A stretch of 64,000 bases of DNA from Squalus acanthias. Taxonomy: Eukaryota. A program made the position numbers and the translations under genes. A model generated the notes under the pieces. The model was not told the origin of the DNA. It worked only from the letters and a program-made list of their open reading frames with translations, and made no database searches. The stretch is taken from positions 139,316,001 through 139,380,000 of the forward strand of contig CM059431.1 of assembly GCA_030390025.1 (NCBI GenBank), given 5' to 3'. Below are positions 1-64,000 of the stretch, in pieces (the first letter of the stretch is position 1; every line of letters starts with the position of its first letter).

Positions 1-8
1 ACTACCCT

Positions 9-2530
9 CTATATGCCCCTCATAATTTTGTACACCTCAATCAGGTCCCCCCTCAGCCAACTCTGCTCTAAGGAGAACATCCCCACCCTGCCCAGTCTCT
101 CATCATAACTGAAGCGCTCCAGCCCAGGTAACATCCTGGTGAATCTCCTCTGCACCCTCTCCAATGCAATCACATCCTTCCTATCGAGTGGCAACCAGAA
201 CTGCACACAATATTCCAGCTGTGGCCTAATCAGCGTTTTGTACAGCTCCATCATAACCTCCCTGCTCTTATATTCTATGCCTCGGCTAATGAAGGCAAGT
301 ATCCCATATGCCTTTTTAAACAACTTATCTAACTGACTTGCTGCCTTCAGGGATCTATGTACATGCACACCAAGGTCCCTCTGATCCTTTGTCCTTCCTA
401 TGTTCCTACCATTCATTCTGTATTCCCTTGCCTTGTTAGTCCGCCGAAAATGCATCACCTCACACTTTTCAGGGTTAAATTCCATTTGCCACTCTTCTGC
501 CCATCTAATCAACCCGTCTATATCGTCCTGTAGCCTGAGGCTTCCCTCCTCGCTATTTATCACTTCACCAATTTTCGTGTCATCTGCGAACTTACTGATC
601 ATACCTCCTATATTCATATCTAAATCATTAATGTACACTACAAACAGCAAAGGACCCAGCACCGATCCCTGCGGTACGCCACTGGACACAGGCTTCCAGT
701 CACAAAAGCAACCTTCGACCATCACCCTCCGCATCCTGCCACTAAGCCAATTTTGGATCCAATTTGCCAAGGTGCCCTGGAACCCATGGGCTCTTTCCTT
801 CTTGACCAGTCTCCCATGCGGGACTTTGACGAAAGCCTTACTGAAGTCCATGTAGACCACATCAGCTGCACTACCCTCATCCACACACCTAGTCACCTCC
901 TCGAAAAATTCAATCAAATTGGTCAGACATGATCTCCCCCTGACAACGCCATGCTGACTATCCTTGTTTGATCCTTGCCTCTCCAAGTGGAGACTAATTC
1001 TGTCCCTCAGAATGTTTTCCAATAATTTCCCTAGCACTATTGTTAGGCACACTGGCCTGTAATTCCCTGGTTTATCCCTACTACCCTTCTTGAATAATTG
1101 TACTACGTTAGCTGTGCTCCAGTCCTCTGGCACCTCCCCTGTGGCCAGAGAGTTTATGAAAATTTGTGTCAGAGCCCCTGCAATCTCTTCCCTTGCCTCA
1201 CACAGCAGCCTGGGATATATCTCGTCTGGGCCTGGGGATTTATCCACTTTTGAGCCCGCTAAAACCGCTAGTATCTCCTCCCTCTCAATACTAATTTGTT
1301 CACGTATATCACAATCCCCCTGCCTGATTTCAATGCCTAAATCGTCCTTCTCCATAGTGAACACAGATGCAAAATATTCATTTAGAACCTCACCTACATC
1401 TTCCGACTCTACACACAGATTGCCTCTTTGGTCCCTAATGGGCCCTACTCTTACCCTGGTTATCCTCTTGCCCTTAATATACTTGTAAAACACCTTGGGA
1501 TTTTCCTTTCTTTTGCCTGCCAGTGTTTTTTCATGCTCCCTCTTCGCTCTCCTAATTTCATTTTAAGTACCCCGCTGCACTTTCTATACTCCTCTAGGGC
1601 TTCCACTGTTTTTAGTCCTTTGTATCAGGCAAAAGCCTCCGTTTTTTCCTAATCCATTCTTGTATATCCCTTGACATCCAGGGTTCACTTGGCTTGTTGT
1701 TCCCAACCATGACCTTTACGGGAGCATGTTGGCGTTGTACTCACTCTATTTCCTTTCTGAAAGACTCCCACTGCTCTGATGTGGATTTCCTGCAAGTAGC
1801 TGATCCCAGTCCACTTTGGCCAGATCCTGCCTTATGATATTACAATCGGCCTTCCCCCAATTTAGAACCTTTATTTCCGTCCATCTTTGTCCTTTTCCAT
1901 GACAACCTTAAATCTCGCCGAATTACGCTCACTCTCACCAAAATGCTCTCCTACTGTCACTTCGACCACTTGCCCGGCTGCATTCCCTAGAATTAGGTCC
2001 AGTACCGCCCCCTCTCTTGTAGGACATTCTATATGCTGGCTCAAAAAGCTCTCTTGGATTCACTTTAACAATTCCGCACCCTCTAAGCCTTTCACACCCT
2101 GACTATCCCACTTAATATTGGGGAAGTTGAAATCCCCTAATAATATTACCCTATTATTTCGACACTTCTCTGAGAATTGCCTACATATCTGTTCCTCTAT
2201 CTCCCCTGACTATTTGGGGGCCTATAGTACACTCCCAGCAAAGTGCTTGCCTCCTTTTTGTTTTTAAGTTCTACCCATATGGCCTCATTAGAGGAACCTG
2301 CTAAGATATCATCCCTCCTTACAGCAGTAATTGACTCCTTGATTAATATTGCGACACGTCCTCCTCTTTTACGCCCCCCTTTGTCTCGCCTGAAGATTCT
2401 ATACCCCGGAATATTGAGCTAGCTGTCCTGCCCCTCCCTCAACCATGTCTCTGTGATAGCAACAATATCATACTCCCATGTGTTCATCAACAGCTTCACT
2501 TCGTCTGCCTTACTCGCAAGACTCCTTGCA
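9..2530 (-). pseudogene. CR1 ORF2 (APE endonuclease-RT), disrupted
   Basis: 494-aa RT fragment at 9-1493; upstream endonuclease/linker region broken by stops and frameshifts. Confidence 0.9.
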
Positions 2531-2696
2531 TTAAAATAAATGCCATCCAGCCTTGTCATACTCCTTTTGCCGTTACATATTTGCTCTGCCTTCCATGCTG
2601 ACTTGTTTATTCCTCTATGTTTGGCTGTGCATCACCCTCTACTATAGCTCCAATCCGTTTCCAATCCCTCTGCCAAGTTAGTTTAAACCACCCCCC

Positions 2697-3633
2697 TTAA
2701 ACAGTACTAGCAAACCTCCCCGCAAGGATGTTGTTCCCATTCCGGTTCGGGTGCAACCCGTCCGACTTGTACAGGTCCCACCTTCCCCAGAAGCAGACCC
2801 AGTGATCCAGGAAACTAAAGCCCTCCCTCCTGCACCAACTCTTTAGCCACGCACTCATCTGCTCTATCGTCCTATTCCTATACTCACTCGCACGTGTCAC
2901 CGGGAGTAATCCAGAGATTACAACATTTGAGGTATTGCTTTTTAATCTGCCACCTAGCTCCCTAAATACTTGTAGCAGGACCTCATCCCTCTTTCTACCC
3001 ATGTCGTTGGTACCAATGTGAACCACAACCTCTGACGGTTCGCCCTCCCCCTTCAGAATGCCCTGCAGCCGTTCAGTGACATCCTGGACCCTGGCACCAG
3101 GGACGCAACATACCATCCTGGAGTCACGTCTGCGGCCACATAAACGTCTATCTGTTCCCCTTACGATAGAATCCCCTGTCACTATTGCTCTCCCACTCTT
3201 TTTCCTCCCCTCTTGTGCAGCTGAGCCACTCGTAGTGCCACAGACTTGGCTCCTGCTGCATTCCCCTGAGTAACCATCTCCCCCCGCAGTATCCAAAAAG
3301 GAAAATCTGTTTGAGAGGAAGACGTACGCAGAGGACTCCTGCACTACCTTCCCAGTTATTTTACTCTCTCTGGCGGTCACCCATTCCCTGTCGGCCTGTG
3401 CACTCTTTACCTGCAATGTGAACCATCTTGTTAAACGTGCTATCCACGAAGATCTCAGCTTCGCGGATGCTCCACAGTGACTCCAGCCCCAGCTCCAGCT
3501 CTGAAACACGGATTTCGAGTAGCTGCAGCTGGAGACACTTCCTGCACATGTGTTCGCCCTGGACACCTAAAGTTTCGCTGAATTCCAACATAGCATTGGA
3601 GGAGCACTCCACGCTGCCGAGCTGCCCTGCCAT
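2697..3633 (-). pseudogene. CR1 ORF1 (zinc-finger/coiled-coil plus SGNH esterase), frameshifted
   Basis: ORF 3361-3633 has ECSSNAM...HMCRKC and a leucine coiled coil. ORF 2697-3566 has GDSIVR, HIGTND and DGLHPN esterase motifs. The frames switch near 3430. Confidence 0.88.
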
Positions 3634-3878
3634 GTCCTACCCTTAATTTACACCATTTACTGCCTTTAAATTAAAGAATATTAAATACACTAGGAACCTT
3701 ACTTCCCTTGAAACACTACTTACTCTAAACTAGAGACCTTACTTTTACTTTAACGACTGGAATGTAAAAATACTGTAGAAATACTCACCGCAGGTTCTCT
3801 GTCCCCTCTTGTGCAGCTTTTTAGCGCCTGCTCTCCTGGAAGCTGACAAAGATAGAGAAAGAAAGGAACACCTCCCTC

Positions 3879-4239
3879 CCCTCACTCACCAAACTAGCAG
3901 CTTAACACTCTGTTCCGATCTGCACTCCGTGACAAACTGCACTCTAGCTTCCCTTATTTATACTGCTGAAATTTAAGTAAGTGAGCTCTCTGGCAGTTAC
4001 TGAACCAGATTAGACCAGTTAATTAATTAATTGCTCTCATCTGCTCTCCAGCGCAGAGCTTGCTTAGCCCTGCCCAAGCCTGGAAGAAACTTAAAACTTG
4101 AAACAGTACATTTCAATTTATGTTAAATGCTAATTGCAAGCATACAAGACAAGATTGTATATAAAAAAAGAAATTAACCTTTAAGATTCACTCCCTCACT
4201 CACCAAACTCGCAGCTTAACACTTTGTTCCGATCTGCAC
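3879..4239. repeat. 47-bp direct repeat (3879-3925 and 4193-4239) in the CR1 5' UTR
   Basis: CCCTCACTCACCAAACTnGCAGCTTAACACTnTGTTCCGATCTGCAC occurs twice with 2 mismatches. Confidence 0.85.
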
Positions 4240-4301
4240 CATGTTGCAGAGGGAGCGGTCCCTACGGAATGCTGAAAGGGGAGCCAAGGGGAAGATGCAT
4301 T

Positions 4302-5353
4302 TAACACTACTGATGGTGACCATTCTCCAACATTACTGGTGGTGATCGTGAATTAACATTACTGTTGGTGACCCTATTCTAACTGAACTTATTGTGACCC
4401 TACTCTGTCATTGCTGTTGGTGACCCTACATCAACATTATTGGTGGTGAAACTACTACAACATTAATGGTGTTAACCCCACTCTGTTATTATTGGTGTTG
4501 AGCCAACTCTAACATTACTGATGGTGTTCCTACTCTAACATTACTGGTGTTCGCTCTACTCTAACATTACTTTTGGTGATCCTACTCTAATATTATTGGT
4601 GGTGACCCTATTCTAATATTACCAGTGGTGACCCTACTCTAACATTACTGGTGGTGACCCTACTCTAACGTTACTGATGGTGAAACTACTCTATCATTAC
4701 TGGTGGTGACCCTACTCTAACATTACTGTTGTTGACACCACTCTAATATTATTGGCGGTGATCCTACTCTAACATTATTGGTAATGACTCCAATCTAACG
4801 TTACTAGTTGCGAAACTATCTAACAATACTTGTGGTGTCCCTGGTTTAACATTACTCTTACTGACCCTACTCTACCACAACTGAATGTGACCCTACTCTA
4901 CCATTCCAAGTGGTGACCCTACTTTAACATTACTGGTGATGACTCTATGATAACGTTACTGATGGTGATCCTACAGTAACATAAATGGTAGTGATCCTTC
5001 TGTAACATTACTGGTGATGCCCCACTCTAACATTACTGGTGGCTTACTTTACTCTAACATTACTGCTGGTAACTCTACTCTAACATTACTGAATGTGTCA
5101 CTATTCGAACATTATTGGTGGTGACTCTACTCTAACCTTACTGTTGTTTACCCTGCTCTAACATAACTGGTGGTAACCCTACTCTATCGTTACTGGTGTT
5201 GAAACTACTCTAACATTACTGTTGGTGAACCTGGTCGAACATTACTGGTCGTGACCCTACTCTATCATTACTGGTGGTGATTCTACTCTGACATTAATGC
5301 CGGTGACCCTACACTGACATTACTGGTGGTGACTCTGCTCTGACTTTAATGGC
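4302..5353. repeat. 26-bp minisatellite (consensus CTACTCTAACATTACTGGTGGTGACC), degenerate
   Basis: Visible 26-bp periodicity; same unit as 30050-31630. Confidence 0.92.
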
Positions 5354-5432
5354 TGTAGGCTTCGCAAAATCCCCCAGAAACTCGAACAGAGCCCTAAAGG
5401 GAGTGATTTTTGGACTTTTCATACAAACTTGG
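5354..5432 (+). repeat. Truncated 5' LTR (first 79 bp), fused directly to pol
   Basis: TGTAGGCTTCGCAAAATCC...AAACTTGG equals the start of the 3' LTR; pol codons (AFVQENLAAFATHKHDCG) follow at once. Confidence 0.93.
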
Positions 5433-8400
5433 CATTTGTGCAGGAAAACCTCGCAGCATTTGCCACTCACAAGCACGACTGTGGGAGGGTAACCGGGGTC
5501 GAGGTTAGTGTACTTGGGGACCCCATGAACCGCCCACAAAAGCAGTATAACTTCCCCAGGGAAGCTTAGACAGACTTGGAAACGGCTTTGACTTCTGTAG
5601 TCAAAAAGGGGATATTGAGACCTATAGTTACCCACGTGAACTCCCCAATGTGGCCGGTTAGAAAACCAGAGAAATCCTGGAGGGCCACAGTAGACTATCG
5701 AGTACTCAACCGAAACATCCCCGCCTGTGCCCCCACGGTTGCAGCCGTAGCCGACCTCATTGGAAGTATCCCGGCATCTGCGACCACCTTTACAGTGCTG
5801 GATATTTCCAACGGGTTCTGGTCCATCCCTCTAAGGAGAGAGGATCAGTACAAGTTCGCCTTTACATTTAAAGGCCAACAGTCCACATGGAACTGTCTGC
5901 CCCAGGGCTACCACAACAGCCCAAGCATGTTTCCCCAATGTATGGTGAATTGCTTGAAGGGCTTCAGCAGGCCCCATCAGCTGGTCCAGTATGTGGACGG
6001 CCTACTCCTTTTTACCGATGAGGGAGAGGAACATGGTCCCCTTCTGGCAGAACTGCTGGAACTGCTCAGGCAAGAGGGCTTTACGGTAAACCCCAAGAAG
6101 GCACAGATTGGCCAGCGGGAAGTCAAATTCCTGGGCCTGGCTGTGCGAGCAGGGGAGAGGGCCATTGACAAAGCTAGAAGGGAAGCAGATCAGGAGTTAC
6201 CAGCCCCCAACACAGTTACAGGGGTAAGGTCTTTTCTAGGGCTAACTGGGTACTGCAGAGATTTCATTGAGGATGACGCAGCCACAGCAGCCCCTCTGCT
6301 CCGACTCCTACACAAGGGAGTGGAGCGGGTTTGGGATGAGGGTTGCGAGGCTGCCTTTGTGAAACTCAAGAGAGATCTGCAAACCGCACCGGCTCTAGGG
6401 GCCATTGATGGAGGGGTAGAGTTTTTCCTGGAGGTAGCAGCCAGTGGGGACAGTCTGAGTATAGTGCTGCTCCAAGAGAGGCATGGCAAGCTGAGACCAG
6501 TGGTTTACTTCTCCAGAATACTCACTGATGTGGAGAGGAGCTACTCCAACTGTGAGAGGCACCTCCTAGCCACTCACTGGGCTGTGAAAAGATCATTGAT
6601 CTTCACAGGCACCTCTCCCATCACACTCCTCACTCACCACACGCCCACCCAGATGCTCTTGGATGGGAGAATTAAAGATGGGACAGTGAGCAGTGCCCGC
6701 ATTGCACGCTGGACCCTGCTTCTCTCACAAATGGATCTGAGGGCCAAAGCTCGCAGCAAACATGATTTACTCAGGGACAGCCCACCGGAGTTCCGTTGAA
6801 GGGGTATGGGAAGTCAACAAAGGTTTGCGAGCTGGGATACACCCCACAGGCCGCGAGATCTACGTGGACGGTTCAAGCACAGTATCAGCTGGCAAACGAC
6901 CCACAGGGTTTGGGATTTATGACCCAGAGGCAGGCATTGCTCTGGCAATCAAGCTCCCCAGCACCATGAGTGCCCAGCAGGCTGAACTGTCTGCGGTGGT
7001 GTATGTAGTCACACACCCCAAGGAATTCCCTACCCCATACACGATTTGCTCGGACAGCATGTTCACATGCAATTCGTGTACAGAGTACCTGGCCATCTGG
7101 TCCCGTCGTGGATAAACCTCCGCCGATGGGAGACCCCTGGCCATCAAGCCTCTGTTGGAGAAAATCCTGAGGGCAGTAGGGGAGGAAGGTAGGGTATACA
7201 TGCAAAAGGTGAAGGCCCATTCCAAGGTAAAGCCCCGCGCAGAGGGCAATCACCAAGCCGACATGCTGGCCAAAGAGGACGCCAGTACAGGCACGTTGTG
7301 GGATCCATATGGATCAAACCCGGTAGCAGCAATAAGAGGCAGAGGAGGGACCCAAGGGAGTGCAGGGGTAGCATTGACCCCGGACTTAAAGACGGTCCAG
7401 GCACGGGATCCCATCCTAAAAACAGTCCTGGAAACGCTGGCTACAGGGGAGAAGATAGAGGGCCCTTACGGCGCAGCAGCCATAACCCGCAAAGAAGGGA
7501 TGCTGTTCAGTGGGGAACAATGGGTAGTGCCGCAGCAGCACCGAAGGGAATTCCTCCAACTGACCCATGAGGGTCCAGGAGCGGTGCTTCCCGGGACTGA
7601 GACCACCTGGCAGCAGGTGGAACAGGCAGGATGGTGGCCAGGACTGAGGGAGGATGTCCGCGAGTTCTGTGCAGGCTGTCTGGTGTGTGCTGCTAACAAC
7701 CCTGAACCCCAGAAAAGGAAGGTATCTATGGGACACATCAGGAGGGTAGAGGGACCATGGCAGTCGATCCAGGTCGACTACATCGGGCCCCTACCCACCG
7801 CTCAGGGAGGCTACAAATACTGCCTAGTCCTGGTGGATGTGTTCTCAAAGTGGGTGGAAGCTTTTCCATGTCGAACAGCTACCGCTTTGGGTACAGCCAG
7901 GATCCTGGTCAGGGAAGTGTTCTCACGATGGGGGCTCCCACAGTATGTGGAGTCAGACCAGGGGAGTCACTTTACTGGGCAGGTCATGCAAGAGACCCTC
8001 AGGGTACTCGGCATAGAAGGGAAATGGCACTTCGCCCACAACCCACAGTCATCAGTGATTGTGGAGCGTTTAAACCGTACCATCAAAGAAAGGCTGCGAA
8101 AGGAGATGGGAGACTCACCCAAAAAGTGGGTAGAAGCCTTACTGTTGGTCCTAATGGGGATCCGGGCCAGCCAGTCAAAAAGCACGGGGTATTCCCCACA
8201 CCAGCTCATGACTGGCAGGATTATGCGGACCCCCACCCATGTGCTAGCCCCGGTGCTCACGGAAGGGCAGCTCAGGCAAGTGAACCGGGACAGATTCGTC
8301 AGGAATCTGTTGGACCACCTTAAACAGGTCCACTGACAGGCTGCGAGTAACATGGGAAAACAGCATCGGAGTAACCGATTGCTGCTGGAACCCCGCAAGC

Positions 8401-8685
8401 ACCACGAGTGGAAAGGTTGGAGATCAGGTCATGGTGTGAAATTTTGCTCGGGTAGGGAGTTTCGAACCATTGTACATGGGGCCCGACAACATTGTAGACA
8501 AGGCAAGCCCCATGGTTTATGCCATAAAGATGCCCCGCCGTACAAAGTGGTTTCTCATCAAATAATGCAAACTGTTTAAACCTAAAAGGGAACAGCCGCC
8601 AAAGCTGGATGGCCCCAAGTTAGAAATCCTCAGCCAGCCGCAGCTGTGGCAGACGCACAAGCTGCAGCGGGACGGACAGTGTTTT
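5433..8685 (+). pseudogene. pol: Retroviral pol: RT, tether (degenerate RNase H), RNase H, integrase
   Basis: RT motifs NSPMWPVRKPEKSWRATVDYR, LDISNGFWSIP, LPQGYHNSP, YVDG (YVDD mutated). Tether FFLEVAAS...PVVYFSR...CERHLLA. RNase H IYVDGS...SAQQAELSA...SDS...KVKAHS...GNHQADMLA. Integrase CAGCLVC, QVDYIGP, SDQGSHF, VERLNRTIK. Stops at 5567, 7113 and 8334; frameshifts near 6755 and 8415. Confidence 0.95.
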
Positions 8686-10690
8686 AACATAAGAACATAA
8701 GAAATAGGAGCAGGAGTAGGCCAATCGGCCCCTCGAGCCTGCTCCGCCATTCAATAAGATCATGGCTGATCTGAACCTAACCGCCAATCTACTTTCTATC
8801 ACAGAACCATCTCCTGCATCTAACAGAATTGCACACACGAAATAGGAGCAGAATCAGGCGACACGGTCCCTGGGCCCGCTCCACTACCCACAGGGCCATG
8901 ACCGGATCCGAACCTAGACTCATGTCCAAATTCCTGCCCGCTCCCCGTAACCCTTAATGCCCTTTACTTCTAGGAAACTGTCTATTTCTGTTTTAAATTT
9001 ATTTAATGATGTAGCTTCTACAGCTTTTTGTGGCAGCATATTCCATGGACCTACCACCCACTGAGTGAAGTAGTTCCTCCTCATCTCAGTTTTGAAAGAG
9101 CAGCCCCTTATTCTAAGACTATGTCCCCTAGTTCTAGTCTCACCCGTCATCGGGAACATCCTCCCCGCATCCACCCGATCCAACCCCTTCACAATCTTAT
9201 ATGTTTCAATAAGATCGCCTCTCATTCTTCTGAACTCCAATGAGTAGAGTCCCAATCTACCCAACCTCTCCTCATATGACCACCCCCTCATCCCCGGGAT
9301 TAATCGAGTGAACCTTTTTTGCACTGCCTCGAGAGCAAGGATGTCTTTCCTTAAGTAAGGACACCAAAACTGTATGCAGTATTCCAGGTGCGGTCTCACC
9401 AATACCTTGTACAACTGATGCAATACCTCCCTATTTTTATATTCTATCCCCCTAGCAATGAAAGCCAACATTCCATTTGCCTTCTTAATCACTTGCTGCA
9501 CCTGCATACTAACCTTTTGAGTTTCGTGCACCAGGACCCCCAGATCCCTTTGCACTTCAGTACTCTCCAGTTTCTTGCCATTAAGATAATAAGTTGCTCT
9601 AGGATTTTCCTGCCAAAGTGCATCACCTCACACTTTCCAGTGTTGTATTCCATCTGCCAAATCTCTGCCCACTTACTTAGCCTGTCTATGTCCCCTTGCA
9701 GGTTTTTTATGTCCTCCTCACTCACTACTTTCCCTCCCATCTTTGTATCATCTGCAAATTTTGATATGTTACACTTGGTCCCTTCCTCCAAATCGTTAAT
9801 ATAGATTGTAAAGAGTTGGGGACCCAGCACTGACCCCTGTGGAACACCACTAGTTACTGATTGCCAGTCTGAGAATGAACCATTTATCCCAACTCTTTGC
9901 TTTCTGTTAGATAGCCAATCCTCTATCCATGCCAGAATATTACCCCCAATCCCGTGATTTTTTACCTTAAGCAATAATCTTTTGTGTGGCACCTTGTCAA
10001 ATGCCTTTTGGAAGTCTAAATACACTACGTCCACTGGTTCCCCTTTATCCACTCTATATGTTACTTCCTCAAAGAACTCCAGCAAATTTGTCAAACATGA
10101 CTTCCCCTTCGTAAAACCATGCTGACTTTGTCCTATTAAATTATGATTATCCAAATGTCCTGTTACTGTTTCCTTAATAATGGACTCCAAAATTTTACCT
10201 ACCACAGATGTTAGGCTAACCGGTCTATAGTTACCAGCCTTCTGTCTACTGCCCTTTTTAAATAAGGGTGTTACATTAGCAGTTTTCCAGTCTGCCGGGA
10301 CCTTAGCGGAATCCAGGGAGTTTTGAAAAATTATTACCAATGCATCTACAATCCCTACCGCCACTTCCTTCAAGACTCTAGGATGTAAGCCATCAGGTCC
10401 AGGTGATTTATCCGCCTTGAGTCCCATTATTTTACCGAGTACCACTTCCTTAGTGATTTTGATCGTGTTTAGCTCCTCTCCCCCTATAGCCCCCTGTTTG
10501 TCCAGTGTTGGGATATTCTTAGTGTCCTCTACTGTAAAGACTGATACAAAATATTCATTCAGTGTTTTTGCCATCTCCATATTTCCCACCATTAATTTCC
10601 CGGTCTCATCCTCTAAGGGACCAACATTTACTTTAGCCACCCTTTTTCTTTTTATATAACTATAAAAACTCTTACTATCTGTTTTTATAT
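8686..10690 (-). mobile_element. 5'-truncated CR1 LINE inserted into the ERV near the pol 3' end
   Basis: RT ORFs 9489-10690 and 8920-9555 (one frameshift); (CTTATGTT)n tail read as AACATAAGAACATAAG at 8686. Confidence 0.95.
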
Positions 10691-11235
10691 GTTGTCTCAC
10701 AGGAGAGGTCACTCCACCGATTATGTATTTAGAGGGTCCCACCCAAAGAGGGTTACAACCCGAAAAAGAGCGCCCAAGAGCAGGGAGCGTTCTAAAGTTG
10801 GGGATTACCAGCCTACAGCCTCCAACAGTGAGGGTTTCACAGGAGAGGTAGTACTGGAAGAAGAAGAGAGAGTAGGGTCCCCCGCCTGCAGCCTCAGGCT
10901 GGGAGGAGCCCACAGATATGAACGGTGGCGCTGCAGCCACACAAAAGGGGGTAGTGTGCTGCAGCACAGGACGCAGCTGGGATGTTAAGATACCCCCAGC
11001 GGTTTTGAGGAAGGCCTTCTGGGTCCGGCGGTACAGGCCGCACTACACCCAGGTGTACAAGCCATCCAGAGGCCACATAAGGCAGAGACTAAACAGGATT
11101 TAACCTGGCCGTCGGTTTTAAGTAATTGCAGTTTTGGTGGTTATGGTTATCACTAGTTTAGTTGTTTGTAGAGTTTTTTAAGTTTAAGGGCTTGATTAAT
11201 TATCCAGCCAGAGAACCTTTCTGGGACATGGATAT

Positions 11236-11258
11236 ATGTTTTGTGTGCGCCCCTACAG
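11236..11258 (+). promoter_or_regulatory. Putative env splice acceptor
   Basis: TTTTGTGTGCGCCCCTACAG ends at 11258, just upstream of the env ATG at 11272. Confidence 0.55.
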
Positions 11259-11271
11259 AAAGGACTTCGGG

Positions 11272-13560
11272 ATGACAAGGTTTCTGCTCCTGCTCGCCCT
11301 GGTAGGGGTGAGCATCGGTGACCGAGGTGACGTGGAGGACTCCCACATCTATGCGTGCTCAGGAGTGAGAGCACCAGTCGTCACCACAGGTGTTGGCGAG
11401 CGGGAAGTGGAGGAGCTCGCCATCTACTTCCACGAGGGAAGGTGGAAGGGTGGCTGGGGTCCAACTCTACTAAATACTCCAACCAGCCCGGGTTCACGTA
11501 CGGGGAGGCCTCCCTCCCATGCCCCAGAATACAGGTCGTTGCCACAAGGGTCAGTGTCACGGAGGGGAAGCGTGTGTGCCTTACCTGTAAGGGACGAATT
11601 CCCTTGAATAGGTGGTGGTGGCTCAGGAAGCTGAGCAGGGACGCAGGGGTCCATACAGCCGACTGGGAAAGATTAGGGAACGACACCCACCAGACAATCA
11701 CAGGGACCCAAGGAGGAGTTAGTGTTTGTTGGGATAAGTGGTGGGTGTCGGAACAGGGAGTCTATGTTTGTATGTGGGGATCAGAGGAAGTCTGCCCCAC
11801 AGGGTTATCCATCATTATCTCCAGCCAATGGAAAGATGCCGGGGAGGGGATAGGGTGGGATTCTAGCCTGCATGGGTGCGTGGTCCCACACATTCCGCTC
11901 CCAGTTAATGCCACTGAACTCGTGGCACACACCCGAAAGCCCCTACCCACGACCCAGGTACCGAAAACCCTGGAAGAAAAGTGCCCTACCACCACCAAGG
12001 GACCAGGGAATGGGTTAGTCCTAGCACCAAACGAAAATGTACTATACCAGGGGGTACACTATGCAGTAGCTTCAGTAATATTAAACCTTACCGAGGTATA
12101 CTTACCTGAGTGGTGTCCTAAGGAGACGGAGCAACTGTACCAGGCCCTGCTAAAGGAAATGTTTCGGAAATTTTACGAATTTGATTTTGCCAATATACTC
12201 AAAGTAGAGCTATACAGAATACACCCTGATAACCCTATGGGCATGGGTAGACAAAGAAGGGGAGCCTGGAATGATGTCTTCACTGCCTACAGTACAGGGT
12301 CCTCTGTAATAAATAGCCTGGATGACATGGAATTACAGACACAGATAAATGGTTTAAAAACCCAGTTAAGAAAGATCCTGAAGAATGGGAACACAGTGGT
12401 AGGCTCAGAGCTACATGAGGACCAAGCTATGACGGTTCATTTAAAGCAAATTATTGCAGAATTGGAAAGGCATGCCAAAACAGTAAATGCACTCATACGG
12501 GAGGATAGGAATGCATCGGATCAGGCTGCACAGAATGAGGTGTGTGTGCTGTACGGGGCATGGTTGCTGGGCGAGGGCCCTAGCAACCTGGAGGATTTAA
12601 AGCAACTTTAGTCCCCTCCTGGATCAGCAACAAGCACCTTGCAGCCCTCCACCCGTTTAGTAATTCGCTGACCCATGCCAATTTCGACTAGCCTCTGAAG
12701 CCTACCCTGTCCCAATAGATTGTGGGCGTTCAAATCACACTACCATGGGGATAGTAGTGAGAATGACGGTCATGAGTGGGACAGCCCGACCCGTACCGGT
12801 ATACAGGGTGGAGAACATTGGAGTCATTCAAGGGGGTGCATACATCCGTTTTACAGCGGTCCCACCTTAGGTCATAAAGTGGGAGCACGCCATGACAGGT
12901 ACTGACCTCTCCGGGTGCCGGAGCCGGGGTTCACACATAATACTGTGTCCCCAGCACTTGAACGCCTATTCCAAACCACAGTGCGGGTTTAAAGCTGCTG
13001 GCGCACAACCTATCAATTGTACCATGGAGGTGATGGCACACGGCCATGTTTCCCCACAGGTAGCATATATAGGTGGTGGGACATATTGTGTCACCACAGG
13101 TGCGTCCCACTACCAGCATGGACACTTCTGGTGTCCGGTAAGTGACAGCAGTTTCTGCTTTAAACCCGAGGCAGAAGTTCAAGTGGCCCAGGAACGGATT
13201 GTCCCCATACCTGAACCCTCCACTGTTCACCTCACTGTAACAGAAAACATCACCAACCAGCAAAAGTATGTGACTTACTTTGGATATAAAATTCCCCCTC
13301 TACCCGAACATCTTACCATCCTACTTAAAGCTGTAGAGATTTCACAAAAACATTTCCACACCCTGGAACAGAAAACAGTTGAAATAGGGGCAGAGATTTT
13401 GGATATAGTAGTTCCACCCTGGTGGGATATTTTCGAGAATATAGAGGTGCCGTCCTGGATCAGGATGGCTTCCCATCTTTTGGTGGTCTGCCAGCTCGGG
13501 ATAGTTCTCTACCTGCTGTATCAAAGTGCAGGGGAAGGGACGGGGAGCTCCGCTCCAGAC
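11272..13560 (+). pseudogene. env: Envelope glycoprotein: signal peptide, Ig-like domain, P/T stalk, class I F-like fusion protein, TM
   Basis: Signal MTRFLLLLALVGVSIG at 11272. Frameshift near 11460 into ORF 11355-12611, which holds furin site RQRR (12249-12260) and heptads. Stop/frameshift region about 12609-12870. Cys-rich ORF from 12892 (DLSGCRSRGSHIILCP), then PPWWDIF and the hydrophobic HLLVVCQLGIVLYLLY. Confidence 0.88.
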
Positions 13561-13898
13561 ACGAAGGGTCTTGGGAAGTGCATCAAAATAAAGGCTATGG
13601 CCAGGGATGGAACGAACATTGAATTTCGTCTTTTAATTAAAAAAAAATTGTATGTGTGTTGTGTCATTTTTACGAGGTGTATGATGTGTTTTTTTTCCAA
13701 ACTGTGCAGGGGTGTCGGACCCTCTCCGTGCTTGGATGTGAAATAAAGATTGATTCTTACCTGTATGTCCCTGAAACACCACTTTCAAAAGGGGAATTAA
13801 TGTTTGGGTTTTTAGTTTAGGTAATACAGCGGAAGGTTGGTTTTCGGGGATCGGAAATTTTGCTCACCTGTTAATGATACTAAGTCAGTGTTAGTATC

Positions 13899-13909
13899 AA
13901 AGTGGGGGA
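13899..13909 (+). other. Polypurine tract
   Basis: AAAGTGGGGGA directly before the TG that starts the 3' LTR. Confidence 0.8.
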
Positions 13910-15001
13910 TGTGGGCTTCGCAAAATCCCCCAGAAACTCGAACAGAGCCCTAAAGGGAGTGATTTTTGGACTTTTCATACAAACTTGGGATGATGGGACC
14001 TCAGTGAAGTGATTTGATGTAAAAACCTAAGACCACAAGAAGAAAACCTTGAGGAAACTCACTTTTCGAATCTTACTGGGGAAAGACGCCTTCACAGACA
14101 CACAGGCTGCAGAGGGGCGTGGCCAGGCAGTGCAGTAAACTGTCGACAAAACCAAAAAAAAACCTCACAAACACATTCAAATATGGATCCCCAGGGGCAA
14201 ACAAGATGCTGGTAATCTAAAAACGATTCAATGACAATATAATTTCGATCACACAGTTTCATAGCCATTATCCCATCCAAAAAACAATCAATCAGGTATG
14301 CAGAGAACCGATTTAAAAGCCCGCCAAACAGAAGGACAATAGAGTGAAGATTTGGCGCGTAGATAAGGCGATGTTTAAATCGGAAAGCGATTAACACTTA
14401 GCAAAAACCATCGGAGCTGGTCAGCCCGCCAAAAACTAGACAAAGGACATTTGCATTCAAAAAGGAATTCGTTTTAGTAAGGGGTTTTGAGCGCGAAAAA
14501 AGAGACAGTATAATTTGAATGCCTGTGCCATAATCTCGCTCTCTTTGGACTGACTGGCGACGCGAACACAGCTCTCTCCCTGCTCCAGCAAAACTTACCA
14601 CAAGCCACGAGGAAGAAAACCAGCACGCAAGAAGAAACCATAAGGGTCTTCCGGAGTCCTTTTAAACAAAAAGACTCTAATATCCAGTCAAGGACTCGTT
14701 GGTGAGCATTATCCCTGATCTCCTGAAACCAAAAACCTAGCCAGATAGTGGGATATTTGGGAGGGATAAGGTTTTGTTTGATATATTGTAATTTCCCTCG
14801 CTTGTACCGTGCGTTCCCCGAATCTGTGTTTAAGTAGTAAGTGTGTTTTCAAGTTTGTTACCTTTTTCTTTTAATAAAGTAAATTTCTTTCATCAGAACC
14901 TGTTTACTGCAATTTTGTTCACAACCCCTAAATAAGCCCAAAGTCTAGGAACCGGAGGGGTGTTGGTCGATTCGAACCGCTCACTTAAGATACCCCTTAC
15001 A
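13910..15001 (+). repeat. 3' LTR (about 1.09 kb)
   Basis: Starts TGTGGG after the PPT, AATAAA at 14873-14878, ends CCCCTTACA (imperfect inverted terminus). The right end is inferred; no TSD confirms it. Confidence 0.75.
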
Positions 15002-16800
15002 GTTATTAAAGGTTGTGTCCCAACACAGCGATTTAGTGAGGAAACTAGAGATAGTCCAAACGGAACAGTCGCACAGCACAGCAGGTGAGCACATGGTGGC
15101 GGTCACAACAAATCAAGGCCAGCAAAGAGCAGAAGTTCCTGGGTATAAATTCACAGCGAGATGTGGCCTGGACCCAGCCATTACATCACGATCAAGTCTT
15201 CAGCAAGGCGGCAACAGTCTTCTGCAAAAAGAACAGTCAACCTTTGAACACTCCTCAGATTGCAGAAAGCCTACTTCCGTCCAATCCTGCCCAGACTTCA
15301 TAGAGCCTGGTGCGCCCTGAGTCAGACACATATCAAAGGGCTGCAAATTATCGAAAACTGAGCTAAAAAGACAATGTGTTGTGCCCCATGCTAAATTTAC
15401 TCAAACAGTCTGCACATCTATGGAATCCAAACCCTGGAAATAAAGTTCATTAAACTCCACCAGAGATAATTGCAGAGAGAAAAAAGGCAGGATTATTTTG
15501 TATATTTGCAACTCTGCACTGTGGGCGTGCAGCAGGCCGGGGCGATTTGCCAATATTCAGTCAAAGAAATGATCCTGCTAGACAGAATCAATCGCACTTA
15601 ATCCAAACAACCATGAAACCAGATTGACACATTCCAGTGTATCTGATATAAAAACATGTTGTTTAAAAATGGGAACAAACAATGGACGTGACTGTAAATC
15701 TCCCAAAATTACTAATAAAGCTGTCTCTCCTTCGTTCTCACTTTCCATTGCCAGCTGGCATCATCCCTGCCAAAGACAACACGGAAAGTATATTCACTGA
15801 AAAAGGACCTGCAGTTGTGCTGACAAACAAGGGGGTATTCAGAGCACGTGATTGAAACAATAAATAAGGGAACTATAATATCGACCAATCGACAACACTG
15901 CAGCATCAACTCAGGACAAGACTCAGGCAATTCCAGACCAGCCCAACCAGAATATCCTTCCTGACTACCATCTGGGGACTGGTGCTAATTTGGAGGAGCT
16001 CCCCGACAGATTGCTCAAGCAACAGCTTGATACAGATTATATTTACAAAGGCAGTCTCCCAGACTACTGCATGTGTTGTGAGAGTACTGGCAGTGTGGAG
16101 TGACCTACTTGATCAGATCTTCAATAATGCACCAGTCAGAGACACGTCTGTAGACGATTGCTTTCACCGATGTAACCACCACACAATCCTTCTATTGACA
16201 AGGCCTGGACTCCACAATGAGAACACTCTCTATTGTGCAGTTCTACCAGTGAGGCAATAGCTAGTAGCCAGATACTGGGCGTGCATAAGGTGTTGTGGGC
16301 CCTTCAAAATCGCAGAATTATATCCCTCGACAATGTCTGATGCCTGACCTATACAATTCTACAATCTACCGGCACTATAATGTAAAAATTCCAACTATGG
16401 GTTTAATTGGGGACAATTAAATAACTTGACAGGAACAAGAGCATTGAAATTGAGAATGAGGCACTAACTTAGTGAAACTACAATTAAACCAAAAACGGCA
16501 AAAGCAGAGTGTTGCAGATCAAGTTAATGTGTTCCACGGCCAAACAATAAGAACTAAGCGTACACTGCCTGCCACATCCATTTATTAATGGGAGTGGCAA
16601 CAGGAGATTATTAAGCAGGGGAGGGTCCAAGACACCCCGGTGATGGAAACAAGGCTTCAGTGTTCGAAGCAGATTCAGCCAAAAGTGAAATTTTAACGAG
16701 CAAACGTGGCTCCCATAAGCATTCAGCCCAGCGTCAAGCCAATGGAGGTCTCCCCACGTGACATTAGGAAGCACTGGAACAAACTGACCACAGAGATAAT
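15002..16800 (+). mobile_element. Possible heavily decayed LTR-retrotransposon integrase region
   Basis: Only faint motifs, e.g. GPFKI (GPY/F-like) near 16297; no long ORF. Confidence 0.25.
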
Positions 16801-16823
16801 GGGTCCTAACAGAACCCTAGTTA

Positions 16824-17420
16824 AGAACATAAGAACATAAGAAATAGGAGCTGGAGTCTGCCATTTGGCCCTTCAATAACATCATGGCTCATCTTCTACG
16901 TCAAGTCCACCTTTCACAATAGTCCCATATTATTTGGTACCCTTAGTATCCAAAAATCCATCTCTGTTCTGAAAATATACTAAACGAAAGAGCATCCACA
17001 TCACTCTGGGGTACATAATTGCAAGGATTCACAACCCTGTGAGTGAAGACATTTCTCCTCATCTCGAACCTAAATGACTGACCCCTTATTCTGAGAGAGT
17101 GACACCTACTTCTAGACTCCCCAGCCAGGGGAAACATCCTCCAAACATTTATCCTGTCAAGCCTCTTAAGAATTGTATACGTTTCAATGAGATTACCTCT
17201 AGGGAATATATGGATAGTCTCCTCAATATCTCCTCATAGGACATTCCCACCCCCTTCCTATCCCAGGAATAAGTCTGGCAGACCATCGTTCCACTCCCTC
17301 TAAGGCAAGTATATGCTTCCTCAGGTAAGGAGACAAAAACTGTACACAATACTCCAGGTGTGGTCTCACCAAGGCCCTCTATATTTACAATAATTTTTCT
17401 TTATCCTACACACCAATCCA
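16824..17420 (-). mobile_element. CR1 3' fragment
   Basis: AAGAACATAAGAACATAAG tail; RT C-terminus fragments (EMRRNVFTHRVV). Confidence 0.9.
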
Positions 17421-19000
17421 TTTAGGTGAACGCAGTAACTGTGTAATTAGAGATAGAGGACAGGGTAATTTAGGGGAACACAGTAACAGTGTAATTAGAG
17501 ACAGAGGGCAGGGTAATTTAGGGGAACACAGTAACTGTGCAATTAGAGATAGAAGAGAGGGTAATTTAGGGGAACACAGCAACTGTGTAATTAGAGATAG
17601 AGGACAGGGTCATTTAGGGGAACACAGTAACTGAGTAATTAGAGATAGAGGACAGGGTCATTTAGGTGAACACAGTAACTGTTTCATTAGAGATAGAGGG
17701 CAGGGTAATTTAGGTAAACACAGTAACTGTGTAATTAGAGATAGCGGTCAGGGTAATTTAGGGGAACATAGTAACTGTGTAATTAGAGATAGAGTACAGG
17801 GTAATTTAGGGGAACACATGAACAGTTTAATTAGATATAATGGACAGTGTAAATTAGGGGAACACAGTAACTGTTTAATTAGTAATAGTGGACAGGGTAA
17901 TTTAGGGGAACACAGTAACAGTTTAATTAGAGATAATGGACAGGGTAAATTAGGGGAACACAATAACTGTTTAATTATAGATAGAGGACAGGGTAATTTA
18001 GGGGAACAAAGTAACAGTTTAATTAGAGATAGAGGACAGGGTAATTTAGGGGAACACAGTAACTGTAATTAGAGATAGAGGACAGGGTAATTTAGGGGAA
18101 CACAGTAACTGTGTAATTAAAGATAGAGGACAGGGTAATTTAGATGAACACAGTAACTCTGTAATTAGAGTTAGACGACAGGGTAATTTAGGGGAACACA
18201 GTAACTCTGTAATTAGAGATAGAGGACAGGGTAATTTAGGGGATCACAGTAACTGTGTAATTAGAGATAGAGGACAGGGTAATTTAGATGAACACAGTAA
18301 CTCTGTAATTAGAGATAGAGGACAGGGTAATTTAGGGGAACACAGTAACTGTGTAATTAGTGATAGAGGACAGGGTAATTTAGGGGAACACAGTAACTGT
18401 GTAATTAGAGATAGAGGACAGGGTCATTTAGGGGAACACAGTAACAGTTAAATTAGAGATAAGGACAGGGTAAATTAGGGGAACACAGTAACTGTGTAAT
18501 TAGCGATAGAGGACAGGGTAGTTTAGGTGAACACAGTAACTGTGTAATTAGAGATAGAGGACAGGATAATTCATGCGAACACAGTAACTGTGTAATTAGA
18601 GATATAGGACAGGGTAATTTAGGGGAACACAGTAACTTTGTAATTAGTGATAGAGGACAGGGTAATTTAGGGGAACACAGTAACTGTGTAATTAGAGATA
18701 GAGGACAGGGTCATTTAGGGGAACACAGTAACTCTGTAATTAGAGATAGAGGACAGGGAAATTTAGGTGAACACAGTAACTGTTTAATTAGAAATAGTGG
18801 ACAGGGTAATTTAGGGGTACACAGTAACTGTGTAATTAGAGATAGAGGACACGGTAATTTAGGGGAACGCAGTAACTCTTTAATTAGTAATAGAGGACAG
18901 GGGAAGTAAGGGGAACATGTTAACTTTTTAATTCGAAATAGAGGACAGGAGAATTATGGGGAATGCTGTAACTGTTTAATTATAAATTGGGACCAGGGGG
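17421..19000. repeat. 48-bp minisatellite (TTTAGGGGAACACAGTAACTGTGTAATTAGAGATAGAGGACAGGGTAA), about 32 copies
   Basis: Clear 48-bp period, e.g. CAGGGTAA at 17461 and 17509. Confidence 0.95.
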
Positions 19001-19109
19001 AACATAAACCATTTATTTAGAAGTAGGTTCATGTAAAGATATTAACCGTTTAATAACAAATAGAGGGCACGGGAATGCCAGGAGAACACAACAACTGTTC
19101 AATAAGAAT

Positions 19110-19270
19110 AGCAAAATAGAGCGGTTGCTGGAAATCTGAAATAACAACAGAAAATGCTGGAAACACTCAGCAGGTCAGGCCGCATCGAGGAGAGAGAAAC
19201 AGAGTCAACGTTTCGGAACGAACCCTTCAACAGAATTGGAAAAGTATAGGGAAGAGAGATTTTTAAGTAG
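19110..19270 (-). mobile_element. Penelope-like terminal repeat fragment with a degenerate hammerhead core
   Basis: AGAAAATGCTGGAAACACTCAGCAGGTCAGG...AACGTTTCGG; the minus strand reads CTGTTGA-AGGGTTCGTTCC-GAAACGTT. Confidence 0.6.
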
Positions 19271-19665
19271 TGGCTGTTTAATTCGAAACGTGGGCGAGAA
19301 TCACAACCATATGGGGTGGAATTTGACACTCTAATGTAATGGTTAACTTTGCTTTCTATTTTACTTTTTGATTTTGGATGATGTGGTTGATTACATATCG
19401 ACTTCTCACGATTGTACTTGGGTGCAGATACATCGCATCTGAGTCTGATGGAGTGAAAACCTCTGCATGAAGCCTGACTGGTGACTTAAGTACTGTTGGT
19501 CGTCTGACTCCAATTAAATGAGAATGTGCCTGTTACACAGAATTACTCGCTACTCATAATCACTGCCCCAGAAGCTGGATGGCAGCCGGATTGGCAAAGC
19601 CTGGTCTCCACAGAGACTTGAAACCAAGTGGAGTTTGGCTTTTACAGAAACTCAGGATCAAGTGG

Positions 19666-22600
19666 TTTGTTGCCGGTGCCACGTGCTAGCGAGTTGAGGA
19701 ACAGGGAGAGAGTGCAGATAAACACGTGGCTGCAGGGATGGTGTAGGGGGGAGGGTTTCAGTTATGTGGATAATTGGAGCACATTCTGGGGAAGGTGGGA
19801 CCTGTACAAACAGGACGGTTTGCACCTGAACCAGAGGGGCACCAATATCCTGGGAGGGAAATTTGCTACGGCTCTTCGGGGGGGTTTAAACTAATTTGTC
19901 AGGGGGATGGGAAAAAGGGCTGTAGTCCACGAGCCAGTGGTGAGTGTAGGGAGGTACTGAGGAGGGTATCAAGGTCGCAGGAATGTACCGGCAGACAGGA
20001 AGATGGCTTGAAGTGTGTCTACTTCAATGCAAGGAGCATCCGGAATAAGGTAGGAGAACTTGGAGCGTGGATTGGTACTTGGGACTACGATGTGGTGGCC
20101 ATTACGGAGACATGGTTAGAACAGGGACAGGAATGGTTGTTGGAAGTTCCGGGGTATAGATGTTTTAGTAAGAGTAGGGAAGTTGGTAAGAAAGGTGGAG
20201 GAGTAGCATTGTTAATCAAGGATAGTTTAACAGCGGCAGAAAGGCAGTTCGAGGGGGATCTGCCGTCTGAGGTAATATGGGCTGAATTTAGAAATAGGAA
20301 AGGAGCGGACACGTTGTTAGGAGTTTTCTACAGGCCCCCAAATAGTAATAAAGATGTGGAGGAAGAAATTGCAAAGCAGATTATGAATAGGTGTGGAGGT
20401 CACAGAGTAGTTGTCATGGGTGACTTCAACTTTCCAAATATTGATTGGAACCTTTATAGGTCAAACAGTTCGGATGGGATAGTTTTTGCACAGTGTGTGC
20501 AGGAGGGTTTCCTGACACAATATGTGGATAGGCCGACAAGAGGTGGGGCCACGTTGGATTTGGTACTGGGTAATGAACCGGGCCAAGTGTTTGATTTGTA
20601 TGTGGGAGAGCACTTTGGAGATAGTGACCACAATTCGGTAACTTTCACTATTGCAATGGAGAGGGATAGGGCCATACGGCAGGGCAGGGTTTATAATTGG
20701 GGGAGGGGTAATTATGATGCGATTAGGCAAGAATTAGGGAGTATAAGATGGGAACAGAAACTATCAGGGAAAGGCACAAACGAAAAGTGGAGCTTTTTCA
20801 TGGAGCAATTACTGCGTGTCCTTGATAGGTATGTCCCTGTCAGGCAGGGAGGAAATGGCCGAGTGAGAGAACCATGGTTCACAAAAGAGGTTGAATGTCT
20901 AGTCAAGAGGAAAAAGGAAGCGTATGTAAGGATGAGAAAACAAGGTTCAGTTGGGTCGATTGAGGTGTACAAGGTAGCAAGGAATGAGCTAAAAAAAGAG
21001 CTTAGGAGAGCTAGGAGGGGGCATGAGAAGTCCTTGGCGGGTCGGATCAAGAAAAACCCCAAGGCTTTTTACTCTTATGTGAGAAATAAAAGAATGACCA
21101 GGGTGAGGGTAGGGCCGGTCAAGGACAGTAGTGGGAACTTGTGCATGGAGTCAGAAGAGATAGGAGAGGTGATGAATGAATACTTTTCGTCAGTGTTCAC
21201 CGAGGAGAGGGGCCATGTTCTTGAGGATGAGAGTGTGATAAAGGTGGATAGACTGGAGGTGGTAGATGTTCTGAGGGAAGATGTTTTAGCAATTTTGAAG
21301 AACCTGAGGGTCGATAAGTCCCCTGGGCCAGATGGGATATATCCTAGGATTCTTTGGGAGGCAAGGGAGGAGATTGCAGAGCCTCTGGCTTTGATCTTTG
21401 TGTCCTCACTGTCCACGGGGATGGTGCCAGAGGACTGGAGAGTGGCGAATGTTGTTCCTCTCTTCAAGAAAGGAAATAGGAATGACCCTGGTAATTATAG
21501 GCCGGTTAGTCTTACTTCGGTGGTTGGTAAGATAATGGAAAATGTCCTGAGGGATAGGATTTATGACCATTTGGAAAGGGGCAACTTAATCAGGGATAGT
21601 CAACACGGATTCGTGAAGGGTAAGTCTTGCCTAACAAATTTGATTGAATTCTTTGAGGAGGTAACTAAGTGTGTAGATGAAGGTAGAGCAGTTGATGTCG
21701 TATACATGGATTTTAGTAAGGCGTTTGATAAGGTTCCCCATGGTCGTCTCATGAAGAAAGTAAGGAGTTGTGGGATAGAGGGAAATTTGGCCGATTGGAT
21801 AAGTAACTGGCTATCTCATAGAAGGCAGAGGGTGGTGGTGGATGGAACATTTTCGGACTGGAGACCAGTTACCAGCGGTGTGCCACAGGGGTCGGTGCTG
21901 AGTCCTCTGCTGTTTGTGATTTTTATCAATGACTTGGAGGAGGGGACTGAAGGGTGGATCAGTAAATTTGATGATGACACCAAGATTGGTGGAGTAGTGG
22001 ATGAGGTGGAGGGCAGTTGTAGGCTGCAAAGAGACATTGATAGGATGCAGAGCTGGGCCGAAAAATGGCAGATGGAATTTAACCCTGATAAGTGCGAGGT
22101 GATTCATTTTGGTAGGGCAAATTTGAATAAGGATTACAGGGTCAACGGCAGGGTTCTGAGGAACGTGGAGGAGCAGAGGGATCTGGGGGTTCATATCCAC
22201 AGATCTCTGAAGGTTGCCACTCAAGTGGATAGAGCAGTAAAGAAGGCCTATGGTGTGTTGGCGTTTATTAACAGAGGGTTTGAGTTTAAGAACCGTGAGG
22301 TTATGCTGCAACTGTACAGGACCTTGGTGAGACCACATTTGGAATATTGTGTGCAGTTCTGGTCACCTCACTATAGGAAGCACGTAGAAGCATTGGAAAG
22401 AGTGCAAAGGAGATTTACCAGGATGCTGCCTGGTTTGTGGGGGAGGTCTTATGAGGAAAGATTGAGGGAGTTGGGGCTTTTCTCTTTAGAGCGGAGGAGG
22501 ATGAGAGGCGACTTAATAGAGGTTTATAAGATGATGAGGGGGATAGATAGAGTGGATGTTCAGAGACTATTTCCTCGGGTAGAGGCAGCTGTTACAAGGG

Positions 22601-22870
22601 GGCATAACTATAAGGTGCATGGGGGGAGATATAGAAGGGATGTCCGAGGTAGATTCTTTACTCAGAGAGTGGTTGGGGTGTGGAATGGACTGCCTGCTGT
22701 GATAGTGGAGTCGGACACTTTAGGAACTTTCAAGCGGTTATTGGATAAGCACATGGAGCACACCAGAGTGATAGGGAGTGTGATAGCTTGATCTTGGTCT
22801 CGGACAATGCTCGGCACAACATCGAGGGCCGAAGGGCCTGTACTGTGCTGTACTGTTCTATGTTCTATGT
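19666..22870 (+). mobile_element. CR1 LINE, 5'-truncated within ORF1, with uninterrupted ORF2
   Basis: Esterase C-terminus (DGLHLN) up to 19894, ORF2, CTATGTTCTATGT tail. Candidate TSD AAGTGG at 19660-19665 and 22871-22876. Confidence 0.96.
19774..22791 (+). CDS. CR1 ORF2, APE endonuclease plus RT (1005-aa open frame; true start uncertain)
   Basis: YFNARS, ITETW, YRPP, GDFN, SDH endonuclease motifs; PQGSVL and FDDD (usually FADD) RT motifs; no stops. Confidence 0.9.
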   Translation: MEHILGKVGPVQTGRFAPEPEGHQYPGREICYGSSGGFKLICQGDGKKGCSPRASGECREVLRRVSRSQECTGRQEDGLKCVYFNARSIRNKVGELGAWIGTWDYDVVAITETWLEQGQEWLLEVPGYRCFSKSREVGKKGGGVALLIKDSLTAAERQFEGDLPSEVIWAEFRNRKGADTLLGVFYRPPNSNKDVEEEIAKQIMNRCGGHRVVVMGDFNFPNIDWNLYRSNSSDGIVFAQCVQEGFLTQYVDRPTRGGATLDLVLGNEPGQVFDLYVGEHFGDSDHNSVTFTIAMERDRAIRQGRVYNWGRGNYDAIRQELGSIRWEQKLSGKGTNEKWSFFMEQLLRVLDRYVPVRQGGNGRVREPWFTKEVECLVKRKKEAYVRMRKQGSVGSIEVYKVARNELKKELRRARRGHEKSLAGRIKKNPKAFYSYVRNKRMTRVRVGPVKDSSGNLCMESEEIGEVMNEYFSSVFTEERGHVLEDESVIKVDRLEVVDVLREDVLAILKNLRVDKSPGPDGIYPRILWEAREEIAEPLALIFVSSLSTGMVPEDWRVANVVPLFKKGNRNDPGNYRPVSLTSVVGKIMENVLRDRIYDHLERGNLIRDSQHGFVKGKSCLTNLIEFFEEVTKCVDEGRAVDVVYMDFSKAFDKVPHGRLMKKVRSCGIEGNLADWISNWLSHRRQRVVVDGTFSDWRPVTSGVPQGSVLSPLLFVIFINDLEEGTEGWISKFDDDTKIGGVVDEVEGSCRLQRDIDRMQSWAEKWQMEFNPDKCEVIHFGRANLNKDYRVNGRVLRNVEEQRDLGVHIHRSLKVATQVDRAVKKAYGVLAFINRGFEFKNREVMLQLYRTLVRPHLEYCVQFWSPHYRKHVEALERVQRRFTRMLPGLWGRSYEERLRELGLFSLERRRMRGDLIEVYKMMRGIDRVDVQRLFPRVEAAVTRGHNYKVHGGRYRRDVRGRFFTQRVVGVWNGLPAVIVESDTLGTFKRLLDKHMEHTRVIGSVIA

Positions 22871-23449
22871 AAGTGGAACTTTGAAGAGCGTCGGGTAAAG
22901 GGGGCACTTGATCACAATTAATAAATGAAGCTCGTTCACAAAGTACTGAAGCTATTGTTAGCGAAAGGTTTTCAATCAGGTTCTTGAACAATGAAGTGAG
23001 GTAGCATAGGTATTTTTAGCACACAGTATATGCAATAGTACTTAAACATACAATTAAAGGTACTAACCACAATCACAGCTGCTGATTGTTGGTTGGGGAT
23101 TCAAACGTGTTGTAGTTCTGAACTCAGTTTCTTGGACCATTGCGAATGCTCATTCCAAACTGACACATTTCCACTGCCTCTTCATATCAATCCTCACAAT
23201 TTTGCATTATCTAATCATATAGAAGTGAAAATACAACTCCATATAAGGAAAATTTAACGGACTCATCTTTTTATCATAAATGATAGTTTCATTTACTTAA
23301 AGAGCACGTTTTCCTTTGGGCTGACACGCAATTTACCTTAGTTCATTATATTACCAATAATGTCACTCTTGTTCCTTTAATTGCAATTCGACCAACTGCA
23401 TACTTTAATTATAACTCTGTCTTTATTTCTGCACCATTTGTACCAATTA

Positions 23450-23781
23450 ACTCGCCCAGGTTCCTTAGGCAGCACCTCCCAAACCCGTAAACGTTTCCAC
23501 CTAGAAGGACAAGGGCAGCAGGCCCAGGGGCACACCACCACTCAAGTTCCCCTCCAAGTCTCACACTATCATGACTTGGAAGTTTATCGCCGTTTTTTTC
23601 ATCACCGTTTGTTCAAAATCCTGGAACTCCCTCCCTAACAGCACTGTAGGAATACCTTCACCACAGGGACTGCAGCGGTTCAAGAGGGTGGATCACCAGC
23701 ACCTTCTCAAGGGCAATTAGGGACGGGCAATAAATGCTGGCCCTGCCAGCGCCGCCCACATCCCATGAACGAATAAAAAAA
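23450..23781 (+). mobile_element. 3' end of a second non-LTR retrotransposon family (CR1/L2 group)
   Basis: Ends GGGCAATAAATGCTGGCC...CCCACATCCCATGAACGAATAAAAAA; a related tail appears reversed near 31640 and 38240. Confidence 0.7.
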
Positions 23782-24119
23782 TGATGATGACAGTCCAGAT
23801 GTTTATCTTTAAATAATTAACAGATTTCCAACACTGTTATCAAATGATTAAAGTTCTCTGAAATGTATGAATCAGTTTACAATGACATGTCTTTAATTAC
23901 ATTTCTTCTTACTGCAACCTGAATCTCACCATTGCTGCAGGGTGAGCCCTCGCTCATCAGCTCAGTGCTACTTTAAATTGACTGCTTAACAGGCAAAGGC
24001 TAAAGGTTAACATTACTACAATATTAAGATAAACCAATACAGTATAATATTATCAGACTTCAGGAGCGTCTGATTCTCCCTTCCCGTACAGTGCCCTCTG
24101 TCGTAGCATTAGAGTATTT

Positions 24120-26588
24120 AAGGTCAGCATTAAACAATACGGTGGAGGAGGATTTCCTAGAGTGTTTAAGGGATGGTTTCCTAAACCAATATGTTGAGGA
24201 ACCAACTAGAGGGGAGGCCATCCTGGACTGGGTGTTGTGTAATGAGGAAGGACTAATCAGCAATCTTGTGGGGCGAGGCCCCTTGGGGAAGAGTGACCAT
24301 AGTATGGTGGAGTTCTACATTAGGATGGAGAAGGAAACAGTTAATTCAGAGACCATGGTCCAGAACTTAAATAAGGGCAACTTTGAGAGTATGAGGCGTG
24401 AATTGGCGAGGTTAGATTGGCAAGCGATATTTAAGGGGTTATCAGTGGAAGGGCAATGGCAGACATTTAGAGATCGCATGGATGAACTACAGCAATTGTA
24501 CATCCCTGTCTGGCGTAAAAATAAAAAAGGGAAGGTGGATCAACCATGGCTAACAAGGGAAATCAGGGATAGTATTAAAAGCAAGGAAGTGGCATACAAA
24601 TTGGCCAGAAGTAGCAGCAAACCCGGGGACTGGGAGAACTTTAAAACTCAGCAGAGGAGGACGAAGGGTTTGATTAGGGCAGGGAAAATAAAATATGAAA
24701 GGAAGCTTGAGGAGAACATTAAAACGGACTGCAAAAGCTTCTATAAATATTTAAAAAGAAAGAGGTTAGTAAAAACAAACGTAGGTCCCCTGCAGTCAGA
24801 ATCAGGGGAAGTAATAATGGGGAACAAAGAAATGGCAGATCAATTGAACAAGTACTTTGGTTCGGTGTTTACTGTGGAGGACACAAACAACCTTCCGGAA
24901 ATAAAAGAGATCAAAGGATCTGGTAAGAGGGAGGAGCTGAGGGAAATCCTTATCAGTCGGGAAAAGGTGTTGGGGAAATTGATGGGACTGAAGGCTGATA
25001 AATCCCAGGGACTGATGGTCTGCATCCCAGAGTACTTAAGGAGGTGGCCTTGGAAATAGTGGATGCATTGACGATCATTTTCCAACATTCCTTAGACTCT
25101 GGATCAGTTCCGAAGGAGTGGAGGGTGGCTAATGTAACCCCTCTTTTTAAAAAAGGAGGGAGGGAGAAAGCAGGGAATTATAGACTGGTCAGCCTGACAT
25201 CGGTGGTGGGTAAAATGATGGAATCAATTATGAAAGATGTCATAACAGACTATTTGGAAAGTGGCGACATGATAGGTCCAAGTCAGCATGGATTTGTGAA
25301 AGGGAAATCATGCTTGACAAATCTTCTGGAATTTTTTGTGGATGTTTGCAATAGGGTGGACGGGGGGGAACCAGTAAATGTGGTGTATTTGGACTTTCAG
25401 AAGGCCTTCGACAAGGTCCCACACAAGAGATTGGTGTGCAAAGTTAAAGCACATGGGATTGGGGGTAATGTGTTGACGTGGATTGACAACTGTTTGGCAC
25501 ACAGGAAACAAAGAGTAGGAGTAAATGGGTACTTTTCAGAATGGCAGGCAGTGACCAGCGGGGTACCGCAGGGTTCGGTGCTGGGGCCCCAGCTGTTTAC
25601 ATTATATATTAATGATTTGGACGAAGGGATTAATTGTAATATCTCCAAATTTGCGGATGACACTAAATTGGGAGGCAGTGTGAACAATGAGGAGGATGCT
25701 AGGAGGCTACAGAGTGACTTGGACAGGTTGGGTGAATGGGCAAATGTATGGCAGATGAAGTACAATGTGGATAAATGTGAGGTTATCCACTTTGGTGGTA
25801 AAAATAGTGAGGCAGACTATTACCTGAATGGTGGCAGATTAGGGAAAGGGGAGGTGCAACGAGACCTGGGCGTCATGGTACATCAGTCACTGAAGGTGGG
25901 AAGGCAAGTGCAGCTGGCAGTCAAGTAAGCAAATGGCATGATGGCCTTCATAGCAAGGGGATTTGAGTACAGGAGTAGGGAGGTGATGCTACAGTTGTAC
26001 AGGGCCTTGGTGAGTCCACACCTGGAGTATTGTGTGCAGTTTTGGTCTCCTAACTTGAGGAAGGACATTCTTGCTATTGAGGGAGTGCAACGAAGGTTCA
26101 CTAGATTGATTCCTGGGATGGCCAGACTGACATATCAAGAAAGACTGGATCAACTGAACTTGTATCCTCTGGAGTTCAGAAGAATGAGGGGTGATCTTAT
26201 AGAGACGTTTAAAATCCTGACTGGTTTAGACAAATTAGATGCGGGCAGAATGTTTCCAATGTTAGGGGAAACTAAAACCAGGGCTCACAGTCTAAGGATA
26301 AAGGGGAAGCCATTTAAGACTGAGATGAGGAGGAACTTCTTCACCCAGAGAGTGGTGAATCTGTGGAATTCTCTACCACAGAAGGTTGTTGAGGCCAGTT
26401 CGCTAAATATATTCAAAAGGGAGTTAGATATAATAGTCACAACTAGGGGGATCAAGGGGTATGGCGAGAAAGCAGGAATGGGGTACTGAGGTAGCATGTT
26501 CAGCCATGAACGCATTGAATGGCGGTGCAGGCTCGAAGGACCGAATGGTCTACTCCTGCACCTATTTTCTATGTTTCTATGTTTCTAT
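24120..26588 (+). mobile_element. 5'-truncated CR1 LINE with frameshift and stop
   Basis: ORFs 24091-25059, 25044-25928 and 25938-26489 form ORF2; (TTTCTATG)n tail. Confidence 0.95.
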
Positions 26589-27039
26589 CTCATCAGCAAC
26601 GTATATCTATCGCGGTGTATTCTTTTGTGCAGATCTCTACCGATGGGTTTTACACATTAAACTCTCCAGAGCCACATTAACCTTTTCAAGTAGGGTTGTT
26701 TTCAGCATGATTGACCGTGTCTTGGACCTGTTCGCCATGGAATCTTCATCATGAATATCGCAGGCTAGCTGCTTTTGCACAACACGTCACTTCTGCACAC
26801 ACAGCGATAATCCAAGATCATGCAGCGCAATACATCCGACACAAACCATTCCTGCCCTTTCTGTCAAACCGGGGGGGGGGAGGGCGGATTCTTTAGGTGT
26901 TAAGTTTTAAGATAACAACTACATTCTTCTCATTATTCAGTTTAAGCAAGAACACAACCATCTCCAACGGAAAGCTATCAATTAAACATCTTAACTAAAA
27001 TGCATGGACTTTCACGAGATTTGCATTGATTCCAGACTT

Positions 27040-27365
27040 ATATCTTTTGGCGAGTCGTGCAAAGGTGACTTACGTTAAGAAGGGACGTGATAGTATATGT
27101 AGAATGAGATAGTTTCCATTAGTTGAGGATCAAGAACTAACTGCCACAACTAAAAGGATAAATGGAAGAGATTTAGAACTGAGTGCAGGACAACCCTCTT
27201 TACACGGAGAGTTGTGAGGCTGTGGATTGGATATAACAATGAATAAAAATAGGTTGATGGGATGCTGAAATAAGGCGGGTAAAGTGAATGGAACTATTTT
27301 CTCGGGTGCAGTGTAAACGCGGACACGGACTGGTTGGGTATAATTATCTGTCCCCTGTTTTCAAT
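27040..27365 (+). mobile_element. Old CR1 3' fragment
   Basis: Decayed RT C-terminus (TTTACACGGAGAGTTGTGAGGCTGTGG) and 3' UTR. Confidence 0.6.
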
Positions 27366-27922
27366 TCTACAACATTGTGATGACCAGTTGAGATTTTCAG
27401 TAAATATCTGGGAACAAAGATGTCTAATGTCTCATTGACGAGTCAAGTTCCTAAAGTCTCCATCATTAGACACTGATCAGGAGACAGGGCCCCGTTCTAT
27501 TGGTCCAGGAGACAATGGGGGGCGGAGTCTGATGGGGAGACCAGCGCCTGCAACATTCACACCGAGATTACAGAATTACAGATAACCACAATTGTAACAC
27601 ATTGTTTCTACACTAAAGGAAACTTTAATTATTAATTAAAGTGGAGCGTCTCATTCCAGTGCCTGCGGTGTGAGGCAGATAACGCTGGGGCCCACATGTT
27701 CCACTCCGCAGCTGAAGCTCAGTCATGGCTGTTCTCTTTGAATCTTGAGCGGGAAATGCGCTGTTTTAGGAGAAATTCATTATGTTCACCGGAGAAAGCA
27801 GCAGACATCAGACACACGGCACAAATTGGGAGAAATGTTTTCTGATCCTTTTTATTTTCACAACAGCAAAGCATAGTAATTGGACTCCAGTTTGGACCGG
27901 GATCTTTGTTTTATGTTTTCAT

Positions 27923-29608
27923 TTATTTCCAAATAATTGTCCAAGGTGTTTTCATCGCCTGCTTCAGCTCTTCCCTGAATTTAGTTTGAGTAGCTGCATA
28001 AATACACGTGTTTGTATAGGAACTCAAATACATGAGCATATATCCGGTTTCAGTGGCAATATAGGCAGGGGCGGCATAATCGCCTCGGTAATCCGCGGTG
28101 TTTGTCAGTCTGGTAATTAAATTAGTAACGCTAGTTGTCAGCCACAACAGTATGAAACTGACCGATAGAGTGAACAGTAAAATGATGGATTTCCTTCGGT
28201 TTTTCATCTCTGGATCGCTCTGATTCTCACTGCTGTGACCCCGGAGTCCACCTGCGGGGCTCTACTGGCCACTATAATACGTCTGGCTGTCAAACAATTA
28301 AACAGTAATATCAAAGCAAAACTAAGCCAAGAAAAACAAATGCTACGTAACCAGGAAAACGCCACTCCTACAGGCGATGAAGAAAACTCCGCTCTGGGTC
28401 GGCAACCCCAGTGAACATTGTTAATTATTCGCTCAGGTTGAAATGCAAACCAAAACACGAGGCTCTGTCAACAGATCAGGACAGAGATCGTTGTTATAAC
28501 CGCGGCCGCAGTTCTCACTCTGCAATACTTGGTTTTAAACTTCTCACAACATATAGCTACAAATCTGCCAAATGTGAACGAGACTGTGAACCACGCCGAC
28601 AAATACAAGGTGACACATTGCAGGTATATAATTAACTTACAAACGGCAGTTAACGATAGGAAGGAATGTGGAAAGTGATAACGTAAAATGATCATGACCA
28701 GTAGATCTGCTGTTGCCATGGCCACCATGTAGAAAGAGATACATTTGGAAAGTCCGCAGCTTCCTCTGGAGAGAATCACGATTGTCAGTAGGTTCGCTGT
28801 GAGAAAGAGGGACAAGAGGTCAGTAACGGGGTCATTTACATAAATCTCACAGATTATTGTGGGGAAATGTTCGGATGTGTCCCTATTTAGTGTTATGCGC
28901 ATGGATTTTTTCATTAATATAGGCGATGGTGAAGACACTTTACTTAAAATAATGACATCACTGAACGTTCAATATCGAGGGACTGAAAATCCACCGTCCG
29001 TCCAGCAAACTTCAGTCAAGTATTAAATATAATTACACAGCAATTAATGGAAAGATATAATTCAAATAAAACATTCAAATGCGATTAAAGAAAACATTCA
29101 CATTATACTCAAACGCTGCCGAGAGGAGGGGAGCACCTTCCTGAGCGGAAATTATTTCCTAAAATACCTTTCAAAATCCCCTGTTGGGTGGAAGTTTCTG
29201 CAGTCCGAATTATTATCAACTTAATTTAGACAGGGAACAACGGCACAAATTATGTGATTAATATGGGCACTGAGCTACACATTCTTAATGAGCTATGTGT
29301 TGTTGGAGATGCCGGGGAAACAGCCTCGCCCTCCCTCAGTATAGGGAGGAACATTGAGCGCCTGGTGCCCGCGATCTAGCGACCAGAACAGCGCCTCAGC
29401 GCGACCGACTTGGATTGCCGTTTTTTCACCGACTGATCCCGGTGAATAAATGACACTGCAATGTGGACATTCTGGGAATCTGTTACATTAACACTGTGAT
29501 AGTCAACAGGCATTAGGCAACAGAATACATTGACTTACCGGGAATGCCAAATGCTGCGAGGATATGGTAGTAAATGTCCCGTAACTGCAGAATTATTGGC
29601 CGTACCAT
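27923..29608 (-). pseudogene. GPR139/GPR142-like class A GPCR pseudogene, two exons (29608-29539, 28796-27923)
   Basis: Exon 1 MVRPIILQLRDIYYHILAAFGIP followed by GTAAGT. Acceptor CTTTCTCACAG. Exon 2 ANLLTIVILSRGSCGLSKCISFYMVAMATADLLV...FTFGRFVAICC...NRRKSIILLF...NTCIYAATQTKFR. Stop at 28468 and frameshift near 28255. Confidence 0.88.
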
Positions 29609-30049
29609 TGTTTTGAAGATTTGTGCGAATTCAGCGCAGCTTTACAATTCCGACTGGAGTGTTTCTGAGATCCGTAAATGCTCCTTCTTTATAGAACAAT
29701 CGGTGCCCCGCTGAGATAATCAGATTGCACAATAATTGGCGTTAGTTCCAGTAACTTAACAAACAAGGGGCGATTTTCAACCTCAGTGCGCCCGGGCCTC
29801 CACTGGGGAAATTGAGCAGTTCAGTCCATGAAACTCCGTCCATTAAAATCAATGAACGGAAAGTAATCGCCGAGGCAATGGACTCTGCGCATGTCCAGTA
29901 AACCCTGAAGGATAAAGCAAACGTCCACCCGGACACTGCGGTGATTTCTTGGAGCCTCATCTTAATTTGGCGAAATCGTCACTCATCCATTGCATAATTA
30001 AAATGTGTTTTGTACTTTGGTGATGAATGATGTTGAATCGGCTCTTACT

Positions 30050-31630
30050 TTACTGGTGGTGACTCTACTCTAACATCACTGGTGCTGACTCTACTCCAGC
30101 ATTACTGGTGGTGACTCTATTCTAACATTACTGGTGCTGACTCTACTCCAGCATTACTGGTGGTGACTCTACTCTAACATTACTGGTGCTGACTCTACTC
30201 TAACATTACTGGTGGTGACACTACTCTAACATTACTGGTGCTGACTCTACTCCAGCATTACTGGTGGTGACTCTACTCTAACATTACTGGTGGTGACTCT
30301 ACTCTAACATTACTGGTGGTGATCCTACTCCAGCATTACTGGTGCTGACTCTACTCTAACATTACTGGTGGTGACTCTACTCTAACATTACTGGTCATGT
30401 CTCTACTCCAGCATTATGGTGGTGACTCTACTCTAACATTACTGGTGGTGACCCTATTCTAACATTACTGGTGGTGACCCTGCTCTAACATTACTGCTGG
30501 TGACCCTACTGCCCCATTACTGGTGGTGACTCTACTCTAATATTACTGGTGGTGACTCTACTCTAATATTACTGGTGGTGACTCTACTCTAATATTACTG
30601 GAGGTGACTCTACTCCAGCATTACTGGTGCTGACTCTACTCTAACATTACTGGTGCTGACTCTACTCCAGCATTACTGGTGGTGACCCTACTGCACCATT
30701 ACTGGTGGTGACTCTACTCTAATATTACTGGAGGTGACTCTACTCTAACATTACTGATGCTGACCCTACTCTAACATTACTGGTGATGACACTACTCGAA
30801 CATAACTGGTGGTGAGCCTACGCTAACATTACTGGTGGTGACTCGACTCTAACATTACTGGTGTTTACCCTGCTCTAACATTACTGGTGGTGACCCTGCT
30901 CTACCATTACTGGTGGTGACCCTAATCTAACATTACTGGTGGTGGCTCCACTCTAACTTTACTGGGGGTGATTCTACACTAACATTACTGGTGGTCACTC
31001 TACACTAAAATTACTGGTGGTGACCCTGCTCTACCATTAGTGGTGTGGACCCTACTCTAACATTACTGGTGGTGACCCTACTCTAACATTACTGGTGGTG
31101 ACCCTACTCTAACATTATTGGTGGTGACACTACTCTAACATTACTGGTGGTGACCCTACTCTAACATTACTGGTGGTGACCCTACTCTAACAATATTGGT
31201 GGTGACCCTAATCTAACATTACTGTTGGTGAACCTACACTAACATCACTGGTGGTGACCCTACTCTAACATTACCCGTGGTGACTATACTCTATCTGTAT
31301 TGTTGGTGACCCTACTCTAACATTACTGTTGGTGCCTGTACACTAACATGACTAGGGATGACACTACTCATACATTACTGGTGGTGACCCTACTTTAACT
31401 TCACTGTGGGAGGCCCTACTCTAACATTAATGGCTATGCCTCATTACTGCTTGTGAATCTACAATCATATTACTGGTGCTTACTTGGCTCTAATATTACT
31501 GTAGGTGACCCTAATCTAACATTGTTCGCGGTGATCCGATTCTAATATTGTTGGTAGTGGCTCTTCCCAAATGTTACTGCTGGTAACAATACTCTAAGCT
31601 ATTGGGTGGTGATTCCTCTCTACTTTTACT
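30050..31630. repeat. 26-bp minisatellite, same family as 4302-5353
   Basis: (CTACTCTAACATTACTGGTGGTGACY)n; homogeneous in the first part, degenerate toward 31630. Confidence 0.95.
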
Positions 31631-31639
31631 GCTGTTGAC

Positions 31640-32810
31640 TTTTTTTTTTATTTGTTCACGGGATGTTGGTGTCGCTGTCAAGGACTGTCTTTATTCCATA
31701 TTTGTACAAAGCTGTAATGAGATCTGGAGCCACGTGATCGTGGCGGATCCCAAACTGAGCATCGGATAGCAGGTTATTGATCAGCAAGGGACACTTGATA
31801 GCAATGGCGACGACACCTTCCATCACTTTGCTGATAATTGAGAGTAAGGTGATGAGGCGGTAATTGGGCCGAATTTGATTTCTCCTGCTTTTTGTGGACA
31901 GGACATTCCGGGGTTATTTTAAACTATATCGGTAGATGCCAGTGTTGTAGTTGTACTAAAACAACTTGTCTAGAAGTGCAGCTAGATCTGGATCACAAAT
32001 CTGCAGCACCACAGCCCGGAGGCTGTCGGGCCACAGACTTTGCTGTAACCAGCGCGCTCAGTCGTTTTTTGATGTCACGTGGAGTGAATCGAATTGGCTG
32101 AAACTGACATTGTGATGGTGGCGACCTCAGGAGCAGGCCGAGATGGATCATCCACTCGGAAATACTGGCTGGAGATGGCTGCGAATGCTTCAGCTTTTTC
32201 TTTTACACTCCCATGCTTGGCTCCTTCGTCATTAAGGATGGGGATACAAATGTAGCATCCTTTCCTTGTATTTGTTTAATTATTCACCGTCATTAAAGAT
32301 TGGATGTGGCAGGACTGCAGAACTTTATCTGATGCGTTAGGTGTGCGATCACTGAGCTCTGTCTACAGCAATGTGCTTCCGTTGTTTAGCATGCATGTTG
32401 TCCTGTGTTTCAGCTTCCCCAGGTTGGAAGCTCATTTTTAAGATACGCCTGGTGCTGCTCCTGGTATGTTCTTCTACACTCTTCATTGAACCAGGGTTGG
32501 ACCCCTGGCTTGATAGTAACAGCAGAGTGAGTGATATGCCGCACCATGAGTTTACAGATTCAGGTGGAATACAAATCTGCTGCTGCTAATGGCCCACGTG
32601 CCTCACGGAGCCCAGCTTTGAGCTGCTGGATCTTTTCTGAATCTATCCCATTTAGCACGGGATTCCATCTCCAGAAGGACTGTGCGCTGGTCACTGCTAC
32701 CATTGCTGGCATGGTCAAATGCATCTGCAACAAGTAGATGGTAAGGTTGAGGTCAAGTAGTTTTTTCCCTCATGATTGTTCTCTCACCACCTGCCAAAAG
32801 CTCAGTCCGG
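31640..32810 (-). mobile_element. Decayed non-LTR retrotransposon (second family), internally deleted
   Basis: Reverse-complement similarity to the tail at 23700-23781 and to 36860-37700. Confidence 0.7.
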
Positions 32811-33574
32811 CAGCCAACGTCCAAGGCTCCTCCATCACCATCCCTGGGTATCTGCTGTCCCACCAGCAGGACAAACCTGCAAGAGGTGCCAGCACAGTTG
32901 TATACAGTCGTGAAGGTGTTGTACTGGGAGTATTCTACATTGACATCGGACCTCATGCAGTCTCTTGCCATCAGGTCAATCATGGGCAAGGAATCCGCCT
33001 GCTGATTGCCACCTACTGGCCTCCGTCAGTGATGAATCAGTACTCTTTCGTGTTGAACACCACTTGGAAGAAGCACTGAGGGTAGCAATGTCATAGCGTG
33101 TTCTCTGGAAGGCGGACTTAAATGTCCAAAACCAAAACTATCTCAGTAGCACCACTACTGACCGAGTTGGCCGACTCCAGAAGTACATAGCTGACAGACG
33201 TAGGTTGGGGCAGTTTGTGAGAGAAATAACACGAGGGAAAACCTACTTGAACTCGTCCTCAACAATCTACCTGTCGCACAGGCATCTGTTCATGGCAGTA
33301 TATTTAGGAGTGACCACCGCACAGTTCTTGTCGCGACGAAGTGCCGTCAAAACACTGTGAACAACCTCCAATGTGTTGTGTGGCACTACCACCTTGCTAA
33401 ATGATTCAGAACAGATTTAGCAGCTCAAAACTTAGCTTCTACGAGGCACTGTGGGCCATCAGCAGCAACAAAATTGTATACCACCACAATCTGTAAAGTC
33501 ATGGTGCAAGATTATCATGGATTAATTTGATTTTTGAATATTGATTTAACATCTTACAATAATAAATATCTATA

Positions 33575-34600
33575 ATCATAGAATCATAGAATGGTTGCAG
33601 CACAGAAGGAGGCCATTCGGCCCATCGAGCCCGTCCTGGCTCTCTGCAAGCGCTCATCAGCTACTCCCTCTCGCCCGTCCTGTCATCGTAGCCCTGCAAT
33701 TGTTTTCCTTCAGGTACTTACCCAATTCCATTTGGAAAGCCTCGATTGAGTCTGCCTCCACCAGCATTCCATATCCTAACCACTCGCTGCATAAAAAAGT
33801 TATTTCTCATGTCGCTTTTGTTTCATTTGCCAATCACCTTAAATCTGTGTCTTCTGGTTCTCGACCCTTAAGCCCATGGGAACAGTTTCTCACTATCTAC
33901 TCTGTCTAGACACCTCATAATTTTGAATATATCTGTCAAATCTCCTTTCAACCATCTCTGCTGAAAGGAGAACGAACCCAGTGTTTCTAGTCTATCCACG
34001 TAACTGAAGTCCCTCGTCACTGGTTTATTCTCGGAATTATTTTCTGCAACATCTCTAAGGCCTTCACAGTCTTGCGGAAGTGCGGCGCCCAGAATTAGAC
34101 AAATATTCCAGTTTATGCCGAACCAGTGTTTTATAAAGTTTCATTATAACTTCCTTGCTATTGTACTCTATGCCTCTATTTATGAAGCCCAGGATTCCGT
34201 ATGTTTCTTTAACCGCTTTCTCAAACTGCCCTTCCAGCTTCAACTATTTGAGCACATATACCCTCAGGTCTCTCTATTCATGCACCCACTTTAGAATTGT
34301 ACCGTTTAGTTTATATTGCCTCTCCACGTTCTTCCTAACAAAATGTAACACTTCGCACTTTTCTGCGTTAACTTTCATCTGCCATGTGTCCATCCATTTC
34401 ACCAGCCTGTCTATGTCTTCTTGAAGTCTATCACTATCCTCCTCACTATTCACTATACTTGAAAGTTTTGTGTCAGCTGCAAATTTAGAAATTGTTCCCT
34501 GTATACACAAGTCCAAGTCATTAATATATATCAAGAAAAGCAGTGGTCCTAGTCTCGATCTCTGGGGAACAACGCTGTATAACTGCCTCCAGTCCAATCA
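33575..34600 (-). mobile_element. CR1 3' fragment
   Basis: ATCATAGAATCATAGAAT tail; RT fragment LGPLLFLIYINDL. Confidence 0.9.
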
Positions 34601-35142
34601 TCTGTCATGAGATTATAATCGTGTGTATGAATTAAATGTAGAAATTTGTTATCATCATATTTATGCAATGGTAACCTGAATTATATATGACATGTAATCA
34701 TTTTGCTTACACATAAAACTCTGTGAGTTAACTGCATCCATAAAGCCTGGGTGAGAAAAAGGATTGCTATCGCCGAATAGGGAGGCTGTAGGTGAAACGT
34801 GGACATTAGCCACAGTAAGGATGAGATATAGAGAGCAGCTAGCCGGGGAAGCAGGGTCAGGTGTAACTGCCCCTGTGTTGCAATGTTATGATGTCTGCAG
34901 TGAAACTAAAACATAAGCTTTTCACACAAACAGCAAGGACGCCATATCTCTGCATTCTGGAGACATATTCCGTTGTGTTGCCATAACTACCCCAAATATG
35001 AGTCTTGATGGTCAAAAACAGATGATGTAAGTGTGTCATAAGTGTAGAACCTGCGTTAGCCAAGTTGCTGCGGACGTGGAATCTCTGTGATTGGATTGGA
35101 GGGTTTGGGTGTAAGCCAGCGTTTGGTTCAGTAAGACTCCAT

Positions 35143-35328
35143 GGCCTAAAAATTCGTCTCAGACGGAGGGGAAAAACGGGCGGTATCGGATCGGCCGCCA
35201 GTTATACACAGCGCCTGATATTCAGTTCTATTGCAGTCAATGGATCTGAATTTCAGGCGCTGTGTCTAACGGGTGGCCGATTCGATATCGCCCGTTATTC
35301 GTCACCGCCCGAGACGAATTTCTAGCCC
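35143..35328. mobile_element. About 186-bp MITE with Harbinger-type TIRs
   Basis: GGCCTAAAAATTCGTCTC ... GAGACGAATTTCTAGCCC imperfect inverted termini; CpG-rich interior. Confidence 0.75.
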
Positions 35329-35507
35329 TTCGAAAGGATTTGAATGAGAGTAAGGGCATAACAAGGGGATCTTACCATCCACACATTGTAGAAAATTTCA
35401 GGAAGATTCAAGGAGACACGCGGGAGACAAAGAGAGAAGAGGGACCAGAGACACAGGATGCTGCTTAATCACTGTTGTGCTTCTACCCAAATGATAACGG
35501 GGTAGTA

Positions 35508-36720
35508 CGAACATACAAACATTCAAATTAGGTGCAGGAGTAGGACACTCGGCCCCTCGAGCCTGCTCCACCATTCAATAAGATCATCGTTGATCTGATT
35601 ACTCCACATTCCCGCCTACCCCAATAACCTCTCACCCCCTTGCAAATGAAGAATCTATCTACCTCTGCCTTAAAAATATTCAAAAACACTGATTCCACCG
35701 GCCTCTGAGGAACAGAGAGTTCAAAGGCTCGCGACCCTCTGTGAGAAAAAAAATCACCTCATCTCTGTCTTAAATGGGCGATCCCTTATATTTAAACAGT
35801 GACCCCTAGTTCCAGATTCTCCCACAAGTGGAAACAACCTCTCCAAATCCACCCTGTCAAGACCCCTCAGGATCTTATATGTTTCAATCAAGTCACCTCT
35901 TACTCTTCTAAACTCCAGCAGATACAAGCCCAGCCTCTTCAATCATTCCTCTTAACACAACCCACCCATTCCAGGTATAGTCTAGTAAACCTTCTCTGAA
36001 CTGCTTCCAACGCATTTATATCCTTGTTTAAATAGGGAGACCAGTACTGTCCACAGTACTGCAGATATGGTCTCACCAATGCCCTGTATAACTGAAGCAT
36101 AACCTCCCTACTTTTGTATTTAATTCCCCTCGCAATAAACTATAACATTATATTAGCTATCTAGTCACTCTCTGCACCTGCATACCTACCTTTTTGCGAT
36201 TCATGCACTAGGACACCCAGATCCCTTTGCACCTCAGAGCTCTGCAATCTCTCACCATTTAGATAATATATTTCTTCTTTAATCTTCCTGCCAAAATGGA
36301 CAATTTCACATTTTCCCTCATTACACTCCATTTGCCAGTTCTTTGCCCACTCACTTAATCTATTTATAAACGTTTGTAGCCTCTTTATGTCCTCTTCACA
36401 ATTTAATTTCCTACCTATTACCAGCAAATTTAGCGTCCATACCTTCGGTCCCATCATCCAAGTCATTTATATAAATTGTAAAAAGTTGAGGCCCCAACAC
36501 TGAGCCCTGTGGCACACCACTCGTTACATATTGTCAACCAGAACATGACGCATTTCTGCCTACTCTCTGTTTCCTGTTAGCTAGCCAATCTTCTATTCAT
36601 GCTAATATGATACCCCCTACACTATGAGCTTTTATTTTCCGCAATATTGTCACCTTATCAAATGCCTTCTGGAAATCTAAGTACAGGATATCCATCGGTT
36701 CCCCTTTATCCCCTTTATAT
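35508..36720 (-). mobile_element. CR1 3' fragment
   Basis: RT fragments 36161-36466 and 35754-35942; CR1 3' UTR. Confidence 0.9.
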
Positions 36721-37774
36721 AAGTCTCAAGTGTCCTCTGCAAACTGCTACTCCAATACTGTAATGTATAATGTCCTACTTGTTCTGCATAATGATAAATT
36801 ACTGCCCCAGTACGTTTCAACGAATCATTTGGAAAAAGGATCCCTTTGGAATCTTATAATGGCACGGCATAGCCATTACTCTGCCATTACCATCAAGCCA
36901 GGGGAACATTCAAGGTTCAATGAAGAGCGTAAATGAGCATGCCAGGAGCAGCACCAGGCGTACCTGAAAATGTGGTGTCAACCTGGGAAGCTAAAACACA
37001 GGTTGCATGCATGCTAAATAGAGGTGCCTCATGCTAAAGAGTGAGCTAAGCGACCCCACAACCAATGGGTCAGATCAAAGCTCTGCAGTCCTGCCACATC
37101 CAGTCATGAATGGTGGTGGACCATTAAACACCTAACCGGAGGGGAAGTCTCCATGAACATTTCCATTCTCAATGGTGGCAGAGCCCAGCACGTGAGTGCA
37201 AAATACAAGGCTTAAGAGTTTGCAACCATCTTCAGCCAGAAGTGCCGTGTGCATGATTCATCTCGGCCTCCTCCTGAGGTCCCCAACATTCCAAAGTCAG
37301 TTTTCAGCAAATTACATTTACTCCTCGTGATATCAAGCAACTGCTCAGCGCACTGGATAAATTAAGTCTATGGGCACCGACAACAACCCGGCTGTATTTC
37401 TGAATACTTGTGATCCAGAACTAGCCACGCCTGCAGCCAAGCTGATCCAGTAAATCTACAACACCAGCATATACCCGACAAAGTGGAAAATTGCCCAGGT
37501 ATGTCCTGTCCACAAAAAGCAGGACAAATCCAATGCGGCCAATCACCGCCCGATCAGTCTACACTCAATCATCAGCAAAATGATGGAAGGTGTGGTCGAC
37601 AGTGCTATCAAGCGAACTTACACACCAATAAACTGCTCACCAATGCTCAGTTTGGGATCCGCCAGGGCCACTCGGCTCCAGACCTCATTACAGCCTTGGA
37701 ACAAACATGAAATAAAGACCTGAATCTAAGAGATGAGGTGAGAGTGCATGCCCTTGTCATCAAGGTAGCGTTTA

Positions 37775-38112
37775 TCAGCCCAGGTCTGAATGTTGTTCAC
37801 TCTCCACCCTATTTTAAACCATGTGACTTCTTCTGAGAGACCAAAACCCATATAGAAACCCAGGACAATTTGGGGAAAAAATTCTGGGAAATTCCTCCCC
37901 GACCCATCTAGGCGATTGAAACTACTCCAGGTGATCCCTCTGGTCCTGGATTCCCGGCAGTACCTCCCTTTTGTAAGCCGGGATCTCCATCCAGACAGAA
38001 ACAGGTCCAGGTCTCTCTTGAGGGATTTCAGAGAGTCGGCGTCCTCTCTTCTTTGGGGAAAGAAATACTTCCACAAGGATCTGGACAGGGCAAGGATCAG
38101 CTCAAATTCCAA
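37775..38112 (-). mobile_element. Short CR1-type 3' end from a distinct subfamily
   Basis: KYFFPQR...ADSLKSLKRDLDLFL resembles the CR1 ORF2 C-terminus, followed by an atypical 3' UTR. Confidence 0.55.
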
Positions 38113-38471
38113 ATCTGCGACTTGCTAAAATCAAACGATGAACTTCTACCTCATCGGTTGTAAGTTAATACCATGGGTATAAATAGCAAGATTTACACCG
38201 ACTTTAAAATTAATGCGTCAGAGTAGGCGTCACAGGGAATGCCAGCAATGATTGCCCATCTATAGTTGCCCTTGAAAAGATGCTGTAAGCTGTCTTCTTG
38301 AAGCGCTGCAGTCCATATTTTGAAGGTGCTTCCTTAGTATTGTTAAGTACGCATTTCCATGATTTTTACCCGGTGAGGGAACGGTGATATATGTCCAAGT
38401 CACTATGTAGTGTTCTTGAATGGGATCCTGGACGCGATAGTGTTCCCAAGCTGTCTGCTATCCTTCTATTA

Positions 38472-38701
38472 AAATGAGAAGTCGCACAACACTAGGTTAT
38501 AGTCCAACAGATTTATTTAAAATTACAAGCTTTCGGAGCTGTCGCCCCTTCCTCAGGTAGAGTAGCTGTTACTCTACCTGAGGAAGGGGCGACAGCTCTG
38601 AAAGCTTGTAATTTTAAATAAATCTGTTGGACTATAACCTGGTGTTGTGCGACTTCTCATTTTTGTCCACCCCAGTCCAACGCCGGCATCTCCACATCAT
38701 G
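38472..38701 (+). mobile_element. Palindromic Penelope-derived insertion (inverted plus direct pLTR) with 12-bp TSD
   Basis: 94-bp inverted arms (38471-38564 and 38570-38663, 2 mismatches). TSD ATCCTTCTATTA at 38460-38471 and 38702-38713. Confidence 0.85.
38575..38610 (+). ncRNA. Minimal type I hammerhead ribozyme (mirror copy on minus strand at about 38524-38559)
   Basis: TAC-CTGAGGA-AGGGGC GACA GCTCT-GAAA-GC-TT-GTA: CUGANGA and GAAA cores, stem II, palindromic helix III (AAGCTT), stem I TAC/GTA. Confidence 0.7.
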
Positions 38702-38835
38702 ATCCTTCTATTAGGCAGTAATGATTGCGAGTTTGGGAGGTGCTGTGCAAGAAGCCTTGGCGAGTTGCTGCAGTTCTTCCTGAAGCTAGTCCACACTGCG
38801 GAGACGGTGCACCAGTGATGGAGGGTGTGGCTGTT

Positions 38836-40800
38836 TAACATAGAACCATAACAACAGGAGTAGACCATTCAGCCCCGTCAGCCTGCTCCACCATTCAATT
38901 ACAGCACGGCTGATCGGTACCCTAACCATATCTACCCGCTCCCGCTCGTTATACTTGGATACCCTTGGCTAGCAAAAACCTATCTATCTCTGATTTAAAC
39001 TTATTGGCCCAGAATTTTCAATCAGTGGCGAAGTGAAGGCATTCGCCGCTGGCCCGGAATTAAGCTTCACACAACGATTTTGCGATCTCTAGGTGGAGAA
39101 GTTCGGGTTTTCCAACATTCAATTCAAATGTACTGCATTTTGTGAGAGAGAGTTCCACACTTCCACTACTCTTTATTGAAGAATTTTGTCCGACCTTCTC
39201 TATTAAAATGCCCAGCTCTGATTGAAAGGTTATGTCCCCTATCCTAGAGTCGCCCAATAGTGGAAATGTTTCTCTCTACCCTGTCAATTCCTTCCAAAAC
39301 CCTAAAATTCGCAATTTATTTCAACCGTTAACCTTCTATATTCCATGGAATAGAAGCCTAGTTTATGTAATCTCTCCTCATAATCTAACCCTTGGAGCCC
39401 CAGTAACATTCTGGTGAATCTGCGCTCCAATCCTTCATGGATCAATATATCCTTTCTAAGGTACAATTCCCCGCGCTGTACGCAGTACTTCAGATGTGGT
39501 CTAAGCAGGGCTTTGTATAGCTGTAGCAAAACATCTTACCCTTTATAGTATAGCCCACTGGTTGCAATTTGCTGTCAGTCCATTAGCCGTTTTGATTATT
39601 TTTTATCTGACTATTACATTTTAGCAATCTGTGCACATGGACCCCTAAATCTCTTAGGACCTCCACTGTTCCTATATTTTACAAATACTCAGATCTATCC
39701 TGTTTTGTTCTAAAATGTATAATCACACACTTAGGTGTATTGAAATCCATCTGCCACAGTTTAGCTCCTCACTCAATCTATCAAGATTTATTCGTAATTT
39801 TATGCTCCGATTACATTACTTACTGTGTCACCCGTCTTTGTTTCATCGACAAACTTGCATATGTGGGTCTTGATATTGTTATAAGTCATGAATAAATAAT
39901 GTGAATAGTTGAAGGCCCAGCACACATCCTTGTGGACCACCACTAGTCACTTCCGTCCAATTAGAGTACATACTCATTATTCCTACTCTCTTCTGCCGCC
40001 TAACCACTGTCCTAACCAGGACATTAATTTACCTTCAATTCCATGAACTTTAATTTGAGCAAAATGTCTCTTTTGTAGAACCTTCTCGAATGCCTCCTGG
40101 AATTCCATATAAACTACATCCATGTACATTTCCCTCTCTACCACTTTAGTTTCTTCCTCAATAAAATCAATTAGTATCGTTATACCTGACCTACTAATTA
40201 CAATTCCATGTTGGCTCTCTCTAGTCAGCTCAATATTGGCTGAGTGCTCACTCAGTCATTAATTATAGATTCGAATAAATTCCCTGTAACACAAGTTAAC
40301 TAAAAGGTCCATAATTTCCTGGGTTTTTTCTCACAACTTTCTAAAATAGTAGAGTTCCAGCTATAATTTTCTAATCTAAAATGATAATTCCTGAATACCG
40401 ATTGCTTTGGAAGATTATGGCTAACACAACTGCAATTTACTCACCTACTTTCTTTAAAACTCTGGCAGGAAATCTTCAGGTCCTGAGGAAGTCTTCCATT
40501 TAAGTGCCATTATTTTTTGTAATACTGTTTTCTTGCTTACGTTAACTTTAGTGAGTGCCAGTCCTTGATTCATTACTAGTTTCGCTGGAATGTTAGGTAC
40601 ATTATCCCCTTCCCCTACTGTGAAGACAGACACACATTAATAATTATTTGCATTTGCAATATTACCCACATATATTTCTAAATTAATCTCATTACCCTTG
40701 ACCATATCTTTTTCTTCTAATATAATTGTAAAAACGTTTCGTGTTATTCTTGGTAATCTACAAAAGTATATTTTCGTACTCCTTTTTGAAGCTCTTACTA
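38836..40800 (-). mobile_element. Old, heavily decayed CR1
   Basis: LYKALLRPHLKYCVQ fragment and decayed RT sequence. Confidence 0.8.
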
Positions 40801-40827
40801 TCATTTTTTTCTTCCTTTGTTGTTATC

Positions 40828-43000
40828 GAGTCATAGAGTCATAACTGCACAGAAGGAGGCCATTCGGCACATCGAGTCCGTGCTGGATCTCTGTAGAGCA
40901 ACCCAGTCAGTCCCATTCCCCCGCTCTATCCCCGTAGCCCTGCAAGTTTATTTCCCTCAAGTGTCAATCCAGTCTGCCCTTGAAAAAATTGAGTGTCTCC
41001 GCTTATGCCAATTCCGTCGGCAGCGAGTTCCAGGTCCTCACCACTCGCTGCATAAAAACGTTTTTCCTCACATCACCACTGTATCTCTTGCCCAAAACCT
41101 TAAATCTATGTCCCCTAGTCCTTGGACCATCAACTAGTGGGAACAGCCTTCCCCCGTCTAGCCTATCCAAACCCGCCATAATCTTGTACACCTCTATCAA
41201 ATCACCCCGCAACCTCCTTTGCTCTAATAAAACCAAATCCAGCTTCTCCAACCTGTCTTTATAGCTAAGATCCCCCATCCCCGGAACCATTCTGGTGAAT
41301 CTACTCTGCACCCTCTCAAGGGCCTTCACATCCTTCCTAAAGTGTGGTGACCAGAACTAGAAGCAATACTCGAGTTGTGCCCTAACCAGCGCTTTATAAA
41401 GGCTCAGCATAACTTCTCTACTTTTGTATTCAATACCACTGTTTATGAAGTTCAAGATCCCATATGCTTTGTTAACCACTCTTTCGCTATGCCCTGCCAC
41501 CTTCAGGAACCTATGCACATTAACTCCCAGGTCCCTCTGTCCCTGCACACTCTTTAAAACTGTGCAATTAAGTGTATATTGCCTCTCCCTGTTCCTTTTG
41601 CCAAAATGAATTACCCCACAGTTCTCTGTATTAAATTCCATCTGCCACTTGAATCCCATTCTGCTGGCGTTTCTATGTCCTGTTGCAGTCAATTAGTATT
41701 ATCCTCAGTTTTCACTCTCCAAAGTTTGGTGTCATCGGTAAATTAAGAAGTTCTACTCTGAATTCCAATATCCAGGTCAATTATATATATCAAAAAAAGC
41801 AGTGGCCCCAGCACTGACCCTTGGGGAACACCGCTGTCGACCATCGTCCAGTCTGATAAACAGCCATTTACCACAACTCGCTGTTTTCTGTCCTTTAGCC
41901 AATTCTTTATCAAAGTTGCCACTGACCCACCTATTCCATGAGCCTCAATTGTGTTAATCAGCCTTCTATGTGGTACTTTGTCAAACGCCTTCCGAAAATC
42001 AATGTAGACAACAGCCATTGCATTCCCTTCATCAATCCTCCCTGTTATTTCATTAAAAAATTCAATTAGATTAGTCAAAGACGATCTGCCTTTTAAAAAT
42101 TCGTGTTTGCGCTCCTTAATTAGCTTAAACCTCTCCAAGTGCCCGTTAATTTTTCCCTTGGTTATTATTTATAAAACTTTACCCACCAGTGATGTTAAAC
42201 TGGCCGGCCTGTAGTTACTAGGATTGTCTTTATATCTTTTCTTGGACAATGGTGTCACATTTGCTAATCTTCAGGCACCTCCCCTTCTGGAACTACACTA
42301 TTCTTTGCACTTTTTAACACTATTTCCTGTAATTTTATTTATCTCTCAACTCTTTGACGACCATTTCCGTTTTAATTGGTAAGTAAAGCTTTTGCCCTTT
42401 AGGGGTATATACTGGCCCAGTATTAAGCCAAATTCTTTTCTGAACACCTCCCACTGCTCATCTGCAGTCTTACTCGATAACAATTTTGACCAGATTGCTG
42501 TCGTCAGTCTCTGTCTCTTCCCGTTCATGTGACCAAAATGGAGATTCTTAAAATTGTGTTACGTTTCTCCTTTAAATCCGAGCGTTGCAATCGATCATAT
42601 TATGCTCACTGTTAGATAATAGTTCTCTTACTGTTATATTATTAACTAAGACTGGATCATTGTTCATTACTAAATGTACTAAATCTTTTTGGTTCTTCAA
42701 CATATTGCTCCAGAAAACTATCTTGAATGTACTCAATATATTCACTACCTTTCCGACTTGAGCTCTTCCCATGTTAGCTGAAAATTAAAGTCTCCAATTA
42801 ACACAACCCTGCTTTTGCTACAATCCTCTCTAATCTCTGAATTAACACATGCTGTATCTTCATTGCTGCTATCGGGAAACCTGTAGACAACTCCCGTTAA
42901 AGCTTTCAGTAGTTGCTTATTTCTCAATTCCCAACACAGCCTCCCAGCTGATTACTTTACCTTACGTATATCCTCTCTCACTCATGCTGTAATATACCTT
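40828..43000 (-). mobile_element. Decayed CR1 (RT plus partial endonuclease)
   Basis: GAGTCATAGAGTCATA tail; ORFs 41003-41329, 41357-41692, 41743-42138 ([13 protein letters not shown]), 42745-42927 (GDFN). Confidence 0.88.
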
Positions 43001-43054
43001 TAATCATTTCGGCTGTCCTTCCTCCCCTTACAGTTTCCCGATCCTTTATACAGA

Positions 43055-44700
43055 GCACTATCACTAGAGGAAAAAGTACTAGGCAAACTAATGGTTCTAA
43101 ATGTGAACAAGTCCACTGTACCTGATGGCCTGCATCCTATGGTCTTAAAATAATTGGCTGCAGAGATAGTGGATGCATTGGTTGTAATCCACCAAAATTC
43201 CCTGGATTCTGAAGTGGTCCCAGCGTATTGGAAAACCGGAAATGTAAAGCCCCAATTCAAGAAGGAGGGACACAGAAAGCAGGAAACTATAGACCAGTTA
43301 GCCTAACATCTGTCATTTTGAAAATGCTGGAGGCCATTATTAAGAAATTAGCAGCAGGATATTTAGAAAATCATAATACAATCAAGCAGATTCAGCAGGG
43401 TTTTATGAAAGGGAAATCACGTTTGTCAAATTTGCTATAGAGTTCTTTGAGGATGTAACGAGCAGGGTGGATAAAGGGGAACCAGTAGATGCAGATTATT
43501 TGGATTTCCAGAAGGTATTCGATAAGGTGCCACATAAAAGGTTACTGCCCAAGTTAAGAGCTCACGGGCTTGGGGTAATATATTAGCATAGTTGGAGGAT
43601 TGGCTAACTCACAGGAAACAGAAAAATCGGGATAAATGGGGAATTTTTAGGTTGGCAAACTGTAACTAGTGGGGTGCCATAGGGATCAGTGCTGGGGTCT
43701 CAACTATTTACAATCTATATTAACGGCTTGGATGAAGGAACCGAGTGTAATGTAGCCAAATTTGCTGATGATACAAAGATAGGTGGGAAAGCAAGTTGTG
43801 AGGAGGACACAAAAAGCCTGAAAAGGCAGACAGATAGGGTAAGTGAATGGTCAAACATTTAGGAGATGGGGTATAATGTGAGAAAATGTGAGGTTATCCA
43901 CTTTGGTAGGAAAAATAAAAAAGCAAATTATTATTAAAATGGAGAGAGACTACAAAATGCTGCACTGAAGAGGTATCTGTGGTTCTTTGTACATGAAATT
44001 CAAAAAGTTAGCATGCATGTACAGCAATTAATTGGAAAAGCAAATGGAATGTTGGCCTTTATTGCAAGGGGATGGAGTATACAAGTAGGGAAGTCATGCT
44101 ACAGCTGGACAGGGCATTGGTGAGACCACACCTGGAGGACTGCGAACAGTTTTGGTCTCCTTATTTAAGGAGGTATATATTTGCATTGGAGGAAGTTCAT
44201 AGAAGGTTGACTAGGTTGATTCCTGAAATGAGGGGGTCGTCTTATGAAGAAAGGTTGCGCAGGTTGGGATTATACTCACTGGAGATTAGAAGAATGAGAG
44301 GTGATCTTATTGCAACCTATAAGATTCTGAGGAGACTTGACAGGGAAGATACAGAGAGGATGTTTCCCCTCCTGGGGAAAACTAGAAGTAGGGGGCATAG
44401 TTTCAAAATAAGGGGCCGCCCATTTTAAACGAGAAAAGGAGAAATGTATTCCCTCAGAAGGTCGTGAATCTTTGGAATTCTCTGCCCCAGAGTGCTGTGG
44501 AGACTGTGTCATTGAATATATTTAAGTTGGAGATAGACTGATTTTTGAACTATAGGGGATTCAACGGTTATGGGGAGCGGGCAGGAAAGTGGAGTTGAGG
44601 CCTAGTTCATATAAGCCATGATCTTATTGAATGGCAGAGGAGGCTCGAGGGGCCAAATGGCATACTCCTGTTCCTATTTCTTATATTCTTATGTTCTTAT
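43055..44700 (+). mobile_element. Decayed 5'-truncated CR1
   Basis: RT fragments (GNYRPVSLTS, RPHLEDCEQFW); TTCTTATGTTCTTAT tail. Confidence 0.9.
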
Positions 44701-44786
44701 TACCTGGAATTTTAAACTCCCGATCATGACCAGATTAAAGCATGTCACAGTAATGGCCACCATGTCGTACCCTCTAAGCTGTATTT

Positions 44787-45715
44787 AAGAACATAAGAAA
44801 TAGGAGCAGGGATAGGCCATTCGTCCCTTAGAGCCGGCTCCGTCATTGAATAAGATCATAGCTGATCTGCTACCTCAAGTCCACTTTCCCGGAATGTCCC
44901 CATATCCCTTAATTCCCTTCTTTGCCAAATATTTATCGACCTCTGTCTTGATTGAATATGCTCAACGACTGAGCCTCCACAGCCCTCTGGGGTAGAGAAT
45001 TCCAAAGATGCACCACCGTCTGCGTGAAGAAATTTCTACTCATCTCAATCAGAAATGAACGACCCATTATTCTGAGACTGTGTCTCCTGGTTTTATACTC
45101 CCCAGCCAGGAGAAACCTCCTCCCATCATCTAACCTATCAAGCCCTGTAAGAATGTTAAATGTTTCAATTAAATCACCTCAATTCTTCTAAATTAGAGGG
45201 AATATAGGCCTAGTCTACACAATCACTCCTCATAGGACAATCCCCTCGTCCCAAGCAATCAGTCTGTTGGACATTCGTTGCACTCCCTCTTGGCAAGTAT
45301 ATCCTTTCTTAGATAAGGAGACTGAAACTTTACACAGTACGTCACGACTGGTCTCTCCAAGGACTCATATAATTGCATTAAGACTTATTTACTCTTATAT
45401 TGCAATCATTTTTTAACAAAGGCTAACATACCATTTGCTTTCCTAATTGCTTGCTGCACCTGTAGGCTAACTTGCAGTGTACAAGGGCACCCAGTTCCCT
45501 CTGAATCCCAACATGGCCCGATGTCTCACCATTTAAAAAATTCTGTTTTTCTATTTTTCCTACCAAATTGAATAACCTCAGATGTGCCCATATTATATTC
45601 CATCTGCCATGTGCTTTCCCACTCACTTAACCTGTCTATATCACATTGCATCATCTTTGCATCCTGCTCACAACTTACTTTCCCACCTAGCTTTGCATCA
45701 TCAGCAAACTCGGAT
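44787..45715 (-). mobile_element. CR1 3' fragment
   Basis: AAGAACATAAGAAATAGG tail; FADDAKLGG fragment. Confidence 0.88.
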
Positions 45716-45904
45716 CGATTTGACACATTTGAACCTCCAATTCACTAACGTTCTTTCTTGTACACCATACGTTCATATATTAAACTCTTATTTGGGAAAG
45801 AGATCCTAACCTGACCGTTTGACCTGATGCTGTCTTTCTTACACCTTTTAACTTAACACGTTTCTTGTCTGTCACTTCTGCTTTAACGAATGAATTATTT
45901 TAGT

Positions 45905-46150
45905 GGCCCAGATATTACGATCCCTACGCGTGTGTACGCGCTGTGTAACCACCCGCAGCGACATCGGAAATGCCGGTTTCAGGCATGCACAGCGCATGCG
46001 CTGAAAACCGGCAATTCCGATCTGACAAGAATGCTCTTGACAGATCCTCCGCCTGCCCTGGAGAAGGGCTTCTGCGGCCGGATAGTTCCGCGTTTTTGAG
46101 ACCTTCCCACCGCAGAAAACCCTTACAATTCTTACGCCTGGTAAAAGCAA
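45905..46150. mobile_element. Left part of a non-autonomous Harbinger-type element, resuming at about 53418
   Basis: Terminus GGCCCAGATATTACGATC; GCGCATGCGC hairpin shared with the 53548 and 54671 elements; CTTACGCCTGGTAAAAGCAA is mirrored by TTGCTTTTACCAGGATAAG at about 53433. Confidence 0.65.
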
Positions 46151-49100
46151 CTGACAACAACCTTGCAGGGAGGTTTGCTCGTGCTGTTGGGGGCGGGGGG
46201 GGGGGGGGTAAACTAACTTGGCAGGGGGATGGGATACGGAGTGGCACTATAGTAGGTGGTGATGCACAGCCAAATATAGAGGAAAAAACAAATCAGTCTG
46301 GAAGGCAGGCCAAATATGTAACGGCACAAGGGAGTATGGCAAGGCTGGATAGCATTTATTTTAATGCAAGGAGTCATGGGAGTAAGGCAGAATGCGTTGA
46401 TGAACACCTGGATGTATGCTATTGTTGCTATCACAGAGACATGGTTGAGGGAGGAGCAGGACTGGCAGATTAATATTCCGGGGTATAGAATCTTCAGGCG
46501 AGACAGAGAGGTTTGTAAAAGAGGAGGGAGTGTCGCAATTTTGAACAAGGAGGCAATTACGGTAGTAACGAGGGATGATATCTTAGCAGATTCCTCTAAT
46601 GAGGCCATATGGGTAGAACTTACAACCAAAAAGGGGCAAGCACTTTTCTGGGAGTGAACTATAGGCCCCCAAGCAGTCAGGGGGCGACAGAGGATCAGAT
46701 ATGTAGGCAAATCTCAGAGAAGTGTAGAAATAATCCGGTAACAATAGTAGGGGATATCACCTTCCCCAATATTAACTGGGTTAGTCAGAGTTTGAAAGGC
46801 TTAGAGGGTGCAGAATTATTAAAGTGCAGCCAGGAGAGATTTTTGAGCCAGCATGTAGAAAGTCCTACAAGACATGGGGCGGTACGGGATCTAATTCTAG
46901 GGAATGTAGCCAGGCAAGTGGCAGAAGTGTCAGTAGGAGAGTTTTGGTGACAGTGAGCATAATTCGGTGAGATATAAGGTAGTCATGGAAAAGGACAAAG
47001 ATGTACCGGAAATAAATGTTCTAATTGGGGGAAGGCCGATTTTAATATGCTAAGGCAGGATCTGGCCAAAGTGGACAGGGGCCAGCTACTTGTAGGAAAA
47101 TCCAAATCAGAGCAGTGGGAGGCATTCAGAAAGGAAATAGAGAGAGTACAGCGCCAACATGTTCCCGAAAAGGTCAAGAGTGGGATCAACAAATCCAGGG
47201 AACCCTGGTTGTCAAGGGATATACAACAATGGATTAGGAAAAAAAGGGAGGCTTTTGGCAGATACAAAGGACTAAAAACAGTGGAAGCCCTGGAAGAGTA
47301 TAGAAAGTGCAGGGGGTACATAAGAAAGAAATTAGGAGAGCGAAGAGGGGGCATGAAAAACCACTGTCGGGCAAAATAAAGGAAAATCCCAAGGTGTTTT
47401 ATAAGTATATTAAGGGCAAGAGGATATCCAGGGAAAGAGTAGGGCCCATTAGGGCCCAAAGTGGCAATCAGTGTGTAGAGCCGGAAGATGTAGGTGAGGT
47501 TTTAAATGAATTTTTTGCATCTATGTTCAACATGGAGAAGGATGATGTAGGCTTAGAAATCAGGCAGAGGTATTGTGATATATTGGAAGAAATTAGCATT
47601 GAGAGGGAGGAGGTACTCGCGGTTTTAGCGGATTTAAAAGTGGATAAATCCCCAGGCCCAGACGAGATGTATCCCAGGCTGCTGTGTGAGGCAAGCGATG
47701 AGATTACAGGAGCTCGAACACAAATTTTCAGAACCTCTCTGGCCACAGGGGAGGTGCAAGTGGACTGGAGGACATCTAACGTAGTACCATTATTCAAGAA
47801 GGGTAGTAGGGAAAAACCAGGGAATTACAGGCCAGTGAGCCTAACATCAGTGGCAGGAAAATTAATGGAAAAAATTCTGAGGGACAGAATTAGTCTCCAC
47901 TTGGAGAGGCAAGGATTAATCAAGGATAGTCAGCATGGCTTTGTCAGGGGGAGATCATGTCTGACCAATTTGATTGAATTTTTCGAGGAGCTGACTAGGT
48001 GTGTGATGAGGGTAGTGCAGTTGATGTAGTCTACATGGACTTCAGTAAGGCTTTTGACAAAGTCCCGCATGAGAGACTGGTCAAGAAGGTAAGAGCACAT
48101 GGGTTCCAGGGCAATTTGGCTCATTGGATCCAATATTGGCTTAGTGGCAGGAGGCAGAGGGTGATGGTTGAAGGTTGTTTTTGTGACTGGAAGCCTGTGT
48201 CCAGTGTAATACAGCAGGGATCTGTGCTGGGTCCCTTGCTGTTTGTAGTGTACATTAATGATTTAGATATGAATGTAGGAGGTATGATCAGTAAGTTCGC
48301 AGATGACACGAAAATTGATGGAGTGGTAAATAACGAGGAGGGAAGCCTCAGGCTACAGGACGATATAGGCGAGTTTTTCAGATGGGCAGAGCAGTGGCAG
48401 ATGAAGTTTAACCCTGAAAAGTGTGAGCTGATGCATTTTAGGATGACTAACAGGGCAAGGGAATGCACAATGAATGGTAGGACTCTAGGAAGGACAGAGG
48501 ATCAGAGCGACCTTGGTGTGCATGTACATAGATCCCTGAAGGCAGCAGGACAGGTAGATAAGGTGGTCAGAAAGGCATATGGGATATTGCCTTCATTAGC
48601 CGAGGCATAGAATATAAGAGCAGGGAGGTTATGATGAAGCTGTACAAAACAGTAGTTAGGCCACAGCTGGAATACTGTGTGCAGTTCTGGTCGCCACACT
48701 ATAGAAGGATGTGATTGCATTGGAGAAGGAGCAGAGGAGATTCACCAGGCTGTTACCTGGGCTGGAGCGTTTCAGCTATGAAGAGAGACTGGACAGGCTG
48801 GAGTTGTTTTCCCTAGAGCAGTGAAGGCTGAGGGGGGACCTGATTGAGGTGTACAAAATTATGAGGGGAATAGATATCGTAGATAGAAAGGAACTTTTCC
48901 ACTTAGTAGAAGGGTCAACAACCAGGGGGCATAGTTTCAAGATAAGGGGCAGGAGGTTTAGAGGGGATTTGAGGAAAATCGTTTTCACCCAGCATGTTGT
49001 TAGAATCTGGAACTCACTGCCTGAAAGTGTGGTAGAGGGAGGAACCGTCACAACACCCAAGAAGCATTTAGATGAGCACTTGAAACGCCATAGCATACAT

Positions 49101-49200
49101 GGCTACGGACCAAGCGCTGGAAAATGAGATTAGAATAGATAGAGCTTGAAGGCCGGCGCAGACACGATGGGACAAAGGGCTGTGTGCTGTATAACTCTAT
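46151..49200 (+). mobile_element. CR1 LINE (end of ORF1 plus frameshifted ORF2), same subfamily as 1-4240
   Basis: NNLAGRFARAV ORF1 end; ORF2 fragments 46364-49127; tail CTATGACT split by the Harbinger insertion. Confidence 0.93.
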
Positions 49201-49712
49201 GGGGTAAAAATTCACTTGGTTGCGCCTCCCGTTAGCGCCTTAAGAGGGCGCTAATGGGGCGTTAAGCCGCTAACGCCCGGGCGCAGCGCTGTTTGCGCCG
49301 CTCGAGAACTTAACTTGAGATTGTGCGGCGGCGCTAAAACTTACCGCTGCGACCACCTGCGCGCGCAGATTGTGACGTCATTCCATGGTGCAACGCCCTT
49401 GGGGTGCCCCGGAGCGGAAATTGAGTGGCGCCCCCTGCCTTACCGCCTGGTGCTTCCAACGACCGGAAGACTGGAACGTTATCAATCGGTGTGGGGCTGG
49501 GGGGGGGCGCTATTTAAAGGGGGCCTCTTCTGTCTTTTTCTGTGGTCGACATTTATGCACCACTCGTTCTGAGAGAGAGAGAGAGATTCGGAGAGAGAGA
49601 GAGAGAGACTTCTACATTGACTCAACGCTTTGTGAGGTAGTTTTGCCTAGTTCATCCTAACTTTGTTGCTACTTTAGTTGCTGTACCTCATTACTTTTCT
49701 GGCAAAGAGAAT

Positions 49713-50873
49713 ATGGGGGCTGCAATGATTGGGGGCGTCGTCCTGCTCCAGCTGAATCGGAGGATACCGAGACGCGGACAGAGAGTGGCAATGATGGCCA
49801 GACGGAGGAGGGCCATCAGGCGCATGTACAGGAGCGCTTACCCTCCCAGGGTATATCGTGAACAGCTCTCCTACATCCATATGTCCGAGGAGCTGTGTTT
49901 GCGAAGGCTGCGATTCAGCAAGGAGGTGGTCACTGAGCTCTGCGACCTGCTGCAGCCAGATCTGCAGCCTCAGCTGAGGTCCAGGAAGTCTCTGTCGGTG
50001 GCAGTGAAGGTCACAGTGGCTTTGAACTTCTACGCCACTGGCTCATTCCAAGCTGCTGTTGGGGACCTCGCCAATATCTCCCAGTTTGCGGTGCATCGCT
50101 GCATCCGGCAGGTCACCAATGCCCTCTTCAGAAGGAGACGAGACTTCATCTCTTTCCCTATGACCCCAGACAAGCAGCGTGACCGTGCTCTGGGCTTTGC
50201 GAGGGTAGCGGGCTTCCCCATGGTGCAGGGCGCCATTGACTGCACGCATGTGGCTTTGCGTGCTCCGCGAGAGAATGCAGAGGAATTCAGGAACAGAAAG
50301 GGGTTCCATTCCTTGAATGTGCAGTTGGTCTGTGACCACAGACAGGTGATACTCGCTGTCAATGCCCACTATCCGGGCAGCTGCCACGATGCTTTCATCC
50401 TGCGCCAGACTACTGTGGCAGAAGTTTTCGAGGCACCGCATCAGCCAGTTGGTTGGCTTCTGGGGGACAAGGGGTACGCATTGAGCACCTGGCTGATGAC
50501 ACCGCTCCGTACGCCAAACACCCCTGCTGAGCTGCGGTACAATGAAAGCCATCAAGCAACCAGGAACATTATTGAGCGCACAATCGGCGTGCTGAAACAA
50601 CGGTTCCGCTGTCTGGACCATTCCGGAGGAGCCCTGCAGTACTCGCCTGAGCAAGTTTCGAACTTCGTAGTCGTGTGCTGCATGTTGCACAACATGGCAA
50701 TCCTCAGGACCCAGCCAATGCCACCAGGCCTTGTAGCACCACCAGAGGAGGAGGAGGAAGAGGAGGAAGAGGACGAGGACGATGATCATCAGCAGCACCA
50801 AGGCAGGAGGGCGGCCCACAATGGTCAAACTGCAAGGGCCGTCCGTCAACGACTAATAGCAAGCCGCTTCTAG
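49713..50873 (+). CDS. Harbinger DDE transposase (HARBI1-like), intact 386 aa
   Basis: GAIDCTHV, NRKGFHSLNVQ, PGSCHDAFIL, LLGDKGY, IERTIGVLKQRFRCL, CCMLHN; acidic C-terminal tract. Confidence 0.95.
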   Translation: MGAAMIGGVVLLQLNRRIPRRGQRVAMMARRRRAIRRMYRSAYPPRVYREQLSYIHMSEELCLRRLRFSKEVVTELCDLLQPDLQPQLRSRKSLSVAVKVTVALNFYATGSFQAAVGDLANISQFAVHRCIRQVTNALFRRRRDFISFPMTPDKQRDRALGFARVAGFPMVQGAIDCTHVALRAPRENAEEFRNRKGFHSLNVQLVCDHRQVILAVNAHYPGSCHDAFILRQTTVAEVFEAPHQPVGWLLGDKGYALSTWLMTPLRTPNTPAELRYNESHQATRNIIERTIGVLKQRFRCLDHSGGALQYSPEQVSNFVVVCCMLHNMAILRTQPMPPGLVAPPEEEEEEEEEDEDDDHQQHQGRRAAHNGQTARAVRQRLIASRF

Positions 50874-51167
50874 GGCCCCTGCCATTGCTACAAACACTAA
50901 TCAACCCAGCACGCAACCCCTAAGCCGGCCAAGGCACCAATAATTCCAACCACCAGCCATGTATATTTTGAATACAGAAACTTATTTATTTTACAAACTC
51001 TGTGTGTGTCAATTCCTCATGACAAACTCATAGAAATAAACACAAAAAAACAGTCAATAACATAACTGGTTCTCACAACCTGGAGATAATGTCCAAAACA
51101 CTAAACAAAAGTTGGACCATGAACCTCGGCCTTTAATAAAAAAATGACCAGCATTTTGTCACACCTC

Positions 51168-53046
51168 CTACTTTTTGCCCTTCGAGGGTGATCTCCTTCC
51201 CTTGCGCACTTCCCCCCTTCTAACCCTACTGCTCCTCCGTAATGGGACCTCAGTGGCTGCAGCAAGGCTGGTGGAAGGCTGCTGCTCGTCAGACCCTGAC
51301 ACTGCAGATGCCCCTGAAGGACGGCCTCGACCACTTCTGGGCCTGGAGGGCCCGGCTGCAGACTGCACCAACTCTGCATGGGCGGCAGCAGTCTGTCCTA
51401 CAGGCGGTGGCAAGTGCAGTGGAGAAGTGACAGTGTTGGCAGCAGGAATGCTGTCATCGTGAGAGAGGACAGCAACTCCCTGCTCGCCCGACACACTGGC
51501 ACTCCCACGGGGCAGCACTTCAGCATCCGGAGCAATCTGCCGGAGAACAGATTGCTGGCCTGCTGCGGCGCGGTGACAGCCCCGGGGACATGTGCATGAA
51601 CCATCGAGGTTGGCAGCAGTCTGTGCTCGCGTGGCCTCCATCTGAGTCTGTATGAGAGCAGTCAGAGGTGGGATCACGGCAGCCAGTGACTGAATTGCAG
51701 CACTAAGCGTTAGTGTGGCATCCGCCTGTGCTGCAGCGAAGTGCTCCACACTCCTTGCCAGTGACTCAATGCATTCGGGCACCCTTCCCACTGCACCCAT
51801 GAGCTCAGTGTGCATGCCCACCGCCTGGGTGTTCATTTCTGCAATCAGCCGCTCCTCCTCTGCGTCCATTGCAGTAGGAGTGTCTGGCATACTCTCCCTC
51901 TGGGGAGAAGGCCCCCGTTCTTCCCTACCCGCCCCCCATGGCGTTGCTGCAGCCCGCTGGGTCCTGGAGCTTCACCATCATCAGCCCCTTCCCCCCTGCT
52001 CCCCTCCGGGGAAGGCGTGTTCCCAGTGTGGGCATGGGCTTCCTCGGGAGAGGGTGGCACTGATGCTCTGGCTTCCTCTTCCTCCTCAGCTGCAGCATCA
52101 CTCCCAGTGGCAGCTTCAGGGCCCGTCTCCTCAGCTGGTGAATCACCATCTGAAAGCAGGGAGGTACAAGAGTGGCTTTAGCGTGAGGACAGGGTGGCAG
52201 TAAGGGAGGAATAAGTGCAGCGAGTTAGCAAGTTGGATTGAAAGTGTCAAAGGCTGGTATTGTGAGGGACAAGTGGAAGGACAGAGGACAAAAAGGTGAT
52301 GACATTACCATTGCTGTCCAGAACGGGGTCGGCGTCTCCAGTGGCGACGGGACCGATCACCCGACTTGCCACAATCCTGTGGACGCGCTCCTCCAGATCG
52401 CTGAGGGGTTGCAGCTGAAGCCGCCCTCCACCCGTCCGTTGCTGCTGTCTCCGATTATGAGCCAGCTTAGCCTGCAAGAAAAAGGACAGCATCTGAGTAA
52501 ATATACAGCCATGGTCTTGCCTGATGTGCCTCCCATAGGTGAATAGCCCTTACAATATACAGCCATGGTCTTGCCTGATGTGCCTCCCATAGTTGAATAG
52601 CCCTTACAATATACAGCCATGGTCTTGCCTGATGTGCCTCCCATAGGTGAATAGCCCTTACTGTATGCAAAGTGTAGAATGTGTGTGTGTGTTTGATGAA
52701 AGGGCCATAGGTGTTGGATGAGTGTTGTGCATTGGGGTTTTAAGACCCTCTGGCCATAGAGTGAGGTTGAGATGGAGGGATGGAGAGGTATTGAGAAAAA
52801 GCCACTCACCCTGACCACCCGAGTGAGGTCGTTGAACTTTTTGCGGCATTGAACATGGGTCCTGGGCACCATGCTACTGGAGGAGACGCTCTGAGCCACC
52901 TCCCTCCACACTCTTCTGAACTCGCGTGGCAAAGGCCTCCTGCCACTCTCCGGGAACAGCATGCATCATCTGCGCTCCACTGCGTCAACCAGAGCATCCA
53001 AGGCCCGCTCGGTGAAGCGATGAGCGCGTTCTCTCACCCTCTCCAT
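51168..53046 (-). pseudogene. Harbinger Myb/SANT-like DNA-binding gene, three exons (53046-52810, 52471-52309, 52149-51168), disabled
   Basis: MERVRERAHRFTERALDALVDAV...WREVAQSV...QCRKKFNDL trihelix; GT-AG introns; RTGGG motif; TGA at 52966-52968; frameshift near the G-run at about 51935. Confidence 0.82.
52501..52661. repeat. Three copies of a 54-bp tandem repeat in Myb intron 1
   Basis: ATATACAGCCATGGTCTTGCCTGATGTGCCTCCCATAG... at 52501, 52555 and 52609. Confidence 0.92.
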
Positions 53047-53547
53047 GCTTGGCAGCAAAATGGATTACAGGTCTCTCCAGGCTGAGATTCAAGGCTGCAA
53101 TGAGCAGGGTGTGGCTGGGGAGCAAGTGGACCCCCCCCCCACTTTAAGAAGTGTCCGGCGCCAGTGTGTCTGTGTTCCCTCGCTAACTGGCAGCAGCTGC
53201 GCTGCGCTCGTGCGCTGAGTTAGCGCCTCACTCCTTGACCTTTGCGCCTTAAGACAGGTGTGCCGTGCCTGCTTTAGTGCTCCACTCACCTCCCGGGGCG
53301 GTAAAAGTGAAGTTTCCTGTCAGTGCCGATAATTAGCGCCAGGCGCTAATATTTACGTCCAGACGATATTTGCGCCCCAAATGGGGCGCGACCTAATTTT
53401 TACCCCTATGACTCTATCCGCAGGCGTAAGGCTTGCTTTTACCAGGATAAGAGTTGAAAAAAGTTTTTAAAAGATGTTTCACTGATTTATCATTTAAAAA
53501 TACTTTAAAGAAAGTTAAGTTTATTTTTAGACACATAAAAAAAATTT

Positions 53548-54303
53548 GGGCCAGAAATTCGGCTCTTGTCGGGTGAGTATGCTCTGTGTACTTACCCGTA
53601 AGTCCACCTGAAGTGCCGGTTTCACGCATGCACTGCGCATGCGCGAGAAACCGGAACTTCCGTTCCCCTGAAGGAAGGAGTTCAGAGGTGGAACGCGTGC
53701 ACGGGAGAGGCTGCGCGCACACAGCAAACTTCGTTTTTTTTTCAAGTTTCTCCGGGAGGGTAAGTATGGAGAAGCTGCACTTTTAAAAAGGAGGTGCAAG
53801 GCCTGTTTTTAACAAGATAAGTGGCTAATTAATTACAATTTAAACTTTTTTTCAACAGGTTTATCTTTTTTAGATACTGAAAGAAAGTTAAGTTTATTTT
53901 TAGCACCGTTAAAAAGTGTAATTCATTTTTTCAAAATTAAAAAATGTTGTTTAAAGTAGTTAATTTATGTAACTTATAGTTATTTTAAAAATGTGATTTT
54001 TAAAAAAATGTATTTGAATTTTAAGTATGATTTTGGGGCCGATCTCTATTCATTATTTGACAGGTTTTCCTGCCAAGTGTATGAAGGGAGTTTCCCTTAG
54101 TTGATTGGCTCCCCATGGCCCACATGATCCCACGCTGCGAACTGCCTGTGAACTCTGGGATATGTGGGACAAGCGCACTTGGAGTTTGGTGAGGCCCAGG
54201 ATCGGAAGTGTGTGCGTCCCGGGAGCCCTCATGTAAGGGGGTAGATTTTTTCCAGATTGCAGGCCTCCACATGCGGGTGGCCTGCGATCGGAAAATACGG
54301 ACC
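53548..54303. mobile_element. About 755-bp non-autonomous Harbinger-type element
   Basis: Starts GGGCCAGAAATTCGG; colinear with 54671-55425 (GC-rich ends, AT-rich core). Confidence 0.7.
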
Positions 54304-54464
54304 AGTATTCCGTTCATCTGGAGTATCACTGTGGGGACCTGAACTCTGCCCGTATCCTTTAATATCCTCCAATTATTATTTTTACGGTTGTTTATTACTG
54401 AGCTCTGCCCCCACCCCATTTATTAGTTTAATGTGCATTTTTGCCACGCTATTTATCTTTTCCA

Positions 54465-54670
54465 CTGGGATCTTTGTTTCAGCCCGAATCAGGTACAGCC
54501 TGTAACAACAGTACAGCTATCTCTTGGGCCAGTACTGGTGGCAGTGTCCCATGAAATGGAGCCACTCCCTCTCACACCACTCATCCAGCCACGTGTTCAC
54601 CTTTCTGTTGTGTTTGTCTCTATGGCAATTAGCACCTGGCTCCGGTAATAAGCCTGAGATTAGCACCCTT
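54465..54670 (-). mobile_element. CR1 ORF1 esterase fragment
   Basis: VLISGLLPEP...VNTWLDEWCERE...FMGHCHQYW. Confidence 0.75.
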
Positions 54671-55425
54671 GAAGACAAATTCGGGTCTCCACGGGTGAAT
54701 ACGCGCTGTGTACTCACCCGTAGACCCAACGAAAGTCCCGGTTTTGCGCATGCACTGCGCATGCGCTGGAAACAGGAACTTCCGTTCCCTTGAAGGAAGG
54801 GGTTCCGCGGTCAAACGCGGGCGCCGGAGAGGCAGCGTGCACGCATCGGACTTCCGTTTTTTTTCACGTTTCTGTGTGTGGGTAAGTCCCCAGCAGCTGC
54901 GTGGGGAAAAAGCAGGCGGATGGCTTGCTTTTAACAAGGTAAGTGGTGAATTAACAAAAATTAAAACATTTTTTCCACAAGTTTATTATTTTTCAATACT
55001 TTAAAGACAGGTAAGTTTATTTTTAGCACCGTTAAAAACTGTAATTATATTTTTCAAAAATTTAAATTATTGTTTCATAGTTATTTTGTGTAATTTACAG
55101 TTATTTTAAAAATGTGATTTAAAAAAATGTTTTTGAAGTTTTACTGAGGTTTTGGGGCTGATCTCTATTCCTAGATTTGACAGGTCTTCCTGTCAAATCT
55201 ATGAATGGAGATTCCCTGCTCCGATTGGATCTCCATTGCCCACGTAATCCCAGGGACGCTTCGAACTAACTGCGCCCCTGGGATACGCGAGCACTGCACA
55301 CCGGTAGCTGGAGGAGGCCCAGGATTGGAATCCCACGCGGGCCCAGAGCACAACCTCAGGCACGCTAGGTAAGTCCAGGTTTGGGGCTTGCACCCGCGGG
55401 AAGCCTCCGACCCGAATTTCAGGCC
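54671..55425. mobile_element. About 755-bp non-autonomous Harbinger-type element
   Basis: Inverted termini AAATTCGGGTC ... GACCCGAATTT; paralogous to 53548-54303. Confidence 0.75.
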
Positions 55426-56629
55426 AATTGTTTCTAATTTAGCTCCTCACGCCACTTATTCACTCAGTAAGAACACCTTCCTCTTTTGTCCTTTGTCACT
55501 GGTCCCGACATGAACCACGACAAACCTCGCTTTCCAAATTTATTTGCAGCTGCATCGAACTATCCCTTATCGTGGCATCAGCTGATGGGTAAACGGGGGC
55601 AATGAATCCGGAAATTTTCGATAAACCTCCCTCTGTGTGTGAGGCCCCGCTCGAGGAGGAAACTTCCGTAAACTCTGCAAAAACTGTCGCGCAAGTTACA
55701 CCTGATATAGCTGTAGACACAGTTTAAGGGGAAATAACGTGAGTTTTGCCCTATGCTATAAAGTAGGAGTGCGGGAACAATTAAAACTTGTAACGGGACA
55801 AAATAAAGTCTCATTGTTTCATAACATCCCGTGGGACCGATTTTACAGCAGCAGGTAGCGCCGCCTACAATTCCCTTTTGTAATTTACTGTTACATCTGC
55901 CCACACCACCCTTTCAGGTATTGTATTCCCGAAAACAACAACTCGGTGTGCGAAATTGTTTCCTGATGTCGCCTTTGGTTCTTCTGTCAATTACTTTGAA
56001 ATTCGCAAAACTATTTGAACAGGGCGGTTCAATATGATTGGAACTATTTGCTCGTGTGGAGGATAAAGAAAGCCATTGACTGGTTGGGCGGAATGGATTG
56101 TTTCCGGGTTGGAACATCGTTGTATTTCTGTGTACATTGAGGTCTCACGGTTTAACATTAGTTTTAGGATCCTGGGAAAATGATTGGGGATCTCAGGGTG
56201 TTAGAGCACTGGGGCCAGACCTGGGATCAGGGAGCACTGGAAATGTGGCCTAAAGGTTTGTGAAGAGAGAGAGCGGCTCTGGAGTTAGGTAATTGGGACA
56301 AATATGAAACGTGGCTGTCTGGGATCCAGAAATTCGAACAACTCAGAATGTGTCTTTGAATGATTTATTCAACTATTCTGTGGTTAAACCCAGGTTTTTG
56401 AGACATGCTGAGGCCTTGAAGTTAAATCTTCATGCAAGGCACTAACATAAATATTAAAAACAATGCAATCATCAGATTTAAAGATGTTGATGTCAAAATG
56501 AATTTGTTGTTTTTAATTAGAACCTCATTTTGAAGATCAGACATTTCAGTTACTGCAAAAAATGACAGACATTATTTTCAAGAAGTTGTTTCATTAATTT
56601 GATACCTTCATCAATAAACCTGTTTCTGT

Positions 56630-56850
56630 GCCGGCTCTGTGAAAGAGCCTCCGTTTCGTCCCGCTCCCCTGCTCCTTCCCATGGCCCTGAACAATTTCTC
56701 CTTCAAGTATTTATCCAATTCCCTGTAGAAAGTTACGATTGAAACTGCTTCCACCACCCTTTCAAAGCAGTGCATTCCAGATCATAACAACTCGCTGCGA
56801 GAGACATTCAACTCATCTTCCCTCTGATTCAATCGATAATTATCTTTAAA
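56630..56850 (-). mobile_element. Short CR1 3' fragment
   Basis: Similar to 33620-33850 (TTCCACCACCCTTTCA...GCATTCCAGATCATAACAACTCGCTGCG). Confidence 0.7.
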
Positions 56851-57296
56851 AATGTGCTTATATTATGATTGTTGGCCAGAAATCGAGGTAAATTGCAATT
56901 TAGGAAGCAGAGATGTGGATTTGACTTCTCTGTGGTACAGGCGGAGGAGCTGAGAGACGGCAAACTGAGGCTCTACAGCACCACCACTGGAAGGAGCGTG
57001 TAATTACGGCATGGCAGTCTATACTAGAGATATCCTTACTGAAAGTGAACAGAATGGAGCGAATAAATGGTGGCGTACAAAGTCCAATAAAGGACAGTTG
57101 AACCTAACACCTTGTCGCATCTCCCAGAATCATCCTAAAGCACTTGACACAGATTATTTTGGAGGTGCAGTGAGTATTATGCCTGCGCACCACCAGCAGC
57201 AGTTTTGGTATCTGGTATGTGTTTATTGATGCGGCACAATAAACGGATTGTGGCCATTGGAGGGGAAAATGATAAGCCTCTTCAAGGTGGCCTCTT

Positions 57297-58226
57297 TCAC
57301 GTATCTCCAGGGCAGTCCACAGTTGCCGCATCTGCCATTGCATTCCAGAAGAACAGCAGCTCGGAGAGTTTCACCCCGTGAGAGGTCACGAGTTTCCGAA
57401 ATGTGCAAACAGAAAACGGGACTTTTGAAATGTAAAATATTTGGCGCGAGTGGATTTCCACAGGCTCGATCTTCAACTTAGCCAGACAGAGAGCGACGAA
57501 AACGTCCTCGAGTTTCAATTTGGGGACGGTACTCGAAACGTTCCAAACTCGGCAGGCGACATCAGTCGAGAGCACGTACCCAGTGCCGGAGCAGAATGGC
57601 GGATACGTTTCCAGCGGGTATTCCTGTTCACTAACGTACCATTTGTCGTTTTTTATCCTCACGGGTCGTTGATGTCTCTGTATGTAGCCGGTGAAGATGT
57701 TGCTGCGACTGGTTCGTGACAAGAGCTCTCTCAGATAATCAACATTGACAAACATGTCTGAATCGGTTTTCATCACAAAGGAGGCGGACGGACAAAATCG
57801 GATGACCCATTCCAGGCCCATCAGCACCTTGATGGTCAGGTTGTAATAAGTGTCGCTGAACTCTTTCTGTATGATGTCTTTGTGCAGCAAACCTTCCTCT
57901 AGCAGATGCTCCTGATCCTCCCGGCTGCACCCGAGCAGGAAGTATGTCACTACCCTCTTGCCATGTGTTGTCCGCTCTCTGCCCCAGGTCTGGCGAATGG
58001 CCGAGCGAGCTTCGAACTGGTCCAGGGCACTGGTGACAAGAAGGACCAGGAATGGGGGACTGACGTCACACCTGCTGTCGGGTCTCATTAAAAAGGGGGA
58101 CTCATTTAATTCTGTGTAATGCCAATGCTCAGTATTATTGCGGCTTAAATGTCTGAGTAATATAAATATCAGCAAAACGGTCACACAAACAAATGAATAT
58201 TTGTAGCACGTCTTTCGGAACAACAT
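57297..58226 (-). CDS. B3GALT5: Beta-1,3-galactosyltransferase (GT31), B3GALT5-like, 309 aa, single coding exon
   Basis: Type II TM anchor; PFLVLLVTS, ARSAIRQTWG, DTYYNLTIK, FVMKTDSDMFVN (DXD), YPPFCSGTGYV, LEDVFV; splice acceptor GTTTTACAG at about 58262 in the 5' UTR. Paralog assignment is by recognition only. Confidence 0.85.
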   Translation of the reverse strand: MLFRKTCYKYSFVCVTVLLIFILLRHLSRNNTEHWHYTELNESPFLMRPDSRCDVSPPFLVLLVTSALDQFEARSAIRQTWGRERTTHGKRVVTYFLLGCSREDQEHLLEEGLLHKDIIQKEFSDTYYNLTIKVLMGLEWVIRFCPSASFVMKTDSDMFVNVDYLRELLSRTSRSNIFTGYIQRHQRPVRIKNDKWYVSEQEYPLETYPPFCSGTGYVLSTDVACRVWNVSSTVPKLKLEDVFVALCLAKLKIEPVEIHSRQIFYISKVPFSVCTFRKLVTSHGVKLSELLFFWNAMADAATVDCPGDT

Positions 58227-58353
58227 GTTGCATCAGAAAATATCTTCTTGTTTTGAATCACCTGTAAAACAAAATAAACAAATTGATTTTGGTGGATAAC
58301 GGGTAATGCAAGGGGTAACACTTTCCAGTTTAAAATTACTTGGCTCGATTACT

Positions 58354-58775
58354 AACATAGGAATAGCAGGAGGCCATTCAGCCCATCGAACATGTTCTGC
58401 CATTCAATTAGATCATGGCTGAACTGTAGCTGAACTACATTGACCCGCCCTGCTCCTGTAATCCTTAATAGCCTTACCCAAAATAAAATCGATCAATTTC
58501 AGCCTTGAACGGATCATTGACCCCAGCATCAACACATTTTTGAGGGAGAGCGTTCCAGATTTCCAGAACCCTTTTTGTGAAGAGGTGCTTCCTGACATCA
58601 CTCCTGAACAGCCCAGCTCTCATTTTAAGGTTTCCCGCCTTGTTCTGGACTCCCACATCAGGGGAGCTACTGTAGCTACTGTAATCATCTCTAACAGATC
58701 ACCTTTTAATCTGCTATACCCCAGGCAGTACAAGCCAAGTATATGGAATCTGTCCTCACAATTTAACATTTTAGA
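58354..58775 (-). mobile_element. Decayed CR1 3' fragment
   Basis: FRSDVRKHLFTKRVLEIWNALPQK fragment and 3' UTR. Confidence 0.8.
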
Positions 58776-59034
58776 CTGAAAGTGAAGGGAGCAAATTGAG
58801 AGTAATAATTTCACAAGCGCTTCGGGGAGACTGTCGGCTGGATCATCATAGCAGCTCTTAACTTGTTGGTCTGGTGTTGTCTCTGATTTTAACAACTCCC
58901 ACGACAATAAGTGGTTTAATTTAAATAAGTTGGAGTCGCCGCTAAAATAATCGAACCCGAAGGTCATCGGAGCGTTTAAAGCAGTTGTCATCTTGTCAGC
59001 AGTGTATCATAAATATGGAAACAGAATACATGTT

Positions 59035-62000
59035 GGAAGGTAGAAACAGTGGATGTCCAAAGCTAGAAACCGTGGTGGTCCAAAGCTAGAAAGAGTGACG
59101 TTCCAAAGCTAGAAACAGTGGTGTTCCAAAGCTAGACACTGTGAAGATCCAAAGTAAGAAAGAATTGAGAACCAAAGCTAGAAACTGTGAAGGTCCAAAT
59201 CTAGACACAGTGGTGGTCCAAAGCTTGAGACAGTGAAGGTCCAAAGCTAGAAACAGTGAAGGTCGAAAGCTGGAAAGAGTGGTGGACCAAAGCTAGAAAC
59301 AGTGGAAGTCCAAATCTAGAAACAGTGGAGGACCAAAGCTAGAAACAGTGGCGGTCCAAAGCTAGAAACAGTGGTGGTCCAAAGCTAGAAACAGTGAAGG
59401 TCCAAAGCTAGAAACAGTGGAGGGCCAAAGCTAGAAACAGTGGTGGACCAAAGCTAGAAACAGTGGTGGTCCAAATCTAGAAACAGTGGAGGTCCAAAGC
59501 TAGAAACAGTGGAGGTCCAAAGCTATAAACAGTGGTGGTCCAAAGCTAGAAACAGTGGAGATCCAAAGCTAGAAACAGTGAAGGTCCAAAGCTAGAAACA
59601 GTGAAGGTCCAAAGCTAGAAACAGTGATAGTCCAAAGCTAGAAACAGTGAAGGTCCAAAGCTAGAAAGAGTGGAGATCCAAAGCTAGAAACAGTGAAGGT
59701 CCAAAACTAGAACCAGTGAAGGTCCAAAGCTAGAAACAGTGCAGGTCCAAAACTAGAAATAGTGAAGGTCCAAATCTAGAAAGAGTGGAGATCCAAAGCT
59801 AGAAACAGTGAAGGTCCAAAGCTAGAAACAGTGAAGGTCCAAAGCTAGAAACAGTGAAAGTCCAAAGCTAGAAACAGTGAAGGTCCAAAGCTAGAAAGAG
59901 TGGAGATCCAAAGCTAGAAACAGTGAAGGTCCAAAACTAGAAACAGTGAAGGTCCAAAGCTAGAAACAGTGCAGGTCCAAAACTAGAAATAGTGAAGGTC
60001 CAAAGCTAGAAACAGTGAAGGTCCAAAGCTAGAATGAGTGGAGATCCAAAGCTAGAAACAGTGAAGGTCCAAAGCTAGAAACAGTGAAGTTCCAAAGCTG
60101 GAAGCAGTGAAGGTCCAAAGCTAGAAACAGTGAAGGTCCAAAGCTAGAAACAGTGAAGATCCAAAGCTAGAAACAGTGTAGGTCCAAAGCTAGAAACATT
60201 GAAGGTCTAAAGCTAGAAACTGTGGAGGTCCAAAGCTAGAAACAGTGGAGGTCCAAAGCTAGAAACAGTGAAGTTCCAAAGTTAGAAAAAGTGAAGGTCC
60301 AAAGCTAGAAACAGTGTAGGTCCAAAGCTAGAAACAGTGAATGTACAAAGCTAGAAATGGTGGAGGTCCAAAGCTAGAAACAGTGAAGGTCCAAAGCTAT
60401 AAACAGTGTAGGTCCAAAGCTAGAAACAGTGAAGGTCCAAAGCTAGAAACAGTGAAGGTCCAAAGCTAGAAACAGTGAAGTTCCAAAGCTAGAAACAGTG
60501 AAGGCCAAAAGCTAGAAACAGTGGAGTTCCAAAGCTAGAAAGAGTGGAGATCCAAAGCTAGAAACAGTGAAGGTCCAAAGCTAGAAAGAGTGAAGGTCTA
60601 AAGCTAAAACAGTGGCGGTCCAAAGCTAGAAACTGTGGAGGTCCAAAGCTAGAAACAGTGGAGGTCCAAAGCCAGAAACAGTGAAGATCCAAAGTTAGAA
60701 AAAGTGAAGGTCCAAAGCTAGAAACAGTGTAGGTCCAAAGCTAGAAACAGTGAATGTTCATAGCTAGAAATGGTGGAGGTCCAAAGCTAGAAACAGTGAA
60801 GGTCCAAAGCTAGAAACAGTGTAGGTCCAAAGCTAGAAACAGTGTTGGTCCAAAGCTAGAAACAGTGAATGTTCAAAGCTAGAAATGGTGGAGGTCGAAA
60901 GCTAGAAACAGTGAAGGTCCAAAGCTAGAAGCAGTGGAGGTTCAATGCTAGAAACAGTGAAGGTCCAATGCTAGAAACAGTGTTGGTACAAAGCTAGAAA
61001 CAGTGGAGTTCCAAATCTAGAAACAGTGGAGGTCCAAATTTGGAAAATGTGGAGGTCCAAAGCTAAAGAGAGTGAAGGTCCGAAGTTAGAAACAGTGGAG
61101 GTCCAAAGCTGGAAACAATGAACATCCAAAGCTCGAAACAGTGGAGGTCCAAAGCTAGAAACAGTGGAGGTCCAAAGCTAGAAACAGTGAAGATCCAAAG
61201 CTAGAAACAGTGAAGTTCCAAAGCTGGAAACAGTGAAGGTCCAAAGAACGAAAAAGTGGCGATCCAAAGCTAGAAACTGTGAAGGTCCAAATCTAGACAC
61301 TGTGCAGGTCCAAAGCTAGAGACAGTGAAGGTACAAATCTAGAAACAGTGAAGGTCCAAAGCGAGAAAGAGTGGTGGTCCAAAGCTAGAAACAGTGGTGG
61401 TCCAAAGCGAGAAAGAGTGGAGATCCAAAGCTAGAAACAGTGGAAGTCTAAAGCTAGAAACAGTGAAGTTCCAAAGCTAGAAACAGTGAAGGTCCAAAGC
61501 TAGAAACAGTGAAGGTCCAAAGCTAGAAACAGTGAAGGTCCAAAGCTAGAAACAGTGAGGTCCGAAGCTAGAAACAGTGAATGTTCAAAGCTAGAAACGG
61601 TGGAGGTCAAATCTAGAAACAGTGGAGGTCCAAAGCTAGAAACAGTGAAGGTCCAAAGCCAGAAATGCTGGAGGTCCAAAGCGAGAAACAGTGAAGGTCC
61701 AAAGCTAGAAACACTGGAGGTCAAATCTAGAAACAGTGGAGGTCCAAAGCTGGTAACAGTAAAGTTCCAAAGTTAGAAACAGTGAAGGTCCAAAGCTAGA
61801 AACAGTGAAGATCCAAAGCTAGAAATATCGGGGGTCCAAAGCTAGGAACAGTGAAGGTCCAAAGCTAGAAATAGTGAAGGTCCAAAGCTAGAAATAGCGG
61901 AGGTCCAAAGCTAGAAACAGCGAAGTTCCAAAGTTGGAAACTGTGGAGGTCCAAAACTAGAAAGAGTGAAGGTCCAAACCTAGAAAAAATGGAGGCCCAA

Positions 62001-64000
62001 AGCTAGAAACAGTGAAGGTCCAAAGCTAAAAACAGTGACGATCCAAAGCTAGAAACAGTGAAGCTCCAAAGCTAGAAACAGTGAAGGTCCAAATCTAGAA
62101 ACAGAGTTGGTCAAAAGTTAGAAACAGCGAAGGTCCAAAGCTAGAAACAGTTGAGATCCAAAGCTAAAAACAGTGGCGGTCCAAAGCTAGAAACAGTGAA
62201 GGTCCAAAGATAGAAACAGTGAAGTTCCAAAGCTAGTAACAGTGATGACCAAAGCTAGAAATAGTGAAGGTCCAAAGCTGGAAACAGTGAATGTTCAAAG
62301 TTAGAAACAGCGAAGGTCCTAAGCTAGAAACAGTGAAGGTCCAAAGCTGGAAACAGTGTTGGTGCAAAGCTAGAAACAGTGGATGCCAAAGATAGAAACA
62401 GTGAAGGTCGAAAGCTAGAAACAGTGGAGGTCCAAAGCTAGAAACAGTGTTGGTGCAAAGCTAGAAAAATTGAAGGTCCAAAGATAGAAACAGTGAAGGT
62501 CGAAAGCTAGAAACAGTGGAGGTCCAAAGCTAGAAACAGTGGAGGTCCAAAGCTAGAAATAGTGAAGGTCGAAAGCTAGAAACAGTGGAGGTCCAAAGCT
62601 AGAAACAGTGGAGGTCAAAAGCAAGAAACATTGGAGGTCCAAAGCTACAAAGAGAAGAAGTCCAAACCTAGGAGCAGTGAAGGTGCAAAGGTAGAGACAG
62701 TGAAGGTCCAAAGCGAGAGGCAGTGGAGTTCCAAATCTAGAAACAGTGAAAGTCCAAAGCTAGAAAGAGTGGAGATCCAAAGCTAGAAACAGTGAAGGTC
62801 CAAAGCTAGAAACAGTGATGGTGCAAAGCTAGAAACAGTGAAGGTCCAAAGCTAGAAAGAGTGGAGATCCAAAGCTAGAAACAGTGAAGGTCCAAAGCTA
62901 GAAACAGTGAAGTTCCAAAGCAAGAAACAGTGAAGGTCCAAAGCTAGAAACAGTGGAGGTCCAAAGCTAGAAACAGTGAAGGTCCAAAGCTACAAACATT
63001 GGAGATCCAAAGCTAGAAACAGTGAAGATCCAAAGTTAGAAAAAGTGAAGGTCCAAAGTTAGAAACAGTGTAGGTCCAAAGCTAGAAACAGTGAATGTTC
63101 AAAGCTAGAAATGGTGGAGGTCGAAAGCTAGAAACAGTGAAGGTCCAAAGCTAGAAACAGTGTAGGTCCAAAGCTAGAAACAGTGTTGGTCCAAAGCTAG
63201 AAAAAGTGAATGTTCAAAGCTAGAAATGGTGGAGGTCGAAAGCTAGAAACAGTGAAGGTCCAAAGCTAGAAGCAGTGGAGGTTCAATGCTAGAAACAGTG
63301 AAGGTCCAAAGCTAGAAACAGTGTTGGTACAAAGCTAGAAACAGTAGAGTTCCAAATCTAGAAACAGTGGAGTTCCTAATTTGGAAAATGTGGAGGTCCA
63401 AAGCTAATGAGAGTGAAGGTCCGAAGTTAGAAACAGTGGAGGTCCAAAGCTGGAAACAATGAAGATCCAAAGCTAGAAACAGTGGAGGTCCAAAGTTAGA
63501 AACAGTGGAGGTCGAAAGCTAGAAACAGTGAAGATCCAAAGCTAGAAACAGTGAAGTTCCAAAGCTGGAAACAGTGAAGGTCCAAAGAACGAAAAAGTGG
63601 CGATCCAAAGCTAGAAACTGTGAAGGTCCAAATCTAGACACTGTGGAGGTCCAAAGCTAGAGTCAGTGAAGGTACAAATTTAGAAACAGTGAAGTTCCAA
63701 AGCGAGAAATAGTGGTGGTCCAAAGCTAGAAACAGTGGTGGTCCAAAGCGAGAAAGAGTGGAGATCCACAGCTAGAAACAGTGGAAGTCTAAAGCTAGAA
63801 ACAGTGAAGTTCCAAAGCTAGAAACAGTGAAGGTCCAAAGCTAGAAACAGTGAAGGTCCAAAGCTGGAAACAGTGAAGATCCAAAGCAAGAAACAGCGGG
63901 GTTCCATTGCTAGGAACAGTGAAGGTCCAATGCTAGAAATAGTGAAGCTCCAATTCTAGAAATAGCGGAGGACCAAAGCTAGAAACAGCGAAGTTCCAAA
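59035..64000. repeat. 23-bp satellite (CCAAAGCTAGAAACAGTGAAGGT)n, over 200 copies, continuing past the window end
   Basis: Continuous 23-bp periodicity over about 5 kb. Confidence 0.97.

Follow-up and report, generated by a model that had tools for sequence, protein, structure and literature searches.

To which retroviral lineage does a broken provirus in a shark genome belong, and does it carry that lineage into a new group of hosts? The locus lies in the window, by which we mean the whole 64,000-nucleotide stretch of Squalus acanthias DNA that was analysed (assembly GCA_030390025.1, contig CM059431.1, positions 139,316,001 to 139,380,000 of the forward strand). A preliminary description of it had proposed a lokiretrovirus, from the lineage that is sister to sampled retroviruses and whose reported hosts are lampreys, ray-finned and lobe-finned fish, and also amphibians and reptiles. 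We consider it probable that the locus is a dead copy of an elasmobranch endogenous retrovirus (ERV) which combines a polymerase of the SnRV clade with an F-type, furin-cleaved envelope.

At positions 5354-15001 the window holds a provirus with the plan LTR-pol-env-polypurine tract-LTR, made up as follows:

5354..5432, + strand: stub of the 5' LTR, comprising its initial 79 nt and abutting reverse transcriptase (RT) through an internal deletion of ~3.4 kb
5432..8682, + strand: remains of pol with RT, tether, RNase H and integrase, 95.4% identical in nucleotides to the pol of an intact copy
5468-5485: RT motif HKHDCG
5639-5665: RT motif NSPMWPVRK
5657..6142, + strand: reverse transcriptase (RVT_1), with motif B LPQGYHNSP and the active site here reading YVDG
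5801-5830: RT motif DISNGFWSIP
5897-5923: RT motif LPQGYHNSP
6332..6730, + strand: tether, a Gypsy-type RNase H-like domain (RT_RNaseH_2 and RT_RNaseH matches; Gypsy alignment)
6855..7283, + strand: second, retrovirus-type RNase H (PF00075), interrupted at 7113-7115 by an in-frame stop
7527..8045, + strand: integrase, H2C2 zinc-binding domain and catalytic core (Pfam)
~8683..10689, - strand: LINE (5'-truncated non-LTR retrotransposon) of ~2 kb, a secondary insertion in the 3' end of pol (RVT_1, 5e-31)
11272..13622, + strand: env, broken in this copy, ~784 codons in open copies
12000-12023: GPGNGL in env
12249..12260, + strand: furin-type site RQRR, with an R-x-K/R-R counterpart kept in shark and frog homologues
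13465..13518, + strand: transmembrane anchor of env
13900..13909, + strand: polypurine tract AAGTGGGGGA, adjoining the 3' LTR
13910..15001, + strand: 3' LTR, 1092 bp, with TG...CA ends

The ends of the element are marked by an 85-nt direct repeat (5351-5435 and 13907-13991), and alignment to an intact family copy identifies 5354-5432 as LTR nucleotides 1-79, 5431-8682 as pol from RT onward, and 11112-15001 as env and 3' LTR. The 5' stub matches the 3' LTR at 78/79 nt, and the deletion beside it has removed the rest of that LTR, the primer binding site (PBS), gag and protease. What is left of pol, without gag or protease, is interrupted by in-frame stops and one frameshift, and env by four frameshifts and one in-frame stop. 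No target-site duplication surrounds the window copy, the flanks being TGGC and GTTA, while 4-bp duplications were present in both intact copies examined. The LINE is foreign to the provirus, and its edges were set by comparison with the intact copy. The locus is thus a dead, internally deleted copy with a LINE insert. The layout first proposed is borne out by the repeats, the intact-copy alignment and the Pfam domains as far as the order of the provirus goes; its 5' LTR proved to be just a 79-nt stub, gag and protease are deleted, and the tail of pol holds the LINE.

Better preserved relatives give the full plan. An intact copy spans ~11.2 kb and runs from an LTR (~1.1 kb) through PBS, gag, a stop, protease-RT-tether-RNase H-integrase, env and purine tract to the second LTR; family copies encode gag, a 1420-aa pol and env, with no accessory open reading frame, a 3' ORF included. 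Gag has one CCHC knuckle (CX2CX4HX4C), and in 3/3 copies gag is followed by one stop and then by protease in the same frame. Judged from these sequence features, a Gag zinc knuckle and gag and protease in frame across one stop, the family appears to have an orthoretroviral gag-pol organisation. The 18-nt PBS corresponds to a host tRNA-Arg(TCG) gene at its 3' end, with CCA added. These features bear on one alternative, namely that the family is a foamy-like (Spumaretrovirinae-related, class III) ERV of cartilaginous fish. Foamy viruses express pol separately from gag, whereas here the two share a frame across the single stop, and the foamy PBS is usually that of tRNA-Lys. The CCHC knuckle of Gag also argues against a foamy affinity, foamy viruses being described in PMC5210030 as without one.

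The family is large and young. Counts of 22-mers with <=2 mismatches gave 350 for env, 157 for RT and 2935 for the LTR, or at least several hundred copies, and the LTR pairs of family copies are 97.8-98.4% identical. Among 66 env matches scored, 17 were free of stops and 14 were open over 799 aa or more. Pairwise dN/dS, calculated on the best-scoring copies and over non-independent pairs, came to 0.31 across 78 pairs of 13 env copies and 0.38 across 45 pairs of 10 RT copies: purifying selection acts as strongly on env as on RT. Hundreds of copies together with selection on env point to reinfection and not only to intracellular movement, such that the family may well have spread infectiously. 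Its host is an elasmobranch; the cartilaginous-fish origin suspected from the outset is confirmed by a neighbouring B3GALT5-like gene, the best 34 matches of which are all chondrichthyan.

All four RT motifs singled out in the preliminary description are present in the polymerase, and its combination of a degenerate tether with a second RNase H was recovered by Pfam and by alignment to Gypsy proteins (E-values: RVT_1 1.8e-30, RT_RNaseH_2 7e-21, RT_RNaseH 1e-18, RNase_H PF00075 4e-10, Integrase_H2C2 2e-13, rve 5e-15). In that alignment the first RNase H-like domain reads VAAS against TDAS in Gypsy and THH against TDH, and is assigned as tether because the catalytic Asp kept by Gypsy proteins has been lost. 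A Ty3/Gypsy element was rejected, given the second RNase H, the inactive first one, a motif B of LPQG rather than PFG, and a maximum-likelihood tree of 31 rows in which the 8 Gypsy outgroup rows split from the family at 100/100. The same tree sets the family inside the dual-RNase-H retroviruses (100/100) and outside a 14-row class I clade (100/100), grouped with frog and one bird lineage without resolved order among the non-class-I lineages. A gamma/epsilon (class I) origin was likewise rejected, on this position of RT and on the lack of CX6CC in env. Motif B is PQG in all 28 dual-RNase-H matches that show it. The polymerase, as placed by tree and motifs, belongs to the canonical retroviruses and outside their gamma/epsilon branch.

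Within the canonical retroviruses the SnRV clade is the most likely home, as suggested by motifs, hand-counted identities and the pattern of nearest relatives. RT has LPQG and LDISNGFWS, as in SnRV, and DISNGFWS occurs in the Wang & Han supplement in SnRV only. Hand-counted RT identity is ~40% to SnRV and ~31% to Loki-Str and, over the N-terminal ~135 residues, ~36% to WDSV and ~33% to CoEFV. Outside the family the nearest pol relatives are frog proteins at 41-45% identity, followed by gamma/epsilon-like ones at ~31%, and for pol and env alike the closest relatives are frog and shark ERVs. Endogenous members of the SnRV clade occur in fishes, amphibians, reptiles and birds (PMC12193657), frogs carry SnRV-like elements (PMC4131045), and lineage I of the Callorhinchus ERVs clusters with SnRV (PMC4422223). 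Against RT structures in the PDB the family scored 168-174 bits for MLV/XMRV, 148-156 for foamy viruses, 123-128 for Ty3 and ~50 for HIV. The foamy scores lend a foamy-like reading some support, but MLV RT outscores foamy RT, and identity to CoEFV is below that to SnRV.

The order along env is signal peptide, Ig-like N-terminal part (~240 residues), GPGNGL strand, RQRR furin site, long helix, Cys-rich globular part, second heptad region, transmembrane anchor and short tail. Just upstream of its long heptad helix stands RQRR; Cys residues number 21, and the protein also contains long helices and one transmembrane segment. No CX6CC motif occurs in env, and the GP-type start, furin site, heptads and many Cys of the preliminary description were all found. 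Its proposal of an F-like core also held in a structural search, for which an open family copy, not the broken window copy, was modelled with AF2 at moderate confidence (pLDDT 69.5, pTM 0.58; pLDDT <50 at 131/569 residues). Foldseek returned 230 PDB matches at E<=1e-3, the best of them the F proteins of hPIV3, PIV5, Nipah, Hendra, RSV and hMPV (E 3e-11 to 1e-8; the best with probability 1.00; 450-550 aligned columns), at a sequence identity of only 9-14%. The env core is thus predicted to adopt the paramyxovirus/pneumovirus F fold, with the domain order and upstream furin cleavage of F. Pfam PF00523 was not matched by env, either in the window pieces at E<=10 or in family copies at E<=1, nor by any of 14 env homologues. 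Such homologues number 51 representatives at E<=1e-3; of 10 looked up, the 8 with names all come from sharks or frogs, and two more were named as sawshark and skate.

In the proposed mechanism, the N-terminal Ig-like module would bind a receptor, furin cleavage at RQRR would free a Gly/Ser-rich fusion segment, and the long helix would refold against the membrane-proximal heptad to drive membrane fusion.

The envelope also offers arguments for a foamy-like origin. A sequence-profile search of the PDB has simian foamy virus Env (8rm1) as its top match, at E 0.011, foamy Env is itself F-like (PMC11468914), and PMC11468914 cites a published endogenous foamy virus from cartilaginous fish. The Ig-like module, however, is N-terminal and not inserted between subunits as in foamy Env, and with the evidence of gag, PBS and RT we judge this origin quite unlikely.

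What, then, of the lokiretroviruses? As a true lokiretrovirus of cartilaginous fishes the family would belong to the lineage sister to sampled retroviruses and fill the host gap, a reading that can draw on the dual RNase H and F-like env fold, on an env pattern (GPxxG, RxKR, INxLKTxL, C-x8/9-C-x11-13-CG) shared by eye with Loki-Xtr Env, on an integrase stretch, FSKWVE, common to Loki-Lca, and on frogs, hosts of the nearest relatives, also carrying lokiretroviruses. The two general features turn out not to be specific. All retroviruses have a tether and a second RNase H (PMC7947760, section 8), so that the pair is no lokiretrovirus marker; nor is an F-like Env, because foamy Env and models of epsilonretrovirus Env match the same fold (BFVD fold matches: WEHV-1, WDSV and feline foamy Env). 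RCPFGY and PLSRWPM, which all lokiretrovirus RTs shown in the Wang & Han supplement carry, are absent from the shark RT, which has the LPQG of every canonical retrovirus in their printed alignment, and its hand-counted identity to Loki-Str is below that to SnRV. Searches with pol and env gave no lokiretrovirus-type protein from ray-finned fishes, of which at least 120 species are reported positive, and in the Wang & Han screen lokiretroviruses were found in 0/3 sharks, while Callorhinchus was screened and not marked positive (PMC7947760). Membership of the lokiretroviruses, as first proposed on tether, RNase H and F-like env, is therefore very unlikely, judged by motifs, hand-counted identities and nearest relatives. 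The family does not widen the range of lokiretrovirus hosts and should not be entered as filling a gap in it.

A canonical-type RT beside an F-like env that by eye resembles Loki-Xtr Env could also indicate recombination, in which an SnRV-like gag-pol captured its env from a lokiretrovirus or a negative-strand RNA virus; env exchange among retroviral lineages is described as common (10.1101/2021.11.23.469661). Yet the relatives of pol and of env share hosts, sharks or skates and frogs, and the frog protein P0007 continues directly from a homologous pol into a signal peptide and an Ig-like start resembling those of env. The shared hosts and the pol-env order of P0007 suggest that the two genes have travelled together since before the split of sharks and frogs; any capture would thus be ancient and no property of the window element. 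We regard recombination as unlikely and retain an SnRV-clade virus with its own F-type envelope as the preferred reading.

On that reading, the locus adds to the poorly known SnRV clade a large, young elasmobranch family that carries env, with many open env frames, and the predicted env model gives structural evidence that an SnRV-clade Env is of paramyxovirus F type. Papers as recent as 2026 still present F-like Env as typical of lokiretroviruses and assign canonical Env to another type (10.1101/2023.10.26.564294), and our literature search found no paper calling SnRV-clade or epsilonretrovirus Env F-like. We tentatively suggest, as a possibility short of an even chance, that F-type Env (subclass Ib) is the shared and probably ancestral type of the SnRV clade, epsilonretroviruses, foamy viruses and lokiretroviruses, that gamma-type Env is a later replacement, and that the shark family belongs to this old stock as a young and possibly still infectious member, its env under selection and provided with a new Ig-like receptor module at the N-terminus. 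With F-like Env known in foamy viruses and matched by models in epsilonretroviruses and the shark family, the envelope type of the first retroviruses becomes testable with natural sequences.

Among the closest known systems is SnRV. It shares with the shark family the RT signature LDISNGFWSI...LPQG(F/Y)H.SP...QYVDD and a provirus of ~11.2 kb, and the known hosts of its clade include fishes and amphibians (as outlined in PMC12193657 and PMC4131045), in keeping with shark and frog relatives. It differs, by the description in PMC12193657, in having an env tail of 136 residues against ~30 and a 3' ORF where the shark family is simple. SnRV-type ERVs were already known in Chondrichthyes, since CmiERV lineage I of the elephant shark is env-bearing and clusters with SnRV in a Pol tree (Han 2015, PMC4422223). 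As described there, the CmiERVs of this chimaera comprise three complete or nearly complete insertions and fragments, >50 My old; the shark family, by comparison with that description, has at least several hundred copies, highly similar LTR pairs and many open env frames.

Lokiretroviruses (PMC7947760) and the shark family have in common an LTR-gag-pol-env plan, tether and second RNase H, a GIN/CGIN1-like integrase with an H2C2 zinc domain, and a furin-cleaved, F-like Env without CX6CC. They part in RT, where CPFGY in motif B and PLSRWPM stand against LPQG and no PLSRWPM, in the smc gene, which the shark family lacks, and in env, which in the shark family has no PF00523 match and an extra N-terminal Ig-like module. 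With the epsilonretroviruses WDSV and WEHV the family shares an arrangement in which a stop divides gag from a pol in the same frame, and their Env models match the shark F-like model at E 1.5e-10 and 3.8e-8. Epsilonretrovirus Env is without gamma-type hallmarks (PMC9967133) and, in WDSV and WEHV, much longer (1159-1317 aa); epsilon-like rows fall within the class I clade from which the shark family is excluded. Finally, foamy Env (8RM0/8RM1), paramyxovirus and pneumovirus F and, as modelled, the shark env all have the F-type class I fold, subclass Ib (PMC11468914), built from an F2-like strand, furin site, long HRA, beta-rich DI/DII with conserved Cys, HRB and a transmembrane segment. The receptor-binding module is placed differently in each: paramyxoviruses carry it on a protein of its own, foamy viruses between the Env subunits and the shark env, by prediction, as an Ig-like domain at the N-terminus.

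The element at 5354-15001 is a defective member of an elasmobranch family of endogenous retroviruses (ERVs), here called the shark family, that is young, abundant and has kept env. The preliminary description had proposed an LTR-pol-env-PPT-LTR layout with a tether (a degenerate first RNase H), a second RNase H and an env free of CX6CC, all of which was borne out by open reading frames, Pfam, motif positions and LTR comparison, and the four reverse transcriptase (RT) motifs quoted there were all located, at 5468-5485, 5639-5665, 5801-5830 and 5897-5923. The pairing of the LTRs held only in part, as the 3' LTR is full-length but the 5' LTR survives as a 79-nt stub.

Features of the window copy and host genes in the window (coordinates, strand, description)
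5354-5432, +, stub of the 5' LTR (LTR nt 1-79), 78/79 identical to the 3' LTR
5570-8336, +, pol ORFs (stop-to-stop ORFs scanned with Pfam)
within the pol ORFs, +, RVT_1, Pfam E 1.8e-30
within the pol ORFs, +, RT_RNaseH_2, Pfam E 7e-21
within the pol ORFs, +, RT_RNaseH, Pfam E 1e-18
within the pol ORFs, +, RNase_H PF00075, Pfam E 4e-10, C-terminal portion continued in the following ORF
within the pol ORFs, +, Integrase_H2C2, Pfam E 2e-13
within the pol ORFs, +, rve, Pfam E 5e-15
~8683-10689, -, 5'-truncated LINE of ~2 kb, inserted in the pol tail
from 11272, +, env, ~784 codons over three reading frames together, opening with a signal peptide
12000-12023, +, GPGNGL
12249-12260, +, RQRR, followed by long helices and a Cys-rich part
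13465-13518, +, transmembrane (TM) anchor of env
13900-13909, +, purine tract directly 5' of the 3' LTR
to 15001, +, 3' LTR, 1092 bp, TG...CA
28471-28968, -, rhodopsin-family 7TM receptor fragment, host gene
57300-58232, -, intronless B3GALT5-like galactosyltransferase ORF, host gene used for taxon placement

Damage was read by comparison with an intact family copy elsewhere in the assembly (11,162 bp, with LTRs of 1120 bp that are 98.4% identical to each other). At 5431/5432 the LTR stub jumps straight into RT, with the loss of ~3.4 kb comprising the remaining LTR, primer-binding site, gag and protease. In-frame stops interrupt pol at 5567-5569, 7113-7115 and 8334-8336, together with one frameshift near 6741-6799, and its RT active site reads YVDG. 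Env is disrupted by four frameshifts as well as by an in-frame stop at 12868-12870. Aligned with Gypsy proteins, the first RNase H-like domain has VAAS for TDAS and THH for TDH, and lacks ADALSR; its catalytic Asp residues are gone and it is therefore a tether, while the second RNase H downstream of it appears intact. No target-site duplication was found at the flanks of the window copy (TGGC versus GTTA), and 4-bp duplications flank both of the two intact copies examined; the missing duplication possibly reflects rearrangement of the satellite by the 5' stub, or recombination between two copies. That satellite, of 26-nt period and with 30 register copies, occupies 4246-5350 and abuts the stub; 17324-17995, 2.3 kb beyond the 3' end of the element, holds a second satellite of 48-nt period. 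Another family copy, on contig C3696, also sits in satellite, both of its sides being bordered by one and the same repeat. Elsewhere in the window, LINE copies lie at 12-1562 (-), 2700-3566 (-), 19774-22788 (+), 24028-26486 (+), 41746-42168 (-) and 47304-48607 (+). The LINE at 19774-22788 (+) has an open ORF2 of 1005 aa with endonuclease and RT, and a LINE RT is closely preceded, on its own strand, by a GDSL-esterase/OSK-like ORF that has the look of an ORF1 of the esterase type. At 49641-50870 (+) and 52360-52965 (-), a DDE_Tnp_4 transposase ORF (PIF/Harbinger-type; E 3e-39) and a neighbouring Myb/SANT-like ORF probably make up a two-gene Harbinger element.

The host had been taken for a cartilaginous fish, and rightly so: the top 34 matches of the B3GALT5-like ORF all come from sharks, rays and one chimaera, with Heptranchias (69%) and Pristiophorus (71%) followed by Mustelus, Heterodontus, Scyliorhinus and Cetorhinus, then batoids and Callorhinchus lower down, and tetrapods below these. 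The host of the family is a cartilaginous fish and, judging from these protein matches, most likely a shark. Within the 3.71-Gb assembly, all 102 RT matches scored were 87-100% identical to the window RT and all 66 env matches scored were 88-100% identical to the query copy; 17 of these env matches are free of stops and 14 remain open over 799 aa or more. First-look candidates (18,679 for RT and 12,503 for env) were discarded as copy numbers in favour of counts of conserved 22-mers, which at up to two mismatches gave 350 for env, 157 for RT and 2935 for the LTR. The family thus numbers at least several hundred internal copies, with LTRs far more numerous, and the LTR pairs of its copies are 97.8-98.4% identical. 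A second copy lies ~150 kb upstream of the window copy on the same contig (RT and env 22-mers at C7:139171527 and C7:139178267). Three fetched copies gave the full genome plan, with no accessory ORFs in any of the three.

Genome plan of the shark family (three fetched copies)
LTR, ~1.1 kb
gag, 450-509 codons, one CX2CX4HX4C knuckle
pol, ~1420 codons, in the gag frame after a single stop
order within pol: protease (weak RVP match), RT, tether, RNase H, integrase (H2C2, core, SH3-like end)
env, downstream of pol

In all three copies the gag stop is followed by an in-frame protease. The 18 nt immediately downstream of the 5' LTR complement the 3' terminus, with CCA added, of a host gene identified by ARAGORN as tRNA-Arg(TCG). 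Replication would be primed by tRNA-Arg, Gag-Pro-Pol synthesis would depend on read-through at the gag stop, and integrated copies would be flanked by 4-bp duplications. The 3' end of this tRNA occurs 574 times in the genome at up to one mismatch, mostly in long tandem arrays of ~1623-bp period (contig C26, ~38.99-42.2 Mb, and contig C23), and the sole array unit scanned also holds a tRNA-Ser(GCT) gene; this very large tRNA gene array supplies the putative primer. Pairwise dN/dS, calculated on the best-scoring copies in pairs that share history, was 0.31 for env (13 copies, 78 pairs; 0.33 in the N-terminal part and 0.30 in the fusion part) and 0.38 for RT (10 copies, 45 pairs). Env was constrained as strongly as RT during diversification of the family, which favours spread by reinfection. 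Sequencing runs from three organisms (A, B and C) showed env and LTR depth far above that of the single-copy flank, which was itself present and near-identical. Runs of organisms B and C carry this flank (15656-16848) at 97-100% identity, which makes both organisms conspecific with the source of the window or very closely related to it. One organism-C contig spans 15001/15002 with only 30 nt in the LTR, too few for bridging, so that no shared-insertion date follows. Run X12, guessed to be RNA, yielded contigs 95-99% alike to env and the LTR and none for the unique flank, which speaks neither for nor against expression.

The element had been proposed as a lokiretrovirus, a placement that RT motifs, hand-counted identities and the absence of shark positives in a published screen all fail to sustain. 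Dual RNase H, offered together with an F-like env as the mark of that lineage, is described as common to retroviruses and lokiretroviruses (PMC7947760). All lokiretrovirus RTs printed in the Wang & Han 2020 supplement carry PLSRWPM and RCPFGY.(N/A)SP(A/S)EF, and LPQG is found in every canonical retrovirus of the same printed alignment: KoRV, MuLV, FLV, REV, WDSV, Xen-1, SnRV (snakehead retrovirus), ZFERV-2, fish foamy-like ERVs and foamy viruses (PMC7947760). The shark family has LPQGYHNSP, PQG was read in all 28 dual-RNase-H database matches that show motif B, and DISNGFWS occurs in three places among the supplement pages searched, all of them SnRV. By approximate hand count against printed sequences, the window RT is ~40% identical to SnRV and ~31% to the lokiretrovirus Loki-Str over ~246 aligned positions, and ~36% to WDSV and ~33% to CoEFV over the first ~135. 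None of three orectolobiform sharks was positive in the Wang & Han screen, in which Callorhinchus was included and is unmarked as positive in the published material (PMC7947760).

A maximum-likelihood tree of 31 proteins, rooted on eight Gypsy rows and containing no labelled SnRV, foamy, ERV-L or lokiretrovirus rows, placed the family within dual-RNase-H retroviruses (100/100) and outside a 14-row class I clade of gamma-like and epsilon-like rows (100/100), in a group with frog lineages and one bird lineage whose branching order the tree does not resolve. Gypsy and class I placements were rejected on these grounds; a tree free of lokiretroviruses cannot alone rule that lineage out. Outside the family (with which one protein at 86% was counted), the nearest pol matches are from the frogs Pyxicephalus (45%), Aquarana (44%) and Xenopus tropicalis (41%), then one at 36% and gamma/epsilon-like proteins at ~31%. 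A pol-alignment scan of viral contigs matched 45 pattern stretches, none of which was confirmed. Lineage I ERVs of the elephant shark are reported to cluster with SnRV (Han 2015, PMC4422223), SnRV-like elements are reported from Xenopus and Pelophylax (PMC4131045), and the SnRV clade, as published, unites SnRV with ERVs of reptiles, birds, amphibians and fish (PMC12193657); the relatives found here agree with all three reports. The family probably belongs to the SnRV clade. A foamy-like placement is highly unlikely, and a lokiretrovirus of cartilaginous fish, with the RT motifs against it, is very improbable.

The Env of the family comprises a signal peptide, furin site, F-fold core, long helix, membrane-proximal heptad and TM anchor. 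CX6CC is absent from the window env, and neither env pieces nor homologues matched PF00523 in Pfam, the only signals being weak Ig_3 matches (E 0.01) and one sub-threshold Baculo_F. Some 240 residues at the N-terminus form an added part in which Ig-like signals are weak (Ig_3 E 0.01, V-set E 0.045), and UniRef names one shark homologue 'Ig-like domain-containing protein'. Against PDB sequences, a profile of 44 homologues best matched simian foamy virus Env (8rm1), weakly (E 0.011), over the beta-rich Cys-containing part. An AF2 model built on the 44-sequence alignment for the env core of a family copy with an open frame (569 residues, beginning shortly ahead of GPGNGL and running to the C-terminus) reached pLDDT 69.5 and pTM 0.58, superseding a full 784-aa model on a 5-sequence alignment (pLDDT 29.4). 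Its best Foldseek match in PDB was hPIV3 (1ztm, E 3.2e-11), followed by PIV5, Nipah, Hendra, RSV and hMPV. The F matches span 450-550 aligned columns with a probability of 1.00 and an identity of 9-14%, and 230 matches in all reach E<=1e-3. Among predicted viral structures (BFVD), the model matched arli- and lispivirus glycoproteins, F0 proteins and baculovirus F, as well as the retroviral Envs of WEHV-1 (1.5e-10), WDSV (3.8e-8) and feline foamy virus (gp130, 8.5e-6); the top BFVD match is A0A384ZVF2, of 928 aa. By analogy, the Env precursor would trimerise and then be cleaved at RQRR, the Ig-like module may bind the receptor, the Gly/Ser-rich segment behind the cleavage site may enter the target membrane, and fusion would be driven as the long helix folds back onto the second heptad, as in F and foamy Env.

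Representative env homologues numbered 51 at E<=1e-3; of ten looked up, eight had names, from the sharks Chiloscyllium, Mustelus, Heterodontus (two) and Scyliorhinus and the frogs Pelodytes, Mantella and Xenopus, and a word-based search added sawshark and skate. Relatives of pol and env have one common host distribution, and in P0007, a frog protein, the homologous pol runs on into a signal peptide and Ig-like start; pol and env have thus long travelled together, against which an ancient capture of env from elsewhere appears quite unlikely.

The F-like env of the preliminary description proved right as to fold, but with foamy virus Env also published as F-like (PMC11468914), that fold is no mark of lokiretroviruses. 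WEHV-1 and WDSV Env have been called 'distinct' and left unclassified (PMC9967133; 10.1101/2021.11.05.467493). Our literature search returned no paper naming the Env of the SnRV clade or of epsilonretroviruses F-type; PMC9972966, on an endogenous foamy virus of cartilaginous fish, and PMC10699275 lay outside it and may describe the shark family or a close relative. An F-type Env is now seen in four deep lineages of retroviruses, the aspect of the finding most worth pursuing. By eye, the printed Env of the lokiretrovirus Loki-Xtr and the shark Env show the same succession of GPxxG, RxKR, INxLKTxL, a 'G.(I/V)P' turn behind the long helix, and C-x8/9-C-x11-13-CG(L/F), a common pattern that suggests deep homology among retroviral F-type Envs.
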